Assembly (NCBI GenBank): GCA_963727925.1
Contig: CAVSIS010000051.1
Span: 147,522 to 211,521, forward strand
Origin: an uncultured Acidobacteriota bacterium
Lineage (GTDB): Bacteria; Acidobacteriota; Thermoanaerobaculia; Thermoanaerobaculales; Sulfomarinibacteraceae
Reading direction: 5' to 3'
DNA length: 64,000 bases
Shown: positions 1-64,000 of the stretch, in pieces
How positions within the stretch are numbered: position 1 is the first letter of the stretch
Layout: each line of letters starts with the position of its first letter
The notes under the pieces: generated by a model
Seen by the model: the letters and a program-made list of their open reading frames with translations, nothing else
The model's database searches: none
What the model was told of the DNA's origin: nothing
Made by a program: the position numbers and the translations under genes

Positions 1-94
1 GCGCGGTCGGACCCAGGACCTCTCGAACCAGATAGCGGTCGAGCGCGCCACCGAGCCGCAGGCTGATCCGACGGCGCCTCACGACGGGGGACAC
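1..94 (-). CDS. LptF/LptG (YjgP/YjgQ) family LPS-export permease, N-terminal fragment running off the left edge
   Basis: The minus-strand frame opens with GTG at 94..92 and reads VSPVVRRRRISLRLGGALDRYLVREVLGPTA. A short basic leader followed by LDRY(L/I)xRE is the typical LptF/LptG N-terminus. Only about 31 codons are visible. It is absent from the ORF track because the window edge truncates it. Confidence 0.4.
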   Translation of the reverse strand, partial: MSPVVRRRRISLRLGGALDRYLVREVLGPTA

Positions 95-253
95 TCTCTC
101 GACATCACCGCGGAAGTCTACACGAGCGGGAATGGGACCATCCGCTCGGCTGGCGCTGGCAGCCGCTCGATCACATCCGAACCGGCGGGATACGGGCCCC
201 GAAGCGGGGGGCCGGATCAGCCGACCTCGGACCTGATGGTGGGGGACGCCGGT

Positions 254-350
254 CGCTCCACAGGTTTTCCACAGCGCCCTTGGATTTCCACAGCGCAGGC
301 GCCACATTCAATGTCCGATAAGATATATTATGTAAACTTCAATCAAGCAG
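254..350. promoter_or_regulatory. Cluster of DnaA-box-like 9-mers followed by an AT-rich island (candidate DnaA-binding or unwinding element)
   Basis: TTTTCCACA (265..273) has 1 mismatch to TTATCCACA and ATTTCCACA (284..292) has 2. Weaker CCACA cores occur at 258..262 and 302..306. These are followed by cacattcaatgtccgataagatatattatgtaaacttcaatcaag (about 303..350), where I counted 15 G/C in 48 nt against a GC-rich background. The element lies in a 328-nt non-coding gap just downstream of parB. Confidence 0.35.
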
Positions 351-422
351 CGAGCCTAGAAGCCGGGTGGAAGAATGACTTTCGTCGTGGCCCGTCTCAG
401 AGTCTCCAAGGTGCCCGAGTTG

Positions 423-1352
423 TCAGGACTCCGAACCGGAGGTGCCTCCGTTCGCGCTGCGAAGCTCCCGAAGCATCTCCTCGAGTGCGGCGATGATGTC
501 GCCGGTCGCGGGCTCTGCGTCGGTGCGGAACGACAATGACAGCGTGAACGGTCGACCGGGTCGACTCAGTCGGACGATGAACGGCTTGGTTCGCGCCGCC
601 CCTGCGATCCCATGAGGCGACAGCGCGTCACCGCTCGAATCGTCACTCTGGGAACCCGCGTCTCCTCCTGCAAGTGCCGCACGCAGCCGTCGCAGCTCCG
701 CACGGTCGGCGCCGGCGTGCTCGACAGCATCCAGAAGCGCATGCATGGCCGCCTCATCCGGTGCCTTGGCAAGCTCCAGGAGCACCCCCTTGGCCAAAAT
801 GTCGGCATGCCGACATCGATCGCGGACACTCTCCGGCAGGTCGAGAATGCGCAAGGTTTCGGTCACGGTAACCCGCGACCGTCCAACCGCCGATGCGATC
901 TGCTCATGAGTGTAACGGTACTTCTCCAACAGTGACCGGAATCCGTCTGCCTCCTCGAAAGGCGTCAGGTCCTTGCGCTGGAGGTTCTCGACCAGGGCGA
1001 TCTCGAGTGCGGTTTCGTCCCCGACCGTGAGCTCGATGCACGGAACCTCGGCGAGACCTGCCTGCAGCGCCGCATGGAAACGACGCTCGCCGGACACTAG
1101 CTCGTAGGTGTTGGCGCCATCCTCGCGGCGCCGCACGAGCAGCGGTTCCAATATGCCGTGCTTGCTGATGCTCTTGACCAGCTCCGTGAGATCACCGAGG
1201 GTGCTCCGAGGCTGGTCGTGGTTGGACGTGATGGACCCTATAGGGATCATCCGCCCGAGCCCCTCACCCATCCTCTGAGTCAGCTCGTCGACGTAATGGC
1301 GATCGTGGCGCATGCGACGGCGCTCAGGAAGGCCGCGCTTAACTGCCGACAC
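423..1352 (-). CDS. parB: Chromosome partitioning protein ParB (Spo0J)
   Basis: ORF 423..1397. It carries ParB box motifs (LLVRRRxxxxYELVSGERRFHAALQAGL, IALVENLQRKDLTPFEEA) and an HTH (YTHEQIASAVGRSRVTVTETLR). I trimmed the start to the in-frame GTG at 1352 (VSAVKRGLPERRR), which overlaps the parA stop by 14 nt. ATG at 1313 is an alternative. Confidence 0.9.
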   Translation of the reverse strand: MSAVKRGLPERRRMRHDRHYVDELTQRMGEGLGRMIPIGSITSNHDQPRSTLGDLTELVKSISKHGILEPLLVRRREDGANTYELVSGERRFHAALQAGLAEVPCIELTVGDETALEIALVENLQRKDLTPFEEADGFRSLLEKYRYTHEQIASAVGRSRVTVTETLRILDLPESVRDRCRHADILAKGVLLELAKAPDEAAMHALLDAVEHAGADRAELRRLRAALAGGDAGSQSDDSSGDALSPHGIAGAARTKPFIVRLSRPGRPFTLSLSFRTDAEPATGDIIAALEEMLRELRSANGGTSGSES

Positions 1353-2097
1353 GTTGCAAGACCTCCTCGCACAGTGCGTAGTACTCGAATGCGCCACTCG
1401 AATCGGGCGCGTAGGAAAAGATGCTCTGCCGGTGGGCCGGCGATTCCTCCAGCCGAACTGACTTTGTAATCAGCGTGTCGAACACCAGCTCATGGAAGAC
1501 CTCGACGATCTCCTCATGGACCTGGCGCGACAGCAGGGTGCGCCGGTCAAACATCGTGACCAGCACACCCAGGATGCGCAGCTCGGTATTGGGCCGCGCC
1601 TTGATCTTGTCGATGGTCTCGAGCAGGTCGTCTGTGCCCTCGAGAGCAAAGTACGACGACTGGATCGGGATCAGAACGTGGCTCGAGGCGACCATCGCGT
1701 TGAGGGTGATCAGGCCAAGTGTTGGAGGTGTGTCGATGATGACGGCCTCGTACGAGGACGCAATCCCATCGAGGCAGTCCTTCAGGCGGTAGGGCGCGTC
1801 GAGCTCTCCGACGAGGGACACCTCGAGCTTGGCCATCGCGATACGCGACGGGGCGACATCCAAATTGGGCGTCTGCGAGGGTCGGAGAACCGCCTCCATC
1901 TGTGCGTGTCCCGTGAGGACGTCGAACATGTTCTGGCCGACCTGGTCGAGATCGAGGTTCGACATCGTCGAGTTGGCCTGAGGATCGAGGTCGACGAGGA
2001 GGGTCCGAAGGCCCTTATGTGCGAGGCCGGCGGCGAGATTGATGGCGGTGGTGGTCTTGCCCACTCCACCCTTCTGATTAGCAATGGCGAGGATCAT
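1339..2097 (-). CDS. parA: Chromosome partitioning ATPase ParA/Soj
   Basis: MILAIANQKGGVGKTTTAINLAAGLA has the deviant Walker A, followed by LLVDLDPQANST. It is 252 aa and sits directly upstream of parB. Confidence 0.95.
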   Translation of the reverse strand: MILAIANQKGGVGKTTTAINLAAGLAHKGLRTLLVDLDPQANSTMSNLDLDQVGQNMFDVLTGHAQMEAVLRPSQTPNLDVAPSRIAMAKLEVSLVGELDAPYRLKDCLDGIASSYEAVIIDTPPTLGLITLNAMVASSHVLIPIQSSYFALEGTDDLLETIDKIKARPNTELRILGVLVTMFDRRTLLSRQVHEEIVEVFHELVFDTLITKSVRLEESPAHRQSIFSYAPDSSGAFEYYALCEEVLQRVGS

Positions 2098-2212
2098 GGC
2101 GAGCGTCGGCCTCCGCTTCGGTGGAGGTCAAACTGTAGCGGCCAGAGCGGGGGCTGTCAACGAGAAGTGCTGCTTCAGCGTTACTCAGGTCACGCCGAAG
2201 CTGCTGGAAGGG

Positions 2213-2713
2213 CTACATTTCGTACTCGCCCAGGTCCTCGGGCTGGAGCCGCTCGAGGACGGCCCGAAGAACCTCTTCGGTTCGACCGTCGTCGTGGTGG
2301 GCGTGCTCGAGGACCTCCTCGCTCACCAGAATGGGGACTCCGGCGCGTAGCGCAATGGCAATGGCGTCCGAGGGGCGGGCGTCGACGACGCAGGCATGGT
2401 CGCCGTTGTTGAGGTGGATCGCAGCAAAGAACACACCCTCCCGGAGAGAGTGGATGTGGACGTGGTCGATCGCGTGCCGAGTCGCCTCGAGCAGGGAGAG
2501 CGCAAGGTCATGGGTCATCGGCCGGGGCGTGACGACGCCTTCCAATTGGAGCGCGATGGCGTTGGCTTCACAAACACCGATCCAGATCGGCAGGAAGCGC
2601 TCGCGGCCAGGCTCCTCGAGGACGACGACCGGCATCTTGGAGACGGGATCCATCATCATCGCCTTGATGTGCATCCGAATCGACACGGGGTTTGGAGCAG
2701 TGACATCAGCCAT
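2213..2713 (-). CDS. Bifunctional nuclease family protein (DUF151/BFN)
   Basis: The C-terminal 166 aa of ORF 2213..2956 match the DUF151 pattern (PVVVLEE...FLPIWIGxxEAxAIALxLEG...PRPMTHDL...V.I..L.xGVFFA...VDARPSDAIAIALR). I trimmed the start to ATG 2713 (MADVTAPNP) because miaB ends at 2745. Confidence 0.8.
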   Translation of the reverse strand: MADVTAPNPVSIRMHIKAMMMDPVSKMPVVVLEEPGRERFLPIWIGVCEANAIALQLEGVVTPRPMTHDLALSLLEATRHAIDHVHIHSLREGVFFAAIHLNNGDHACVVDARPSDAIAIALRAGVPILVSEEVLEHAHHDDGRTEEVLRAVLERLQPEDLGEYEM

Positions 2714-2744
2714 ATATTCAATGTGTCGGGTGCCACGATGCCTG

Positions 2745-4097
2745 TCAAGACGCCGCACTCTCTCCCTCTGGGTCCCCGGTGCGCAGGTCAGCGACACCGG
2801 CGATAATCTCGCCGACCAGGGAGTGGGGCCCCGCTCTGGTGATGCGGACCTGGACGATGTCCCCCACCCTCTCGGCGTCTTGCCGGGAGAAGTTGACCAC
2901 GCGGTTGTCCTCTCCCCTCCCCTGCCACTGGGCTTCGCCGCGCCGGCTCGTACCATCGATCAGGACCGGGACGACCGAGCCAACGATCCTTTGATTGAGC
3001 TCCAATGAAATCCGGTGGGTGAGAGCGAACAGACGCTGGAGCCTCTCTCCAGCCTCCTCGGCGGGGACCTGAAGTTCGTAGCGTGCTGCGGGCGTCCGCG
3101 GTCGTGCAGAGTACGCGAACGCGAACACCTGTCCGAAACGGACCTGCTCGAGCAGCTCGAGCGTGTCGAGGAAGTCCCTCTCGGTCTCACCGGGGAAGCC
3201 GACAATGATGTCGGTGGAGAGGTTGACGTCTGGAACAGATCTGCGCAGCCGTTCGACTAGGTCGAGGTATTCCTCCCGGGTGTAGCGCCGGTGCATGCGG
3301 CGGAGAACGGCGTCGGACCCTGACTGGACCGGCAGATGGAGGTAGCGGGAGACCTTCGGATGTTGGGCCAGGGTGTCGATCAGGCGATCGGAGAAGTGCC
3401 GGGGGTGGGAGGTGATGAAGCGCACACGCTCGAGCCCGTGCACTCCGGCGACCCGATCCAGGAGCTCTGCAAAGTCCGCCCCGGAGTTCGGACACCGATA
3501 GGCGTTGATGGTCTGCCCCAGCAGCTCGACCTCTTTGAGGCCGCTGGCGACGAGATGGCAGGCCTCGGCAATCACGTCCACGACGGGACGACTGACCTCA
3601 CGCCCTCGGGTGTAAGGGACGACGCAGAAGGTGCAGAACTCGTTGCAGCCTTCGACAACGGTGATCATGCCTCGAGTAGAGCTGGTCCGGAAAATGGTGT
3701 GGAAGTTGTACTCCTGCTCGGCGTCGAAGCCCGTGAGCACCGGTCGTTGTCCCTGATCGACCAACCGAAGTGCGTCAGTGAGTCGGCCGTTCTGGCCGGG
3801 TCCGAGAATGAACCCCACGGTGGGCGACCGCGCGAGGAGCTTCTCCCCTTCCTGCTGGGCCACGCAGCCACAGATGCCGATCAGTGGCGGTACCGATGTG
3901 TTGGCAAGCTCTCCGATCCGGGAGACGATCTTCTGGACCGGCTTTTCGCGCACTGAACATGTGTTCAGAAGCACGAGGTCGGCTGATGCGGCAGTGTCCG
4001 CCGGAGTGAAACCCAGGGCACGAAGCTGGCCCTCGAGGTGCTCGCTGTCATGCTGGTTCATCTGACAGCCCCAGGTTTCAATGACGTACGTTCGCAT
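2745..4097 (-). CDS. miaB: tRNA-i6A37 methylthiotransferase MiaB (radical SAM)
   Basis: MRTYVIETWGCQMNQHDSE forms the N-terminal UPF0004 Cys cluster together with LLNTCSVREKP. The radical-SAM motif is CNEFCTFCVVPYTRGRE, and a C-terminal TRAM region is present. 450 aa. Confidence 0.92.
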   Translation of the reverse strand: MRTYVIETWGCQMNQHDSEHLEGQLRALGFTPADTAASADLVLLNTCSVREKPVQKIVSRIGELANTSVPPLIGICGCVAQQEGEKLLARSPTVGFILGPGQNGRLTDALRLVDQGQRPVLTGFDAEQEYNFHTIFRTSSTRGMITVVEGCNEFCTFCVVPYTRGREVSRPVVDVIAEACHLVASGLKEVELLGQTINAYRCPNSGADFAELLDRVAGVHGLERVRFITSHPRHFSDRLIDTLAQHPKVSRYLHLPVQSGSDAVLRRMHRRYTREEYLDLVERLRRSVPDVNLSTDIIVGFPGETERDFLDTLELLEQVRFGQVFAFAYSARPRTPAARYELQVPAEEAGERLQRLFALTHRISLELNQRIVGSVVPVLIDGTSRRGEAQWQGRGEDNRVVNFSRQDAERVGDIVQVRITRAGPHSLVGEIIAGVADLRTGDPEGESAAS

Positions 4098-4160
4098 TCA
4101 ACTTGTCTCCACACAGAGCAAGGAGCCGCCGCCTATGATGGGCGCGGAGCCGAACCGGGC

Positions 4161-4817
4161 TCAGGGCCTGAGATCGCGGAACCAGCCCGGCAAGGCGCCG
4201 TCTCGGCGAGCATCCTCGAGGATCTGGTCGAGCTTGGCCTGTTCGCTCGGAAGCCGATCCTTGAGCTGCTGAGACTCGGCCAGCGCCCGGTCAAGACTGG
4301 GCTTGATGACTCCGTCCCGGTACGCCGGATCGTCCCAGGCGTAGAACTGTGTCCACAGCTTCGGTATCTCGGAGTCAAGCTCCGCAATGCGATTCTCGAT
4401 GATCTGGACTGTCTTCTGCTGCCCCGAGTAGCGACTCCGCCAGAACCCGCGCTTCTGGTCGTCGGTCATTGTTCCGGTCGCACCCTCTTCGGCACCGGCC
4501 TGGTCGGTGCTCCGGTTGATCTCGACATACCGGCCAGAGTCGGTCCTCCCGCCGCTTGAGGTGGTGAGCGAGCCCTTCTCGGAGAGCGTGGACAGGCTTG
4601 AGTTGGAGATCACGACCTTGCCCTCGCCGTCCCGTGCGGCTGGGCGGAGCTTGATCCGCCTGGCCAGGTCGGAGAGCGAGCTGGCTCTGGGTGTCGGAGT
4701 CGGTGTCGCTCCGATGCCCTTGGACTGTGCCTCGGCAATCGCGAGCGGCGCGACGGTCGCGACCATCACGGCCGCTGCAATCGCGATGCCCTTTGCTCGT
4801 GTGCTGAAATGGCTCAT
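4161..4817 (-). CDS. Secreted hypothetical protein with coiled-coil C-terminus
   Basis: I trimmed the start to ATG 4817, which has GGAGA upstream. MSHFSTRAKGIAIAAAVMVATVAPLAIAEAQ looks like a signal peptide. A Ser/Thr/Pro-rich linker and a helical C-terminal part follow. I recognise no family. Confidence 0.5.
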   Translation of the reverse strand: MSHFSTRAKGIAIAAAVMVATVAPLAIAEAQSKGIGATPTPTPRASSLSDLARRIKLRPAARDGEGKVVISNSSLSTLSEKGSLTTSSGGRTDSGRYVEINRSTDQAGAEEGATGTMTDDQKRGFWRSRYSGQQKTVQIIENRIAELDSEIPKLWTQFYAWDDPAYRDGVIKPSLDRALAESQQLKDRLPSEQAKLDQILEDARRDGALPGWFRDLRP

Positions 4818-4887
4818 CGTCGTCTCCCCACCGTGGCTTCTAGGCCGCGCCATGGCCGCGCGCTCGACCGGCGCCACGAACGCCGCG

Positions 4888-5259
4888 TCATGGTTCAGAT
4901 GTCCCCTCTCGCCCGTAACGATCCTCGAGACGAACGACGTCGTCGATCTGAGGAGTCGACACCTCGAGAATCGAGCAGTCGGTACGGGCGGCCATCCGGT
5001 GCAACAGACCCGGAGGCACGTGAAACACTGAACCGGGAACAAGTACGAGGGTCACGAGCGCGTCTCGGTCGGGTCCAGCGGTCAGCTCGAGCTCGCCGTC
5101 GAGCAACCGGAGGGTTTCTTCCTTGACCTCATGGTATTGCAGGCTCAAGGCTTCGCCGGCTCGGACGAAGAGGATCTTCCCGACGTAGGCGTCGGTTTCC
5201 GCAAAGATCTCCTCGTGTCCCCATGGCTTTTCGACGAATCGGGCTGGCCTGTGACCCAT
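4888..5259 (-). CDS. Cupin-domain protein (mannose-6-phosphate isomerase type II C-terminal-like)
   Basis: EKPWGHEEIFAETDAYVGKILFVRAGEALSLQYHEVKEETLRLLDGE...VFHVPPGLLHRM is the cupin GxxxSLQxHxxKxE / PxGxxHR pattern. Start ATG 5259 is chosen because ptsI ends at 5273. Confidence 0.65.
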   Translation of the reverse strand: MGHRPARFVEKPWGHEEIFAETDAYVGKILFVRAGEALSLQYHEVKEETLRLLDGELELTAGPDRDALVTLVLVPGSVFHVPPGLLHRMAARTDCSILEVSTPQIDDVVRLEDRYGREGTSEP

Positions 5260-5272
5260 CACATGATGCTCC

Positions 5273-7036
5273 CTATACACGAATCTTGGTTTTCGCCAGT
5301 GAGATGGCAAGCTGCTCCATCAGGAACTCCTCGACGTCGCGGGCAGTTACCATCTGTCGGGCCTGGCGGGCCATGTGCACCGTCTCGCGATACGAGAGCT
5401 GCCGAATGAGGCTGCGAATGACCGGGACGGCGAGCGGGTTCATGCTGAAGCGGCGCAGTCCGAGCCCCACCAGGACCGGAACCATCAACGGGTCGGCCGC
5501 CATCTCACCGCACATGGTCACGTCAACGCCTGCGGCTTCACCCGCGGCAATGACGTCGGCAATCAGACGGAGAACAGCTGGGCTGGTCGGACGATAGAGG
5601 TCCGCGACGAGATCGTTGCCCCGGTCCACGGCAAGGGTGTACTGGATCAGATCGTTTGTGCCGATGGACAGGAAGTCGACCTCCTTGGCCAGCTCATCGG
5701 CCATGACAGCGGCGGACGGGACCTCGACCATGGCGCCCAGAGGGGGCAGGAACGGAATGTCGGTCCCTTCCCCGCGCAGCTCGTCGGCGAGCTGACGGAC
5801 CAGCAAACGGGCAAGCCGGACCTCTTCGATGCCGGAGATGAGCGGAAACATCACCCGCACCGTACCCTCCGGGAACTCGACTGCGACCCGGAGCAGCGCA
5901 CGAAGTTGAGTACTGAAGAACTCGCGCTTGTGCAGGCACAGGCGGATGCCGCGCAATCCCAGGACGGGGTTGGCCTCGATGTTGCCCATCATCTCTCGGC
6001 CGAGCTTCTTGCCGCCGAGGTCATAGGTCCGTATGGTGACGGGGCGACCCTCCATACGTCCGACCAGGGATCGATAGTAGTCGACGTGGTCGTCCTCGGT
6101 CGGCATCTCCGGGCTCATGCGCATGTAGAGGAACTCTGAGCGGTACAGGCCCACGCCCATCACGTTCCAGTGGATCGCCTGCTCAACCTCAGCAGGAAGG
6201 TCGATGTTGGCGAGCAGGAACAGCCGGTGGCCGTCTCGGGTCACGGTGGGAAGCGATCGGACCTGGGCAAGCTGCGCCTGCTGCTCCTGATAGTCGTGCT
6301 GCCGTGAGGTGTACTCCGCGAGCTCGGCCGGGTTCGGGTCGATGACGACCTTGCCTTCGAACCCGTCGACGGTGACCATCCGGGAGAGGCGCGCCGCCTC
6401 GCACACGCCGTGTGCGCCGACGATCACGGGGATTCCGAACGACCGAGCGATGATCGTGGTGTGGGCGGTAGGCCCGCCGGTCTCCAGTGCGAAACCGAGG
6501 ATCTTGTCCAGCGGGAGCTGAACGGCCTGCGACGGCAACAGGTCATCTGCGACCAGAATGACCGGGCGATCGAGCTCGCGCAGCTGGTGGAGGTCATGAC
6601 CCCGAAGCGCGTGCATGATCTGGGTGGCGACGTCGATCACGTCGAGGCGTCGTTCCGACAGGTGGATGTCTTCGAGAGCCGCGAACCTGGCCACCAGCCG
6701 CTCCACCACCTGGTCGAGGGCCCACTCGGCGTTCACCCTCTCGGCCCGGATGCTGTGTTCCACGGGCCCCGTCAGCGACGGGTCCGAGGCAATCAGGCAG
6801 TGCGCTTCGAAGATCGCGGCGTACTCCTCCCCCATCTGCCGGACGGCGCGCTCCTGGTGGTCGCGGATCCGGGTCACGGTCTCCGCAACCGCGGTCCGGA
6901 AGCGCTCGACCTCGGCCTCGACTTCGGCCGACCCTATCGGGATCCGGAGAGTGGCAATGGGACGGGTCTCATGCACGACCGGCTCGCCGATCGCGATTCC
7001 CGGGCTCACGCCCAGCCCTCGGAGATGCCGGCTCAC
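5273..7036 (-). CDS. ptsI: Phosphoenolpyruvate-protein phosphotransferase (PTS Enzyme I)
   Basis: 587 aa. The GGPTAHTTIIARSFGIPV block carries the active-site His. The PEP-utilising C-terminal domain shows FLSIGTNDLIQYTLAVDR and MCGEMA. The GTG start overlaps the ptsH stop as GTGA. Confidence 0.93.
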   Translation of the reverse strand: MSRHLRGLGVSPGIAIGEPVVHETRPIATLRIPIGSAEVEAEVERFRTAVAETVTRIRDHQERAVRQMGEEYAAIFEAHCLIASDPSLTGPVEHSIRAERVNAEWALDQVVERLVARFAALEDIHLSERRLDVIDVATQIMHALRGHDLHQLRELDRPVILVADDLLPSQAVQLPLDKILGFALETGGPTAHTTIIARSFGIPVIVGAHGVCEAARLSRMVTVDGFEGKVVIDPNPAELAEYTSRQHDYQEQQAQLAQVRSLPTVTRDGHRLFLLANIDLPAEVEQAIHWNVMGVGLYRSEFLYMRMSPEMPTEDDHVDYYRSLVGRMEGRPVTIRTYDLGGKKLGREMMGNIEANPVLGLRGIRLCLHKREFFSTQLRALLRVAVEFPEGTVRVMFPLISGIEEVRLARLLVRQLADELRGEGTDIPFLPPLGAMVEVPSAAVMADELAKEVDFLSIGTNDLIQYTLAVDRGNDLVADLYRPTSPAVLRLIADVIAAGEAAGVDVTMCGEMAADPLMVPVLVGLGLRRFSMNPLAVPVIRSLIRQLSYRETVHMARQARQMVTARDVEEFLMEQLAISLAKTKIRV

Positions 7037-7302
7037 TCGCCCTCCCCGAACCGGTTGGCGAAGAGGTCGACAATCGCCTGGACGGCCTGCTCCTCGTCGG
7101 CTCCCTCGGCGCGGACGGCCAGTGGCGTGCCCTTGGTCGCCGCCAGAGTCAGGAGGCCGAGGATCGACTTTGCATTGACCTCCTCATCTGCCGCGCCGAT
7201 GAAGATGTCAGAAGAGAACTCGTTGGCAGTGTGGACCACCTTGGCAGCAGCTCGCGCGTGCAGCCCCAGCCGATTGGTGATCCGAACCTGCTCAACCTTC
7301 AT
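7033..7302 (-). CDS. ptsH: Phosphocarrier protein HPr
   Basis: 89 aa. ITNRLGLHARAAA carries His15 and VNAKSILGLLTL carries Ser46, the HprK target. GGAGAG SD lies upstream. Confidence 0.9.
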   Translation of the reverse strand: MKVEQVRITNRLGLHARAAAKVVHTANEFSSDIFIGAADEEVNAKSILGLLTLAATKGTPLAVRAEGADEEQAVQAIVDLFANRFGEGE

Positions 7303-7447
7303 TTCTGCTCTCTCTCCTCGGGAGTGACTCCGGTGTTCTTTCGTTCTCGGGAAGCGACGAGTGCCGCAGCATCCGCTTCGTCACGCGGTCGCTGCGCTCC
7401 GGGTATTGTACCGTGAGTCCGCGGTTCGTCCGGAAGGGCGAGGAGGC

Positions 7448-7864
7448 TCAGCTCGGCGCCGGAGTCCGCAGAAACTCGCTCGCCAGTCGGATGCTCTTCT
7501 GGCCCGCCTTGGTAACGTTCTCGGCCAGCTCCTTGACCGACATTCCACGCTGACGCAGCGAGCCGAGCTTGACCAGCATGGGGAGGTTGACGCCTGTGAC
7601 GACCTCAACCCGATCCGGGAGCAGATGTGGGAGCGCGACATTGGTCGCAGTGCCGCCGAACATGTCGGTCAGGATCAACACACCCTCACCTTGATCGAGC
7701 TCTCGGATCTTGGCCTTCACGGTTCGCCCCGCCTCGTCAGAGGTCACATCCCACGGGAGCGGGAGAGAGAACGATCTCTCGGCCACGTGAGGATCGATTG
7801 TCTGAGCCGCCTGGAGCAGCTCATCGGCCAGAGTTCCGTGGGTGAGCACCAGGATCGGGATCAT
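7448..7864 (-). CDS. PTS EIIA component, mannose/fructose family
   Basis: MIPILVLTHGTLADELL carries the THG phospho-His, followed by GEGVLILTDMFGGT. I trimmed the start to ATG 7864, which forms an ATGA overlap with the rapZ stop (7861..7863). Confidence 0.8.
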   Translation of the reverse strand: MIPILVLTHGTLADELLQAAQTIDPHVAERSFSLPLPWDVTSDEAGRTVKAKIRELDQGEGVLILTDMFGGTATNVALPHLLPDRVEVVTGVNLPMLVKLGSLRQRGMSVKELAENVTKAGQKSIRLASEFLRTPAPS

Positions 7865-8736
7865 GGGAACCTCCAACGATCCTTGTCACGGTGATCGATG
7901 ACGGCCCGGTAGCCCGCGTCCCGTATCGATGAGGCGAGACGCTCGGCGACGTAGACCGAACGGTGCCGTCCGCCCGTGCAGCCAACGGCAATGGTGACGT
8001 GGGTCTTGAGCTCTGCGCCATACCGCGGCAGGAGCCACGTCACGAGGTCGCTCATGCGACCCACCGCTTCCTCGACCTCGGGGTGTCGCCCGAGCCAGGT
8101 GCGGACGACCGGATCGTCGCCGGCCAACGCTCGCAGGGACTCCTCGAAGTATGGATTGGGGAGGAACCGGACGTCGAAGACCAGGCTCGCGGTGGGCGGA
8201 ACACCCTGAAGGTACGAGAAGCTCTGGACCTCCACCGACAGCAGCTCCTGAGCGCTTTCGCCGATGCCGGCTAGGTCCAAGACATGTCGCCGCAGATCAT
8301 GCGGCGAGAGCTGATTGGTGTCGATGATGAGATCGGCAAGGGTCCTCACCGGTGCCAGGGACCGGGCTTCGTCAGCGATCGCACGCTCGATGTTGCGATC
8401 CCGGAGCGGATGCGGGCGCCGCGAGACGGAGAACCTTCGAAGCAGGACCTCTGGCGATGCCTCGACGAAGATCAGCCGGAGGGTAGGGCTCGCCGCTTTG
8501 AGCTCGCGGCACACAGCGGGGAAGGCCTCGGTGAAGCCTTTCGTCCGCACGTCCAGAACAACGACCAGTCGCACGAGGTCGGCGGCCGAACGTTCGAACA
8601 ACGACTGGACGAGGTCCAACGGAATATTGTCGACGCACTGATAGCCGATGTCTTCAAGTCCCCGACTGAGTACGGTCTTGCCCGACCCGGAAAGCCCGGT
8701 GATGACGAACGGGCCGCGGAAGGCAAACTCAGCCAT
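7861..8736 (-). CDS. rapZ: RNase adapter / P-loop protein RapZ (YhbJ/YvcJ)
   Basis: The motifs are MAEFAFRGPFVITGLSGSGKTV (P-loop), YQCVDNIPL, FLPNPYF and AVGCTGGRHRSV. I trimmed the start to ATG 8736, an 8-nt overlap with the end of hprK. Confidence 0.88.
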   Translation of the reverse strand: MAEFAFRGPFVITGLSGSGKTVLSRGLEDIGYQCVDNIPLDLVQSLFERSAADLVRLVVVLDVRTKGFTEAFPAVCRELKAASPTLRLIFVEASPEVLLRRFSVSRRPHPLRDRNIERAIADEARSLAPVRTLADLIIDTNQLSPHDLRRHVLDLAGIGESAQELLSVEVQSFSYLQGVPPTASLVFDVRFLPNPYFEESLRALAGDDPVVRTWLGRHPEVEEAVGRMSDLVTWLLPRYGAELKTHVTIAVGCTGGRHRSVYVAERLASSIRDAGYRAVIDHRDKDRWRFP

Positions 8737-9733
8737 CGCCCTCGGCCGGAGGATCTGTCTCACCCATTGCGCGTCGGTTGATGGTCTCAAGGAAGGTCCG
8801 TTCGTCCTGAATACCGCGCTCCGCGAGCAGGCACTTTCGGACCGCGGTCTCGACCATGATCGCGACGTCACGTCCGGGCGCAACCGCCATCGTGTACTTG
8901 GGTACCTCGACCCCGAGGATCGGCTCGGTCGAGGTCCACGCCCGCGGTCGGTCGAGCAGCGACTCTCGCCACGCCCGTTCGCGCTCGAGGGTCTCCGGAC
9001 TCAGTTTGGTGAGCTCGATGACCAACGATACGACGACCGTCGGCGAGGTTGCGGTCATGCCGAAGTGCTTCCGCACGTCGATGATGCCAACTCCGCGCAG
9101 CTCGAGATAGTTGTGGAGCAGCTCATGGGCGGTCCCGAGAAGGCCCCGGTTGTGCGTCCGCCGAATCACGACGATGTCGTCCGCGACCAGTCGATGACCC
9201 CGGTACACCAGCTCCAAGGCGCACTCGCTCTTCCCGATCCCCGCGTCCCCGATGATCAAGGTGCCCATCGAGAAGACGTCCACCAACACACCATGGCGCT
9301 GCACCCGAGGGGCGAGCGCGTCCTCGAGGTAGGCCGAAACCGACTCGATGACATCCGAAGTCTTGGCCTCAGTACACAGCAACGGTACCCGTTCCCGCTC
9401 ACAACACTCGATCACCGCCGGCCGGGGACGGTTTCCCTTGGTTGCGACCAGCGCCGGCACACCCATGCGGATCAGCTGTGTAAGCCGGCCGTCGGCATCC
9501 TGTTGCTCGAGCGTTGCGAGAAAGGCAAACTCGGACTCACCAAGGATCTGAAGACGACCCGGTTTGACGTACGGCAGGTAGCCCGCAAGGGCAAGTCCCG
9601 GCTTCTGTATGCGCGGGTTGGTGACGGTCCGCTCGTCCAGGCCCGCCTCTCCAGCGATCACCTCGAGCTCGAGTGGTTGCAGAGTTCTCTCGAGGAGGAG
9701 ATGGCGCACCGGGAGGGGGGACGGAACGGTCAC
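8729..9733 (-). CDS. hprK: HPr kinase/phosphorylase (full-length type)
   Basis: 334 aa. GTLIIGDAGIGKSECALELVYRGHRLVADD is the P-loop signature and LELRGVGIIDV follows. The GTG start forms a GTGA overlap with the ptsN stop. Confidence 0.9.
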   Translation of the reverse strand: MTVPSPLPVRHLLLERTLQPLELEVIAGEAGLDERTVTNPRIQKPGLALAGYLPYVKPGRLQILGESEFAFLATLEQQDADGRLTQLIRMGVPALVATKGNRPRPAVIECCERERVPLLCTEAKTSDVIESVSAYLEDALAPRVQRHGVLVDVFSMGTLIIGDAGIGKSECALELVYRGHRLVADDIVVIRRTHNRGLLGTAHELLHNYLELRGVGIIDVRKHFGMTATSPTVVVSLVIELTKLSPETLERERAWRESLLDRPRAWTSTEPILGVEVPKYTMAVAPGRDVAIMVETAVRKCLLAERGIQDERTFLETINRRAMGETDPPAEGDG

Positions 9734-10194
9734 AGACCCTCGGCCTCTGCAGTGCGGCGCAGGGCGCCAAGGACGGCGTCCTCGTCCGGTGCCTCGAGCA
9801 GCTCGGTACGCAGGTCGTCCCGCTTCAGAACGCGGGCGATCTGGCTCAGCACCTGGAGGTGGGCAGCGGGCTGGTCCGGAGGCGAAAGAACGACGAACAG
9901 AAAGCGTGATGGTCTGCCATCGGGCGAGTTGAAGTCGACCCCTCGTCGAAGACGCGCGAGGGCAACCGCAATCCTCTTGATACCGGACATCTTGCAGTGT
10001 GGAATCGCGAACGAGTCGCCGACCGATGTCGATCCGAGCCGCTCGCGTTCCAGCAACGCCGACACCACCCGTTCGGAGGTTACGCCAAGGCCGTCGGCGA
10101 GCAGCCCCGCCACTGCCTGGAGCGCACCTGGTACGTCGTCAGCCTCGAGTCCGAGGTGGATGTCATCGACGCTGATCAGTTCATGGAGCTTCAC
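9730..10194 (-). CDS. ptsN: PTS-Ntr EIIA (PtsN)
   Basis: 154 aa. STSVGDSFAIPHCK carries the active His, and LFVVLSP is typical of the EIIA(Ntr/Fru) fold. It sits in the conserved position after hpf and rpoN. Confidence 0.85.
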   Translation of the reverse strand: MKLHELISVDDIHLGLEADDVPGALQAVAGLLADGLGVTSERVVSALLERERLGSTSVGDSFAIPHCKMSGIKRIAVALARLRRGVDFNSPDGRPSRFLFVVLSPPDQPAAHLQVLSQIARVLKRDDLRTELLEAPDEDAVLGALRRTAEAEGL

Positions 10195-10195
10195 G

Positions 10196-10741
10196 TCAGA
10201 ACTCGGGCGTGATCAACCCGAGGTTGTTGTCGCGCCGTCGATACAGGACGTTGACCCGGTCGGAACCGGCGTTGCGGAACACGATGAATTCGTTGCCCGA
10301 ACCCTGCAGCTGCATCATCGCTTCGTCGATCGTCATCGGCTTGACCTGGATCGAGGTCCGCGTCACGATCACCGGCTCCCCTGCGGCCACCGAGTCCGGC
10401 TCCAGGACATCCTCGCTCCAGTCCGGTGATTCCTTGACGACGTCGAGGTGGCGCTTGTTCTCCTTGAGGCGGCTCTTGGCCTTGCGGGCCTGCATCTCGA
10501 GCTTGTCGATCGCCTCCTGAATGGCGGTCGTCAGGTCCTTGTTCTGGACCGTCGATCTGATGTCGAAGTCCTTGCCCTTGATGAAGATGTCGGCAGCAAA
10601 GAGGTGCCGCTCATGGGCCAGCTCGACGCGCACGTCGATGATGTCGTTGAAGTACTTTCCTACCTTCGCCAGCTTGCGTTCGGTTAGCTCACGAACAGGA
10701 TCGGTGAGGCTCACCTTGCGCGCGATGTACTCGATCTTCAT
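10196..10741 (-). CDS. hpf: Ribosome hibernation promoting factor, long form
   Basis: 181 aa. The N-terminal sigma-54 modulation/S30AE domain reads MKIEYIARKVSLTDPVRELTERKLAKVGKYF. The C-terminal dimerisation domain reads PMTIDEAMMQLQGSGNEFIVFRN. Confidence 0.9.
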   Translation of the reverse strand: MKIEYIARKVSLTDPVRELTERKLAKVGKYFNDIIDVRVELAHERHLFAADIFIKGKDFDIRSTVQNKDLTTAIQEAIDKLEMQARKAKSRLKENKRHLDVVKESPDWSEDVLEPDSVAAGEPVIVTRTSIQVKPMTIDEAMMQLQGSGNEFIVFRNAGSDRVNVLYRRRDNNLGLITPEF

Positions 10742-10766
10742 TCGTTCACTCCTCGTTGGTGGTCGG

Positions 10767-12311
10767 TCAGAAGAACCTCTTGCGCTTGTCCGATGACGGG
10801 ATCTGCAGCTCCTCTCTGTACTTGGCGACCGTGCGCCTGGCGAGTCGGATCCCTTCGCGCTGAAGCATTTTCATGATCTTCGAGTCGGACAACGGACGGG
10901 CCGGATCCTCGGCCTCGACGAGCTTCTTGATGCGTTCCTTCACGACTAGCGACGAGACGTTGTCGCCCTTGGCGGAGTCGACCCCCGAGTGGAAGAAGAA
11001 CTTCATTGGAAACAGACCGCGCGGTGTGTACATGTACTTGTTGCTGACGACGCGGGAAATGGTCGACTCGTGCATCCCGATGTCCTCGGCTACCTGACGG
11101 AGCACCATCGGTTTGAGGTGCTCGATGCCGTAGTCGAGGAATCCACGTTGGAAGCCAACGATACTGTGGGCGACCTTGTAAATCGTGCGTTGACGCTGAT
11201 CGATGCTCTTCATCAGCCACAGCGCGTTGCGCATCTTCTCTTTCAGATAGGACGTCACCTGGGGGTCGAGCGACGCGCCCTCCAGCATCCTGGCGTACCT
11301 GGAGTTGATCCGGAGCCTGGGGAGCCCGTCGTCGTTGAGGGCGATCAGGTACTCTCCGTCCGTCTTGCGGACGTAGACATCGGGCTCGATGTAGATGTTA
11401 CGCTCGCTCCGATAGTTCCGTCCCGGCTTGGGCTCGAGGCGGTGAATCACCTCGAGTATCGGCCTGAGCTCCTGCGGCTCGCAGTCGAGCACGCCCGCGA
11501 GCAACTCCCAACGTTGGTGCAGAAATGTGTCCCAGTGCTCCCCAACGACCATGCGAACGCGGCCGAGGAGATTGGCCTCGTCGCCGCCGGCGGTGGAGCA
11601 GAGAACCTCGACCTGCGCCAGGAGGCACTCCTGCAGGGTCCGAGCGGCGATGCCAGGCGGATCGAGGGAGCGGACGACGGCAAGCGCCCGCTCAACGTCG
11701 TCGGGCGAAGCACCACTTGCGCGCCGGATCTCCTCGTCGGACGCGCGAAGGTATCCGTCTTCGTCGAGGTTTCCGATCACGTACTCGGCGATGTCGACGA
11801 GGCGCGGCGGGCAGCTCATCAGATGCAGCTGCCAGACGAGGTGGTCGTAGAGCCCGGGCGATGCGGACAGCACGTTCTCCAGCGGGACGTTCTCGTCATC
11901 CAGGGACCGGGCCATCGAAGGCCCTTCCGGCCGGCTGTCACCGAGATAGTCCGAAAAGAAAGCCTCGACGTCGATATCGTCGTATGCTTCTTGGTCGCTC
12001 GGTAGGATCGGCTCATCCTCCGATCCAGGTTGTGCAAGGTCGCCCACCCCGTCCCACTCCTCCCCAGCCCCTGCGGGTGCGTCCGAGGCTTCGGCAGGTG
12101 CTTCCGTGGATGTGGCCTGTTCGGCTTCCTGGGCGGACGTCTCCTCGGCAGTTTCTTCCGCATCGAGCACGGGGTTCTCGAGGATCTCCTGCGATATTGC
12201 TTCCTCGAGCTCCAGCCGTGAAAGCTGAAGCAGCTTGATCGCTTGCTGCAGCGACGGTGTCATCACCAGCCGCTGCGCGAGCTTGAGGCGGAGCTTTTGT
12301 TCGAGCGCCAT
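10767..12311 (-). CDS. rpoN: RNA polymerase sigma-54 factor
   Basis: 514 aa. MALEQKLRLKLAQRLVMTPSLQQAIKLLQLSRLELEEAI is region I. An acidic region II follows. The C-terminal HTH and RpoN box read HESTISRVVSNKYMYTPRGLFPMKFFF. Confidence 0.95.
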   Translation of the reverse strand: MALEQKLRLKLAQRLVMTPSLQQAIKLLQLSRLELEEAISQEILENPVLDAEETAEETSAQEAEQATSTEAPAEASDAPAGAGEEWDGVGDLAQPGSEDEPILPSDQEAYDDIDVEAFFSDYLGDSRPEGPSMARSLDDENVPLENVLSASPGLYDHLVWQLHLMSCPPRLVDIAEYVIGNLDEDGYLRASDEEIRRASGASPDDVERALAVVRSLDPPGIAARTLQECLLAQVEVLCSTAGGDEANLLGRVRMVVGEHWDTFLHQRWELLAGVLDCEPQELRPILEVIHRLEPKPGRNYRSERNIYIEPDVYVRKTDGEYLIALNDDGLPRLRINSRYARMLEGASLDPQVTSYLKEKMRNALWLMKSIDQRQRTIYKVAHSIVGFQRGFLDYGIEHLKPMVLRQVAEDIGMHESTISRVVSNKYMYTPRGLFPMKFFFHSGVDSAKGDNVSSLVVKERIKKLVEAEDPARPLSDSKIMKMLQREGIRLARRTVAKYREELQIPSSDKRKRFF

Positions 12312-12314
12312 GAT

Positions 12315-13049
12315 CTAGAGTCGAAAATCCTCGCCGAGATAAATCCGCCGGACGTCCGCATTTTCGGCGAGCTCGTCCGGAGGTCCGGCAGCAAAAATCT
12401 TGCCGTCCTTGATTATATAGGCGCGGTCAGTGATCTTCAATGTCTCCCGAACGTTGTGGTCAGTGATCAAAACGCCTATTCCCAGTGATTTGAGATGACG
12501 GATGATGCGCTGGAGGTCGAGCACGGCGATCGGGTCGATGCCCGCAAACGGCTCGTCGAGGAGGATGAAGGTCGGATCGATGGCCAGTGCGCGAGCGATC
12601 TCGAGACGACGCCGCTCGCCCCCAGAGAGCGTCTCGGCCCGCTGCTCCCTCCGATCCCAGAGCCCGAACTCCTGCAAAAGGTCGCAGATCCGCTCATGGG
12701 CTGTCACCCCGTCGACGCCTAGGGACTCGAGCACGAGCCAGATGTTGTCCTCGGTCGACAGGCGCTTGAAAGCGCTGGCCTCCTGGGGCAGGTAGGCGAT
12801 ACCCATTCGTGCGCGGCGGTACATTGGCTGATCGGTGATATTGCGGTCACCGAGCACAACCTCACCTGCCCCGGGCTCGACCAGCCCGACGAGCATGTAG
12901 AAAGTCGTGGTCTTGCCAGCGCCGTTGGGGCCGAGCAGGCCGACGATCTCGCCCGGGGAGATACTGAGCGTGACGTCGTCGACGACCCACCGACCGCGAT
13001 AGGACTTGCGCAGACCCCTGCCAGCGAGGTCGAGAGCCTTGGGACTCAG
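12315..13049 (-). CDS. lptB: LPS export ABC transporter ATPase LptB (predicted CTG initiation)
   Basis: The track ORF (12315..12896) starts inside the Walker A region (..TTTFYM). The same frame stays open upstream and reads [52 protein letters not shown]. The signature [15 protein letters not shown] and Walker [13 protein letters not shown] are present. The only plausible start is CTG 13049..13047, with GGAGGA at 13061..13056. Confidence 0.88.
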
Positions 13050-15016
13050 GGCTTTTCCTCCGGATGGTAGATCGTCTCCGTGCCCCCGGAGACCGTGACC
13101 CTACCACTGGTCCTATCCCAGGTCAACGAAGCGGCATTGGTCACATTGCCCTTCTCGTCCGTGAGTTGGGCCGGGTTGCCAGTGAGCTCGACGGTCTGGG
13201 TGGACCACTGCCAGAGGGCGTGGTCCCCCTTCATCCGGCGGCCGGTCGCCGGCTCGACGATGTCGACCGCTCCGGTCGCCTCCACGACACTCACCGAATC
13301 GTCTTCTCCGAAGATGATGTCGACCTCGCCTGCAGTAAGAACGTACTCGCCGTCGGAGTAGCGGACGTCACCCTCGTACACCGCGCGCTTTGCGCCACGG
13401 TCGTAGGTCAGGGCCTTGGCGACGATGAGGACCTCTCCGCCGCCAGCGGACGCATGGCTCCCTCCAGAGGCGCCGGAGGCGGCGATTGAAGGAAACGTCG
13501 TGCGAACGTGGCCAGACGCATCGAGCGTTTCCTGCATTCGCCTGTATTGGATTTCGTCCGCGAAGAGGAGGCGATCGCCCTGCCATGCGCGGGCGTTCTC
13601 CTTCAAGTGGAGATTCTCACCGCCCTCCTCGACATCGAGGACTTCCGCCGCAAAATGCAACGGAATCTCACGTGCGTTTGGTTGTCCAGCGAGCAACTCC
13701 ATTCTTTGGACCTGGCCTTGAACGTTGCCGCGGGCCTGAGCCCGCTTCTCGCGCTCGAAAAGGTGGACCTGGTCGGCGACGATCTCCGATTGACCGGAAA
13801 TCAGCCTCGCCCGCACGCCTCGGACCGCGTCTCCGTTGAGCATCGCAAGGCCGGTCGCGGCGACAAGTCGAGCGTGGTGACCGGTGGCTCGTATGTCGTC
13901 ACTCGAAAGCACGACGTTTCCGTCAAGATCGACATCTCCCGCGCCGGACTTCCCCAGCCGCAGTCGGGCAGTGACCGCCGATCCGTTTCGCGGAGCGCCC
14001 GTCATCGGAATGTCCGTCAGGCACACGCCGTCGTCCGCTCTCACGTTCTCCAGTCCGTGCTCAGCTACCGCTGCTCGCAGCACCCAGCAGCGAAGGCGGC
14101 GCTCGAGGATTTCCTCCCCTCCGCGCAGCAATAGCTCAACCCACGGGCCGTCAGTCGTCGCCGTGACCTGCCACCGGGTCTCTCCGTCTCGGACAGCGAC
14201 GATCTCCTGGGCCCAACCGTCGAGGGTGCCCTGCTGCTCTCCAGCGGGTCCTGAGAGGGTCACGCCACCCAGGAAGTGGAATCGCGCCGGCGGGCCCTGG
14301 ACGCTCTCCAGCGTGACCGTAGCGCGTGGGGCCACAATCTCGGACCCGGCTCGGTCGAGGTGGCAGCCTTTCGGCAGCTCGACACGGCGATCGCCGCGCC
14401 GGTACACCACCTCCGGTGCGCGCAAGCTCCCGCCCGCCGCAAGCCTCACCACGACATCCTCGAGGGTCAGCACGTCATCGGTGAGCAGGTAGACCGCCTT
14501 GGCTGCGCGGCCGATGGCGCCCCCACCCGAGAACACCACGTCCGTCGAGGTCGAAAACACGCGCGAGGAAGCGTCGAAAACACCCTTCTCCGTTGTGACG
14601 AACCCGCCATCGGGGAACTCGAAGTGGATCGCTCCTGACAGCTTGGCGTCGCGGGTCTCCCTGTTGAAGCTCGCAGAGTCGCAGGTCAGAACGGCCCCCC
14701 CAATGCCTCTGTTGTAGAACTGGAGGCGCACCCCTTCGATCTGGTGCCAGCCGGATGCCAGTCCGAGGGTCCTCACCGACTTCAAGGCAAAGAGGATCTT
14801 GCCGGCCACGCTTTCGGTGTACTCGAGCCCCCCGTAAACGCTCACCGCCTCGCCGCCGCCACCCGCGTCCTCCCCCACGGTAGGTGGAGAGACCCCGCCG
14901 ACCTGTCCCTTGAGAGCGCGGGCGCGGATCACAGCGAGTGCGGCGACACCCACCAACGACGCCACGAGGAGCAGTGCAGAGAACCTGCGCAGCACGAGCT
15001 TGCCGGTTCGTCTCAA
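13046..15016 (-). CDS. Membrane-anchored LptC/LptA-like (OstA-fold) periplasmic LPS-bridge protein, fused and expanded
   Basis: 656 aa. The N-terminal anchor is [21 protein letters not shown]. Repeated beta-rich segments follow with LptC/LptA-type patterns. The C-terminus ([34 protein letters not shown]...ATGAVDIV...[38 protein letters not shown]) resembles LptA. It sits directly upstream of lptB, where lptC-lptA normally lie. TTG start at 15016 comes from the ORF track; the in-frame GTG at codon 8 is an alternative. Confidence 0.55.
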
Positions 15017-15089
15017 GAGCGCACTCCGTTCGCCCAGCCTGAAGAGCCGGCTGCGGCGGCGTTTGGCGTGGTCGGGTGCATGCCTGCGG

Positions 15090-16043
15090 TCAGCGCTCGG
15101 TGAACACGCCGAGGTCCCGGTACTTCTTCGCCCGCCTCGCGATCAGGACCTGAGGCTTGAGCCGAGACAGGACGCGAAGGTGCTGGCGCAGGTGTCGGCC
15201 TACGTTCTGGGCCATCACCGCGGCGTCGGTGTGGGCGCCGCCGGGAGGCTCGGGGATGATCTCGTCGGCGACGCCGAGCTCCTTGAGGTCGTGGGCTGTC
15301 AGTCGGAGGGCCCGAGCCGCATCCTCGGCCCGGGACTGGTCCTTCCACAAAATGGCGGCACAACCCTCCGGCGAGATCACGGAGTAGACCGCGTTCTCCA
15401 GCATCAGGACACGATCTGTCACACCGAGTGCAAGGGCGCCGCCGGAGCCGCCCTCGCCGGTGACCACTGCCACGATCGGTACCGGCAGGCCAGCCATCGT
15501 GATCAGATTGGTGGCGATCGCCTCGGCTTGACCGCGCTCCTCGGCATCGATCCCCGGATAGGCCCCGGGAGTGTCGATGAAGGTCACAATCGGACGCCCG
15601 AAACGAGCCGCTAGGTCCATCACCCTGAGCGCCTTCCGATATCCCTCTGGACGCGGCATGCCGAAGTTTCGACGCACCTTCTCGGCGGTGTCGCGGCCCT
15701 TCTGATGACCCATGACCGCAACCGGCTCGCCGTCGAGCAGCGCGAAACCGGCCACGATCGCGGGATCGTCCGCAAACCGTCGGTCGCCGTGGAGCTCGGT
15801 GAAGTCGGTGAAAATGCCGTGAATGTAAGCCAAGGTGTAGGGCCGGTCAGGATGCCGTGCAAGCTGGCACCGCTGCCACGGTGTCAGGTTGGCGAAGATC
15901 CTCCGGATCGTTGTCGTCAACTCATGCCGCTCCTGCTCGAGGGCCCGCGTCCGCGCGGTCGCGCCCGCTTCCGCTTCGAGATCACGGATCCGCGCGCGGA
16001 TCGCCTCGATCGGCTCCAGAAACGGCAGCGGTGGAGTGGCCAT
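15090..16043 (-). CDS. accA: Acetyl-CoA carboxylase carboxyltransferase subunit alpha
   Basis: 317 aa. The motifs are [35 protein letters not shown] and [13 protein letters not shown]. Confidence 0.93.
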
Positions 16044-16102
16044 CCGGCGGAGAGTAACAAAGGCCCTGCTCAGGGGTCAATCGAGCGGAGCCCGCGAGAT
16101 GA

Positions 16103-16900
16103 TCACCCGGCCTTGGAGCAGCGCAGCAGAATCACCGTCACGTTGTCGTTTCCACCGTGCTGGTTCGCTGCGACAACTAGCTGTTGACCGAGATCTTTCA
16201 GGCTGCTATCGGGGCTCAGGATCTCCGCGATCTCGTCGTCGGTGAGCATCGAGTTGAGGCCGTCGGAGCACAGCAGATAGAGGTCTCCATCGTCCATCTC
16301 GGTCTCGAATATGTCGACCCGAGGCTCGGTGGATCCCCCAAGCGCCTGCGTCACGACGTTCTTCAGGGGATGCGACCGTGCCGCCTCCTCGGATAGGAAG
16401 CCCGCCTGGACTTGCTCGTGGACCCAGGAATGGTCCTCGGTGAGGAGCTCGAACTTCGCGTCCCGCAGTCGGTAGGCGCGACTGTCTCCAACGTGGCAGA
16501 TCGTCAACATGCGGCTTCCCGTCGAGTGGACGGCTACCACCACCGTCGTACCCATTCCCTTGAGATTCGTGTCCCGCGTGACTGCACCGGTGACCCTCTG
16601 GTGCCCGGCGAGGACGGCGTCCACGACCAAGTTGGCAGTTCGGCTCCGCTCCGGGGCCCAGTGGTCGGGCCAGGTCTCCTGGTTCGACCCTCCCGCTCGT
16701 TCGGAAAGGGTGTGCAGGATCTCCTCCGCCGCGAGTCGAGACGCGACCTCCCCGGCAGCATGACCTCCCATACCATCGGCAACCAGAAAGATGCCGCGTT
16801 CGGGATCGGTCACGAAGGTATCCTCGTTGACCCGTCGCTTCATGCCGACGTCGGTTATACCCCAAGCCTCAACGGCCAAGCTCGACACGGACGCTTCCAC
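16103..16900 (-). CDS. PP2C-family Ser/Thr protein phosphatase
   Basis: The motifs are GITDVGMKRRVNEDTF, LVADGMGGHAAGEVAS, LLCSDGL and GGNDNVTVILL. I trimmed the start to GTG 16900 because the upstream DnaJ/TPR gene stops at 16911..16913. Confidence 0.85.
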   Translation of the reverse strand: MEASVSSLAVEAWGITDVGMKRRVNEDTFVTDPERGIFLVADGMGGHAAGEVASRLAAEEILHTLSERAGGSNQETWPDHWAPERSRTANLVVDAVLAGHQRVTGAVTRDTNLKGMGTTVVVAVHSTGSRMLTICHVGDSRAYRLRDAKFELLTEDHSWVHEQVQAGFLSEEAARSHPLKNVVTQALGGSTEPRVDIFETEMDDGDLYLLCSDGLNSMLTDDEIAEILSPDSSLKDLGQQLVVAANQHGGNDNVTVILLRCSKAG

Positions 16901-16910
16901 CTGTCCCCCT

Positions 16911-17573
16911 TCACCCCTTGCGTCGGAATCGGTCGAGCAACCCGCCGCCGGATTGGGCCCTTTCCTCGGTGTCAAGCTGCGCCAGGACCTCGAGGGCCTT
17001 GCTGTTGGTCGGATCCAGGCCAAGCGCCTCCTCGGCGAGGCGCCGCGCCCGATTGCTCATCTTTGCGGCCGCAGCCAAAGAGGCGCCCTCGGCGAGGATG
17101 GTCGGATTGTTGGGCTCGAGCTGGGCGGAGCGGTCCAGGTGGCGAAGCGCCTCCCGCTCGTGCCCTTTTGCTCGCGACAGCACGCCACCCAGAAAGTAGT
17201 GCGCACGGGCGTTCGACTCATCGTGGTCCACTGCTGATTCGAGCAGCTCGAGGGCCTCGTGGAGCTTCCCTTCGCGGATCGCCTGGGCCCCCTTGCCGGT
17301 CAGGCGGCGAGAGATCTCGCGCGGGTCCATCGCCTTCGATTTCCCACCGACGTAGATGTCGCGGTCGTAACGATCCCGCGCTTCAGGACGGCTGAGAACG
17401 TTGAATGCCTCGGTGATGGACTGGAAGCGCTCCTCGGCCTGCTGCCTTTCGGCGCCCATGAAGCGGTCGGGGTGATTCTCCAGCGCGAGCTTGCGGAACG
17501 CAGCTCGTATCTCCTGCTCACTGGCGTCAGAGCCGACGCCGAGAACGTCATAGTAGGTGGGTCGATAGCTCAT
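16911..17573 (-). CDS. J-domain (DnaJ-like) protein with TPR repeats
   Basis: MSYRPTYYDVLGVGSDASEQEIRAAFRKLALENHPDR is a J-domain containing HPD. The C-terminal half has TPR-like repeats (AHYFLGGVLSRAKGHEREALRHLDRSAQLEPNN). Confidence 0.8.
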   Translation of the reverse strand: MSYRPTYYDVLGVGSDASEQEIRAAFRKLALENHPDRFMGAERQQAEERFQSITEAFNVLSRPEARDRYDRDIYVGGKSKAMDPREISRRLTGKGAQAIREGKLHEALELLESAVDHDESNARAHYFLGGVLSRAKGHEREALRHLDRSAQLEPNNPTILAEGASLAAAAKMSNRARRLAEEALGLDPTNSKALEVLAQLDTEERAQSGGGLLDRFRRKG

Positions 17574-17672
17574 ATGCCGCTCGGGCGGAGAGCGCGCCGA
17601 ACCTTCATGCTTCTACGGGCATGTGTACCACAGCTGTCGCCGGTGCGCAACGCGGTCGGCGTTGTATCGTGC

Positions 17673-18578
17673 TCATTCAGAGACATCGTCGTTCCCACGC
17701 GCGGTTTCGGTCAGCTCGGATCGCAAGCGCTGCCGGAGACGCACGACCTCGAGCCCTGGCAGCCTGCGCTCCTCGGCGAGCAGGCCTCGCAACGACCACT
17801 TCCGGAGTGCCAGGCGCGTGAGCTGCCGCGCAAGAACCGCCCGCTCGTCACCGCTCTCTCGCCAATCTCCGCGAACCCGCGCCGCAAACCGTGGAATCGC
17901 TGTCGTCACCCAGCCCGGAAGGGTCCCGAGGCGGACCTCGTCGGCAAGCTCCCTGGCGAGAATACGGCCTTCCGCCAGCAAGACCGCCGTCAGCGTCAGG
18001 GCGACAACCGCCGCGGCCGACCCTACCGCGACCACAGCGCGCGGGCCATTGCCAAGGGCTGCCGCGACGCTCATATGAACAGCCGCCGTGCCGCCAGACC
18101 ACCCTGCCAGCGCCACGGCTACCCAGAGAACTCGTCGGACGACGCCCCGGTCGATCTTCGCCGTCGCGAGTGCCGCGCCTGCCGGCACGCTTCCGGCAAT
18201 CGGTGCGACGGCTGCCGCCAGTCCAGAGCCAGTCGCCGCAGCCAGCGCCGCCCAACCGAACCCTGTCGCCAGCCCGACAACGACACCATCGGCCGGTGCA
18301 TCGAGCTCGCGCGCTGTGAGAATTGCCGCCAGCACCACGGTCACCGCAACCAGCCCATCGAGCCCGACACCGACCACACCGGAGGTGGACAACCCCGCCT
18401 GCACGCCTGCAAGCTCGGAGGTGACTGCGCCGACCGCGCCCCAGGCGAAGGACAGGACGACCTTGAGGAACGGCCGTCCCACTCGACGGTCGTGCCACCA
18501 CAGCAGTCCAACGAGGGGCAGGGTCACCATGAGTGCGGCGACGGTCATTGCAGCGAGGTAGACGACGTTCAGCGCCAC
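17673..18578 (-). CDS. Polytopic membrane protein, PrsW-family-like (catalytic motifs look degenerate)
   Basis: 301 aa with multiple hydrophobic helices. LWWHDRRVGRPFLKVVLSFAWGAV resembles the PrsW N-terminal (Y/W)xxDRxExEP..FxWGA block. The EExxK-type motif is reduced to SE. This is a weak, motif-only call. Confidence 0.4.
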   Translation of the reverse strand: MALNVVYLAAMTVAALMVTLPLVGLLWWHDRRVGRPFLKVVLSFAWGAVGAVTSELAGVQAGLSTSGVVGVGLDGLVAVTVVLAAILTARELDAPADGVVVGLATGFGWAALAAATGSGLAAAVAPIAGSVPAGAALATAKIDRGVVRRVLWVAVALAGWSGGTAAVHMSVAAALGNGPRAVVAVGSAAAVVALTLTAVLLAEGRILARELADEVRLGTLPGWVTTAIPRFAARVRGDWRESGDERAVLARQLTRLALRKWSLRGLLAEERRLPGLEVVRLRQRLRSELTETARGNDDVSE

Positions 18579-19540
18579 GGCGTGGGCAGCTCCTGAAGGT
18601 CGACGGCCGCGGACTCGAACCAGCGGCCGGCCGCCTCGACGTCGCGCCGAATCTGCTCCATGAGCTCCTCAGATGTTGGGAATGCGCGCTCGGCCCGGAC
18701 CCTGGCGAAGAAGAAGAGACGCACTCGCTCGCCGTAGACGTTGCCCGCAAAGTCGAGCACGTGGCTTTCGATCGTCACCGTGTGCTGCGACGAAACGGTC
18801 GGTCGGATTCCGATGTTGGTGACCGATGGCAATACCTGCCGTTTGGACGGGATCCACACCGCGGTGACGTAGACTCCGCGGGATGGGAGGAGCTCATTGT
18901 CGAGCGCGAGATTGAGGGTCGGAAAGCCAAAGGTTCGGCCCAGCCTCCGGCCCTCGACCACGGTCCCATCGACGAAGAAGGGACGTCCCAACAGCGCGGC
19001 AGCCTCGGCGACGGTTCCTTTTTCGACCGCACTGCGGACGCGGGTCGACGACACCACCCCGCCCGCAACCTGCACGACCGGCGCGCCAGCGGCGACAAAA
19101 CCAAGTCGACGCCCCTCGCGCTCGAGCAGCTCCACGTCGCCCTTACGGTCGGCGCCGAACCGAAAGTTCGCTCCGATGTAAACCTCCCGCACCGCGAGGC
19201 GCTCCGTCAGGACCTCCGCGACGAAGGTCTCCGCTTCCATGCGAGCGAGCTCCCGCGTGAAGGGAACCACGAGCGCTACGTCGACGCCCTCCCGCGCCAC
19301 AAGCTCGAGGCGCTGATCGAGAGTGGTCAGGAGCGGTAGGGCGACATCCGGACGCAGCACCCGCACCGGGTGGGGATCGAACGTCATCAGCGCGGCGACC
19401 GTGTTCAGAGTGCGGGCCCGCTCTACGAGATGCTGGAGCACCGCCCGATGACCAAGGTGCACGCCGTCGAAGTTGCCGACGCTGAGCACGCTGCCCCGGG
19501 GTGGCCGGTCAGCGCCGAGGGGATCGTGCAGGATCTCCAC
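18569..19540 (-). CDS. ribF: Bifunctional riboflavin kinase / FMN adenylyltransferase
   Basis: 323 aa. The motifs are VLSVGNFDGVHLGHRAV, FDPHP and GFPTLNL, with a riboflavin kinase C-terminal domain. Confidence 0.9.
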   Translation of the reverse strand: MEILHDPLGADRPPRGSVLSVGNFDGVHLGHRAVLQHLVERARTLNTVAALMTFDPHPVRVLRPDVALPLLTTLDQRLELVAREGVDVALVVPFTRELARMEAETFVAEVLTERLAVREVYIGANFRFGADRKGDVELLEREGRRLGFVAAGAPVVQVAGGVVSSTRVRSAVEKGTVAEAAALLGRPFFVDGTVVEGRRLGRTFGFPTLNLALDNELLPSRGVYVTAVWIPSKRQVLPSVTNIGIRPTVSSQHTVTIESHVLDFAGNVYGERVRLFFFARVRAERAFPTSEELMEQIRRDVEAAGRWFESAAVDLQELPTPWR

Positions 19541-19551
19541 CCCCCCACCCC

Positions 19552-20967
19552 TCAGGCGAGCACTGGCAGACGAGTCCGAGAGTGAAGACGCGAAGGGAGT
19601 AGCTCGCGGGTCACGCGGCCGACGACGTCGTAGGGATGCGCCTCCGTCACTTCGACCTCGACCAGCGCCCCCGCCATCGCGGTTCCGTCGTTGATCAGCA
19701 GCCGGCCGTCGATCTGTGGTGCGTGGCGCGCCAGCCGGGCTGCCGTGAGAAGCTCCATCTCTTCCAGCGCGCCCTCTACCAGAGCCGGAAGGCGCCGGCC
19801 GACGAGCGCCTGGTTTCGGCGCCAGGATATCTCTTGTTGCGCCTCCATCAGACGCGCCCGCCGTTCCTCCTTGACCTCCTCGGGCACTGGATCGCCGAGC
19901 GCGGCGCCCGGGTTTTCCTCCTGCCAGGAATAGGAGAAGACGCCGACGTGATCGAGCTCGGCGCCAGCGACGAAGTCCAGCAGCTCGTCGAACTCCCGCT
20001 CACCTTCCCCAGGAAAACCAACGATGAACGTCGATCGCACGGCCAGGTCGGGCACGACCGCCCGAGCTCGTTCGATCATCGCCCGATAGGTGCGTGCATC
20101 CCCACCCCGGCGCATCGCCTTGAGTACCGACCGGCTGGCGTGCTGCAGCGGGATGTCCAGGTACGGCACGATCCGCGGTTGCGCCGCCATGAGTTCGAAA
20201 AGCCCATGGTCCAGGGTCGCCGGGTAGGCGTAGAGAAACCGGATCCAGGGAGCATCCGTGCCCGCGGCGATCGCTTCCAAGAGCACTCGGAGCCCGTGTA
20301 CGAGACCGAGGTCTTCTCCGTAGCGCGTAGTGTCCTGGGCGATCAGCACCAGCTCCTGGACGCCTTGCTCGACCAGGGCACGACCCTCGTTCACCAGATC
20401 GGCGACACGGCGCGAACGGAAGCTACCGCGCATCCGGGGAATGTGGCAGAAGGTGCAGGGATTGTCGCAGCCCTCAGCGACCTTGAGGAAAGCGTAGCCT
20501 CGGGTCGAAACGAGCCGCGGGTTCGAGTGGTCGTAGAGGCGCAGTGCACCACGCTGATCGGGCAGGTGCCGGTCGAGCTCACCTCGAACAGCCTCGACCA
20601 CTCTTTCGAGCTCGTCGAGGCCGACGAACGCGTCGATCTCAGGGACCTCTTTCTGCAGCTCTTCCGCATATGCCTGGGCCATGCACCCCGAGACCACCAG
20701 CCGGCGCACGCGGCCTGCCTTCTTGGCTTCGGCCACCTCGAGGATTGCCTCGATCGACTCCCGTTTGGCGTCAATGATGAAGCCGCAGGTGTTGACCACC
20801 ACCACGTCGGCCTCCGTCGGGTCCGCTGTGACGATTGCTCCGGCGCGTTCGAGGTGGCCAAGCATCACCTCGCCGTCGACGAGGTTCTTGGCACACCCGA
20901 GACCGATCATCCCCACACGGGGACCGTCCACCGATCGGTCCGTTTTCTGCAACGGATTCTCAGTCAT
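19552..20967 (-). CDS. rimO: Ribosomal protein S12 methylthiotransferase RimO (radical SAM)
   Basis: The motifs are VGMIGLGCAKNLVDGEVMLG, VVNTCGFIIDAKRES and the radical-SAM CDNPCTFCHIPRMRG, plus a TRAM C-terminus. I trimmed the start to ATG 20967, which has GGAGCGGGG upstream. Confidence 0.9.
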   Translation of the reverse strand: MTENPLQKTDRSVDGPRVGMIGLGCAKNLVDGEVMLGHLERAGAIVTADPTEADVVVVNTCGFIIDAKRESIEAILEVAEAKKAGRVRRLVVSGCMAQAYAEELQKEVPEIDAFVGLDELERVVEAVRGELDRHLPDQRGALRLYDHSNPRLVSTRGYAFLKVAEGCDNPCTFCHIPRMRGSFRSRRVADLVNEGRALVEQGVQELVLIAQDTTRYGEDLGLVHGLRVLLEAIAAGTDAPWIRFLYAYPATLDHGLFELMAAQPRIVPYLDIPLQHASRSVLKAMRRGGDARTYRAMIERARAVVPDLAVRSTFIVGFPGEGEREFDELLDFVAGAELDHVGVFSYSWQEENPGAALGDPVPEEVKEERRARLMEAQQEISWRRNQALVGRRLPALVEGALEEMELLTAARLARHAPQIDGRLLINDGTAMAGALVEVEVTEAHPYDVVGRVTRELLPSRLHSRTRLPVLA

Positions 20968-21042
20968 CCCCGCTCCAAGCTGCGGATTGTACCACCCGAA
21001 GAAAGCCACGGGCCGGCGACAAACTGTCCAGGAAAGTGCAGG

Positions 21043-22194
21043 CTAGCCGTTCGAGAGACGCGTCAGGAGGACCTCGGCAGCACGCCGCGAGGCGCCGGGA
21101 CCGCCGAGCCGTTGCCGCACTTCCGCTAGCCCGGCGCGCTGCGCGTCCCCGTCCGGGCCAGTCAGCGCTCTCACCGCTGCCGCCAGAGCCTTGCCGTTCC
21201 AGCCACTCTGAAGCAGCTCCGGTGCCAGTCGCCGCCCGGCGATGAGGTTCACCAGGCCCACGTGAGGAACCCGGACGAGTGCGCGCGCCAGAAGGTGGGA
21301 GAGCGGCTGCAGCCGGTAGCCCACGACCATCGGTACACCGAGGAGAGCACACTCGAGGGTTGCGGTCCCTGACGCCGTCAAGGCCGCACGACACCTGCCC
21401 AGCTCGGCGCGGCGGCGGACTCCGGTCGCGCGAATCAGTCGTGAATCACTGGCGAACCGCGCCTGGATCCGGTCGACCTCCGCGCCGATGCCCGGAGCCT
21501 CAACAAGAACGGCCCGCTTCACGGTGGACAACGGCAGTTCGGCCAGGGCATCGAGCATGGCCGGCAAGAGCTGCCGAACCTCCATGCGGCGGGAACCGGG
21601 CAGCAGGGCCAAGCAGCCGTCCTCGCCCGCGTCCCGAAAGGGATACAGACCTTCGCGAGCGAGATCGTCGACCAGCGGATGGCCGACGTAACGGGCGGGA
21701 ACCCCGGAGGCGGCGTAGAACTCGACCTCGAACGGGAGGATACAGAGGACCTCCCGCGCGACGCGGCGCACCACGCGAACCCTGCCCCTGCGCCACGCCC
21801 AGAGTTGGGGCGAGACGTACAGCACGACCGGAATCCCGAGGCCGCGCAGTCGTTCGGCGAGTCGGAGATTGAAATCGGGCGAGTCGACCAGCACCGCCAG
21901 AGCCGGCCGGCGGCGTGCCGCCTCGTCGACCAGGCGACGCATCACTCCCCGGATGCGTGGCAGCTCTCGCAGGACCTCGACCAGGCCCATGTGGGCGAGC
22001 TCGTCGGTGTGGGCAATCGGCTCGAGCCCTTCGGTCAGCAGTCTCTCGCCGCCGACTCCGAATGCGCGCAGCTCGGGGCGCAAACCGACGAGTTCGTGGA
22101 GGAGATTCCCGGCGTGGATGTCGCCGGACACCTCGCCGGCGACGATGAGCAGGCGGTCGGCGGCTGCGGTCACGGGACGGGGTACATCAACCAC
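21043..22194 (-). CDS. lpxB: Lipid-A-disaccharide synthase
   Basis: The motifs are LLIVAGEVSGDIHAGNLL, HMGLVEVL, DSPDFNLRLA and YVSPQLWAWR. The start is uncertain: GTG 22194, GTG 22173, or the ORF-track start at 22314. Confidence 0.88.
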   Translation of the reverse strand: MVDVPRPVTAAADRLLIVAGEVSGDIHAGNLLHELVGLRPELRAFGVGGERLLTEGLEPIAHTDELAHMGLVEVLRELPRIRGVMRRLVDEAARRRPALAVLVDSPDFNLRLAERLRGLGIPVVLYVSPQLWAWRRGRVRVVRRVAREVLCILPFEVEFYAASGVPARYVGHPLVDDLAREGLYPFRDAGEDGCLALLPGSRRMEVRQLLPAMLDALAELPLSTVKRAVLVEAPGIGAEVDRIQARFASDSRLIRATGVRRRAELGRCRAALTASGTATLECALLGVPMVVGYRLQPLSHLLARALVRVPHVGLVNLIAGRRLAPELLQSGWNGKALAAAVRALTGPDGDAQRAGLAEVRQRLGGPGASRRAAEVLLTRLSNG

Positions 22195-22338
22195 CCGAGG
22201 GCCAGCCCTCCAAGGACCATGATCAGAAACGTCTTGAGGAACAGCCTGCGCCGAGCGGGACCATCGGTGCGCCATAGGAAAGCGAAGAAGACCGCGACCA
22301 GGAAGGCGTGCCACAGGAGGAGCAGGAGATGGTCCATC

Positions 22339-22746
22339 TCAGTCCTTCTCCCCCCGCGCGATGTCCGAGACGTCGAGAACGCACAGAAGGTTCATCAGAC
22401 CGCCGGTGTAGAGGAACGTCTTGCCGTAGAGAAAGCCGACCGCGGTCGGGTCGCCGTGGCCGAAGCCTAGCAACTTGGCAACAAAGTACAAGCCGCCGTT
22501 TCCGAGGCACCCAAAGGTTGCGATCCACGAAAATGGATTACCCGCCGCAGGAACGGCGAGCTCGCCGGAGAGGACGAGCCCGGTAACGAACGCCGCCACC
22601 ACGAGCCCGGCAAACACGCCCGCACGAACCTTGCGCCCCAGAAGCAGGTGGCCGAGTCCCGGGAGCAGCCAGGAGCCCACGAGAAGGCCGATGGGCGCGG
22701 AGGATTCCCCGGCGTCTCTCTCCGACGAGCGTTGAGGATCGCTCAT
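22339..22746 (-). CDS. Small integral membrane protein (unknown function)
   Basis: I trimmed the start to ATG 22746 (MSDPQRSSERD). There are 3-4 hydrophobic helices (IGLLVGSWLLPGLGHLLLGR, GVFAGLVVAAFVTGLVL and others). No enzymatic motif is recognised. Confidence 0.5.
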   Translation of the reverse strand: MSDPQRSSERDAGESSAPIGLLVGSWLLPGLGHLLLGRKVRAGVFAGLVVAAFVTGLVLSGELAVPAAGNPFSWIATFGCLGNGGLYFVAKLLGFGHGDPTAVGFLYGKTFLYTGGLMNLLCVLDVSDIARGEKD

Positions 22747-22887
22747 CGCTGAGCCGCCTCGTGCTCGAGCCCGCAATTCTCACCACCTCGCTGCATCGCG
22801 AATACGCTGACTCGGTTCGACCCTCGCATCCGGCGGCGGTTGAGCGGCCGGATGGCCGTCGGAGTGACGCAGGCCCTCACCGCCGCC

Positions 22888-23172
22888 TCACCGCTGCAGC
22901 AGCTCTTCGCGCAAGTGCTTTCCAGGCTTGAAGAACGGGATCTTCTTCGGCGGTACCTCAACCTGGGCACCGGTCTTCGGGTTGCGCCCGACACGCTCAC
23001 CCCGCTGACGGATTCGGAACGAGCCGAAGCCCCTCAGCTCCACCTTGTCACTGCGGTGCAGGGCTGAGACGATGCTCTCCAGGACTACCTGCACCACCTC
23101 GTCCGCCTGTTTTCTTGCGATGTCGGCGTGGTTTGCAACCAACTCGACCAGGTCCGCCTTGGTCATCGTCAT
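22888..23172 (-). CDS. ihfB: Integration host factor beta / HU-family DNA-binding protein
   Basis: 94 aa after trimming to ATG 23172. KVELRGFGSFRIRQRGERVGRNPKTGAQVEVPPKKIPFFKPGKHLRE closely parallels E. coli IHF-beta. The cmk-rpsA-ihfB synteny is preserved. Confidence 0.75.
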   Translation of the reverse strand: MTMTKADLVELVANHADIARKQADEVVQVVLESIVSALHRSDKVELRGFGSFRIRQRGERVGRNPKTGAQVEVPPKKIPFFKPGKHLREELLQR

Positions 23173-23221
23173 GCCCGAGTCTCCCTTGTCGCACCCGGCG
23201 TCCAGACGCGGACGACGGTGG

Positions 23222-25357
23222 TCAGTTTTCCGACTTGCTGTCGTCCTCGCCGCCCTCTTCATCGCCGGGCTCCGGCTCGGGCGCCGCGTCCTCGTGCTCA
23301 GCGGCCTCGGCCTCCACTTCGACCTTCTCAGCTTCGGGCTCCTCGGCCTCGACTTCGGGCCCTGCAACCTGAGCCTCGAGCGTCGCGGCTTCAGCTTCTG
23401 GTTTTGCGACCTTGGCCTTGGGTTTCGAGGCCTTGGCCTTGGGCTTGGCGGCCTTTACTTCGGGCTCCGCGGCTTGAGCCTCGGGCTCCGCGGCTTGAGC
23501 CTCGGGCTCCGCGGCCTGGGCCTCGGGCTCCGCGGCCTGGGCCTCGGGCTCCGCGGCCTGGGCCTCGGGCTCCGCGGCCTGAGCCTCGGACTCCGCTGCC
23601 TCCGCCTCGAACTCGATGCTCTCAGTCTCTGCCGCCTGCTCAGCTTCCGGTTCCGGCAGCACACCGCCGGCTCGAAGAGCAGCCGCCATCGCTGTCTCGG
23701 GGAGGAACGCGGCGTGCTCCTCTCCCTCGACCGGCTCGTCGCCCACGTCACCATGCTCCTGATCAACCCCGTGCATCGACAAGCCGATCCGATTCTCGTT
23801 CCAGTCGATGCGCAGAATCCGGCAGCGCACTTTCTGACCGGACACGAAATGGTCCTGAAGTGACAGACCCGAGTCTCGGTCGATTTCGGAGATGTGGCAC
23901 AGGCCCTCGACACCAGGCGACAGCTCGACGAACACCCCGAAGTCAGTGACGTTGGTGACCGCTCCGCCGACTACGTCCCCGACCGAGTGGCGGTTCGCAT
24001 ACTCCTCCCACTCGTTCGGCAGGAGCTCCTTCATCGACAGCGAGATCCGCTGATTCACGACATCGACCGCGGAGATGACCGCATCGACCTCCTGGCCCTT
24101 CTGAACGACCTCCGACGGATGATTGATGCGTCGGGTCCAGGACATGTCGGAGATGTGCACGAGCCCGTCGACGCCGGGCACGATCTCCACGAAGGCCCCA
24201 AAGTCGGTCAAGTTGCGAACCACACCGTGGATTCGGCTGCCGACGCTGTACGTCTCAGCGACCTGCTCCCACGGGTTGGGCTCGGTGGCACGCAGTGAAA
24301 GCGACAGGCGGCGTTTGTCCGGGTCAACCTCGGAGACGACGACCTCGACCTCCTGTCCGACCTCCAGAATTGAACGCGGGTTCTTGATCTTCTTGGTCCA
24401 CGACATCTCGCTGACGTGGATCAACCCCTCGACGCCTTCTTCGAGGGCAACAAAGGCGCCGTAGTCGACGATGCTCACGACACTGCCGCTGACTCGCTTG
24501 CCGACCGGGTATTTCTCTGGAACCAGGATCCACGGATCCTCGAATCGCTGCTTGTAGCCGAGCGAAACCCGTTCCTTTTCGCGGTCGAACCGCAACACCA
24601 CCACGTCGACCTCGTCACCGACCCGGAAGTACTCGCTGGGATGTCCAACGCGCCCCCACGAGATATCGGTGATGTGGAGCAGGCCGTCGAGCCCGCCAAG
24701 GTCAACGAACACTCCGTAGTCGGTGATGTTCTTGACCGCACCGGTCACGACCTTGCCTTCTTCGAGATCGACCATCGTCGCTTCCTTGGCGCGCTGCTGC
24801 TCCTCTTCCAGGATCGCCTTGCGCGACAGCACGACGTTCGAGCGACGCCGGTCGAAGCTGATGATCCGGGCCTCGATTTCCGCGTTGAGATAGTCCTCGA
24901 GGCGGCGGTTCGGCCGAATATCAACCAGGCTACCGGGCAGGAAGGCGCGGACACCGATATCGACCGAAAGCCCGCCCTTGACTCGTTCGACGACCCGACC
25001 GGTGACTGGCTCGCCGCTCTTGAAGGCGTCCTCTATGGACCTCCAGGTCTTCAGCTTGGTCGCGCGCTCGCGCGACAACCGCAAGGTTCCCTCAAGCTCG
25101 TCGAGCCGCTCGACGAACACCTCGACCTCGTCGTCGAGGCCGATCATGACCTCGCCTGTCTTGCGATCGGTGAACTCCGCGATCGGAATCGAGCCTTCGC
25201 ACTTGAAGCCGATATCGACCATGACCTCGTCGTTTGTGACCGCGACTACTGTCCCGCGAACCACTTCACCTTCACGGAGGGCTTGGAGGGAGGACTCCAT
25301 CAGCTGCTCCATCGACAGCTGATCCATGCTCTCTGGGTTCTCCCGGTTACCGTTCAT
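23222..25357 (-). CDS. rpsA: 30S ribosomal protein S1 with long acidic repeat tail
   Basis: Six S1-domain repeats are present (e.g. GxVVxGxVxxVTDFGAFVEL). The start is ATG 25357 or ATG 25327 (MDQLSMEQLMESSLQ); the track start at 25462 would overlap cmk. The C-terminal ~175 aa is an AEPEAQA/KPKAK low-complexity tail. Confidence 0.9.
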   Translation of the reverse strand: MNGNRENPESMDQLSMEQLMESSLQALREGEVVRGTVVAVTNDEVMVDIGFKCEGSIPIAEFTDRKTGEVMIGLDDEVEVFVERLDELEGTLRLSRERATKLKTWRSIEDAFKSGEPVTGRVVERVKGGLSVDIGVRAFLPGSLVDIRPNRRLEDYLNAEIEARIISFDRRRSNVVLSRKAILEEEQQRAKEATMVDLEEGKVVTGAVKNITDYGVFVDLGGLDGLLHITDISWGRVGHPSEYFRVGDEVDVVVLRFDREKERVSLGYKQRFEDPWILVPEKYPVGKRVSGSVVSIVDYGAFVALEEGVEGLIHVSEMSWTKKIKNPRSILEVGQEVEVVVSEVDPDKRRLSLSLRATEPNPWEQVAETYSVGSRIHGVVRNLTDFGAFVEIVPGVDGLVHISDMSWTRRINHPSEVVQKGQEVDAVISAVDVVNQRISLSMKELLPNEWEEYANRHSVGDVVGGAVTNVTDFGVFVELSPGVEGLCHISEIDRDSGLSLQDHFVSGQKVRCRILRIDWNENRIGLSMHGVDQEHGDVGDEPVEGEEHAAFLPETAMAAALRAGGVLPEPEAEQAAETESIEFEAEAAESEAQAAEPEAQAAEPEAQAAEPEAQAAEPEAQAAEPEAQAAEPEVKAAKPKAKASKPKAKVAKPEAEAATLEAQVAGPEVEAEEPEAEKVEVEAEAAEHEDAAPEPEPGDEEGGEDDSKSEN
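23461..23607. repeat. 21-bp in-frame tandem repeat (6 near-perfect copies plus 1 degenerate) inside the rpsA tail
   Basis: The unit cgggctccgcggc(c/t)tg(a/g)gcct repeats head-to-tail from 23461. On the minus strand it encodes (AQAAEPE)n. Confidence 0.9.
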
Positions 25358-25436
25358 GTCCGAGTCGATGTTCAAGTCCTTCCCTCCTCGCTGGGCGCAC
25401 CTCGGGTGCACACCTAGCCTCCGTGATTTCGTGACC

Positions 25437-26177
25437 TTACGGCGTTCCCCCGGGAGTGTCAAGCTCCCCGTGCCCGGTTGTGGAGAGCTCGAGGAGAATC
25501 CGGTCGATGACCTCGTCCGGGCTCAGAACGGTGGTGTCGACCACCAGCGAACCCTGCGCGACCTGCAGAGGCGAGTCGGTGCGCGAACTGTCCTGGTGGT
25601 CCCGCTGCTCTTGCTCCCGCTGGATCGCGCCGAGGTCCTCCGCGATTCCGCGCATCGCCAGGTCCCGCTGCCTTCTGAAGGCACGCTCGCCCGCGGTCGC
25701 TGTCAGGAAAACCTTGAGATCGGCCTCCGGAACCACGACGGTTCCGATGTCGCGGCCCTCCAGCACGCCGCCGTGACGACGAGCCTGGTCGCGCTGCACG
25801 GGCACGAGTGCCCTCCGGACAGCACTGACGGCCGACACTGCCGACGCCATGGTCGAGCACTCGGGCGCGCGGATGACCGTGCTGACGTCCTCACCATCGA
25901 TCGTCACCATGGTGTCGCCGTTACCCGCATACACCTCGATTTGATGCCCGTCGACGAGCGACGCGAGGTGCGGTCCGTCGTCCTCAGTGAACGGCGGAGC
26001 CATTCCCGCGCGTCGAGCTAACAGTCCGACCGCTCGGTACATCGCACCCGTGTCGAGGTACGGTACGCCGAGCCGCGAGGCCAGCATCCGAGCGATGGTC
26101 GACTTGCCGGCTCCAGCCGGACCGTCGATGGCAATCACGAGGTGTCGTTGTGGTCGAGAAACGGGTGCTGGGGTCAC
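25437..26177 (-). CDS. cmk: Cytidylate kinase
   Basis: LVIAIDGPAGAGKSTIARMLASRLGVPYLDTGAMYRAV, with GRDIGTVV further on. GTG start at 26177. Confidence 0.92.
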   Translation of the reverse strand: MTPAPVSRPQRHLVIAIDGPAGAGKSTIARMLASRLGVPYLDTGAMYRAVGLLARRAGMAPPFTEDDGPHLASLVDGHQIEVYAGNGDTMVTIDGEDVSTVIRAPECSTMASAVSAVSAVRRALVPVQRDQARRHGGVLEGRDIGTVVVPEADLKVFLTATAGERAFRRQRDLAMRGIAEDLGAIQREQEQRDHQDSSRTDSPLQVAQGSLVVDTTVLSPDEVIDRILLELSTTGHGELDTPGGTP

Positions 26178-26327
26178 GTCGCTGCCGGGTCCTTTCCGGG
26201 GCGCACATTCTACAGGAAGCCAGCCCGGATTATTCGCCCGACTCTTGCTCCGGCCGACGGTGGCCGCCAGATCGGCGCCAGCAGTAGGGGGGTGGTAAGA
26301 AGTGCGGGCCTGCGATCCTTGGACGAC

Positions 26328-27386
26328 TCACGAGTCCGGGCCGTGCACCTCGACTGGAATGACGACCTCGGGACGGGCGGGCTCGTCCGTCGCGACGCGT
26401 ACCGTTGCCGAGACTCCCGACGACGGCACCTTGGACATGTCGGAGGCTACGAGCGCAATACGAATGAGGTGGGAAACCTGGGATCCCGAGCTGACCTGGG
26501 TCGCCCCGACCAGCTCCGGCACCGAGGAGAGCATGCCCGTGATGCGAAACGGTTTGCCTCCGTTGTGGCCGAGTCTGACGACCATCGAGTGGGGCTGGCG
26601 TGGATCGCTTCCGGTGCTCAGGTCCACCGTCTTCGGCGCCGCCGAGATCAAGGGACGGATACGGACCTGCACCGGGACCTGGATGAGCGGGCGCTCCGGG
26701 TGGTTGGTCGCCAGCTTGACGACTCCGTCGAACTCGCTGGCGGTCACCTCAGGCGCGACGTGGAGGCGCACCCACACGTCGCCAGGCGCGACGTTGGAAA
26801 GGCCCTCCGGCCGGTCGCCTTCGCCGACGCGACCCGACGTGATCTGGAGCAGCGTCGGCGCTGGGTTGTCGATCCGGGTGAGCTCGAGCGGCGTATCGGC
26901 GTCTCCTGTCAGTCGCAACCAGCGATCGATTTGCCGCCCCTCGACGCCGGCGACGATGACGCGGCCATTGGGCCGGACAACCACCGGGGCCGACACCTGA
27001 TACGAGAAGGACAGCCGGAGGTCCTCGCTTCCGGGTTCATCGGTGTGAACCGTCACGCCTTTCGAAAAGCGCCCGTTTTGGTTGGCTCCGGTGTGGACTC
27101 TCGCAACGAGCTTTCCCGACCCACCTGCCGGGATCACCGAGTCGACCTCGGCGATGGTGCAGCCTCAAGAAGGGTGGGCAGCCAGAATCCGGATCTCCCG
27201 CGAGGTCGGGTTGCTGAGTGTGAAGGTCGCGACCGCATCGTTGCCGGCACGGACCTTCCCGACGTCGACTCCCATCGACTCGACAGTGAGCCTCGACTTC
27301 ACCGATCCCCAGGTCGGATCCCCAGAGAACGCGGTGCCTGCAGCCGCAAGAGCGAGCAGCGCGGTGACAGCAACGGCACGATGCAT
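26328..27386 (-). CDS. Secreted DUF1573-family protein interrupted by one in-frame TGA (27165..27167): candidate selenoprotein, alternatively a pseudogene or assembly error
   Basis: ATG 27386 has GGGGGA 6 nt upstream. MHRAVAVTALLALAAAGTAFS is a signal peptide. The DUF1573 core reads VDVGKVRAGNDAVATFTLSNPTSREIRILAAHPS-TGA-GCTIAEVDSVIPAGGSGKLVARVHTGANQNGRFSKGVTVHTDEP. The frame continues into track ORF 26328..27137. Confidence 0.6.
27133..27155 (-). other. SECIS-like hairpin 9 nt downstream of the in-frame TGA
   Basis: In minus sense it reads AUCGCCGAG-GUCGA-CUCGGUGAU: a 9-bp stem with one G.U pair and a 5-nt loop that begins GU about 20 nt after the UGA. Confidence 0.35.
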
Positions 27387-27475
27387 GGTCGATCCCCCAT
27401 TCCTCCCGACCGAACGGGAGGCGCGACGAGTCATTCTACTCTCGACCTCATCGTGCGTTGAGAGTCCCCTGACCT

Positions 27476-28219
27476 TCACAGGGCGCGTTCGCCCAGGACG
27501 GCTCCTCCGACTCCGATCACGACGGCTCGAATAGGGAGCTTCCGCGAGGCGCGTCCGGCGGCCGCCTGGGCGAGTCGGATCAGGCCGCTGCAACACGGGA
27601 CCTCCATCACGGCCACCGTGAGGCTCGCGATCCCCGACTGGTCGATCATCGCGGTCAGCTTCTCGACGTAGATCTCTTGATGGCTGTCCAGCTTGGGACA
27701 CGCGACCGCGAGCGACCGTCCACTGAGAAGGCGGCGGTGAAAATCGGGATGGGCGAAGGCCACACAGTCGGCGGCCAGGAGCACATCGGCCCCGTGAAAG
27801 GCGGGCGCCAGCGGCGAGACAAGGTGAAGCTGTACTGGCCAGTGACCCAGCTGGGACGCTGTCGTGTGTCCGTCCGGAGCGGAGGTGTGCGCGGGGGCCA
27901 CGACCGGAAGCGAAAGTGGTCGGCTTCCGGGGCAGCTGCTCCCGCCCTCTGCCACGATTGTCGGGCGTGCCTCGCCTAAACCTCTGAGATGGAGGGCCAC
28001 GGCCGCCTCGTCGTACGGCGCAGCTTCGCGGCGCACGACCGTGATCGCACCTTGCGGGCAGTGGCCGAGACACGCGCCGAGGCCGTCGCAGTACACGTCG
28101 CTCACGAGCTTCGCCTTGCCGCCGATGATTCGCAGCGCGCCCTCGGCGCACGATATGACGCACTCCCCGCAGCCGTCACACAGCGACTCGTCGATCTCGA
28201 TGACGTCCCGAAACGGCAC
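27476..28219 (-). CDS. 4Fe-4S dicluster-domain protein with uncharacterised Cys-containing C-terminal domain
   Basis: The N-terminus carries CDGCGECVISC...CDGLGACLGHCP (two ferredoxin-type cluster motifs). The C-terminal part has ADCVAFA, ACPKLD and VPCCSG. The GTG start has AAGGAAGG 6 nt upstream, 2 nt after the cupin stop. Confidence 0.7.
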   Translation of the reverse strand: MPFRDVIEIDESLCDGCGECVISCAEGALRIIGGKAKLVSDVYCDGLGACLGHCPQGAITVVRREAAPYDEAAVALHLRGLGEARPTIVAEGGSSCPGSRPLSLPVVAPAHTSAPDGHTTASQLGHWPVQLHLVSPLAPAFHGADVLLAADCVAFAHPDFHRRLLSGRSLAVACPKLDSHQEIYVEKLTAMIDQSGIASLTVAVMEVPCCSGLIRLAQAAAGRASRKLPIRAVVIGVGGAVLGERAL

Positions 28220-28221
28220 GT

Positions 28222-28587
28222 TCAGCCTTCCTTGCCACTGTCGCGCAGCATGACCAGGAGCACTTTGCTGGACTTCACCGCCGTCAGCGCGTGCGGCACG
28301 TTGGCGGGCATCAGGACGACATGGCCTGGACCTGCGGGAACAGCCTTACCGCCAATCGTCAGCTCGAGGCCTCCGTCGATGACCTGGACGAGTGCGTCAA
28401 ACGGCGCCGTATGTTCGCTCAGGCGCTGGCCTTCTGCAAAGGCGAACAAAGTGACGGACCCACCTCCGGACCGCACCAGCGTCCGGCTCACGATCGCGGC
28501 CGGAGCAACCGAAGCGAGGTCCGCCAACGAGTAGGCCGTCGCCGGCCGGAACTCCTCGGAACGATCTGAGCGGCGAGCTTCTGACAT
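28222..28587 (-). CDS. Cupin-domain protein
   Basis: 121 aa. LFAFAEGQRLSEHTAPFDALVQVIDGGLELTIGGKAVPAGPGHVVLMPANVPHAL is the two-motif cupin barrel pattern. GAGGAGG SD lies upstream. Confidence 0.75.
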   Translation of the reverse strand: MSEARRSDRSEEFRPATAYSLADLASVAPAAIVSRTLVRSGGGSVTLFAFAEGQRLSEHTAPFDALVQVIDGGLELTIGGKAVPAGPGHVVLMPANVPHALTAVKSSKVLLVMLRDSGKEG

Positions 28588-28648
28588 GGAGCCTCCTCAT
28601 CTTCCCTCCGAGTGTGCTCTCGACATCGGCGAACCGCCTTGACCCAGG

Positions 28649-29920
28649 TCAATCGCCCCGCGGGAAAACCGCCGAGCCCGGGAGCACGGCCACGGCCTCG
28701 CGCGGGAAACGCTCCCGCCAGCTCTCGATGAGGTCGGCGGGGTCGCGAGCTGGATGGAAACCCAGACGCCGAGCCAGATCGGGATCGAGGTCCGAGCACA
28801 GGTGGACCGCAAAGCGGCGGGTCTTGTCAAGGATGCGCAGGGTGGTATGCCCGTACTGAACCCACGTCTGGGAGAGTCGCGCGCGGATCACGTCCGGACG
28901 CGGATCCTCGACGAACGACGCCATGTCGTCCGAACCGAGGCCTCGGTCCATCGCCGCCACGAAAAGGACTTCCGCTCCGGGCTCGGCGAAACGACATGCC
29001 GCGTCGAGGGCCTTGTGAGCCTGGATGAGCGTGGCGTCCGAAGGCGCGCCCCCTCCTGACGCAACCACCAGGCGGTGGGTCCCGCACGTGACCTCGAACC
29101 ACTCCCGCACCTGCTCCACAGCGGCCGCGAAGGCCGCCCTCCAGGTCCCCGCAGCGGCCCAGGCCGGCCTGCCATCGACTCCGGGCACCAGGCACAAGGC
29201 GAGCATCGGCGGCGCGAGGTCCGCCACGCGGGCGATCTCCTCCGCCACCGGGTTGCCAGTCAGCCGTCCAGGCGCACAGCGCATGTCGATATCGGCCGGA
29301 GCACCCGTTGCGGTCCGCGTCATGACCCGAGAGTGGTTGTGCTGGATCTCCGCGTAACCCCCAGTGCCGGGAAAGACCATCTTCGGGCCGCCACCGAAAC
29401 CGGCGAAGTAGTGGTGCCGGACAGTCCCCACCGTCACGATCGCGCCGGCCTCGACGACGGCACGAGCGATCCGCACCGGGACCCCTGCCTCCAACTCGCC
29501 CACCGCGACCAGGCTGGTGTCGTCGCGGGCATCGTGCTGCCGAACGGTCACTCCCTCAGGCAGGGCTCCCACCAGCGCGGCGACCTCGGACTCGGAGACG
29601 GCGGGGTGGGTGCCGCAGGCGACGACGATGGTGGTCGCTCGAGGACCGACCCCGGCCGCCTGAAGTCGCGCGAGGACAACCGGCAGGACCTCCGGGAGCG
29701 ACGCGGATCGCGTGGCGTCCGGCACCACGACCGCCACCGAGGCCGCACCACGGACCCGGGCTTCAAGCGGCGGGCCGTCCAGCGGCTGATCGAGCGCAGA
29801 CGAGACCAGTCTCGCGACGTCGCCTGCACCCGCTGGCGCCGCGGGCTTCAGGTGACGCACCGTGAGACCGCGCAGATCGACCGGCATGTCGCTGCGACCG
29901 CTCGCCAGCTTGACGATCAT
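28649..29920 (-). CDS. LarA-like (lactate racemase N-terminal domain, DUF2088) protein
   Basis: 423 aa. The motifs are VVVPDATR, IVVACGTHP and VRHHYFAGFGGGPKMVFPG, which contains the GGxK lysine that tethers the nickel-pincer cofactor in LarA. The ATG start forms an ATGA overlap with the rhomboid stop. Confidence 0.8.
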   Translation of the reverse strand: MIVKLASGRSDMPVDLRGLTVRHLKPAAPAGAGDVARLVSSALDQPLDGPPLEARVRGAASVAVVVPDATRSASLPEVLPVVLARLQAAGVGPRATTIVVACGTHPAVSESEVAALVGALPEGVTVRQHDARDDTSLVAVGELEAGVPVRIARAVVEAGAIVTVGTVRHHYFAGFGGGPKMVFPGTGGYAEIQHNHSRVMTRTATGAPADIDMRCAPGRLTGNPVAEEIARVADLAPPMLALCLVPGVDGRPAWAAAGTWRAAFAAAVEQVREWFEVTCGTHRLVVASGGGAPSDATLIQAHKALDAACRFAEPGAEVLFVAAMDRGLGSDDMASFVEDPRPDVIRARLSQTWVQYGHTTLRILDKTRRFAVHLCSDLDPDLARRLGFHPARDPADLIESWRERFPREAVAVLPGSAVFPRGD

Positions 29921-31896
29921 TGCACCGGCCCGCTGGAACCGCCGAGCGCCTCTCGCTCGTAGTCCTCAAGCGACGGGAAGATCCGAAACGGATTTCCGCG
30001 GGCGGACTCCGGGTCAGGCAGGGGCACAGCCTCGCTGGCGTGGAGCAGGCGGTCGAGAAAGGTGCGGAAGGCGGCGAGGGCGTTGTCTCCCCCGACGACC
30101 TTGCGAGGGTCGAACGCCGATCCCAGCAATCGCACAACGCGTACAGCGCGCGAGCCGCTCCACGGTGGGTCGAGGAGGAGATCCACGAGCAGGTAGGGCC
30201 GACCACCAGGCCGCGATATCCCAGCGACGGCGATCGCCTGGATCTCGGCGAACGGCAGCGTCCGACGCCGGTCACCGATCTCGAGGTCGATGCCCCCGGC
30301 ACCTATCCGGGTCGGCACCGCCTGGACGAGTTTGAGTGCGTGATTGGGAGGCGCGGGCGCCGGGATGGTCGGCACAGTCGGCTCGTCCGACTCGACAACT
30401 TCGATCATGGCAGGTCTGACCCCCTCAGACGGCATCTCATGAGCTACCACGGACAGCCGCTCGAGCTCGAGACGGGACTCTGCTGGCAGCTCGGGGCTGG
30501 CCAGGGCAGCTGCACGCAGGCGCGCGGCAGGCTCGGCGCGGAGTTGGGAGGCGAGACGCGCGACTCGCACCAGGATTCCGGGCGGCGCATTCTCAAGATC
30601 GGCGCCTCCCGCCGCCCGCTCGACCGTCTCCCTGGCGAGGAGAAGCTCACTTCGCTCGAGGAAGAGCTCTGCCATCCGAGTGCCGGTCGCGAGATCGATT
30701 GTGGCGTCCGGGACGGCCGCCAGCAGCTCCGGCCAGTACAGGCACGCGAGCTCGGCATCACCTTCGCGAAGGGCCTTGCGGATCACCCGCAACATCGCCG
30801 GTGCCGCGTGCCCCGCCTCGCCGCGTTCAACTGCGAGATTCCACGCCGCGATGGCGAGATCGACGTTGTCCGGATCCTGTGCCAGGCGATCCTGCAGCAT
30901 CGCCCCTGCCTCCTCGCTCCTGCCCTCGTTACGCGCCGCTAGTGCGTGCTCGACGACGGTGTTGTCGACCAGCGTGATCTTCTCCTCGATGGCGTGATGA
31001 ATGAAGCGTTCCTCGACGCTCCAGTATCGAATGGCAAGCGCCGCGCCGACACCGAAAACGAACCCGGCGACGTGCGCCCAGTACGCTACGCCACCACCCT
31101 CGCCCGGAGCGACCGTGTCCACCGCTCGCGCCATGAGGAACTCAAACGTGAACCACATTGGAAAGACCAAGAGCGCGGGCGCCGAGAATCGGCCCAGCGG
31201 AATACCAAACCAGATGATGAAACGCACCTTGGTTCGCCAATAGCGGATGCCGAAGGCCGCCATGACAGCAGCGATCGCTCCTGACGCGCCAATCAACGGT
31301 CCGTCGAAGTGTGGATAACGCAGCGCGAACGCAATCGCCGCGAGCGCGCCTGCAGTGAGGTAAAAGCTTGCATACAGCGGACGGCCCCACACATCCTCGA
31401 TGAAGGGTCCGACGACAAATAGCATGAACAGATTGCCAAACAGATGAAACCACCCGCTGTGCATGAACTGGTAGGTAATGAGCGCATGTGGTCGAATGTG
31501 GTCGGGTACGAGGCCGAGACGATAGTACGGCGTCGACGTCATCGCGCTGAGCGCCGCTCCGCCGAGCTCGTCCAGCTGTGCCTGCTCGCGTCGGAGCCGT
31601 GCCGGATCCCGCGGCGGAGTTGCTTGGGACCTTCGGATGACCTCAGCCATGGCGGCGGCGCCGTGCTCCCCGAGGGCCCGCATCAGGACCCGCTTCAATG
31701 CAGGATCGAGCTCGAGGTAGGGACGCTGAAGGTAGAACTCGATGGCCTCCTGCATCCGGGCACCGAATCGCTGCTGCGCCTTGTGGACCGCCGGGAGGGT
31801 CGCGACGAACACCACGACGCACAGTCCCATGATTGCGAAGGTCACCCACGGCAATCGGCGGACCGACGTCTGCTCGTGGCCGTAGGGAAGGATCAT
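29917..31896 (-). CDS. Rhomboid-family intramembrane serine protease with ~380-aa C-terminal extension
   Basis: I trimmed the start to ATG 31896, with GGGAG 6 nt upstream. The rhomboid core motifs are YQFMHSGWFHLFGNLFMLFVVGP, GASGAIAAVM (GxSG) and WAHVAGFVFG. The C-terminal half is helical and TPR-like (AMLQDRLAQDPDNVDLAIAAWNLAVERG) and ends in an unassigned domain. Confidence 0.8.
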   Translation of the reverse strand: MILPYGHEQTSVRRLPWVTFAIMGLCVVVFVATLPAVHKAQQRFGARMQEAIEFYLQRPYLELDPALKRVLMRALGEHGAAAMAEVIRRSQATPPRDPARLRREQAQLDELGGAALSAMTSTPYYRLGLVPDHIRPHALITYQFMHSGWFHLFGNLFMLFVVGPFIEDVWGRPLYASFYLTAGALAAIAFALRYPHFDGPLIGASGAIAAVMAAFGIRYWRTKVRFIIWFGIPLGRFSAPALLVFPMWFTFEFLMARAVDTVAPGEGGGVAYWAHVAGFVFGVGAALAIRYWSVEERFIHHAIEEKITLVDNTVVEHALAARNEGRSEEAGAMLQDRLAQDPDNVDLAIAAWNLAVERGEAGHAAPAMLRVIRKALREGDAELACLYWPELLAAVPDATIDLATGTRMAELFLERSELLLARETVERAAGGADLENAPPGILVRVARLASQLRAEPAARLRAAALASPELPAESRLELERLSVVAHEMPSEGVRPAMIEVVESDEPTVPTIPAPAPPNHALKLVQAVPTRIGAGGIDLEIGDRRRTLPFAEIQAIAVAGISRPGGRPYLLVDLLLDPPWSGSRAVRVVRLLGSAFDPRKVVGGDNALAAFRTFLDRLLHASEAVPLPDPESARGNPFRIFPSLEDYEREALGGSSGPVQ

Positions 31897-31945
31897 CGTG
31901 CACTCCCGCCGACGCTCTGAAAGTCGCGGGTAGTATAACGGGGCC

Positions 31946-32683
31946 ATGTCACTGGCCGCGCTCGTACTGGTTGAACCCTCGCTGGCCGGGAACCTCGGCG
32001 CCGCACTGCGGCTCGCCGCCAACTTCGGCGTCCCTCGAGTCGAGCTGGTTCGCCCGGGTGCTCCGCCCGACGACGTCGAGGTGCGCCGTTGGGCCTGCGG
32101 TGGCGAGCAGCTCCTCGAGGTTCGCTGTCACGACGAGCTCGCGGATGCCCTCCTCCCCTACTCCACGTCGGTCGCCTCGGCGAGCGGCCGCGGGCGGCTG
32201 AGCCAGCCGCTGATGACACCTCGCGAGGTCGCGAGAGAGATCGGAAGGCGCGGCATTTCTGCGACCGCCCTGGTGTTCGGCAACGAGCGCAGTGGTCTGA
32301 CGAAGGCCGACCTCGATCTCTGCGACCTCGTCGTCCGGGTCCCCACCGAGCCCGGGTTTCCCGTCCTCAACCTCGCTCAGGCAGCGGCGATCCTGGTGGC
32401 GTACCTGTCGATGGAGGTCGCGCCGCCCTCCGGCCTGGTGCCTGTACCGGCCAGCCAGGCACGAGTCGGCAGCCTGATGAGCCACCTTGAAAGGTCGCTC
32501 GCGCGGATCGGGTTCCTCGATCCGGTCCACCCGGCACGCATCCTGCGCAAGCTGAGACGGCTGCTCGGTCGAGCTGGAGTCACCGACAACGAGGTCGCGA
32601 TCCTGCGCGGCATCTGCCGCCAGATCGACTGGGTTTCCGACCGCGCCGGCCTGCCCATTCCAGACGCCGAGCGGAAGGCGTGA
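31946..32683 (+). CDS. SpoU/TrmH-family RNA 2'-O-methyltransferase (TrmJ-like)
   Basis: The motifs are LVLVEPSLAGNLGAALRLAANFG, ALVFGNERSGL and PVLNLAQAAAILVY-like. 245 aa with a TrmJ-type C-terminal extension. Confidence 0.8.
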   Translation: MSLAALVLVEPSLAGNLGAALRLAANFGVPRVELVRPGAPPDDVEVRRWACGGEQLLEVRCHDELADALLPYSTSVASASGRGRLSQPLMTPREVAREIGRRGISATALVFGNERSGLTKADLDLCDLVVRVPTEPGFPVLNLAQAAAILVAYLSMEVAPPSGLVPVPASQARVGSLMSHLERSLARIGFLDPVHPARILRKLRRLLGRAGVTDNEVAILRGICRQIDWVSDRAGLPIPDAERKA

Positions 32684-32702
32684 GACGGCATACCAGAGGG
32701 AC

Positions 32703-32735
32703 AAAGTGGTGCCGGAGGTGGGATTCGTCCACGCC
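32703..32735 (-). other. tRNA-Leu 3'-end-like fragment (direct repeat of the acceptor/T-arm region)
   Basis: aagtggtgccggagg (32703..32717) is identical to 33060..33074 at the 3' end of tRNA-Leu. The next 16 nt match at 10 of 16 positions. No complementary 5' acceptor strand exists, so this is not a functional tRNA. Confidence 0.4.
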
Positions 32736-33062
32736 AGTCTGGAGCCGATGAGCCCCGTGGCCGTGGGGGTCGAAGGAAGGGCAAAGCCCGACCGGAGAGG
32801 GCGGGGGGCGGCTGAGCCTGTACGTCCTGCCACCTCTCTGCTGCGGACGTCGATGCGCGAGCCATCGTGGGCCGGCTCGTTCCTCGGCGCCTGCGACGTG
32901 TGTCCTCACACGCCTCGGCGCCTCGACGCTCGACGCCTCCACGCTGGCAGGCGCCTCGACGCCCTCGCGACGGGACGTGCCAAGACGTGCAGGCTTGGCT
33001 TCACGACTCGCACCGGCGTGGCGTTGCGGCCGCCAGGCCGCAACTCACCCTCACAGGGGAAG

Positions 33063-33148
33063 TGGTGCCGGAGGAGGGAATCGAACCCTCACAGAGTTGC
33101 CTCCAAGGGATTTTGAGTCCCCCGCGTCTACCGTTCCGCCACTCCGGC
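33063..33148 (-). tRNA. tRNA-Leu (anticodon CAA), class II with long variable arm, CCA encoded
   Basis: The minus-sense sequence is GCCGGAGTGGCGGAACGGTAGACGCGGGGGACTCAAAATCCCTTGGAGGCAACTCTGTGAGGGTTCGATTCCCTCCTCCGGCACCA. The acceptor stem is GCCGGAG/CTCCGGC, the anticodon loop is CUCAAAA, and the T-arm is GAGGG-TTCGATT-CCCTC. 86 nt. Confidence 0.9.
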
Positions 33149-33156
33149 GCGCGGGT

Positions 33157-33186
33157 ATTCTCCCGTTCGGCAGCGTCACAGGTCAA
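33157..33186 (-). promoter_or_regulatory. Candidate sigma-70 promoter for tRNA-Leu
   Basis: In minus sense the pattern is TTGACC (33186..33181), an 18-nt spacer, then GAGAAT (33162..33157). The -10 element ends 8 nt before the mature tRNA 5' end. Confidence 0.35.
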
Positions 33187-33302
33187 GCGGACGACCAGCG
33201 ACGCCTGCCATTAGTCATCTCCCAGCTTGTGATTTGGCGAGACAATCTCGAAAAACTTCCTTCTGGACACGGCGTCTTTTCAGAAGTTGGTTGAAAAAAG
33301 CC

Positions 33303-33331
33303 TTGACGAAATACTGTCGATGGAGTAAATT
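33303..33331 (+). promoter_or_regulatory. Candidate sigma-70 promoter for arsR, followed by the 8-bp palindrome CTAATTAG
   Basis: The pattern is TTGACG (33303..33308), a 17-nt spacer, then TAAATT (33326..33331), in a locally AT-rich gap. The perfect palindrome ctaattag lies immediately downstream and may be an operator. Confidence 0.3.
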
Positions 33332-33379
33332 GCTAATTAGTGATAGTGTGAAGTGACCACCCGTCGAGAAGGAGGCATC

Positions 33380-33739
33380 GTGCCAGGAACAGACGACCTG
33401 CTGACCCGGATCGCTGAGGTTCTCAAAGCGATGGCCGATCCGACGCGGCTCAAGATCCTGCACAGCCTGCACGCCGGTGAACGCTGCGTGTCCGACATCC
33501 TGCACGTGGTTGGGGGGAGTCAGGCAAACGTCTCGAAGCACCTTTCCGTGCTCAAGCGTGCCGGTCTCGTCGACTGCCGCCGCGATGGTCTGAACGTCTT
33601 CTATCGAATTATCGACGAAGGTGTCTTCACCATCTGCCGCAACGTCTGCGATTCCCTGGAGCAGCGCGTCGATCGCGAGCACCAGGCCATCGTCGAGGGA
33701 CGGCATCACATGGAAGAGGTCGAGGTCGTCAGCAGCTAG
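33380..33739 (+). CDS. ArsR/SmtB-family transcriptional regulator
   Basis: LKAMADPTRLKILHSLHAGERCVSDILHVVGGSQANVSKHLSVLKRAGLVDCRRDGLNVFY is a winged HTH. I trimmed the start to GTG 33380, with AAGGAGG 5 nt upstream. Confidence 0.85.
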   Translation: MPGTDDLLTRIAEVLKAMADPTRLKILHSLHAGERCVSDILHVVGGSQANVSKHLSVLKRAGLVDCRRDGLNVFYRIIDEGVFTICRNVCDSLEQRVDREHQAIVEGRHHMEEVEVVSS

Positions 33740-33840
33740 CCTGCTCTTGTCACCACGCTGACACCTGAGAGCTGTTGTACACCCACAGAGCTGGGTCGGA
33801 TTAGGGCACACGGCTCGCAAACGATTGAGGGTTGATCACG

Positions 33841-34047
33841 ATGCCGATCTACGAGTACCGCTGTCAGCAGTGTCGACGAGTCTTTCAGAAGCTCCAGAGA
33901 GTCGGCGCTGGCGCGGACGAAGTTCGCTGCCCCCATTGCGATGCCACCGAGGTGGACCGTCAGCTCTCCACGTTCGCAAGCACCTCCACCGGCGGAGCAG
34001 GTGCTGCGAACACAGCCGCCGGTTGCGGCGGGGCTGGCTTCACTTGA
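33841..34047 (+). CDS. FmdB-family putative regulatory zinc-ribbon protein
   Basis: MPIYEYRCQQCRRVFQKLQRVGAGADEVRCPHCDATEVDRQLS shows the CxxC...CxxC pattern. A Gly/Ala-rich tail ends in GCGGAGFT. ATG 33841. Confidence 0.8.
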   Translation: MPIYEYRCQQCRRVFQKLQRVGAGADEVRCPHCDATEVDRQLSTFASTSTGGAGAANTAAGCGGAGFT

Positions 34048-34097
34048 GGGGTGTGAGAAGTGGGACCCGGGTGGTTCCATTCTCGCCCTGATCCAGG

Positions 34098-35246
34098 TCA
34101 CCCGGCCCGGAGATCGCGCGAACCGGCCTTCTGGTCCTTGACGCGCAGGGCCCGGCGCTGTAGCAGGCGGTCGACCAACAGACGGGTTTCGACCTCGGAT
34201 CCGGGCATTTGGCGAACGATTTCCCGCATGGTATAGGCGCCGTTGATCCGCGACAGTAGGAAGCCCTCTTCTGGGCTGCACTCGAGCGAGAACAGCGCGG
34301 CCGGAGGGACGGCAAGCTCGAGAACCGCGCTGTCGTCGAGGTGCCGCTTCTCGAGCTCTTGGGCGATTTTGCCCTCGATTCCCGTGGCCAGCTCATTCGC
34401 CTCCCGCTGCTGGGAGTGCTTCTCGCGGAGCTCTCGAAGCTGCCGCCAGGCCCGCATCAGGTCGCCCGCGGCGACGGCACGCTCGGCCTCCTTGAGCAGT
34501 ACCCTCCACGCGCCCTGAGAAAAACCGGGTATCACGATCTCGGTTGTCGTTGGCGGCCGGAGCTCGAACAACCCTGCCTCGACGCCGGAGTGGACGAAGT
34601 GAAGCGTGTGGAAAATTGGCAGTCGACAGGCGAGCGAGATCTCCTCGACGCTGCTGCGTCCGTTGATCTCACGCAGGATCCCGAGCTCGGTCGCGCCGAT
34701 ATTTTGCACGTCAACGGCTCGAATCAGCTTTGGGATCCACTGCGGGTCGGCGTTGCTATTCCGGATTCGGAGCCACTCGTCCTTGCGCCGCACACCCTCC
34801 AGGACGAGCATGTCGATCGCCAGACCCAGCGGCTGAAACTTCTTTGCGGGAAGAATGTTCTCCAGGAAACGGAAATCACCCTCCTCCCAGAGAAACAACT
34901 CGTAGATGGTCTCTTCCGTCTTGATCTGGAGAATCCGTGTCAGATCCTCCCGTGAGATTCTCCCGATGATCACCAAGAGCTCTCCGAGCAGGGTGCCGTG
35001 CCGGTCCTGCATGTCGAGCAGCTCCTGAAGCTCTTCCTCGGTGAGGTAGTTCCAACCTACGAGGTAATATCCCAGATACTCCTTGGGGTTCTCCGACGAC
35101 GAGGCAACCACTAACCCCTCGCGGAAGTAGATCTTCTTGTTGTACTCGGAACCCTCGACGGCAAGCGTGCCCGTCTTGCGACTCTGAGACACCCACTGCA
35201 GCAGGTCGGCGAACGGCATCGTGCGGAGGTTTCCGCTGATCGACAC
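34098..35246 (-). CDS. DUF4388 domain-containing protein
   Basis: MSISGNLRTMPFADLLQWVSQSRKTGTLAVEGSEYNKKIYFREGLVVASSS is the characteristic DUF4388 N-terminus. A second similar module follows. 382 aa. Confidence 0.7.
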   Translation of the reverse strand: MSISGNLRTMPFADLLQWVSQSRKTGTLAVEGSEYNKKIYFREGLVVASSSENPKEYLGYYLVGWNYLTEEELQELLDMQDRHGTLLGELLVIIGRISREDLTRILQIKTEETIYELFLWEEGDFRFLENILPAKKFQPLGLAIDMLVLEGVRRKDEWLRIRNSNADPQWIPKLIRAVDVQNIGATELGILREINGRSSVEEISLACRLPIFHTLHFVHSGVEAGLFELRPPTTTEIVIPGFSQGAWRVLLKEAERAVAAGDLMRAWRQLRELREKHSQQREANELATGIEGKIAQELEKRHLDDSAVLELAVPPAALFSLECSPEEGFLLSRINGAYTMREIVRQMPGSEVETRLLVDRLLQRRALRVKDQKAGSRDLRAG

Positions 35247-35359
35247 TCAGACACTCCCGCATCTACCGCGGCAACCTGTGCAACGGGGCCGGAGGTCCCC
35301 AACCAGTCGATACGTGTGCACGCAAGCCATAGGCAAGAAGGAGGTTGCGATCCCTCGCG

Positions 35360-35368
35360 TGATTATAC
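35360..35368 (-). promoter_or_regulatory. Candidate extended -10 promoter element (TGgTATAAT) for the DUF4388 gene
   Basis: In minus sense the sequence is tgGTATAAT. It lies downstream of three stacked hairpins (35378..35437) that follow the nfnB-like stop, about 110 nt upstream of ATG 35246. Confidence 0.3.
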
Positions 35369-35446
35369 CACGGCCACCGCCGAGAGGCGGCGGGAAGTCT
35401 CTATGGCTCCGTGACTTCCCACCGGCCACCGCGGCCGGAAACGCGG

Positions 35447-36904
35447 TCAGGAAGCTGCCTGAGCCCTACCCTTTGGGGTTCTGACATCCTCCCTCAGGTA
35501 CCGGTCGATCCCGGCAGCGGCGGTCTTCCCCGCACCCATTGCCAGAATCACCGTCGCCGCGCCGGTGACGATGTCCCCGCCGGCGAAGACGCCGGGAATC
35601 GAGGTCATCATCGTCGCCTCGTCGACTACGATGTTCCCCCAGCGATTCAACCGAAGCCCTTCAGTGCTCTTGGTGACGAGCGGGTTCGGCCCCTGACCGA
35701 TACCCATCACCACCGTGTCGAGGTCAATGTCGTATTCGCTTCCCTCGACTGGAACCGGGCGCCGGCGGCCCGAGCTGTCGGGCTCGCCGAGCTCCATCTT
35801 GATGACGCGCACACCCGTGACGAGACCTTCCTCATTGGAGTGGATTTCGACCGGCGACGTGAGCCACCGAAAGTCGATCCCCTCCTCCTCCGCGTGCTCG
35901 AGCTCTTCGAGGCGCGCCGGGGACTCAGCTCGGGTGCGGCGATAGAGGCAGACGACCTGCTCTGCACCGAGTCGCAAGGCGGTCCGAAGGCAGTCCATCG
36001 CGACGTTTCCGGAACCCACCACCGCAACCCGTCTTCCAATCGCGACCGGCGTGTCGAAATCGGGGAAGCTGAATGCCTTCATGAGATTGACGCGAGTCAG
36101 GAACTCGTTTGCCGAGTACACACCGATCGCGTTCTCCCCCGGGATTCCCATGAAGTACGGCAGGCCGGCGCCGGTGCCGACGAACACGGCGTCGAAGCCG
36201 TACTCTTCGAACAGCTCCGCCACCGATGCCGTTTTTCCGACAACGAAGTTGCACCGTATGTCGACGCCAAGGCGACGTAGGTTGGAGATCTCCTCGTCGA
36301 CAATTGCCTTGGGCAGGCGGAACTCGGGAATTCCGTAGATCAGGACTCCTCCGGGCTTGTGCAGCGCCTCCAGGATGGTCACAGAGTGGCCGCGCATGGC
36401 GAGGTCCGCCGCGCACGCCAGACCGGCAGGTCCGGAGCCGACGATCGCGACGCGAAAACCGGTTGCGGAGGAGGGCTGTGGCATCCTTGTTTCACCGCTC
36501 CGGCGTTCCACATCTGCGACGAACCTCTCGAGACGGCCGATCGCCACCGGGTCCTGCTTGTTCCCGACGACACAGACCTTTTCGCACTGGTCCTCCTGGG
36601 GGCAGACTCGCCCGCAGATCGCCGGCAGCGTGTTGTCCTTTTTGATGATCTCGAGCGCCCGCGCGAACTCGCCTTCCTGGATGGCCTGGACGAACGCCGG
36701 GATGTCGATTCCGACCGGGCAGCCCTCGATGCACTTCGGCTTCTTGCACGCCAAGCAACGATCCGCTTCGGTGGTTGCGAGATCGTCCGTGAATCCGAGT
36801 GCAACCTCGGCGAAGTTATGCCGCCGCTCGACCGGATCCTGTGCCGGCATCGCCTGCCTGGGAATCGCCATGCGCTGCTTCGGAGTCAACTCCCGGGACA
36901 TCAC
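35447..36904 (-). CDS. nfnB: GltD-family NADPH-dependent FAD/Fe-S oxidoreductase (NfnB/SudA-type large subunit)
   Basis: 485 aa. N-terminal Fe-S motifs read RCLACKKPKCIEGCPVGIDIP and AICGRVCPQEDQCEKVC. The two dinucleotide folds read VAIVGSGPAGLACA and VAVVGSGNVAMD. The GTGA overlap with the upstream small subunit fits an NfnAB/SudAB pair. Confidence 0.7.
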   Translation of the reverse strand: MMSRELTPKQRMAIPRQAMPAQDPVERRHNFAEVALGFTDDLATTEADRCLACKKPKCIEGCPVGIDIPAFVQAIQEGEFARALEIIKKDNTLPAICGRVCPQEDQCEKVCVVGNKQDPVAIGRLERFVADVERRSGETRMPQPSSATGFRVAIVGSGPAGLACAADLAMRGHSVTILEALHKPGGVLIYGIPEFRLPKAIVDEEISNLRRLGVDIRCNFVVGKTASVAELFEEYGFDAVFVGTGAGLPYFMGIPGENAIGVYSANEFLTRVNLMKAFSFPDFDTPVAIGRRVAVVGSGNVAMDCLRTALRLGAEQVVCLYRRTRAESPARLEELEHAEEEGIDFRWLTSPVEIHSNEEGLVTGVRVIKMELGEPDSSGRRRPVPVEGSEYDIDLDTVVMGIGQGPNPLVTKSTEGLRLNRWGNIVVDEATMMTSIPGVFAGGDIVTGAATVILAMGAGKTAAAGIDRYLREDVRTPKGRAQAAS

Positions 36905-37758
36905 TTCACCTCCCCGACGGGCATCGCCTGGCAGGTGTGCTGGGCGAGAAAACGCTCACGCGCAAGTTGCTCCTGCTTGAGATAGATGCGCTGGCGCTTG
37001 AGGAGCAGGTCGAAGTCGACCAGGTGCGCGTCAAACTCAGGACCGTCCACACATACGAACTTGCTCTCGCCGCCGACGGCGACCCGACACCCGCCGCACA
37101 TTCCGGTTCCGTCGATCATGATGGTGTTGAGCGAGACCACGGTCGGGATGCCGAGTGGACGCGTCATCTCCGCGACCGCCCTCATCATGACCCCGGGGCC
37201 GATGGCGAAGACCTGGGCCGGGGTCCCGTGCTCGGCGATGTAGGCCTCCAGGGCGTGCGTCACGAGACCCTTGCGACCGAGGCTGCCATCGTCCGTGGTC
37301 AATATCGTCTCGTCGGACGTCGCAGACATCTCCTTGCGCAGGATGACGAGCTCGGCGTTCCTGCCTCCCAGGATCGAGACGACCCGATTGCCGGCGGCCT
37401 TCAGGGCTCGTGCGATCGGCAGCAGGGGAGCGATCCCGGCGCCTCCGCCGACGCACACGCAGGTTCCCAACCTCTCGATGTGGGTCGGCGTGCCGAGCGG
37501 TCCCACCACGTGGATCTCGGCGCCGACCCCGAGCAGGCCCATCTCCATCGTCGACTTTCCCACCTCCTGGACGACGAGGGTGATCGTGCCCGCCGCGGCG
37601 TCACAGTCCGCAATGGTCAGCGGGATGCGCTCGCCGTGGTCATGAAGCAGGACGATGACAAACTGTCCCGCCCGGTGCTTGCGCGCAACCTGGGGCGCCT
37701 CGACCACGTAGCGCTTGAACTGCGGCGCGATGCTGGTGACTTCGACGATTCTGGCCAT
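36901..37758 (-). CDS. nfnA: PyrK-like FAD/NAD-binding, 2Fe-2S oxidoreductase (NfnA/SudB-type small subunit)
   Basis: 285 aa. The motifs are AGQFVIVLLHDHGERIPLTIAD, GPLGTP and GGGAGIAPL. The C-terminal Cys cluster is MIDGTGMCGGCRV...FVCVDGP. Confidence 0.7.
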   Translation of the reverse strand: MARIVEVTSIAPQFKRYVVEAPQVARKHRAGQFVIVLLHDHGERIPLTIADCDAAAGTITLVVQEVGKSTMEMGLLGVGAEIHVVGPLGTPTHIERLGTCVCVGGGAGIAPLLPIARALKAAGNRVVSILGGRNAELVILRKEMSATSDETILTTDDGSLGRKGLVTHALEAYIAEHGTPAQVFAIGPGVMMRAVAEMTRPLGIPTVVSLNTIMIDGTGMCGGCRVAVGGESKFVCVDGPEFDAHLVDFDLLLKRQRIYLKQEQLARERFLAQHTCQAMPVGEVK

Positions 37759-37933
37759 TCCGCCTCCGAAGCGGAGCGGCTTGTGCGGCTCCGCGCGGTC
37801 CGGAACACTCTAGCAATCGAGAGCGGGGTGATCAAGGAGGAATCGTTCCTGAATATAATGGCTTTCGGGAGCGGGTGTATAGTAACGGCGCAGCTCGTTA
37901 CTGGAGGCTTCTCGGGACGAACGGGTCACCCAG

Positions 37934-40036
37934 ATGTCGACCGCCCTGTCATTTCTCCCGTTGGCCATTGCGTGCCTCCTCCTGTCGCTGGCATCGCGCC
38001 AGTGGCGGACGACCGCTTTGCCGTGGGGCGTCGTTCCGTTGCTGGTGGCGGCGGTGATGGGTGTCGGGGTTCTTGCGGTCTCGGGTCTCGCACTTCTGGT
38101 GGTCGTCGCCGAGGCGGCGGGCAGATGGCGGACGCTCCGTGAGGTGGTGCCCGTGTCCATACTGGCGGTGGCGGTGGCCGGTATGCCGGTGACAGACCTG
38201 CCGGGTACGGTGGGTCGGCTGATGGCTCTCGTGTTCGGCGCCCTCGCGCTGGCGCTGCTGGTCCGTCGTTATCTACCCGGGGGGGACCGTTCCGGCCATG
38301 GGACCTGGAACGAGCTCGCCGCGACCCTCCTCCTGCTGGCCAGCGCCACACTCTTGACGTGCGGACTGACGCTCAAGCTGCCGCTTTTGACGATTCTCGG
38401 CCTGTCGACCCCGGCAATGCTTCCTGCGCTGATCGAGGACGTGGTTCGGGCCGCCGCTCGGAGCGCGAGGGTGGCCGGTATGGTCGACGGCTCAAGCGCT
38501 GTCGCAGAGACGCTGACGGCGACTGCCAACGGTCCGATCGAGTCTCTCGCCGAACGACTCCACGAGCTCTTCGCACCGTTTCTCCACCACCGTGCCACGA
38601 TCGTCGCCCTGAACCCCGCCTACGGGCAGGGCACCTCGGTAGTGAGTTGTCACCCCCCGGCGGGAGAGGAGTTGCACCGCATCCGGGAGCGCGCCCGTCA
38701 CGCGCTCCAGTCGGGCCGCCGGGACTCGTTGGTCGGCGTGCGCATCACCACTCTCGAGGACCGGGACCACCTCCATCCCGCGTTTTCACACCAGCTGCTC
38801 GTCCCGCTTCGGCGAGGCCAGCAGCTGATCGCCCTGCTTGCGTTCCTGAACGACGCGCCGTTGGTCCCACCCGCGGCGGAGCGGTCGCTTGCGGACGCCG
38901 CCGCAGCGATCCTCAACCGTGTGCTCGTGCAGCGCGAGCTTGGGTCCCGGGTCGCCCTTCTCGCACAAAGGGCGAACAGCCAGGGCGACCGCCTGCGCCA
39001 GCTGCTCGAGCTCAGCAACGCTGTCAGCTGCACAAACGACCCCAAGCGAGTCACCGAGAACCTGACACGGACGGTCTGTGAGGTCTTCGGGTTTGGAGCC
39101 TGCGAGCTGCTGCTCGACACGGGTACGGGTGACTCGATGCGACGCGTCGCGAGCTGGAGGAACGGCACCGGGGGCTGGATCGCCGACGACGGCAACGAAA
39201 TCGCAATCGGGGCGCTCAATGCGGCGCTTTCGCTGGGTACATCGATGTCCCGCGCCGTTGTCGTTCCCGCCGATGCATGGCCTCAGCCGCCGAGTAATGT
39301 GCACCAGATCGACCTCCTGCTCGTGCTCGGACTGGGCTCGGAGGAGCGCCGCATCGGGTACCTGGTGGCCGAGGCGCAACGCGAGACAGAGCTCCCTGAC
39401 CTCGACGACCTGCGGGTACTCGAGATCCTCGCCGAACAGATGACGCCGGCTCTCTCGTCCACGCTCCAAGTCGCCGAGCTGTACCGCCAGACTCAGGTCG
39501 ACGGGCTGACCGGAATCGCGAACCGCAGGGGCCTGGATCAGCACCTCGACAAGGCGCTGCGTGAGGCACGCGAACGTGAGACGAGCATCGCGTTCGGAAT
39601 GATCGACGCAGACAGCTTCAAGGCGGTCAACGACCGTTTCGGTCATCGAATCGGCGACGTGGTCCTGCGCGAGCTCGCTCAGCAGCTCGCTCAGAGCGTC
39701 CGCACCATGGACTTCGTCGCCCGCTACGGCGGGGAGGAGTTCTGCATCGTGCTGCCTGGTCTCGGACTCGAGCAGGCTCACCAGGTCCTCGAACGGCTCC
39801 GGGCGTCGATCGAAGCATATGGCTTCGCGCGCGGTGAGCTCAGCCATCCGGTGACCTTGACGGTCAGTATCGGGGTTGCCCACTATCCGAGCGACGGCGG
39901 CGATCCGAGACACCTGATCGAGCGCGCCGACGCCGCGCTCTACCGCGCCAAAGCCCTCGGAAAGAACCGGGTCGCCCTGGCCGCGGACATTGCACAGGGT
40001 GGTCTGTTCGAGAGCGACGAGCCGTTTGCTGTGTAA
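37934..40036 (+). CDS. Membrane-bound diguanylate cyclase (polytopic N-terminus, GAF-like region, GGDEF domain)
   Basis: 700 aa with N-terminal hydrophobic helices. The C-terminus reads DGLTGIANRRGLDQHL...DADSFKAVNDRFGHRIGD...VRTMDFVARYGGEEFCIVLPG. It has a GGEEF active site and an RxxD I-site 5 residues upstream. Confidence 0.88.
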   Translation: MSTALSFLPLAIACLLLSLASRQWRTTALPWGVVPLLVAAVMGVGVLAVSGLALLVVVAEAAGRWRTLREVVPVSILAVAVAGMPVTDLPGTVGRLMALVFGALALALLVRRYLPGGDRSGHGTWNELAATLLLLASATLLTCGLTLKLPLLTILGLSTPAMLPALIEDVVRAAARSARVAGMVDGSSAVAETLTATANGPIESLAERLHELFAPFLHHRATIVALNPAYGQGTSVVSCHPPAGEELHRIRERARHALQSGRRDSLVGVRITTLEDRDHLHPAFSHQLLVPLRRGQQLIALLAFLNDAPLVPPAAERSLADAAAAILNRVLVQRELGSRVALLAQRANSQGDRLRQLLELSNAVSCTNDPKRVTENLTRTVCEVFGFGACELLLDTGTGDSMRRVASWRNGTGGWIADDGNEIAIGALNAALSLGTSMSRAVVVPADAWPQPPSNVHQIDLLLVLGLGSEERRIGYLVAEAQRETELPDLDDLRVLEILAEQMTPALSSTLQVAELYRQTQVDGLTGIANRRGLDQHLDKALREARERETSIAFGMIDADSFKAVNDRFGHRIGDVVLRELAQQLAQSVRTMDFVARYGGEEFCIVLPGLGLEQAHQVLERLRASIEAYGFARGELSHPVTLTVSIGVAHYPSDGGDPRHLIERADAALYRAKALGKNRVALAADIAQGGLFESDEPFAV

Positions 40037-40065
40037 CTGATCCGTCGGCGAAACCGATGGATGAG

Positions 40066-40674
40066 TTACATCCGCCACAGGAAGCGCAGAGGCCAGGTTG
40101 CGGCCTCTTCGGCGGACTCCACCCCAATGCGGGCCGTCCGGACTACCGCGCCCTCTGGCGGTCTGACACCGTCGTCGACCACGCGCAGTGAGGCGCCGGG
40201 CGCGCACAGATCCAGGCCGTCGTCCCGGCGATCAAGGGCTAGCGCCTGGCACAGCTTGCCCGGTCCATTGCAGAGGTTTCTCTCAGTCACTCGTCGGCCA
40301 CGACGCTTGCGCACCAGAAGGTGGCCGAAAACCGGGATGCCGCCACGCAGGAGCACGGCCTCTCCCCTCCCCTTCCTGGCGGTCACCAAGTTCGCACAAT
40401 GGTGGAGACCATAGATCAGATAAACGTAGGCGCACCCGGGCCGGCCCCACATCGAGCGGTTCCGTGCCGTCCTTCGTGCGCCCCAGGTATGGCTCGCCCG
40501 ATCGTCGGGACCGAGATAGGCTTCGACCTCGGTCAGACGCACGGCGACCTCGCCGTCGTCGGTGGTCCGGACGAGGAGTTTCCCGAGCAGATCCAGCGCG
40601 ACCGTCTCGGTAGGGCGCTGGTAGAATGCGCGTCCGACGACGGCGACATCGTTCGCGATGAGGGAGGACGTCAT
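40066..40674 (-). CDS. mpg: 3-methyladenine DNA glycosylase (MPG/AAG family)
   Basis: I trimmed the start to ATG 40674, giving 202 aa. The motifs are FYQRPTETVALDLLGKLLV, LTEVEAYLGPDDRASH, GCAYVYLIYGLHHCANLV and GPGKLCQALALD. Confidence 0.85.
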   Translation of the reverse strand: MTSSLIANDVAVVGRAFYQRPTETVALDLLGKLLVRTTDDGEVAVRLTEVEAYLGPDDRASHTWGARRTARNRSMWGRPGCAYVYLIYGLHHCANLVTARKGRGEAVLLRGGIPVFGHLLVRKRRGRRVTERNLCNGPGKLCQALALDRRDDGLDLCAPGASLRVVDDGVRPPEGAVVRTARIGVESAEEAATWPLRFLWRM

Positions 40675-41620
40675 GGTATCGAAGGCCTGTGTGACCGGCG
40701 GTGCCGGGTTCATCGGCTCGCACCTCTGCGATGCCCTACTTGCGGCCGGCCACCACGTGACCATTCTCGACGACCTCTCCTCGGGTCGCAAGGACAACCT
40801 GCCACCCGATGCCGACCTCCGGATCGTCGACGTGCGGTCGCGGGCCGCGGCGTTGATCGTCGAGCAGGAGAGATTCGACGTCCTCTTCCACTTCGCGGCC
40901 CAGATGGACGTCCGGCGCTCAGTTGAGGATCCGGTATTCGACGCTGAGGTCAACCTCGTCGGCCTACTCAACCTGCTCGAGGCGGCTCGCAAGGCGGGGA
41001 CCAGACAGGTCGTCCTGGCATCGACCGGCGGGGCAATTTACGGTGATCAGGAGCGCTACCCGGCCGACGAGGACCACGTTGCACAGCCCCTGTCGCCCTA
41101 TGGCGTGGCCAAGCTTGCGAGCGAGCGGTACCTCTACTTTTACCACCGCCAGTATGGCCTCGACGCCACCTGTCTGCGGTTCGCCAACGTCTACGGCCCG
41201 CGCCAGAACCCTCACGGAGAGGCCGGCGTGGTGGCCATCTTCCTCCATCGTCTGCTGCGCGACGAACAACCCGTCATCAACGGCGAAGGCCTCCAGACCC
41301 GGGACTACGTCTGGGTCCACGACGTCGTCAGCGCGAACCTCGCCGCCCTCGGCAGTCCGGGTTTTGCGGTCTACAACGTTGGTACCGGTGTCGAGACGGA
41401 CGTCAACACCCTGTTCGAGCTGATCCACCGATCACTCGGCTGCGGGCGTCCTGCGATCCACGGGCCAGCCAAGCCAGGCGAGCAGGCGCGCTCTTCGATC
41501 GACTCCACACGCCTCGAGAGGGAGCTCGGTGTGCGCGGTTTCACTCCACTTACCGAGGGCATTGCCCGAACCGCGTCGTGGTTTTTGGAGCGCGCCGATA
41601 CCCCGGTGGTAGGAAGTTGA
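40673..41620 (+). CDS. NAD-dependent epimerase/dehydratase, UDP-glucose 4-epimerase (GalE)-like
   Basis: MVSKACVTGGAGFIGSHLCDALL is the Rossmann motif. YGVAKLASE is the catalytic YxxxK. ATG 40673 has GAGGGAGGA 4 nt upstream. Confidence 0.85.
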   Translation: MVSKACVTGGAGFIGSHLCDALLAAGHHVTILDDLSSGRKDNLPPDADLRIVDVRSRAAALIVEQERFDVLFHFAAQMDVRRSVEDPVFDAEVNLVGLLNLLEAARKAGTRQVVLASTGGAIYGDQERYPADEDHVAQPLSPYGVAKLASERYLYFYHRQYGLDATCLRFANVYGPRQNPHGEAGVVAIFLHRLLRDEQPVINGEGLQTRDYVWVHDVVSANLAALGSPGFAVYNVGTGVETDVNTLFELIHRSLGCGRPAIHGPAKPGEQARSSIDSTRLERELGVRGFTPLTEGIARTASWFLERADTPVVGS

Positions 41621-41757
41621 ACCGATGACGGCGGACCGGACCGAGAGCTTGTGAAAGAAAGTATAATCCCCGGCGTCGGCCGCCCGGCCTCCCGGCGGGA
41701 ACGGAACGCGGGCACACCGATGTTGCATGGAACGGACGGGACAGTGAAGCGGAGGAC

Positions 41758-42291
41758 GTGACCATGCGCCAACCCGACGGAAGCTCCACCCTGCTCACGA
41801 CACGAGTCGACGCGATGCTGGCTTGGGTGCGGAAGAACAGCCTGTGGCCGCTCCCGTTCGGCACCGCGTGCTGCGCGATCGAGTTCATGTCGTCGGTCTC
41901 GTCCCACTACGACCTGGCTCGATTCGGAGCGGAGGTGGTGAGGTTTTCGCCCCGTCAGTCCGACATGATGATCGTTGCCGGCACCATTACCGACAAGATG
42001 GCGCCGATCGTGAAGCGGATCTACGACCAGATGGCCGAGCCCAAGTACGTCATCTCGATGGGTGCGTGCGCCTGCACCGGGGGCTTCTACCGCGCCTATC
42101 ACGTGGTCCAGGGAGTGGATGAGTTCATTCCCGTGGATGTCTACGTCCCGGGATGCCCGCCGACCCCGGAGGCCCTGATCCACGGCATTCTGAAACTCCA
42201 GGAGATGATCCAGGGCGGGGAGACCCAATATGACCGTCTCAAGTCCTCGAAAGACAACGTCACACCCGCTGTCCAAGCTGCTGCCGAGTGA
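41758..42291 (+). CDS. nuoB: NADH-quinone oxidoreductase subunit B
   Basis: The motifs are [39 protein letters not shown] and [13 protein letters not shown] (N2 cluster ligands). The start is GTG 41758 or ATG 41764. Confidence 0.92.
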
Positions 42292-43936
42292 GGTCAAGGC
42301 GACTGTCGAGCAGGGTACCGACGACCACACCGTCATCACGGTCGACCGGGGACAGCTGCTCGACGTGTTGAAGACCCTGAAGGAGCACCGCGACCTTCGG
42401 TGCGATCTTCTGGTCGATGTCTGCGGGGTCGACTACCCGGACCGAGACAGTCGGTTCGAGGTCGTGTATCACCTTGCCAGCCTCGAAAACGGGAAGAGAT
42501 TCCGCGTGAAGGTCCCACTCGACGAGGCCGACCCGGTGGTTCCCTCCGCGTACGGGCTTTTCAAGGCGGCGGACTGGTTCGAACGCGAAGCCTGGGACAT
42601 GTTTGGAATCCGCTTCGACGGCCATCCCAACCTCAAGCGGATCCTCACCCACGAGGCCTTCCGAGGACATCCATTGCGCAAGGACTACGATCCGGGACAA
42701 CGGTGGCTGCTCACCGAGGTCGAGGAGATGGTTCCGGAGTGGGCACGCGAGAGCAGCCAGGGAGACGACCACTTCGAGACCCAGGTCCTCAACCTCGGCC
42801 CGTCGCACCCCGCCACCCACGGCACGCTGCGCACCGTGGTCCGGCTCGACGGCGAGGTCATCACCAATGCGGAGTGTGAGATCGGCTACCTCCATCGCTG
42901 CTTCGAGAAGATGGCCGAGACCCACGAGTGGAACCAGGTGGTGCCCTACACCGACCGCCTCAACTACTGCTCGAGCATGATCAACGGCGTGGGCTACACG
43001 ACCGCGGTCGAGCGCATGCTCGGTATCGAAGCGCCCGCGCGCGCTCAGGTGGTCCAGGTCATCCTGTCCGAGCTGTCGAGGATCATGGACCATTGCGTCT
43101 GCCTCGGTGCGAACCTGGTCGATCTCGGTGCGCTGACCAACTTCTGGTATTTCTTCCAGCCGCGGGAGGAGATCTACGGTCTGCTGGAGGCCTGTGCGGG
43201 CGGGCGTCTCACCGTCTCTTACGTGCGCGTCGGCGGGCTTGCGCACGACGTTCCGGCGGACTTCGAAGAGCGCGTTCGCTATCTCCTTCGCTACATCCCC
43301 AAGTTCATCGACGACGTGGAGCGTCTCGTCACCTCGAACACCATCTTCCGTGACCGTACTGAGGGCATCGGGGCGATCACGGCGGAGGAAGCCGTCGCCT
43401 GGGGCTGGACGGGACCATGCCTGCGCGCGTCGGGCGTCCCTTACGACGTTCGCAAGGCCTATCCCTATCGAGGCTACGACCAGTACGAGTTCGACGTTCC
43501 CGTAGCATCGGGGGGTGACACCTACGCGCGCTACCTGGTGCGAATGGAGGAGATGCGCCAGAGCCTGCGAATCATCGAGCAGGCGATCAACAACCTTCCG
43601 GACGGTCCGACCCTGACCGACGACCACCACGTCGCTCTGCCTCCGAAGCAGAAGGTCTTCACCGAGATGGAGTCGTTGATCTGGCACTTCAAGCTGATCT
43701 ACGAGGGCATCAAGGTGCCTGCCGGCGACGCCTACTCGCTGTGCGAGGGCGCGAACGGCGAGCTCGGCTACTACATCGTTTCCGACGGCAGCGGCAGACC
43801 GTACCGCATCAAGGTGCGTCCTCCCTGCTTCGCGATCTTCCAGGCCTACCCCCACATGCTGATCGGGCACATGGTTCCCGACTCGATCGCGATACTGGGC
43901 AGCCTCAACATCATCGCGGGAGAGCTCGACCGATGA
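42230..43936 (+). CDS. nuoCD: NADH-quinone oxidoreductase fused subunit C/D
   Basis: 568 aa. The N-terminal 30-kDa (NuoC) part reads [29 protein letters not shown]. The 49-kDa (NuoD) part reads [37 protein letters not shown] and ends in GELDR. The ATG 42230 start overlaps the end of nuoB by 62 nt and is not certain. Confidence 0.9.
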
Positions 43937-44463
43937 AGAAGGTCCCGACCGTCAACGTCGATCGCCCTGCGCCATCCATCGCGGAACGCACCTACCTGGT
44001 GCCGATTCTCAAAGGCCTGGCCGTCACATTCCGCCACTTCTGGCGCAACCTGATCGGTCAGAAGGACGTCGCGACGATCCAGTATCCCGAGGTCAAGCGT
44101 CAGTACTCGGATCGCCTCCGCGGCCGTCATATCCTCACCACCAAGGATGACGGTTCGCTGCGATGTGTCGCCTGCTATATGTGCGAGACAGCCTGCCCGG
44201 CGGACTGCATCCACATCGTGGCCGAGGAGGACCCGAATGCCACCGTCGAGTGGGAGAAGAAGCCGAAGGTCTACGAGATCGACCTCCTCCGCTGCGTGTT
44301 CTGCGGCTACTGCGTCGACGCCTGCCCGAAGGAAGCGATCATCATGAGCCGCCAGCACGAGATGGCCTTTTCGAGCCGCGAGGAAGCCGTCGTCGGGATC
44401 GAGGAGCTGCGCCAGAAGGGGCCCATCGACGAGGAGGACATCGGCTATCGGCCCTACTTCTGA
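43933..44463 (+). CDS. nuoI: NADH-quinone oxidoreductase subunit I
   Basis: I trimmed the start to ATG 43933, an ATGA overlap with the nuoCD stop. Two 4Fe-4S motifs are present: CVACYMCETACP and CVFCGYCVDACP. Confidence 0.9.
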   Translation: MKKVPTVNVDRPAPSIAERTYLVPILKGLAVTFRHFWRNLIGQKDVATIQYPEVKRQYSDRLRGRHILTTKDDGSLRCVACYMCETACPADCIHIVAEEDPNATVEWEKKPKVYEIDLLRCVFCGYCVDACPKEAIIMSRQHEMAFSSREEAVVGIEELRQKGPIDEEDIGYRPYF

Positions 44464-44577
44464 TCTCCTGCGAGCCGTCCATCTGCGACATGGCTTCAGG
44501 ACGCCCCGGCCGGGTGCTCTTGCACGGCGGTGTTACGATGAAAATGCATGGACCATGCGGTCCCGAGGAGGGACGGA

Positions 44578-44784
44578 ATGAGTGCAGACCACGGGCAGCT
44601 TGAGCGCGCTCGGCCGACCTACGAAGAGCTCCACCAGCAGCATCAGGAGCACGAGCAGCGGCTTGCGGAGCTCAACAACAAGGCATGGCTCAGTCCGGCT
44701 GAAGAGCTCGAGGAAAAGCGCCTGAAAAAGCTCAAGTTGCACCTGAAGGACCAGATGGAGAATATCCGTCGGTCCGCGTCCTGA
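44578..44784 (+). CDS. DUF465 (YdcH-like) small coiled-coil protein
   Basis: 68 aa from ATG 44578, with GGAGGG SD. YEELHQQHQEHEQRLAELNNKAWLSPAEELEEKRLKKLKLHLKDQM is the DUF465 pattern. Confidence 0.7.
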   Translation: MSADHGQLERARPTYEELHQQHQEHEQRLAELNNKAWLSPAEELEEKRLKKLKLHLKDQMENIRRSAS

Positions 44785-44797
44785 CGCGCATTCTGCG

Positions 44798-45409
44798 GTG
44801 GAGATGATTGTCCCGGAGGGGTGGCCCTTCGTCCTCATTCCCGCATGCGCCGGCCTTGCCAGCGCGATCCTCGGCTGGACCTGGCCCGGATGGCTCCTGG
44901 TAGGCGTTGGTGTGGTCTGTCTGGTCGTGTTCCGCAATCCGCCCCGATCATGCGCATTTCCGGCCGACGTCGCCTGCGCACCCGCGGACGGCCACATCGA
45001 CCTGCTTCAGGAGATCGAGGGAGGCTCGGCGTCCTGTCTCCGCCTGGCGGTCCGGATTCCGCCGTTCGCACCTCAGGTCACGAGACTGCCCATCCAGGCG
45101 ACCCTTGTCGAGATTGATCGGCTCGATGCCCCGCTCGACGCGCCGCGGGAGGCGCTCGAGTCCACATGGTCTTCCGCGCGGGGACCGTTCGCCTTGCGCC
45201 AAATCGCCGGTCGATTCGCACATCGGGTCGTGTTCGACCACTCCCCAGGCCGCCTCGTCGAGCGCGGTGAGCGGGTCGGGGTGATGCGCTTCGGCGCGCG
45301 GGTCGAAATCGACCTCCCCCAAGGGGCGAAGCCTCTCGTCCAGGTCGGCGATCGGGTCCGCGCCGGAAGCACTCCGATTGCCCGATGGGCGGGTGCGGAG
45401 GTTACATGA
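44798..45409 (+). CDS. Phosphatidylserine decarboxylase-family protein (short type) lacking the catalytic His and pyruvoyl-forming Ser
   Basis: Conserved family blocks are FRNPPR, APADG, QIAGRFAHRVV and MRFGARVEIDLP. The canonical NVHxNR block is APQVTR here, and the canonical FGSR cleavage motif is FGAR. The start is GTG 44798 or ATG 44804. Confidence 0.75.
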   Translation: MEMIVPEGWPFVLIPACAGLASAILGWTWPGWLLVGVGVVCLVVFRNPPRSCAFPADVACAPADGHIDLLQEIEGGSASCLRLAVRIPPFAPQVTRLPIQATLVEIDRLDAPLDAPREALESTWSSARGPFALRQIAGRFAHRVVFDHSPGRLVERGERVGVMRFGARVEIDLPQGAKPLVQVGDRVRAGSTPIARWAGAEVT

Positions 45410-46212
45410 GAGGTCGACTCGGCCCGCGCCGCAAGGGTGGGCCCCGCCTGCGGCGAGGGATCTATCTGATCCCGTCCCTGTTCACCGTCGCCAATGTGCT
45501 CGGCGGATTCATGTCGATGGTGTCGTCCAGCCAGGGACACATGGAGCGCGCTGCGGTTCTGATTCTGGTTGCCATATTCGCCGACGTGTTGGATGGCAGG
45601 ATCGCCCGCCTGACCGGAACCACATCGTCCTTCGGTGAGGCCTACGACTCCCTCGCCGACGTGGTCTCGTTCGGCGCCGCTCCGGCGCTTCTCGCCTTCC
45701 ATTGGGGGCTGTGGCAACAGCCGCGGCTCGGAACGTCGGTGGCGTTCCTGTTTCTGGTCGCGGGCTCCATCCGGCTCGCCAGGTTCAACTCCACCACCCA
45801 TGATCCGCATCGCTTCAGCGGCCTGCCCATCCCGGCCGGGGCGGGAGCCATCGCGCTCCTGGTGCTGATTTCGCCGACCCCGGTCCGTCACCCGGCGTTC
45901 ATTCCCGTGGTCGTCGGCTTTGTGCTTGCGTTGTCGCTGCTCATGGTCTCCAACCTCCCCTACCGCTCGTTCAAGGATCTCAACCTGCGACGGAAGTGGC
46001 CCGTCCCGACGCTGTTCCTCATCGCCGTGGTGTTTTCGCTCATTACCCTCACGCCGCACGTACTGTCCGTGCTGCTCGCAATTTACATTCTGTCTGCCCC
46101 GGTGGCCGTCTTCTCCGGGCGCTTGCGACATCGCCCAACCCCCGCGCCCGACGGTGCGGACGACGAAGGACCCGAGGATGACACCACCGAGCCGGATGAT
46201 CGTCCTGAGTGA
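45406..46212 (+). CDS. pssA: CDP-diacylglycerol--serine O-phosphatidyltransferase (CDP-alcohol phosphatidyltransferase family)
   Basis: DVLDGRIARLTGTTSSFGEAYDSLADVV is the DGxxARx8Gx3Dx3D motif. The protein is multi-pass membrane. ATG 45406 has GGAGG 4 nt upstream and forms an ATGA overlap with the psd-like stop. Confidence 0.88.
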   Translation: MRGRLGPRRKGGPRLRRGIYLIPSLFTVANVLGGFMSMVSSSQGHMERAAVLILVAIFADVLDGRIARLTGTTSSFGEAYDSLADVVSFGAAPALLAFHWGLWQQPRLGTSVAFLFLVAGSIRLARFNSTTHDPHRFSGLPIPAGAGAIALLVLISPTPVRHPAFIPVVVGFVLALSLLMVSNLPYRSFKDLNLRRKWPVPTLFLIAVVFSLITLTPHVLSVLLAIYILSAPVAVFSGRLRHRPTPAPDGADDEGPEDDTTEPDDRPE

Positions 46213-47149
46213 CCCGATGACCCTGGTCGGAAGAGAGCTGCTCGAGCTCCTGCCCCGCTTCCCCGAGCTCTCCGGCGAGGTTCGCTGCGTCCATACCACC
46301 ACAGACGACGAGCACCAGATCACCGAGATCGTCGGCCAGGGTTCGCTCGTGCCTCCGCTCGACGATCCGAACCAGCTCGAAGGCGCTGAGGCGGTCGTCC
46401 TCGCGGCCGACTTCGACAGCCCCCGTACGGCCCACGTCGAGGCCTTTCTCGCGGCCCACGACGAGGTCGCGGTGATCGATGCCGGTCGCCTCAACCGTCT
46501 TCGCGAGTGCTTGGCCGTCGCATCCACACCGCTCGGCGGTTCGCTCGCGGTCAGGCACGTCCGGGTCGCTCATCCTGCACTCGTGGCGGCGGGCGCCGTC
46601 GTTGCAGCTCTCATGGAGCTGGAACCGGTTGGTGTAACCGTAGTCGCGGTCGATCCGGTCTCCGAGCTCGGCGGCACCGCGATCGAGACCCTCGCCGCAC
46701 AGGCACTCGACCGGCTCCAGGGTGCGGACGTCGAGAAGCTCCTCGATGACAGGGTGAGGGCTTTCAACCTCTTCGTCGACCCCGACGACCAGCGGCTCGA
46801 CGAGGACCTCGCGAGACTGCTGCCAGAGCTCGACACCGCGGCATCGCGGATCCTCGGCGGCTGCTTTCACGGCCACCTGGCCCATCTCGAGGTGCAGCTC
46901 TCCCGGCCGGCGAGCTACGGCGAAATCGAGACCGCGCTTGAAAACAGCCCCACTCTGCGCAGGGTCGAGGGCAGCTTTGGACTCGATGCGACCGTCGGTT
47001 CCAACGCTGTGCTCGTTGGGTCCCCCACGGTCTCCCGATCCGGGCGATGGGTCAGCGTGCCCTGCGCCATGGACGGGCTGCGCATCGGTGGCGCGCTCAC
47101 TGCGCTCGAGCTGCTCGTGTGGTTGCTCGGCGGGTCCGCCGTCCGCTGA
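46178..47149 (+). CDS. Aspartate-semialdehyde dehydrogenase-fold protein with degenerate NAD(P) and active-site motifs
   Basis: By eye it is collinear with Asd. MIVLSDPMTLVGRELLELL corresponds to VAVVGATGAVGqqml. VIDAGRLNR corresponds to VIDNTSAFR. RVAHPALVA corresponds to IANPNCSTI, so the Cys is lost. FHGHLAHLEVQL corresponds to TGHSESVYIEI, so the His is kept. The start is ATG 46178 or ATG 46196, overlapping the end of pssA. Confidence 0.5.
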   Translation: MTPPSRMIVLSDPMTLVGRELLELLPRFPELSGEVRCVHTTTDDEHQITEIVGQGSLVPPLDDPNQLEGAEAVVLAADFDSPRTAHVEAFLAAHDEVAVIDAGRLNRLRECLAVASTPLGGSLAVRHVRVAHPALVAAGAVVAALMELEPVGVTVVAVDPVSELGGTAIETLAAQALDRLQGADVEKLLDDRVRAFNLFVDPDDQRLDEDLARLLPELDTAASRILGGCFHGHLAHLEVQLSRPASYGEIETALENSPTLRRVEGSFGLDATVGSNAVLVGSPTVSRSGRWVSVPCAMDGLRIGGALTALELLVWLLGGSAVR

Positions 47150-47215
47150 AGGCAAACCAGAAATCCAGTAAGATGTCCCGGCTGGTCCGCCAGCCACAAC
47201 CTCAGGAGGTGACCG

Positions 47216-48682
47216 ATGACTAGTCCGTTGCAGTCGCTCGAACCCGCCCACCTGTGGCAGCACTTCGATGCCATCCGGCAGGTTCCGCGACCGTCGAAGC
47301 ACGAGGAGAAGATCTCCAAGCACGTCAAGGAGTGGGCGAAGTCGCGCGGCTTCGAGGTGCGCGTCGATGCCGCCGGCAGCATGGTGATCGCCGTTCCGGC
47401 GACCGCTGGCCACGAACGCGCACCCGTCGTCATCCTACAGGGCCACCTTGACATGGTGTGTGAGAAGAACTCCGACGTCACCCACGATTTCATGACCGAT
47501 CCGATCCAGGTGCGGGTCGATGGCGACTGGGTGAAGTCCATTGGAACCACCCTCGGTGCGGACAACGGCATCGGACTGGCGGCCGCGATGGCCATCGCCG
47601 ACGACCCCGCGACGGTCCACGGCCCGCTCGAGATTCTCTGCACGATCGACGAAGAGACCGGGTTGACCGGCGCCAAGCGTCTCGATCCTTCGCTCGTCAA
47701 CGGTCGGATCATGCTCAACCTCGACACCGAGGAGGACGGAGCGGTCTACATCGGATGCGCCGGCGGCGCCGACACCTCGGCCCGATTCCCGGCGACCCGG
47801 CGCCGCGCGCTGCTCGGCTCGGTCCCGGTCCAAGTCGTCGTCCGGGGCCTGCGCGGTGGGCACTCGGGCCTCAACATCATCGAAAACAGGGCCAACGCGA
47901 TCAAGCTTGCAACCCGAGCCGTTATCGCCGCCCTCGACCAGGGAATCGATGTCGACCTGGTGTCCATCGACGGAGGTTCCAAGCACAATGCCATTCCCCG
48001 CGAGTGCTTTGCCGTGTGCCGAGTGCTCGAGGCTGATCTTGCAGGCTTCCGGGCCGCAGTGGCTTCGGCGACCGAGGACTTCCAGGGCGAGTTCGGTGCT
48101 GCGGAGCCCGACATGGAGGTCGCGGTGGAAGCGGTCCAGGAGACCGATGCGACCCAGATGCCGGTCAACGTGCATGCACGGGACCGCCTGCTCGGGTCGC
48201 TGAACGGCCTGCCCCACGGTGTGCTCTCGATGTCACGCGAGGTTCCCGGTTTGGTGGAGACTTCGACCAACCTCGCCGTCGTCTCCACCGAGGTCGATGG
48301 CGTGCACCTGGTCCAGTCGCACCGTTCGTCAGTCATGCCCGCGCTCTTCGCGGTGCGGCGAGCGGTCGCTTCAAGCCTCGCACTCGCCGGCGCCAGCTAC
48401 GAGTGGGACGAGCCCTACCCGGGCTGGGCGCCGAACCCGTCGTCGGCGATCGTCGCCAAGACCGTTGACGTCTATGAGCGCCTATTCGGGTCGAAGCCTG
48501 CCATCAAGGCGATCCACGCGGGCCTCGAGTGCGGCCTCCTACTCGAAAAAGTCCCCGGGATGGACGCCGTGTCGATCGGACCCGAGATCCACAACGCGCA
48601 CTCCCCCGACGAGATGGTCCAGATCTCCTCAGTGCAGAAGTTCTACCGACACCTCGCGGCACTACTGGCCGATCTCGCCTGA
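47216..48682 (+). CDS. pepD: Aminoacyl-histidine dipeptidase (PepD, peptidase M20C)
   Basis: 488 aa. The motifs are LWQHFDAIRQVPRPSKHEEKIS, ILQGHLDMV, DNGIGLAAAMA, IDEETGLTGA and IHAGLECG. AGGAGG SD lies upstream. Confidence 0.9.
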   Translation: MTSPLQSLEPAHLWQHFDAIRQVPRPSKHEEKISKHVKEWAKSRGFEVRVDAAGSMVIAVPATAGHERAPVVILQGHLDMVCEKNSDVTHDFMTDPIQVRVDGDWVKSIGTTLGADNGIGLAAAMAIADDPATVHGPLEILCTIDEETGLTGAKRLDPSLVNGRIMLNLDTEEDGAVYIGCAGGADTSARFPATRRRALLGSVPVQVVVRGLRGGHSGLNIIENRANAIKLATRAVIAALDQGIDVDLVSIDGGSKHNAIPRECFAVCRVLEADLAGFRAAVASATEDFQGEFGAAEPDMEVAVEAVQETDATQMPVNVHARDRLLGSLNGLPHGVLSMSREVPGLVETSTNLAVVSTEVDGVHLVQSHRSSVMPALFAVRRAVASSLALAGASYEWDEPYPGWAPNPSSAIVAKTVDVYERLFGSKPAIKAIHAGLECGLLLEKVPGMDAVSIGPEIHNAHSPDEMVQISSVQKFYRHLAALLADLA

Positions 48683-48705
48683 GCCCAGGAACCGTTGCGA
48701 CCCGC

Positions 48706-48734
48706 GGCCCGGAGCTGTATGGCAGCTCCGGGCC
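48706..48734 (+). terminator. Hairpin terminator candidate after pepD
   Basis: ggcccggagctg (48706..48717), tatgg, cagctccgggcc (48723..48734) forms a perfect 12-bp stem. It starts 24 nt after the pepD stop. The tail GTCGTGTTG is only weakly U-rich. Confidence 0.55.
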
Positions 48735-48887
48735 GTCGTGTTGAGCCTGAACTTCCCACCGGCTCCCAATTGCGGGCGCCGTGATGCCAGCCATCGCGGG
48801 CCCTCGCAACGCGACCTGGTGAGAAGTGCAGGCTAGGGAACGCGTGCTCGCGATCGGCTGTTACGCTCCGCGAAGGATGGAAAGGAC

Positions 48888-50063
48888 ATGGACACCGTCC
48901 CCGGCGCCACCATGCGGTGGGCCTCTACCATCGCCACCGACGAGAGCTTCCTGACGGCGGTTTCGTCGGCATCGCGTGAGCTCCGCGACCAGCTGGGGAA
49001 CGCCGAGCCCGACCTGGTGCTCGCATTCGTTTCGCCCCACCACCGAGCCGTGTGGGACGCCCTCCCCGACTTGCTTGCTCGCGAGTTCCCGACCGCCATA
49101 CGCCTCGGGGCGTCCGGAGGCGGGGTCATCGGAGCTGGGCACGAGATCGAGGACCACGCCGCGATCAGCCTGACCGCAGCGCGCCTGCCGAACGTGGTCC
49201 TGCGCTCCTTCGCCATCGACGACGAGACCGAGTTCAACAACCTCGACCTCGGTGCCAGCGATCCCGTCGGGCTGATTGTGCTCGGTGAACCCACTCGCGG
49301 AGACGTCGAAGACCTGCTGGCGGCTATTGACCACCGGTTTCCCGCCACCACCGTGGTTGGCGGAATGGCCTCCGGAGCCCGGCACGTCGGCGAGAACTTC
49401 CTCCTCGACGGTGAGCGCCTCCTCACCCAAGGCGTCGTCGGTGTTGCGCTGTCGGGGGATGTCGCAGTCGACTCGATCGTCGCTCAGGGCTGTCGGCCGA
49501 TCGGCAACCCGATGTTCGTGACGCGGTCCGAGGGGCACATGCTGCTCGATATCGACGGCCGCCGGCCAATCGAGGTGCTCCACGAACTCTTCGAGAGCCT
49601 GTCGCCTCGCGACCAGGAGCTGCTGCGTTACTCACTCTTCCTCGGCCTGGTCATGCAGGCAGAGCAGTCGACCTATCGTCACGGGGACTTCCTGGTCCGC
49701 AACATCGTTGGAATCGATCCGGAGAGCGGCGTCCTGATGGTCAGCGCGCCGCTTGCACCCCACCAGGTGGTCCAGTTCCATCTTCGTGATGCGCAGACCT
49801 CGGCGGATGACCTCAGGTCTCACCTCGCGTCCTACCGAAGCCGTCGTCTGCCGTCGCCCCAAGGTGCACTGTTGTTCTCGTGCCTCGGGCGCGGAAAGGG
49901 TCTCTACCAGGTTCCCGATCACGACAGCCGCGAGCTGATCACCACCCTCGGTCCGATCCCGATCGGCGGCTTCTTTTGCAACGGCGAGATCGGCCAGGTC
50001 CAGGGCCGCACCTACCTCCATGGCTATACCAGCTCGATCGCCCTTTTTCGCCCTGCAACGTGA
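48888..50063 (+). CDS. FIST-domain (FIST_N + FIST_C) sensory protein
   Basis: 391 aa. PDLVLAFVSPHH, then LGASGGGVIG, then the C-terminal GGFFCNGEIGQVQGRTYLHGYTSSIALF match the FIST N and C patterns. Confidence 0.8.
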   Translation: MDTVPGATMRWASTIATDESFLTAVSSASRELRDQLGNAEPDLVLAFVSPHHRAVWDALPDLLAREFPTAIRLGASGGGVIGAGHEIEDHAAISLTAARLPNVVLRSFAIDDETEFNNLDLGASDPVGLIVLGEPTRGDVEDLLAAIDHRFPATTVVGGMASGARHVGENFLLDGERLLTQGVVGVALSGDVAVDSIVAQGCRPIGNPMFVTRSEGHMLLDIDGRRPIEVLHELFESLSPRDQELLRYSLFLGLVMQAEQSTYRHGDFLVRNIVGIDPESGVLMVSAPLAPHQVVQFHLRDAQTSADDLRSHLASYRSRRLPSPQGALLFSCLGRGKGLYQVPDHDSRELITTLGPIPIGGFFCNGEIGQVQGRTYLHGYTSSIALFRPAT

Positions 50064-50095
50064 CACGAGCAGCTCGACGTCGCGGTGGACGCGGG

Positions 50096-50476
50096 CTATT
50101 TCTCGATGAACTCGAGCTTGTAGCCGTCCGGGTCCTCGACGAATGCGATGACCGTCGATCCGTGCTTCATCGGACCCGGTTCGCGCACGACCGCGCCGCC
50201 CGCACGACGTACCCGCTCGCACGCGGCATGAATGTCATCGACAGCGATCGCGATATGCCCGAAGCCGGATCCCAGGTCGTACTCCGCGGTGTCCCAGTTG
50301 TGGGTCAGCTCGACCACCGCCGTGTCGGACTCGTCGCCGTAGCCCACGAAAGCGAGCGTGAACCGGCCACCAGGGTAGTCCTGGCGGCGCAGCACGCGCA
50401 TCGCGAGGGCCTCGGTGTAGAAGCGGATCGAGCGTTCGAGGTCGCCAACCCGGATCATCGTGTGCAGAATCCTCAT
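50096..50476 (-). CDS. gloA: Lactoylglutathione lyase (glyoxalase I)
   Basis: 126 aa. MRILHTMIRVGDLERSIRFYTEALAMRVLRRQDYPGGRFTLAFVGYG...VELTHNWD...GFGHIAIAVDD...DPDGYKLEFIE is near-collinear with E. coli GloA. Confidence 0.92.
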   Translation of the reverse strand: MRILHTMIRVGDLERSIRFYTEALAMRVLRRQDYPGGRFTLAFVGYGDESDTAVVELTHNWDTAEYDLGSGFGHIAIAVDDIHAACERVRRAGGAVVREPGPMKHGSTVIAFVEDPDGYKLEFIEK

Positions 50477-50495
50477 CGCAATTCTCCCCTGCAGG

Positions 50496-51704
50496 CTAGA
50501 AGTCGGACGTCATGATGAACACGGGAGATCCGTCGAAACGGTTATAGAACGGGCGTAGACGTTCCTTGTTGTAAAACTTGCCCACATCCACCACTTTCTT
50601 GCGGCTGCTCACGACCTCGATCGGGACGTTGTCATAGCGGCCGTTTCGCACGTTCACGAGCCTCCCCGACCGGCCCTCCTGAATCAGGTCCATCGCCAGG
50701 TTCCCGAAGGCCATCGGGACGATCGAGTCCATCGCGTCGGGATCGCCGCACCGCACCAGGTAGCCGAGGCGCTGATTGATGACGTTGATCCGCCGCCCTC
50801 GGTTGAACTTCGGCGAGACATCGCGGAGCGCACGTGCAACGACGTCGCCTACGCCGCCGAGCTTCTTGTGCCCGAACATGTCGGTCTCCTGCTCCGAGAA
50901 AACCATCTCATCCAGACCGGTGAAGGTCGCGCCTTCTGACACGAGGACAACGCTGTAGTTGGAGGGGTTGCGTCGGCGATCCTCCGACAGCAGATCGCAC
51001 AGGTGCTCGATGTCGAAGGGGTGCTCCGGGATCACGCAGCGATTGGCGGCTCCCGCCATGGTCGGGAGGAGGGCCGTAAACCCCGCGTAGCGGCCGAAAA
51101 CCTCGATCACCAGGAAGCGCTCGTGGCTCCCGGCCGACGTCCGGAGGGCGTGGGTCATCTCGATCGTGCGGGTGACACAGGTGGAGAAGCCGATGCAGTA
51201 GTCGGTCCCCGGGACGTCGTTGTCCATGGTCTTGGGCAGTGCGATCACCGGCACGCCCTTGTGGTGGAGGTGGACCCCGTACGAAAGCGTGTCGTCGCCC
51301 CCGATCGGAATCATGGTGTCGATTCCGAGCCACTCGATGTTGGCAAGCACCTCCGGCGTGAGGTCGTTGACATCCTCTGCGTAGCGCTCCTGCAGGTGCT
51401 CAGGCAGGTTGAGCCGCGGGACATGGCTGGGTCGCGTCCGAGAGGTGTGGAGAAAGGTCCCTCCCGTCCTCCCGACCTTGTTCACGACCTCATCGGTGAG
51501 GTCAACGACGCATCGACCCAGGCTTGCGGGGTCATTCCGGTCGATCTCGATCAGGCCCGCCCAGCCGCGGCGGATTCCCAGCACGCGGTAGCCCTCTCGC
51601 AGGGCCCGCACGGTGATGGCGCGAATCGCCGGGTTGAGCCCGGGGACGTCGCCACCCCCGGTCAGAATGCCGATCGTGCCGCGGATGGTCGTGTGGGTCG
51701 CCAT
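50496..51704 (-). CDS. pfp: 6-phosphofructokinase, pyrophosphate-dependent type by signature residues
   Basis: 402 aa. The motifs are GILTGGGDVPGLN, PIGGDDTLSYG (Asp where ATP-PFKs have Gly) and LPKTMDNDV (Lys where ATP-PFKs have Gly). Confidence 0.85.
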   Translation of the reverse strand: MATHTTIRGTIGILTGGGDVPGLNPAIRAITVRALREGYRVLGIRRGWAGLIEIDRNDPASLGRCVVDLTDEVVNKVGRTGGTFLHTSRTRPSHVPRLNLPEHLQERYAEDVNDLTPEVLANIEWLGIDTMIPIGGDDTLSYGVHLHHKGVPVIALPKTMDNDVPGTDYCIGFSTCVTRTIEMTHALRTSAGSHERFLVIEVFGRYAGFTALLPTMAGAANRCVIPEHPFDIEHLCDLLSEDRRRNPSNYSVVLVSEGATFTGLDEMVFSEQETDMFGHKKLGGVGDVVARALRDVSPKFNRGRRINVINQRLGYLVRCGDPDAMDSIVPMAFGNLAMDLIQEGRSGRLVNVRNGRYDNVPIEVVSSRKKVVDVGKFYNKERLRPFYNRFDGSPVFIMTSDF

Positions 51705-51756
51705 GCCAGAGGCCTTTCCGTGTCGGGCTGCAGCTGACTGCGGTCAGTGCGGATTT

Positions 51757-52791
51757 TCAGGCGTTGGTCACCTGCCAGAGGAGATTCGAACCTGCACGCA
51801 GCGGTACGACCTCGCCGTCCCCCATCCGATAACGTGCAGGAACCGTCCATGCTTTCCGTTCCAGGCGAACCTGCGTCAGGTTCCGGCCGAGACCGTAGAA
51901 GTCCGCTCCGTGGAACGCCGCGAAGGCCTCGAGGCGGTCGAGGGCACCGGCCTCCTCGAATGCCTCGGCATAGAGCGGCAGAGCGGCGTGGGCGCTGAAG
52001 ATCCCGGCACAACCGTGCGCGCACTCCTTGCTCGCCCGCAGGTGTGGAGCACTGTCGGTCCCGAGAAAGAACCTCCGGTCGCCACTGGTCGCCGCCTCGA
52101 CGAGCGCAACCCGGTGCGTCTCTCGCTTGAGCACGGGAAGACAGTAGTGGTGAGGCCGGAAACCGCCGGAGAAGAGCGCGTTGCGGTTCATCAGGAGGTG
52201 GTGGGCGGTAATTGTCGCCCCAACTCCGCTCGGACTTGCGCGCACGAACTCCACCGCTTCGCGGGTCGTCGCGTGCTCCAGCACCAGCCGCAGGCCTGGA
52301 AAGCGTTTTCGCAGAGGGTCCAGGACGGAGTCGATGAAGGTCTTCTCGCGGTCGAAGGCGTCGACCTGCGGATCGGTCACCTCGCCGTGGACCAGCAACG
52401 GCATGCCCAGCTCCTCCATCGTCCCGAGCACATCCGTGACCCGTTCGATCGAGGTCACGCCGGCCTCGGAGTTCGTGGTCGCGCCGGCCGGGTAGAGCTT
52501 GACCGCGGCGATCCCGACCGCATGGGCCCGCGCGACCTCGTCCGGGCTGGTAAGGTCGGTCAGGTAGAGGGTCATCAAGGGTTCGAACGTCGAGCGCGCC
52601 GGTCGAGCAGCCTGGATCCGATCGCGGTACGCGATGGCCTCGTCAACATTTCGGATCGGCGGGCGGAGGTTGGGCATCACGATGGCACGTCCGAAGACCG
52701 CCGCACTGTGGGCCACCGTGTCCGCCAGGGCGGGCCCGTCGCGAAGGTGCAGGTGCCAGTCGTCGGGTCGCGTGATGGTCAGGCTGTCCAT
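51757..52791 (-). CDS. pyrC: Dihydroorotase (E. coli PyrC type)
   Basis: I trimmed the start to ATG 52791, with GGAAGGA 8 nt upstream. [19 protein letters not shown]...[12 protein letters not shown] parallels E. coli PyrC. 344 aa. Confidence 0.92.
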
Positions 52792-52835
52792 CGGTCGAAT
52801 CCTTCCGCCGCCTGTGTCGTCGTCCCCGGCGGCGA

Positions 52836-54929
52836 TTGCAGGCATGCCGTCATGATACGCGGACTGGTACCGTAGATCGGGTGAGGGAGCGGAAGCAACG
52901 GCGGACAAGCGCACTGGGCGTTGGACTGGGCAATGCGTTGATCGGGCTGCTGGCTCTCGCCGCACTGCTGCCGGTCGCGGGCCTCGGCGTGCGTCTCGTC
53001 GCGTCCGGGCTGCCGCCGTTTGCCGTCGACGGCGATCACGCGCTGATCGAGATCGCCACCCGGCAGGCAGCAGCCGGCGAGCGCCTCCTCGGACCCTACT
53101 CTCGGCTTGGCTTCCACCATCCCGGCCCGGCGCTGTTCTACTTCTTCGCGCCCTTCTTCGCCGCCTCGGGTGGCAGCTACCTGGCGCTGTGCCTGGCCAT
53201 GGTGGTCCTTAATCTCGCTGCGTTCGTGGTCGTCCTCGGGGCTCTCGCGCGATCCGGGCCGGGCGTTGGACTCGGGTGGCCCTCGCTCGTGCTCGCGGTC
53301 TACGCGCTGTTCCTCGAGCCGGGCGTGCTGGTCTCACCCTGGAACCCCCACGCGATTCTGCTGCCTCTGTTGGCGACACTCGTCGCTGCGGCTGCAGTGA
53401 TGGCCGGCCGGGACATCTGGCTGCCCGCGGCTGTCGCCGGGGCCTCGCTCGTCCTCGAAAGCCACATCGGGCTGCTCCCGGTGCTCGCAGCGACCGCTGT
53501 TCTCACCCTCTTCGTCCGTGCACGCCTGCGGCCCCCGACGGCGGTACCAGAGCGGCCCGGCCTGGCGCGCGCTTCGTGGTCAGCGGCCACGGTCATCGCA
53601 GTATTCGCCTGGCTACCGGTCGGCCTCGAAGCCGCTCTCAACCGGGGAGGCAACCTCCTGGCGATCGCGGACTTCCTTCGCCACCGGCAGGGCGGGCAGC
53701 CGCTCGCTGCTGCGGCTCGGACGGTGTTTGCTCACATCGGTGCGCCACTGGTAACTCCGTGGGGCGCGACGCTACGGGACAACCCGGGCGGCGTGACGGC
53801 GTGGCTCGGTCTCGCCATCGTCGTCGCCACCGCCGTTGCACTGCCCGTCGCAATGCGTCGGCGGAGACCGTTCGGCGCCGCCCTTGCCGCAACCGGGGTC
53901 GTTTCTGTCGGCGCCGCCGTTTTCGCCGCAACGTCCGTGGTAGGGCCGCTGCACGACTACTTGGTGGGGTGGGTGACCGTTCTCGCCCCGCTTGCCCTTC
54001 TCGCGCTCGGCGAAGCCCTCCGCCCGGAGCCGGCCACCGCCCATGCACACCGCCTCCCCTCCCTCATCCTCGGGCTCGCGCTTGCTGCCACGGCCACGGT
54101 CTCGTGGCGCGCGACCCTTGCATGGCACGACGTCCAGAGTCTCCAGTCCTCCGAACGTTTTGCCCTCAATCGCTGTCTCGGTGAGGCGGCGGTTGCCGAG
54201 GCGGCTCGAGCGCGCACGTCCGGGGTCACCATCGTCCCCGTCGAATCCGAACAGTGGGGCACGGTGGCTGCGGTCGCCGCGAGGCTACTGGCTGCCGGTT
54301 ACCCCGTTTCGGTCGGGTCGCGGTGGGGCGGGATGTTTGGTCTCCCGCGCTCGCCGCAGCCTCAGGATCTCCGGCTCGCCGTCGCCGCGGGCGGAGACGA
54401 GATGCCTGCTGACGTCGCGGCCACATGCGGAGGATTCCGGCTCGTGCGGCTCGAACCTCGCCCGCTCCCGGCGGGCGAGCTCATCTTCGGCGGCACAGCG
54501 GTGACCGCCTACCTGCTTGATGGGTTCGACACCGCGGAGGGGTCCGTTTCGGACGGCTTCCGCTGGATGGTCGGGCGACGCGGACGGATCCTGCTGCCCG
54601 TTGCCGATCGATCAGACCTCGCAGTCATCGCCATCGAGATGGCGCCCCTCGCGGTCCCGGGCACGAGCCAGGAGGTGACTGTGACGGTCGACGGAAGGTT
54701 GGCTGGGACGGCGTCGCGGCTGGGAAATGGCTTCGGATGGTACCGCTTCGCGATGCCTTACCGGTCGGGACCCGATGTCGCAGTGCTACAGCTCGACGCC
54801 GCGTGGGCGCTGTCGCCGTTTGAACTCGAACGTGCTCTTGACGTCCGCCCGCTGAGCGTCAGGATCCGCCAGCTCCACCTCGAACCGGCCGCACGGGTAC
54901 CTCCCGCGCCGCAACCCCCGCCCGGTTGA
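52836..54929 (+). CDS. Large polytopic membrane protein, possibly a GT-C-type glycosyltransferase (unknown function)
   Basis: 697 aa with about 12 or more hydrophobic segments. An acidic first-loop motif ([12 protein letters not shown]) recalls GT-C enzymes, and the C-terminal domain looks soluble. The start is uncertain: TTG 52836 or GTG 52881. The last 71 nt overlap the convergent DUF167 gene. Confidence 0.45.
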
Positions 54930-55221
54930 GACCAGCCACCACCTCGCTCGGCGGCACACCGCGGATCTCCACGAGTTTGTCCTGGGAAGATGCCCCGGCG
55001 ATCAACTCGAGAAGGCGGTACTCGACGCCGAGCGTTGCAGCGATCAGCCGGAGCACCGCCTCGTTGGCCCGGCCGCGCTCGGGAGGTGCCTGAACCTCGA
55101 GCTTGAGCGCACCACCGTGAGCTCCCACGACGCGGACACGGCGCGCACCGGCCTTGACCCGGAGGCGGAGCCGAGTCGAGGAACCGTGGGCGAGGACTTC
55201 GACCGAGTCGCTCGCCATCAT
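54859..55221 (-). CDS. DUF167 (YggU) family protein
   Basis: RLRLRVKAGARRVRVVGAHGGALKLEVQAPPERGRANEAVLRLIAATLGV is the DUF167 pattern. 120 aa with a C-terminal extension. Confidence 0.75.
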   Translation of the reverse strand: MMASDSVEVLAHGSSTRLRLRVKAGARRVRVVGAHGGALKLEVQAPPERGRANEAVLRLIAATLGVEYRLLELIAGASSQDKLVEIRGVPPSEVVAGLNRAGVAAREVPVRPVRGGAGGS

Positions 55222-55229
55222 TTGTCACG

Positions 55230-56021
55230 CTACCCGAGGGACAGGATGACGCCGCGCTGGGAGGCGTCGATGAAGGCGAGTACAAGCTCGACATCGGCCT
55301 CGCCGGCGAGATCTTCCCGGGCGCGATCCACGGCCATTGCCGTCGTGAGCTTAGGGTTGTGGAGGAGCCGCCACAACCGTTTGAGTGCGTCCCGGCGATC
55401 TTCGTTGATTCCCTTGCGTTCAAGGCCGATGGTATTCGGACCGTAACAGCGTGCCGGCCGGCCCCCAACGGTCTTCATAAACGGCAGGCAGTCCTTCGTC
55501 GCGACCGTGAACCCTCCGAGGAAGGCGTGGCGGCCGACACGGCAGAATTGGTGCACTGAGGAGTAGGCGCCGACGGTGGCGTCGTCACCGACCTCCACGT
55601 GCCCGCCGACGCTGGCCGCATGCGAGAACAGCACCCGCGAGCCGATGTGACAGTCATGGGCGACGTGGGAGTACGCCAGGAAAGCGCCGCCGTCTCCGAT
55701 ATTGGTGATACCGCCGCCGCCAGGCGTCCCGCGGTGCATCGTCACGAACTCACGGAACCAGTTGTTGTCGCCAATCACGAGTCGAGTCGGTTCGCCGGCG
55801 TACTTCAGATCCTGCGGGGGCGCACCGATCGAGCAGTGGCTCTCGAAGCGGTTGCCACACCCGATCGTGGTGCGGCCGGTGAATCGACAGAAGGGCCCGA
55901 TAAGGCACCCGGCTCCGATCGAAACGTCACCTTCGATCACGCAGAACGGTCCGATATCCACATCGTTCCCGATGACAGCCCGGGAGTCGACCAGGGCGTT
56001 GGGATGGATCTGGGCGCTCAT
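55230..56021 (-). CDS. lpxA: Acyl-ACP--UDP-N-acetylglucosamine O-acyltransferase
   Basis: 263 aa. MSAQIHPNALVDSRAVIGNDVDIGPFCVIEG begins the hexapeptide repeats, with IGAPPQDLKY and HVAHDC further on. The ATGA overlap with the fabZ stop supports the call. Confidence 0.92.
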   Translation of the reverse strand: MSAQIHPNALVDSRAVIGNDVDIGPFCVIEGDVSIGAGCLIGPFCRFTGRTTIGCGNRFESHCSIGAPPQDLKYAGEPTRLVIGDNNWFREFVTMHRGTPGGGGITNIGDGGAFLAYSHVAHDCHIGSRVLFSHAASVGGHVEVGDDATVGAYSSVHQFCRVGRHAFLGGFTVATKDCLPFMKTVGGRPARCYGPNTIGLERKGINEDRRDALKRLWRLLHNPKLTTAMAVDRAREDLAGEADVELVLAFIDASQRGVILSLG

Positions 56022-56449
56022 CTACGCTCCACCATGGCGGAGATCAGCTCAGCTTCACAGGCGAGCTGTCCGTTCACCGTCGCGGTTCCGGCGAGCTTTG
56101 CAAAAGCGCGTCGGAGAGAGAGCACCTTGACGTCGAAGACGACCTGGTCGCCCGGGACGACGGGCCGACGAAACCTGCAACTGTCGATCCCGCTGAACAT
56201 GAACAACTTCCGCTCGCGATCCTCGATGTTGCGCAAGAGCATGAAACCGCCCGCCTGGGCCATGGCCTCGACGACCAGTACGCCGGGCATGACCGGATCC
56301 CCTGGGAAATGGCCCGCGAAAAAAGGCTCATTCGCCGAAACGTTCTTGAGCGCCCGGACGTGCCGGTCATCGACCTCGAGAATGCGATCGATGAGCAGCA
56401 TGGGATAACGGTGCGGCATGATCTTCATGATCTCGCGGATGTTGTACAT
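56018..56449 (-). CDS. fabZ: 3-hydroxyacyl-ACP dehydratase FabZ
   Basis: I trimmed the start to ATG 56449, giving 143 aa. The sequence reads IMKIMPHRYPMLLIDRILE...NVSANEPFFAGHFPGDPVMPGVLVVEAMAQ. Confidence 0.93.
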   Translation of the reverse strand: MYNIREIMKIMPHRYPMLLIDRILEVDDRHVRALKNVSANEPFFAGHFPGDPVMPGVLVVEAMAQAGGFMLLRNIEDRERKLFMFSGIDSCRFRRPVVPGDQVVFDVKVLSLRRAFAKLAGTATVNGQLACEAELISAMVERR

Positions 56450-57489
56450 CACTCCTCGCTTTCTTCGTCGCCGAGCAGGCGGACCATGCGCCGCTCGAGC
56501 GCCCGGAGCCTCTCCAGGACGGCCGGGAGGCGACGCAACGCAGCGGCGGATCTCAGCCACTGGCTGTGCGGCTGCGCAGGGGAGCCCGCAACAAACGCGC
56601 CGTCTGGGACGTCCTTGATGACAGCGCACTTGGCCGCCACCACGACGCGATCGCCAATCCGGAGATGGCCGGCCGCGCCGGACTGACCCGCCATGACCAC
56701 GTGGTGTCCAAGATGAGTCGAGCCCGAGATGCCGACTTGAGCCACTAGGAGCGAGCCCTCCCCCACGCTGACGTTGTGGGCGATCTGGACGAGGTTGTCG
56801 ACCTTGGTCCCACGGCCGATCCTGGTTTCTCCCAGAGTTGCGCGGTCGACACAGACGTTGGCGCCGAGCTCGACGTCGTCCTCGAGCACGACGACTCCGA
56901 CCTGCGGTACCTTGTGGTGGACTCCGTCCACGGTAGCGAAGCCGTAGCCGTCCGAACCAACCACGGCGCCCGCCTGCAGGATGCACCGATCGCCGACTCG
57001 GCACTGGTCCAGGACAACGGCCCGCGGATGCAGCAGGCAGCCGCTCCCGATCACGACGCCGGCCCCGACCACGCAGCCCGCGCCGATCACCGTTTCGCGC
57101 CCAATCCGGGTTCGCTCACCGACCACCGCATTGGCCCCGACGGTCGCACCCTCCCCGATCTCCACGCCGTCGAAGAGGACCGCACTCGGATGAACTCCGG
57201 GTCGGGGTCGCGGCCGGGGATGGACCAGCTCCAGGGCGTTGGCCAGGCCCAGGTAGGGTTCCGGTGTGACCAGTAGGTTTCGGCCCGGAAGGGCGGCAGG
57301 GTCGGCAACCAGAATGGCGCCGGCTCGCGAGCTCGCCGCCTGCGCCGCGTACTTGCGATTGTGCAGGAACGAGAGATCGTCCGGGCCGGCCGCTTCGAGA
57401 GATCGAACGGCCCGGATCATCGTCGCCGGATCGCCGACCACCTTGGCGCCGATCCTCGCGGCGAGCTCGTCGAGACGGTATGAGGTCAC
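56449..57489 (-). CDS. lpxD: UDP-3-O-acylglucosamine N-acyltransferase
   Basis: 346 aa. The N-terminal domain reads LDELAARIGAKVVGD...LSFLHNRKY. Long left-handed beta-helix hexapeptide repeats follow. The GTG start forms a GTGA overlap with the skp stop. Confidence 0.92.
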   Translation of the reverse strand: MTSYRLDELAARIGAKVVGDPATMIRAVRSLEAAGPDDLSFLHNRKYAAQAASSRAGAILVADPAALPGRNLLVTPEPYLGLANALELVHPRPRPRPGVHPSAVLFDGVEIGEGATVGANAVVGERTRIGRETVIGAGCVVGAGVVIGSGCLLHPRAVVLDQCRVGDRCILQAGAVVGSDGYGFATVDGVHHKVPQVGVVVLEDDVELGANVCVDRATLGETRIGRGTKVDNLVQIAHNVSVGEGSLLVAQVGISGSTHLGHHVVMAGQSGAAGHLRIGDRVVVAAKCAVIKDVPDGAFVAGSPAQPHSQWLRSAAALRRLPAVLERLRALERRMVRLLGDEESEE

Positions 57490-58004
57490 TGCGCCGTGTT
57501 GAAGCGCCGTATCACCTCGTCGGTGATGTCCACGGCTTCGTCGGCGAACACCAGGCCCGACTGATACTTGTTGAAGATCAGCGTGTAGCCCTTTTCCTTG
57601 CCGATCTTGTTGATGACCGGCATGATCTTCGCCTCGAGCCCGTTGAGCGTCTTGGCCCGCGCATCCTCGAGCTCCCGCTGGGCATCGTCCTGGAATCGCT
57701 TCGCCTCGATCTGCTTGTCCTCCGCCTTCTTACGCAGCTCGTCGAGCTTGTCATCGGCCAGCGTGAGCTGCTGTTTGGCGAGCTGATCGCGTAGCGAGTC
57801 GAGGTCGGCCTGGATCCGCTTGCCCTGCTCCACCCGGTCGCTCTGGAGCTTCTGCAGCTTCTGCAGGGCCTCCTTGCCCGGATCGGAGTCAGTCACAACG
57901 CGCTGAACGTCGATTACCGCCACCGTGATCTGCTGGGCGCCGGCGGGCAGCGCCACCGCAGCGAGGACGGCAGCCATGGCGACACGAAAAATTGTACGGA
58001 GCAT
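57486..58004 (-). CDS. skp: Periplasmic chaperone Skp (OmpH)
   Basis: 172 aa. The signal peptide is MLRTIFRVAMAAVLAAVALPAGAQ. It is followed by VAVIDVQRV and a long coiled-coil (KEALQKLQKLQSDRVEQGKRIQADL). It lies between bamA and lpxD. Confidence 0.85.
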   Translation of the reverse strand: MLRTIFRVAMAAVLAAVALPAGAQQITVAVIDVQRVVTDSDPGKEALQKLQKLQSDRVEQGKRIQADLDSLRDQLAKQQLTLADDKLDELRKKAEDKQIEAKRFQDDAQRELEDARAKTLNGLEAKIMPVINKIGKEKGYTLIFNKYQSGLVFADEAVDITDEVIRRFNTAQ

Positions 58005-58025
58005 ACGTCTCTTCCTCCTGGATAC

Positions 58026-60449
58026 CTAGAATGTGGTGCCGATCGAGAACTCGAAACCGTCTCCCTTTTCGTCCTGGAAGACGTCGCTGATGGGTTTGCC
58101 GTAGATGAACCGGATCGGAGCCTGGAAGATGGGCAGGAAGATCCGCAGCTCCACGCCGACCGTCTGCCGGTACGAGGACAGGTTCCAGCCCTGGGTTTCA
58201 AAGTAGGTGTTGCCGATGTCGGTGAAGAAGACCAGCTTGACCGGTCCACCGAGCCGCAAGTGGTACTCCAGGTTGCCGACCCAGTAGCGATCTCCGCCGA
58301 GCGCCGAGCCAGCCGAGCTGTAGAAGTAGCCGCCATCTGGAGTGCGCGGCAGCAGGGAGTAGGACCGCAGACCACGGATGGAACGGTCACCGCCCATCCG
58401 GTAGCGCTCGTAGATCGGGATCTGCGAGTCGTTGTAGACGAAGAACTGCCCGGCCTCGAGGCGCATCGCAACCACGTTGCGCTTGGTCAGCTGCTTGAAC
58501 AGCGAGAAGCTCACCTCTGGCCGGATATAGTCGAAGTCGCCCCCCAGTGGCCCGCCGGCGAAGCGCGGACGGAGGGTGAAGCGCGTCCCGCGGTTGGGGT
58601 CGAACGGGTCGTCCCGGCTGTCGTATGCAAAGCCCGGGGTGATCGACGCCGTCGTACCGCTGTAAAACTCCCGTGACAGCTCCCTGACGACCGGCTCAAG
58701 CCCCGGCGGTTCCACCGGCCGCACGTGACCGCCGGTCGGTCCCCCGGGTATGCCGCTGCGCGAGATCGCGTAGCTCGAGTTCACGTCCTCGAGTGACAAC
58801 TGCGCCGACACCGAGCTGAACACCCCGACACCGAGGCCGATCGTGAGCGCCCCGCCCGTACGCTGCTGCGTGAACGGCTGTTGGATATCGGTGTAGTCAA
58901 GGTTGGTCTTGTAGATCGAGCCGCCGAGCAGGATCCTCCGGTCGAACAGGTAGGGCTCGGTGAAGCTGAGAGTGTAGTAGTCGGTGCGCCGGCCGCTCTG
59001 CAGGGACAGCCCGAGGGTCTCGCCCTTGCCAAGGAAGTTGCGGGTGTTGAACACGAGCTGCCCGAAGAAGCCGTCGAGCTCGGAGTAGCCGGCGCCGAAC
59101 TGGATGTCGTTGCGCCCGACCTCGTTGCCCTTGACGTTGATGTTGACCCGCTTCTTCTCCTCGTCGAACGAGAAATCGAGGGGATCGTCCTCCAGCTTGA
59201 AGTAGCCGAGCGCGTTGATCTTGTAGACCGAGTTCTTGACCCCGGCCATGTTCATCACGCCGCCCTCGGTGACCCGGAACTCGCGCCGCAGGACCTTGTC
59301 GCGCGTCGACCTGTTGCCGACGAACTCGAGCCGGCCGAGGAAGTAAAGATCACCCTCGAAGACGTCGATGGTGACGTCGACGACGTGATCGGCGCCTTCG
59401 CGGTTGGTCAGGACCTCGTTCGTGTAGGCGTAGATGTAGCCCGTGTTCTGATAGAGGTCGCGGATGTGCTCCATTCCGGTGTCGATCGCCTTGAAGTCGT
59501 AGCGCTTGCCAGGCTTGACCTCGAAGGCCTTCTGCAACGGCTCGATCCTGAACACGGTCACACCCTTGATCGTGAGGCTGCCGAGGTTGTAGGGCTCGCC
59601 CTCCTCGACCGGGACCTTGATTTGGACCCGGAACTTCTTCTTCTTCAGGGTCGCGGCATCCGGATGCTTGGCGACCAGCGTGATTTCGGGCTGGCCGACC
59701 TTGACATCCTTGTAGCCATGGTTGAGGTAGTACTTGCGGAGGTTCTCGCGGTCCTCGTCCCAGTTGTCCTCCGAGAAGATGATCTTGTCGCCCATGAAAC
59801 GGTACCAGCTGAGCTCCTTGGTCTTCTTGAGCGACCCTCGCAGCCTGCGGTCCGAGAACACCTGGTTCCCGACGAACTCGATCTTTCCGATCTTGACCTT
59901 GCCACCCTCGTTGATGGTGTAAACGACCCGCTTCGCCTTTTGGCCCGCGTCCTCGATGCGGTGGGACACCTGCGCCGAGCGGTAGCCCTCGGCCGCATAC
60001 AACTGGACGATGGCGGTCTCGATCCGACCCAGGCTCGCCATCTTCAGCGGAACATTGCGGGGCAGCTCGATCCCCTTCTCGTCGAGCTTGTCCTTGATCG
60101 TCGACGTGGTGAGCTTCTTGTTGCCTTCGAAGACCACCGAGGTCACGAATGGGCGCTCGTCGACCACGACGTAGAGGTTGACCTTGCCATCGGGCAGATC
60201 CTCGATGTCGATTCGGAGGCTCTCGAACAGGCCCGAGTCCCACAGTTTCTGAAATCCGTCGTCGACCGCCTTCCGGTTGAGGACGTCACCCGGCTCGAGC
60301 CCGAGGTAGTAGTAGACCGTGTCAGCGGTCAGCGTCACCCCGCCCTCAACGATGATGTCGGCGATCATCGGTCCGTCCTCATCGGGAGCCGCAGGAACCG
60401 GGAGGAGTGCGAGCAAGCACACCAAAACCAGCGGTACGAGTCGTTTCAC
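58026..60449 (-). CDS. bamA: Outer membrane protein assembly factor BamA
   Basis: 807 aa with a signal peptide. POTRA repeats are present (e.g. IADIIVEGGVTLTADTVYYYL, IGKIEFVGNQVFSD). The C-terminal beta-barrel ends in FEFSIGTTF. Confidence 0.93.
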   Translation of the reverse strand: MKRLVPLVLVCLLALLPVPAAPDEDGPMIADIIVEGGVTLTADTVYYYLGLEPGDVLNRKAVDDGFQKLWDSGLFESLRIDIEDLPDGKVNLYVVVDERPFVTSVVFEGNKKLTTSTIKDKLDEKGIELPRNVPLKMASLGRIETAIVQLYAAEGYRSAQVSHRIEDAGQKAKRVVYTINEGGKVKIGKIEFVGNQVFSDRRLRGSLKKTKELSWYRFMGDKIIFSEDNWDEDRENLRKYYLNHGYKDVKVGQPEITLVAKHPDAATLKKKKFRVQIKVPVEEGEPYNLGSLTIKGVTVFRIEPLQKAFEVKPGKRYDFKAIDTGMEHIRDLYQNTGYIYAYTNEVLTNREGADHVVDVTIDVFEGDLYFLGRLEFVGNRSTRDKVLRREFRVTEGGVMNMAGVKNSVYKINALGYFKLEDDPLDFSFDEEKKRVNINVKGNEVGRNDIQFGAGYSELDGFFGQLVFNTRNFLGKGETLGLSLQSGRRTDYYTLSFTEPYLFDRRILLGGSIYKTNLDYTDIQQPFTQQRTGGALTIGLGVGVFSSVSAQLSLEDVNSSYAISRSGIPGGPTGGHVRPVEPPGLEPVVRELSREFYSGTTASITPGFAYDSRDDPFDPNRGTRFTLRPRFAGGPLGGDFDYIRPEVSFSLFKQLTKRNVVAMRLEAGQFFVYNDSQIPIYERYRMGGDRSIRGLRSYSLLPRTPDGGYFYSSAGSALGGDRYWVGNLEYHLRLGGPVKLVFFTDIGNTYFETQGWNLSSYRQTVGVELRIFLPIFQAPIRFIYGKPISDVFQDEKGDGFEFSIGTTF

Positions 60450-62881
60450 GGGTTCTCCTGGTTGTGGGTCACGGTGTCCTTGGCGTCGATGACGACGCGA
60501 TCATCGACCAGCTGCACCGCCAGGCACGCCGGCAGCGCGAGCCGGTGCTCGATCAGGAAGTCGGCCACGGCGTCCTCCACGGCGCGCTGGACCAGCCGCC
60601 GCAGAGGTCGTGCCCCGGCGTGTGGGTCGAGTCGGCTGTGCTCGACCAGCCATGCCGGAAGCGCCGGGTCGTAGTCGAGCTCGATGTTCTGCCGCTTGAG
60701 GTTGCCCGCGGTGTCCTGGAGGAGCAAGGCCGCAACGCCCAGCAGGTGGGACTCGCCGAGCGCCTCGAAGACGATCACGTCGTCGAGGCGGTTGAGGAAC
60801 TCGGGTGGAAAGTGGCGGCGGAGCTCGCGGTCGACGACCTCGTGCAGCTGTGCGGATGAGATCGGGTCCTTGCGGCTCCCGAAACCGACGCCTTCGGCGG
60901 CCAGGATGCTGCGGCTGCCCAGATTCGAGGTCATGATAATGAGCGTGTTCGTAAAGTCGATCACGTTGCCGATGTTGTCCGTCAGCCGGCCGTCCTCCAG
61001 CACCTGCAGCATGAGGTTGTAAATGTCCGGGTGCGCCTTCTCAATCTCGTCGAGCAGCACCACCGAGTACGGATTGCGTCGGACCTGCTCTGAGAGCTGG
61101 CCGCCCTCCTCGAAGCCGACATAGCCCGGAGGCGAGCCGACCAGGCGCGAGACCGTGTGCTTTTCCATGTACTCCGACATGTCGAACCGGACCAGGCGAC
61201 GGGGGTCCTGAAACAGGAACTGGGCGAGCTGCCGCGCCACTTCGGTCTTGCCGACCCCAGACGGCCCAAGGAAGATGAACGAGCCCATCGGACGATTCGG
61301 GCTGGTGACGCCGAGCCGGCTGCGCCGGATGGCCCGTGCAACCGCCCGGATCGCGTCGTCCTGGCCGACCACGCGTTGGCGCAGGATCTCCTCCATTCGC
61401 CGGAGTCGGTCGGCCTCGTCCTCTTTGATGGCCGTGACGGGGATGCCGGTCCAGGAGGCGACGACCTCCTCGATGTCACCGCGCCCGACGCTGAGCGGCT
61501 CCGAGGTGCCTTCCGCCTGCGTTCGATTGAGCATCTCGAGCTCTTCACGCAGCCGGAGCTCCTCCTCCCGAAGCGCCACCGCCTTCTCAAACTCCTTGCG
61601 CGAGATCGCGTTCTTCATCCGCCCGACGACGCGACGAATCTCCGCCTCCACTCGTCGCAGCGAGGTCGTCGAGCTCACCTGTCGCAGCTTGACTCGAGCG
61701 CCGGCCTCGTCGATGACGTCGATTGCCTTGTCCGGGAAGTGCCGATCGGCAATGTAGCGCCCCGACAGCGCCACCGCGGAGTCGACCGCCTCGTCGCTGA
61801 ACTGCACGCCGTGAAACTCCTCGTAACGCGACTTGACGCCCTGCAGGATCGTGATCGTCTCCACCTCGGTGGGCTGGCGAACGGTAACGGCCTGGAAGCG
61901 ACGTGACAGCGCGCGGTCCTTCTCGACGTAGCGCCGATATTCGCGCACGGTCGTCGCGCCGATGCAGGTGATCTCACCGCGAGACAGCGCGGGTTTGAGG
62001 ATGTTGGCCGCGTCCAGGGAACCTTCAGCAGAGCCGGTTCCGATGAGGGAGTGCAGCTCGTCGATGAAGATGATGACCTCGGGATGGTCCAGCAGCTCCT
62101 TGAGCAAACCCTTCAGGCGCTCCTCGAACTGCCCGCGGTACTTCGTGCCGGCGACCAGGAGCGAAAGGTCGAGCGCGAGAATGCGCCGCTCGGCCAGGAG
62201 CATCGGTACGTTACCCTCGACAATCCGGGTCGCCAGCCCCTCCACGATAGCGGTTTTGCCGACCCCGGCCTCGCCGAGCAGGAGCGGGTTGTTCTTGGTC
62301 CGCCGGCACAGGATCTGCACCACGCGCTCGACCTCGCCGTTGCGCCCAATGAGCGGATCGAACGCACCCTCCGCGGCGAGAACGGTGAGATCGCGCGAGT
62401 ACTCCGAGAGATGCGGCGTCGCCCGCGCCGACGCCTGGCGCTCTCGCTCGCGCCCACGTCGCGTGACCTCCTCCCGAACCTGGAAGGCGTCGAGCCCGTG
62501 CGCCGCAAGGTACTGAGCTGCAGCTCCATCGTCCGTGCGCAGCAGCCCGAGCAGGACGTGCTCGGTGCCGACCTGGTTGTGGCCCATCTGGTCGGCCTCG
62601 TGCACGGCAAAGGCGAGGGCCTTCTTGGTGTCCTCGGCGAGCGGCAGATCGGGCGAGGCCGATGCCTGGTCGAGCGCGACGATGTCGCCGGCGACCTCCT
62701 CGCGCAGCTCCTGGACGTCGAGCTCGAAGTGCTCGAGCAGCTCCGAAATGCCCTCGTCGCCCTCGCGCAGGACGCCGAGCAGGAGATGCTCAGGCGTGAT
62801 CGCTCGGCTGCGCGATCGACTGGCCTCGTACCGGGCGAAGAACAAGCTTCGCCGCGCGTGCTCGTTAAACTTCTCGAACAT
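60446..62881 (-). CDS. clpC: Class I Clp/Hsp100 AAA+ unfoldase, ClpC-type
   Basis: 811 aa. It has Clp_N repeats and two Walker A motifs (GEAGVGKTAIVEG; GPSGVGKTEVA). The short UVR-like middle motif is EFEKAVALREEELRLREELE. The ClpP-docking loop is GVGFG. Confidence 0.88.
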   Translation of the reverse strand: MFEKFNEHARRSLFFARYEASRSRSRAITPEHLLLGVLREGDEGISELLEHFELDVQELREEVAGDIVALDQASASPDLPLAEDTKKALAFAVHEADQMGHNQVGTEHVLLGLLRTDDGAAAQYLAAHGLDAFQVREEVTRRGRERERQASARATPHLSEYSRDLTVLAAEGAFDPLIGRNGEVERVVQILCRRTKNNPLLLGEAGVGKTAIVEGLATRIVEGNVPMLLAERRILALDLSLLVAGTKYRGQFEERLKGLLKELLDHPEVIIFIDELHSLIGTGSAEGSLDAANILKPALSRGEITCIGATTVREYRRYVEKDRALSRRFQAVTVRQPTEVETITILQGVKSRYEEFHGVQFSDEAVDSAVALSGRYIADRHFPDKAIDVIDEAGARVKLRQVSSTTSLRRVEAEIRRVVGRMKNAISRKEFEKAVALREEELRLREELEMLNRTQAEGTSEPLSVGRGDIEEVVASWTGIPVTAIKEDEADRLRRMEEILRQRVVGQDDAIRAVARAIRRSRLGVTSPNRPMGSFIFLGPSGVGKTEVARQLAQFLFQDPRRLVRFDMSEYMEKHTVSRLVGSPPGYVGFEEGGQLSEQVRRNPYSVVLLDEIEKAHPDIYNLMLQVLEDGRLTDNIGNVIDFTNTLIIMTSNLGSRSILAAEGVGFGSRKDPISSAQLHEVVDRELRRHFPPEFLNRLDDVIVFEALGESHLLGVAALLLQDTAGNLKRQNIELDYDPALPAWLVEHSRLDPHAGARPLRRLVQRAVEDAVADFLIEHRLALPACLAVQLVDDRVVIDAKDTVTHNQENP

Positions 62882-63566
62882 GATCGGTTCGGCCGCCTCC
62901 AGCTACCAGGCCGACGACCCGGTCGCATCGGCGGGCCATCTCTTCGTTGTGCGTCACTATAATTGAAGTAAGACCCTCCAGCAAATGAAGCTCGCGCACC
63001 AAGTCGAACAGCTGCCGTGAGCTCACAGTATCGAGGTTTCCGGTCGGCTCGTCGGCGAGCAGCAGACGCGGGTGCATCGACAGTGCGCGAGCGACAGCAG
63101 TTCGCTGCTGCTCTCCACCCGACAGCTGGTCGGGAAAGTGTCCCGCCCTCTCGGTGAGACCGACACGATCCAGGAGCTCGGCAGCGCGCTGCCGGGCCCG
63201 CCGCCCGTTCCAGCCTGCGATTCTCAGCGGCAGCGCGACATTGTCCACAGCAGTGAGCTCGTCGAGCAGATGGTGGTGCTGGAAAACAAAACCGATCATC
63301 CGATTGCGCAATGATGCCCGGTCGGCGATCGAGGCACGGGTCACGTCGGACCCGTCGAGCTCCAGGCTCCCCGCCTCGGGGCGGTCGAGCAGACCGACCA
63401 TGTGCAGCAGCGTGCTCTTGCCAACGCCCGACGGGCCCACCACTGCCAGCATCTCGCCCGTCGAGACATCGAGGTCGAGGCCGCTCAACACCTCCACCCG
63501 GGTCACGCCGTCGCCGTAGCCCTTGACGACTCCCCTCATGCAGACCATGACCGGTGCATCACTCAT
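62865..63566 (-). CDS. lolD: Lipoprotein-releasing system ATP-binding protein LolD-like ABC ATPase
   Basis: I trimmed the start to ATG 63566. The motifs are [27 protein letters not shown] and [11 protein letters not shown]. It directly follows the FtsX-type permease gene. Confidence 0.85.
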
Positions 63567-64000
63567 AGCGAAGTCCCTCGGCGGGCTCTCGCCGGGCGAC
63601 GGCGCGTGCCGGAAGCCACGACACCAGCACCGAAAGGCCGAGTGCGAAGGCAATCACGACAGCGACAGTCATTGGGCTCACGGAGAACGGAACCGCCGAG
63701 ACCACGAAAACGCCCCGTGGCAGGGGCAGCGCACCGGTTCGGTCAAGGCCGACGGCAAGGGCGCCGCCTGCCACCGTTCCTACCGCTGCCGCGGCGGCAC
63801 CGATGCAGCTCCCCATCACCAGGAACAGCCGGCGCAGTCTTGGCGGGGCGAGTCCGAGCCCTGCCAGGACCGCGAGGTCGCGTCGCTTCTCCGCCGCCAA
63901 CATGGCCACATTGCACAGCAAATTGAGTGCCGCGACGACCAGCATCAACCCGACGGCGGCGAAGATCATGACCCGTTCGAGGGTGAGCGCGAGCAACAGC
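63559..64000 (-). CDS. LolC/LolE-type (FtsX-domain) permease, C-terminal part; the 5' end lies beyond the right edge
   Basis: The C-terminal FtsX region reads EKRRDLAVLAGLGLAPPRLRRLFLVMG...[18 protein letters not shown]. The gene is partial. Confidence 0.8.
   Translation of the reverse strand, partial: LLLALTLERVMIFAAVGLMLVVAALNLLCNVAMLAAEKRRDLAVLAGLGLAPPRLRRLFLVMGSCIGAAAAAVGTVAGGALAVGLDRTGALPLPRGVFVVSAVPFSVSPMTVAVVIAFALGLSVLVSWLPARAVARREPAEGLRYE

What the first reader, a model, noticed from the sequence alone, without database searches (positions are those of the whole stretch)
27133..27386. In-frame TGA exactly at the first Cys of the DUF1573 'SCGCT' motif, followed by an fdhF-like SECIS hairpin: candidate new selenoprotein
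Two ORF-track pieces form one minus-strand reading frame interrupted only by TGA at 27167..27165. The pieces are the last ~74 codons of the otherwise spurious ORF 27165..28163 and ORF 26328..27137. Read-through gives a signal peptide (MHRAVAVTALLALAAAGTAFS) and then VDVGKVRAGNDAVATFTLSNPTSREIRILAAHPS-[TGA]-GCTIAEVDSVIPAGGSGKLVARVHTGANQNGRFSKGVTVHTDEP. This is the DUF1573 core (FG.v..G....F.l.N.G...L.I....SCGCT....i.PG..g.i.v), with the stop codon where the first invariant Cys belongs. Nine nt after the TGA a hairpin begins: 5'-AUCGCCGAG-GUCGA-CUCGGUGAU-3' (27155..27133). It has a 9-bp stem with one G.U pair. Its apical loop opens with GU about 20 nt 3' of the UGA, which is essentially the geometry of the E. 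coli fdhF bacterial SECIS. A stop at a conserved Cys plus a SECIS-like hairpin is the classical signature of a Sec/Cys pair. As far as I know, a secreted DUF1573 protein with a U-G-C motif is not a described selenoprotein family. The null hypothesis is a single-base TGC/TGT to TGA error or a young pseudogene.
Basis: partly seen in the sequence, partly recalled or inferred. Interest (0 to 1): 0.8.

Follow-up and report, generated by a model that had tools for sequence, protein, structure and literature searches.

The report
Real selenoprotein gene, known DUF1573 family
The in-frame TGA almost certainly encodes selenocysteine in an exported three-domain protein, but selenocysteine forms of this protein family (DUF1573 / OS_HP2) were described in 2007-2008, so this is a mis-annotated new member, not a new family.

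Summary
One minus-strand frame, 27386..26328 (352 codons), is broken only by TGA at 27167..27165. The stop sits at the first Cys of the DUF1573 C-G-C motif, and the described hairpin follows at 27155..27133.

It is neither a sequencing error nor a pseudogene. All 91 related loci (71 distinct sequences, down to about 33% identity) carry TGA at this codon. Both halves are under purifying selection. Synonymous sites freeze for codons +5 to +18 after the UGA. A full-length Cys orthologue in the same gene neighbourhood has TGT and lacks the conserved RNA structure.

The frozen RNA forms two adjacent hairpins. The "fdhF-like GU loop" occurs only in the window's own clade.

The novelty claim is wrong. 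OS_HP2 (pfam07610, UxC) was published as a selenoprotein family in 2007/2008 and has an NCBIfam model, NF041425.

The window protein is a divergent, longer subfamily from Thermoanaerobaculia-type Acidobacteriota. It scores 58 bits against a cut-off of 100. Gene callers split or truncate it in public data.

No Sec machinery lies in the window, and the rest of the genome could not be read. Biochemical function is unknown.

The parts
26328..27386 (-). Complete selenoprotein gene: 352 codons including Sec74, ending in its own TGA terminator (26330..26328)
   Evidence: Translation. Syntenic relatives L001 and L002 read identically through the TGA. dN/dS is about 0.15-0.23 on both sides of the UGA.
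27324..27386 (-). Predicted signal peptide MHRAVAVTALLALAAAGTAFS. This rests on inspection only; no signal-peptide predictor was available.
   Evidence: Basic n-region, hydrophobic core and small residues before GD are read. Equivalent N-termini occur in L003 and L006. Residues 1-21 of the orthologue model are disordered.
27012..27287 (-). DUF1573 / OS_HP2-type Ig-like domain (residues 34-125) carrying the U74-G-C76 motif
   Evidence: PF07610 at 50.4 bits (cut-off 26.1) and PF22544 at 25.8 bits. NF041425 at 58.2 bits, below its cut-off of 100.
27165..27167 (-). UGA codon 74, read as selenocysteine
   Evidence: TGA in 91/91 loci. It aligns to Cys in P0065, P0100, P0053, P0086, P0089 and others. 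TGA is the normal terminator of 35/48 window genes, including this one.
27133..27155 (-).
   Evidence: -13.9 kcal/mol. Predicted by RNAalifold. Pair 15-33 is GC in 34 and CG in 8 sequences. Pair 20-28 is AU in 57 and GC in 3, at the cost of E->G and S->P.
27114..27133 (-). Hairpin 2: nt +35..+54, UCCCGGC-AGGUGG-GUCGGGA, 7 bp, loop starting 38 nt after the UGA
   Evidence: -10.9 kcal/mol. 98.6% of cells paired and the stem nearly invariant in 60 sequences. Third codon positions have 0-0.4 bits. Degraded to 5/7 pairs in the Cys forms.
27111..27152 (-). Zone of frozen synonymous sites (codons +5 to +18 after the UGA), the inferred SECIS element
   Evidence: Third-position entropy is about 0 here, against 1.4-1.9 bits at invariant residues elsewhere. 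dS is 0 and 0.09 here, against 0.55-0.74 in the rest of the gene. The covariance model scores 87.5 bits here, 46 and 30 bits on Cys forms, and nothing else in the window.
26346..26999 (-). Two further beta-sandwich (Ig-like) domains, residues about 130-347
   Evidence: AlphaFold2 model of the Cys orthologue P0065 (35% identical over its full length): pLDDT 91.1, pTM 0.81, all-beta in three blocks. Foldseek finds only tandem Ig/ASH/cadherin-like folds.
27476..29920 (-). Conserved co-directional upstream neighbours: LarA_N-like (28649..29920), cupin (28222..28587) and 4Fe-4S/AF_0155 protein (27476..28219). This is context, not shown to be functionally linked.
   Evidence: Pfam hits. The Fer4 gene is upstream in 65/90 loci, the cupin in 34 and LarA_N in 23. 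The Cys orthologue has the same cluster.

Best explanation
What it is: a genuine selenoprotein gene. It is one 352-codon gene for an exported protein made of a signal peptide and three Ig-like beta-sandwich domains. The first domain is a DUF1573/OS_HP2-type domain in which the first Cys of the conserved C-G-C turn is selenocysteine (U74-G-C76).

How it is decoded (inferred): the UGA is read by Sec-tRNA(Sec) delivered by SelB. SelB is recruited by an mRNA structure inside the coding sequence, directly downstream at nt +13 to +54. That structure is two adjacent hairpins.
- Hairpin 2 has the loop AGGUGG. It is nearly invariant and has a G in one of the first two loop positions, as in the published bacterial SECIS consensus. 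I think it is the more likely SelB contact, with hairpin 1 acting as a spacer or lower helix.

What it does (inferred, weakest step): after export the U-G-C turn probably forms a selenylsulfide. It would then act as a redox-active or soft-metal-binding site.

Shown: the decoded status of the UGA, by comparative evidence; the RNA-level constraint; and the Sec/Cys orthologue pair.

Inferred: SelB dependence, which hairpin binds SelB, export, and the chemistry of the site.
For: 1. TGA is at the same codon in 91/91 loci, 71 distinct sequences at 33-100% identity. They were retrieved through a downstream peptide pattern that does not include the codon.
2. Protein-level purifying selection acts on both sides of the UGA. 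dN/dS is 0.124/0.549 and 0.083/0.547 upstream, and 0.152/0.735 and 0.128/0.571 downstream. Invariant residues there have free third positions.
3. Synonymous sites are frozen only at codons +5..+18.
4. Two hairpins are predicted independently by RNAalifold. In the given structure 97.2% of cells pair, against 24-54% when the partners are slid. Two pairs show compensatory changes.
5. A full-length Cys orthologue, P0065 (KPSCGCTVADYDRVIPAGG), lies in the same LarA_N-cupin-Fer4-[gene]-cmk-rpsA neighbourhood.
6. Five Cys forms use TGT/TGC and lack the conserved hairpins. The covariance model gives 87.5 bits for the window against 46 and 30 for two Cys forms.
7. In an exhaustive HMMER search, 63 of the 80 representative hits begin 4-11 residues after the UGA position. 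Gene callers truncate them at the same place.
8. TGA is the ordinary terminator in this window, 35/48 genes, so the genetic code is not reassigned.
9. The family is an accepted selenoprotein family (PMC1976440, PMC2398784; NF041425). Acidobacteriota include Sec users (PMC12013277, PMC13582414).
Against: - No selA, selB, selD or tRNA-Sec was found in the 64-kb window (35 of about 55 genes scanned) or in 23 fetched loci. The rest of the genome could not be read.
- There is no experimental evidence. All sequences come from metagenomes or MAGs.
- Covariation is limited because the element is so conserved (2 of 15 pairs).
- Across the family neither hairpin meets every constraint of the published bSECIS model. 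Hairpin 1 mostly lacks a G in the first two loop positions. The hairpin 2 loop starts 38 nt from the UGA, and the model allows 16-37.
- In the divergent 47%-GC relative L096 the two-hairpin register is weak, -9.9 against an MFE of -19.0 for a different fold.
- The redox/metal function rests only on the motif and its position in a turn.
Confidence: 0.88

Rival explanations
1. The UGA is decoded, but not as selenocysteine. It could be read as Cys through a SelB-like or tRNA(UCA) recoding system, or as Trp/Gly/Cys by near-cognate read-through stimulated by the downstream structure.
For: No Sec machinery was seen in the window or the fetched loci. The comparative data prove decoding and an RNA signal, not the identity of the inserted residue. 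From my own memory, not checked here: SelB-dependent UGA-to-Cys recoding tRNAs have been proposed from metagenomic data.
Against: The codon sits exactly at a Cys/Sec position of a family already catalogued as a selenoprotein (PMC2398784; NF041425). The hairpins lie immediately after the UGA as in bacterial SECIS elements (PMC13188914). Acidobacteriota are documented Sec users. A Cys-inserting system would give no advantage over a plain TGC codon, which close relatives do use.
Confidence: 0.05
2. The TGA is a true stop. The locus would make a 73-residue secreted peptide and a separate 269-residue protein restarted at the GTG at 27137.
For: Automatic gene callers annotate it this way in every database entry.
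Against: The split would cut a single beta-sandwich domain in the middle of its conserved C-G-C turn. The Cys orthologue is one continuous protein. The 'restart' codons differ in position and type between relatives (VAE.., MAE.., LAE.., MIPAGG, VIPAGG). The C-terminal piece would lack a signal peptide. Frozen synonymous sites right after the stop would be unexplained.
Confidence: 0.03
3. The TGA is a sequencing or assembly error (TGC/TGT read as TGA), or the gene is a young pseudogene.
For: None beyond the bare presence of a stop codon in one sequence.
Against: TGA occurs in 91/91 independent loci from many samples and assemblers. Purifying selection acts on both halves. There are no other stops or frameshifts.
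Confidence: 0.01

Closest known systems
OS_HP2 / DUF1573 selenoprotein family (pfam07610, motif UxC/UGC; NCBIfam NF041425). First reported from Olavius algarvensis symbionts (Zhang & Gladyshev 2007, PMC1976440) and the GOS data (2008, PMC2398784).
   Same: The same domain, with PF07610 above its cut-off. NF041425 is the best NCBIfam hit and aligns over 90 of its 98 positions. Sec sits at the first position of the U-G-C motif, there are many Cys homologues, and a stem-loop follows the UGA directly.
   Different: The window scores 58.2 bits against the curated cut-off of 100 for NF041425. The protein is 352 residues, with two extra Ig-like domains after the DUF1573 domain. It comes from Thermoanaerobaculia-type Acidobacteriota rather than deltaproteobacterial symbionts. 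It has a conserved LarA_N-cupin-Fer4 neighbourhood. In this subfamily the Sec form predominates: 63 of the 80 representative hits are N-truncated.
Escherichia coli fdhF SECIS and the bacterial SECIS consensus (bSECISearch model, summarised in PMC13188914)
   Same: The structure lies inside the coding sequence directly 3' of the UGA. In the window, hairpin 1 meets all four model constraints: a 5-nt loop on an 8-9 bp stem, G then U opening the loop, 18-nt spacing, and -13.9 kcal/mol.
   Different: Hairpin 1 has no bulged U in its stem. Its GU loop start is not conserved in relatives. The constrained RNA is two adjacent hairpins. The invariant one (loop AGGUGG) starts 38 nt from the UGA, just outside the model's 16-37 nt. 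No Rfam family matches.
Cys-containing DUF1573 proteins (S/T-C-G-C-T motif), for example P0065, P0100, P0053, P0086 and P0089
   Same: The same three-domain architecture. P0065 has the same gene neighbourhood and is 35% identical over its full length.
   Different: They have TGT/TGC in place of TGA, no conserved hairpins, and free synonymous sites in the IPAGG codons.

Membership tests
Pfam PF07610 (DUF1573) | HMM score at or above the gathering threshold of 26.1 bits | tested here: met
   50.4 bits, E 2.4e-13, residues 34-125 on profile positions 2-92 of 98, with Cys substituted for the stop.
Pfam PF07610 (DUF1573) | Conserved C-G-C motif, with the UGA at the first Cys | tested here: met
   BLASTP aligns the X at position 74 to Cys in KPSCGCT (P0065) and IPACGCT (P0100). 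Nine further homologues carry CGC[TSLM] at that place.
NCBIfam NF041425, OS_HP2 family (seleno)protein | Score at or above the curated cut-off of 100 bits | tested here: not met
   58.2 bits for the window, 63.2 for L003, 68.4 for the Cys orthologue P0065 and 79.5 for the small Sec form L090. It is the best hit in each case and aligns over nearly the whole profile. The window protein is therefore a related subfamily, not a member by NCBI's rule.
Bacterial selenoprotein gene (comparative criteria summarised in PMC13188914) | In-frame UGA conserved in homologues from other organisms | tested here: met
   91/91 loci, 71 distinct sequences. Also in the divergent lineages L090 and L096.
Bacterial selenoprotein gene (comparative criteria summarised in PMC13188914) | Cys-containing homologues with Cys aligned to the UGA | tested here: met
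   including a syntenic orthologue.
Bacterial selenoprotein gene (comparative criteria summarised in PMC13188914) | SECIS fitting the bSECIS model: loop 3-9 nt, stem 4-16 bp, G in the first two loop positions, 16-37 nt from the UGA, MFE at or below -7.5 kcal/mol | tested here: inconclusive
   In the window, hairpin 1 meets all four constraints. [quoted passage not shown] Hairpin 2 meets the loop, stem, G and energy constraints (-10.9 kcal/mol), but its loop starts 38 nt from the UGA.
Bacterial selenoprotein gene (comparative criteria summarised in PMC13188914) | selA, selB, selC (tRNA-Sec) and selD present in the same genome | not testable with these tools
   None were found in the 64-kb window or in 23 loci.
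Bacterial selenoprotein gene (comparative criteria summarised in PMC13188914) | Selenium shown in the protein (75Se labelling or mass spectrometry) | not testable with these tools
   This needs an experiment.
E. coli fdhF-type SECIS | Bulged U in the upper stem and a GU pair of bases in the apical loop at a fixed distance from the UGA (from established knowledge of the E. coli element) | tested here: not met
   Hairpin 1 is a perfect 9-bp stem with no bulge. Its GU is confined to the window's clade. The resemblance is one of geometry only.

The most novel reading that the evidence does not exclude
This Acidobacteriota clade may use a bipartite SECIS. A covarying proximal hairpin is followed by an almost invariant distal hairpin whose G-rich loop (AGGUGG in the main clade, a GGU triloop in L090) lies 38-42 nt from the UGA. 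That is outside the published bacterial consensus and would point to a distinct mode of SelB recognition. The protein would also define a widespread exported three-Ig-domain selenoprotein subfamily in sediment bacteria that is predominantly Sec-containing and is uniformly mis-annotated as two genes or a truncated one. It might work together with the conserved LarA-like/cupin/Fer4 neighbours.
Probability: 0.2. Interest if true: 0.45.

Novelty: new member of a known kind. Interest (0 to 1): 0.3.

Why it matters
Annotation value:
- Every public copy of this gene seen here is split or truncated at the UGA. This covers 23 of 23 word-index hits and 63 of the 80 exhaustive-search hits.
- Genome pipelines are therefore missing a fairly common exported selenoprotein of sediment and soil Acidobacteriota.
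- The family gives a clean training and benchmark case for selenoprotein finders. It offers 71 distinct Sec sequences, a syntenic Cys orthologue as a control, and sharply bounded synonymous constraint.

Biology:
- The function of DUF1573 remains unknown.
- The two-hairpin element with its invariant distal loop is a modest but testable lead on how SelB recognises SECIS elements outside the model organisms.
- The finding does not open a new class of biology.

Tried and rejected
- Rfam at gathering threshold on the whole window, and at E <= 10 on 27050..27250, gave no SECIS or other relevant family.
- ARAGORN found no tRNA-Sec in the window or in 23 loci.
- Pfam scans of 35 window genes found no SelA, SelB or SelD.
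- A GC3-based scan for other in-frame TGAs in the window gave three hits that look like non-coding frames. It also missed the true case, so it was dropped.
- A covariance model of the element found no second copy in the window or the large loci.
- A word-index search with the N-terminal domain returned only 73-residue fragments.
I therefore searched with the 60 residues after the UGA and modelled the Cys orthologue instead.
- A PDB sequence search gave nothing meaningful. Foldseek against PDB gave only generic tandem Ig/ASH/cadherin folds, so it gave no functional lead.
- Exact-sequence look-ups of the window's own two fragments did not find the source record, so the assembly accession of the window is unknown.
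- The Haft selenoprotein papers (PMC12013261, PMC9879109) are not held.
- No paper links Thermoanaerobaculia with selenocysteine.
- I considered a reassigned genetic code and rejected it, because TGA terminates 35 of 48 genes.

Full report
**1. The observation**

The minus-strand frame from ATG 27386 to the terminator at 26330..26328 is 352 codons. It contains one internal stop, TGA at 27167..27165.

The long upstream part of ORF 27165..28163 overlaps the real 4Fe-4S gene (27476..28219) in another frame and is spurious. With Cys in place of the stop, the protein matches Pfam DUF1573 (PF07610) at 50.4 bits against a cut-off of 26.1, over residues 34-125.

The hairpin AUCGCCGAG-GUCGA-CUCGGUGAU lies at 27155..27133. 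It starts 9 nt after the UGA and folds at -13.9 kcal/mol. None of 200 shuffles folds as well.

**2. The TGA is conserved and decoded**

A search of 5.8 billion proteins gave 23 homologues. All are N-terminally truncated and begin a few residues after the position of the TGA.

I fetched the DNA of several of them. In each, a 73-76-codon ORF and the called gene form one frame joined by TGA, reading ..PS-TGA-GCT... This holds even at about 35% identity.

A metagenome scan was seeded with the downstream peptide IPAGGSG[KT]L. That pattern does not include the codon in question, and it returned 80 more loci. Together with the window, 91 of 91 loci carry TGA at this codon. They comprise 71 distinct sequences.

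Between the window and its two closest relatives, dN/dS shows purifying selection on both sides:

| Region | vs L001 (dN/dS) | vs L002 (dN/dS) |
|---|---|---|
| Upstream of the UGA (codons 1-73) | 0.124/0.549 | 0.083/0.547 |
| Downstream of the UGA (codons 75-352) | 0.152/0.735 | 0.128/0.571 |

Both halves are therefore kept as protein. TGA is also the ordinary terminator of 35 of 48 genes in the window, including this gene itself. The genetic code is not reassigned. A sequencing error or a pseudogene is excluded.

**3. The Sec/Cys pair**

I ran an exhaustive HMMER search of 1.84 billion representatives with the 60 residues after the UGA. It gave 80 hits.
- 63 begin at their own residue 1-5. 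These are truncated in the same way as the Sec forms checked at the DNA level.
- 11 of the 12 full-length hits I fetched carry C-G-C at the aligned place.

P0065 (358 aa, KPSCGCTVADYDRVIPAGG) is 35% identical to the window protein over its whole length, and its Cys aligns to the UGA. It lies in the same neighbourhood: AMMECR1, LarA_N-like, cupin, Fer4/AF_0155, the gene itself, cmk, rpsA. It is a Cys orthologue.

**4. The RNA signal**

In the codon-aligned set, third-position entropy falls to about 0 bits for codons +5 to +18 after the UGA (nt +16 to +57; window 27152..27111). Invariant residues elsewhere keep 1.4-1.9 bits at the third position. dS in this stretch is 0 and 0.09, against 0.55-0.74 in the rest of the gene.

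The retrieval pattern was degenerate. Other codons for the same residues were recovered (GCC, GGC, AGT, CCT), so the freeze is not a search artefact. Half of the frozen stretch also lies outside the pattern.

The stretch folds into two adjacent hairpins, which RNAalifold predicts on its own.

- Pair 15-33 is G-C in 34 sequences and C-G in 8.
- Pair 20-28 is A-U in 57 and G-C in 3. The G-C form costs two amino-acid changes, E to G and S to P.

*Hairpin 2* is UCCCGGC-AGGUGG-GUCGGGA at 27133..27114.
- It folds at -10.9 kcal/mol.
- It is almost invariant.

In the given structure 97.2% of cells pair, against 24-54% when the 3' partners are slid by 1-3 columns.

Five Cys forms use TGT or TGC. They have different synonymous codons in the same IPAGG motif and do not keep the hairpins. 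A covariance model built from the Sec forms scores 87.5 bits on the window and 46 and 30 bits on two Cys forms. It scores nothing else in the window.

**5. Which hairpin is the SECIS?**

The published bacterial model asks for four things (PMC13188914):
- a 3-9 nt loop on a 4-16 bp stem;
- a G in the first two loop positions;
- 16-37 nt between the UGA and the loop;
- an MFE of -7.5 kcal/mol or lower.

In the window, hairpin 1 meets all four. Its GU comes from a Val codon confined to the window's clade, though. Most relatives have UACGA, UUCGA or CAUGA in that loop.

Hairpin 2 has G at the second loop position followed by GU in every member. Its loop starts 38 nt from the UGA, one nucleotide outside the model's range.

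Two divergent Sec forms bear on the question.
- The small form L090 uses different codons. It again shows a proximal hairpin followed by a distal hairpin with a GGU triloop.
- In the 47%-GC relative L096 the two-hairpin register is weak, -9.9 against an MFE of -19.0 kcal/mol. A single long hairpin with its apex at nt 39-42 is preferred.

My reading is that the distal loop is the more likely SelB contact, and that hairpin 1 serves as a spacer or lower helix. This is inference. No Rfam family matches.

**6. The protein**

The N-terminus looks like a signal peptide by inspection, and the same is true in relatives.

The model has pLDDT 91.1 and pTM 0.81 and shows three beta-sandwich domains. The C-G-C sits in the turn between strands 62-69 and 74-78.

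Foldseek finds only generic tandem Ig/ASH/cadherin-like folds. A PDB sequence search finds nothing.

The function of DUF1573 is not known. Only four held papers mention the family, two of them the selenoprotein reviews. A selenylsulfide-forming redox site or a soft-metal site in the periplasm is my best guess. It rests only on the motif, so I mark it as inference.

**7. Gene context**

The gene is preceded by the Fer4/AF_0155 gene in 65 of 90 loci, by the cupin in 34 and by LarA_N-like in 23. Many of the remaining loci are too short to tell.

A convergent radical SAM gene follows in 41 loci, though not in the window's clade. One lineage (L006-8) has a c-type cytochrome upstream instead.

This may be an operon, or it may be inherited gene order. 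I did not resolve which.

**8. Sec machinery**

No tRNA-Sec and no selA, selB or selD are present in the window or in 23 loci.

The closest relatives are MAGs of Thermoanaerobaculia/Acidobacteriota. That phylum has documented Sec users.

**9. Comparison with what is known**

- Zhang & Gladyshev reported OS_HP2 as a new selenoprotein family in the Olavius symbionts in 2007 (PMC1976440).
- In 2008 they listed it as 'OS_HP2, pfam07610, UxC, 2 Sec sequences, 354 Cys homologues' in the GOS data (PMC2398784).
- NCBIfam holds NF041425, 'OS_HP2 family (seleno)protein'.

The window protein hits NF041425 best, but at 58.2 bits against a cut-off of 100. Relatives score 63-80 bits.

It is therefore a divergent, longer, three-domain subfamily of a known selenoprotein kind. 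It is not a new family, and it is not a member of NF041425 by NCBI's own rule.

**10. Verdict**

| Question | Answer |
|---|---|
| Observation | Confirmed |
| Interpretation | Partly supported: it is a true selenoprotein gene with a real hairpin, but it is not novel and the SECIS picture was incomplete |
| Novelty | New member of a known kind |
| Interest | About 0.3 |
| Main value | Annotation repair, and a clean comparative data set for bacterial SECIS elements |

Noticed in passing
window 27476..29920 (- strand), with L001-L089: A co-directional cluster of LarA_N-like, cupin and 4Fe-4S/AF_0155 genes sits directly upstream of the selenoprotein gene in most relatives (Fer4 in 65/90 loci). A convergent Radical_SAM_N2 radical SAM gene lies downstream in 41 loci but is absent from the window's clade. 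The Cys orthologue has the same cluster.
   Followed up: partly
L090:1378-1782 and L096:1611-2786: Two other Sec-form DUF1573 lineages were found. One is a 126-residue single-domain protein (RAG-UGA-GCT) with its own pair of hairpins and a GGU triloop. The other is a 47%-GC lineage (GCA_016927835.1, RPT-UGA-GCTVAKFDSVIPPGQTG) whose best fold is one long hairpin rather than the family's two.
   Followed up: partly
window 23222..23700 (- strand), 3' end of rpsA: The ribosomal protein S1 gene ends in a long acidic tandem repeat, roughly (AEPEAQA)n followed by a KPKAK-rich stretch. It is visible in the translation.
   Followed up: no
window 27165..28163 (- strand): Only the last 74 codons of this 332-codon ORF are real. 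The rest is a high-GC shadow frame across the Fer4 gene (27476..28219).
   Followed up: yes
P0024 (176 aa, 977-nt JGI contig): A database protein named 'histidinol dehydrogenase' begins with 60 residues of this selenoprotein's post-UGA region and then switches to HisD-like sequence. It is probably a chimeric assembly.
   Followed up: no
window 17259..18596 and 19636..21129 (+ strand): Two long + strand ORFs (445 and 497 aa) sit in a region where all neighbours are on the - strand, and they have no Pfam hit. They may be shadow ORFs. The syntenic part of L001 shows differently placed genes.
   Followed up: no
window 5273..12311 (- strand) and 42230..43936 (+ strand): An rpoN (sigma-54), HPr kinase, RapZ and PtsI gene block, and a fused NuoC/NuoD gene (30-kDa plus 49-kDa domains in one ORF). 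These are ordinary housekeeping features.
   Followed up: no
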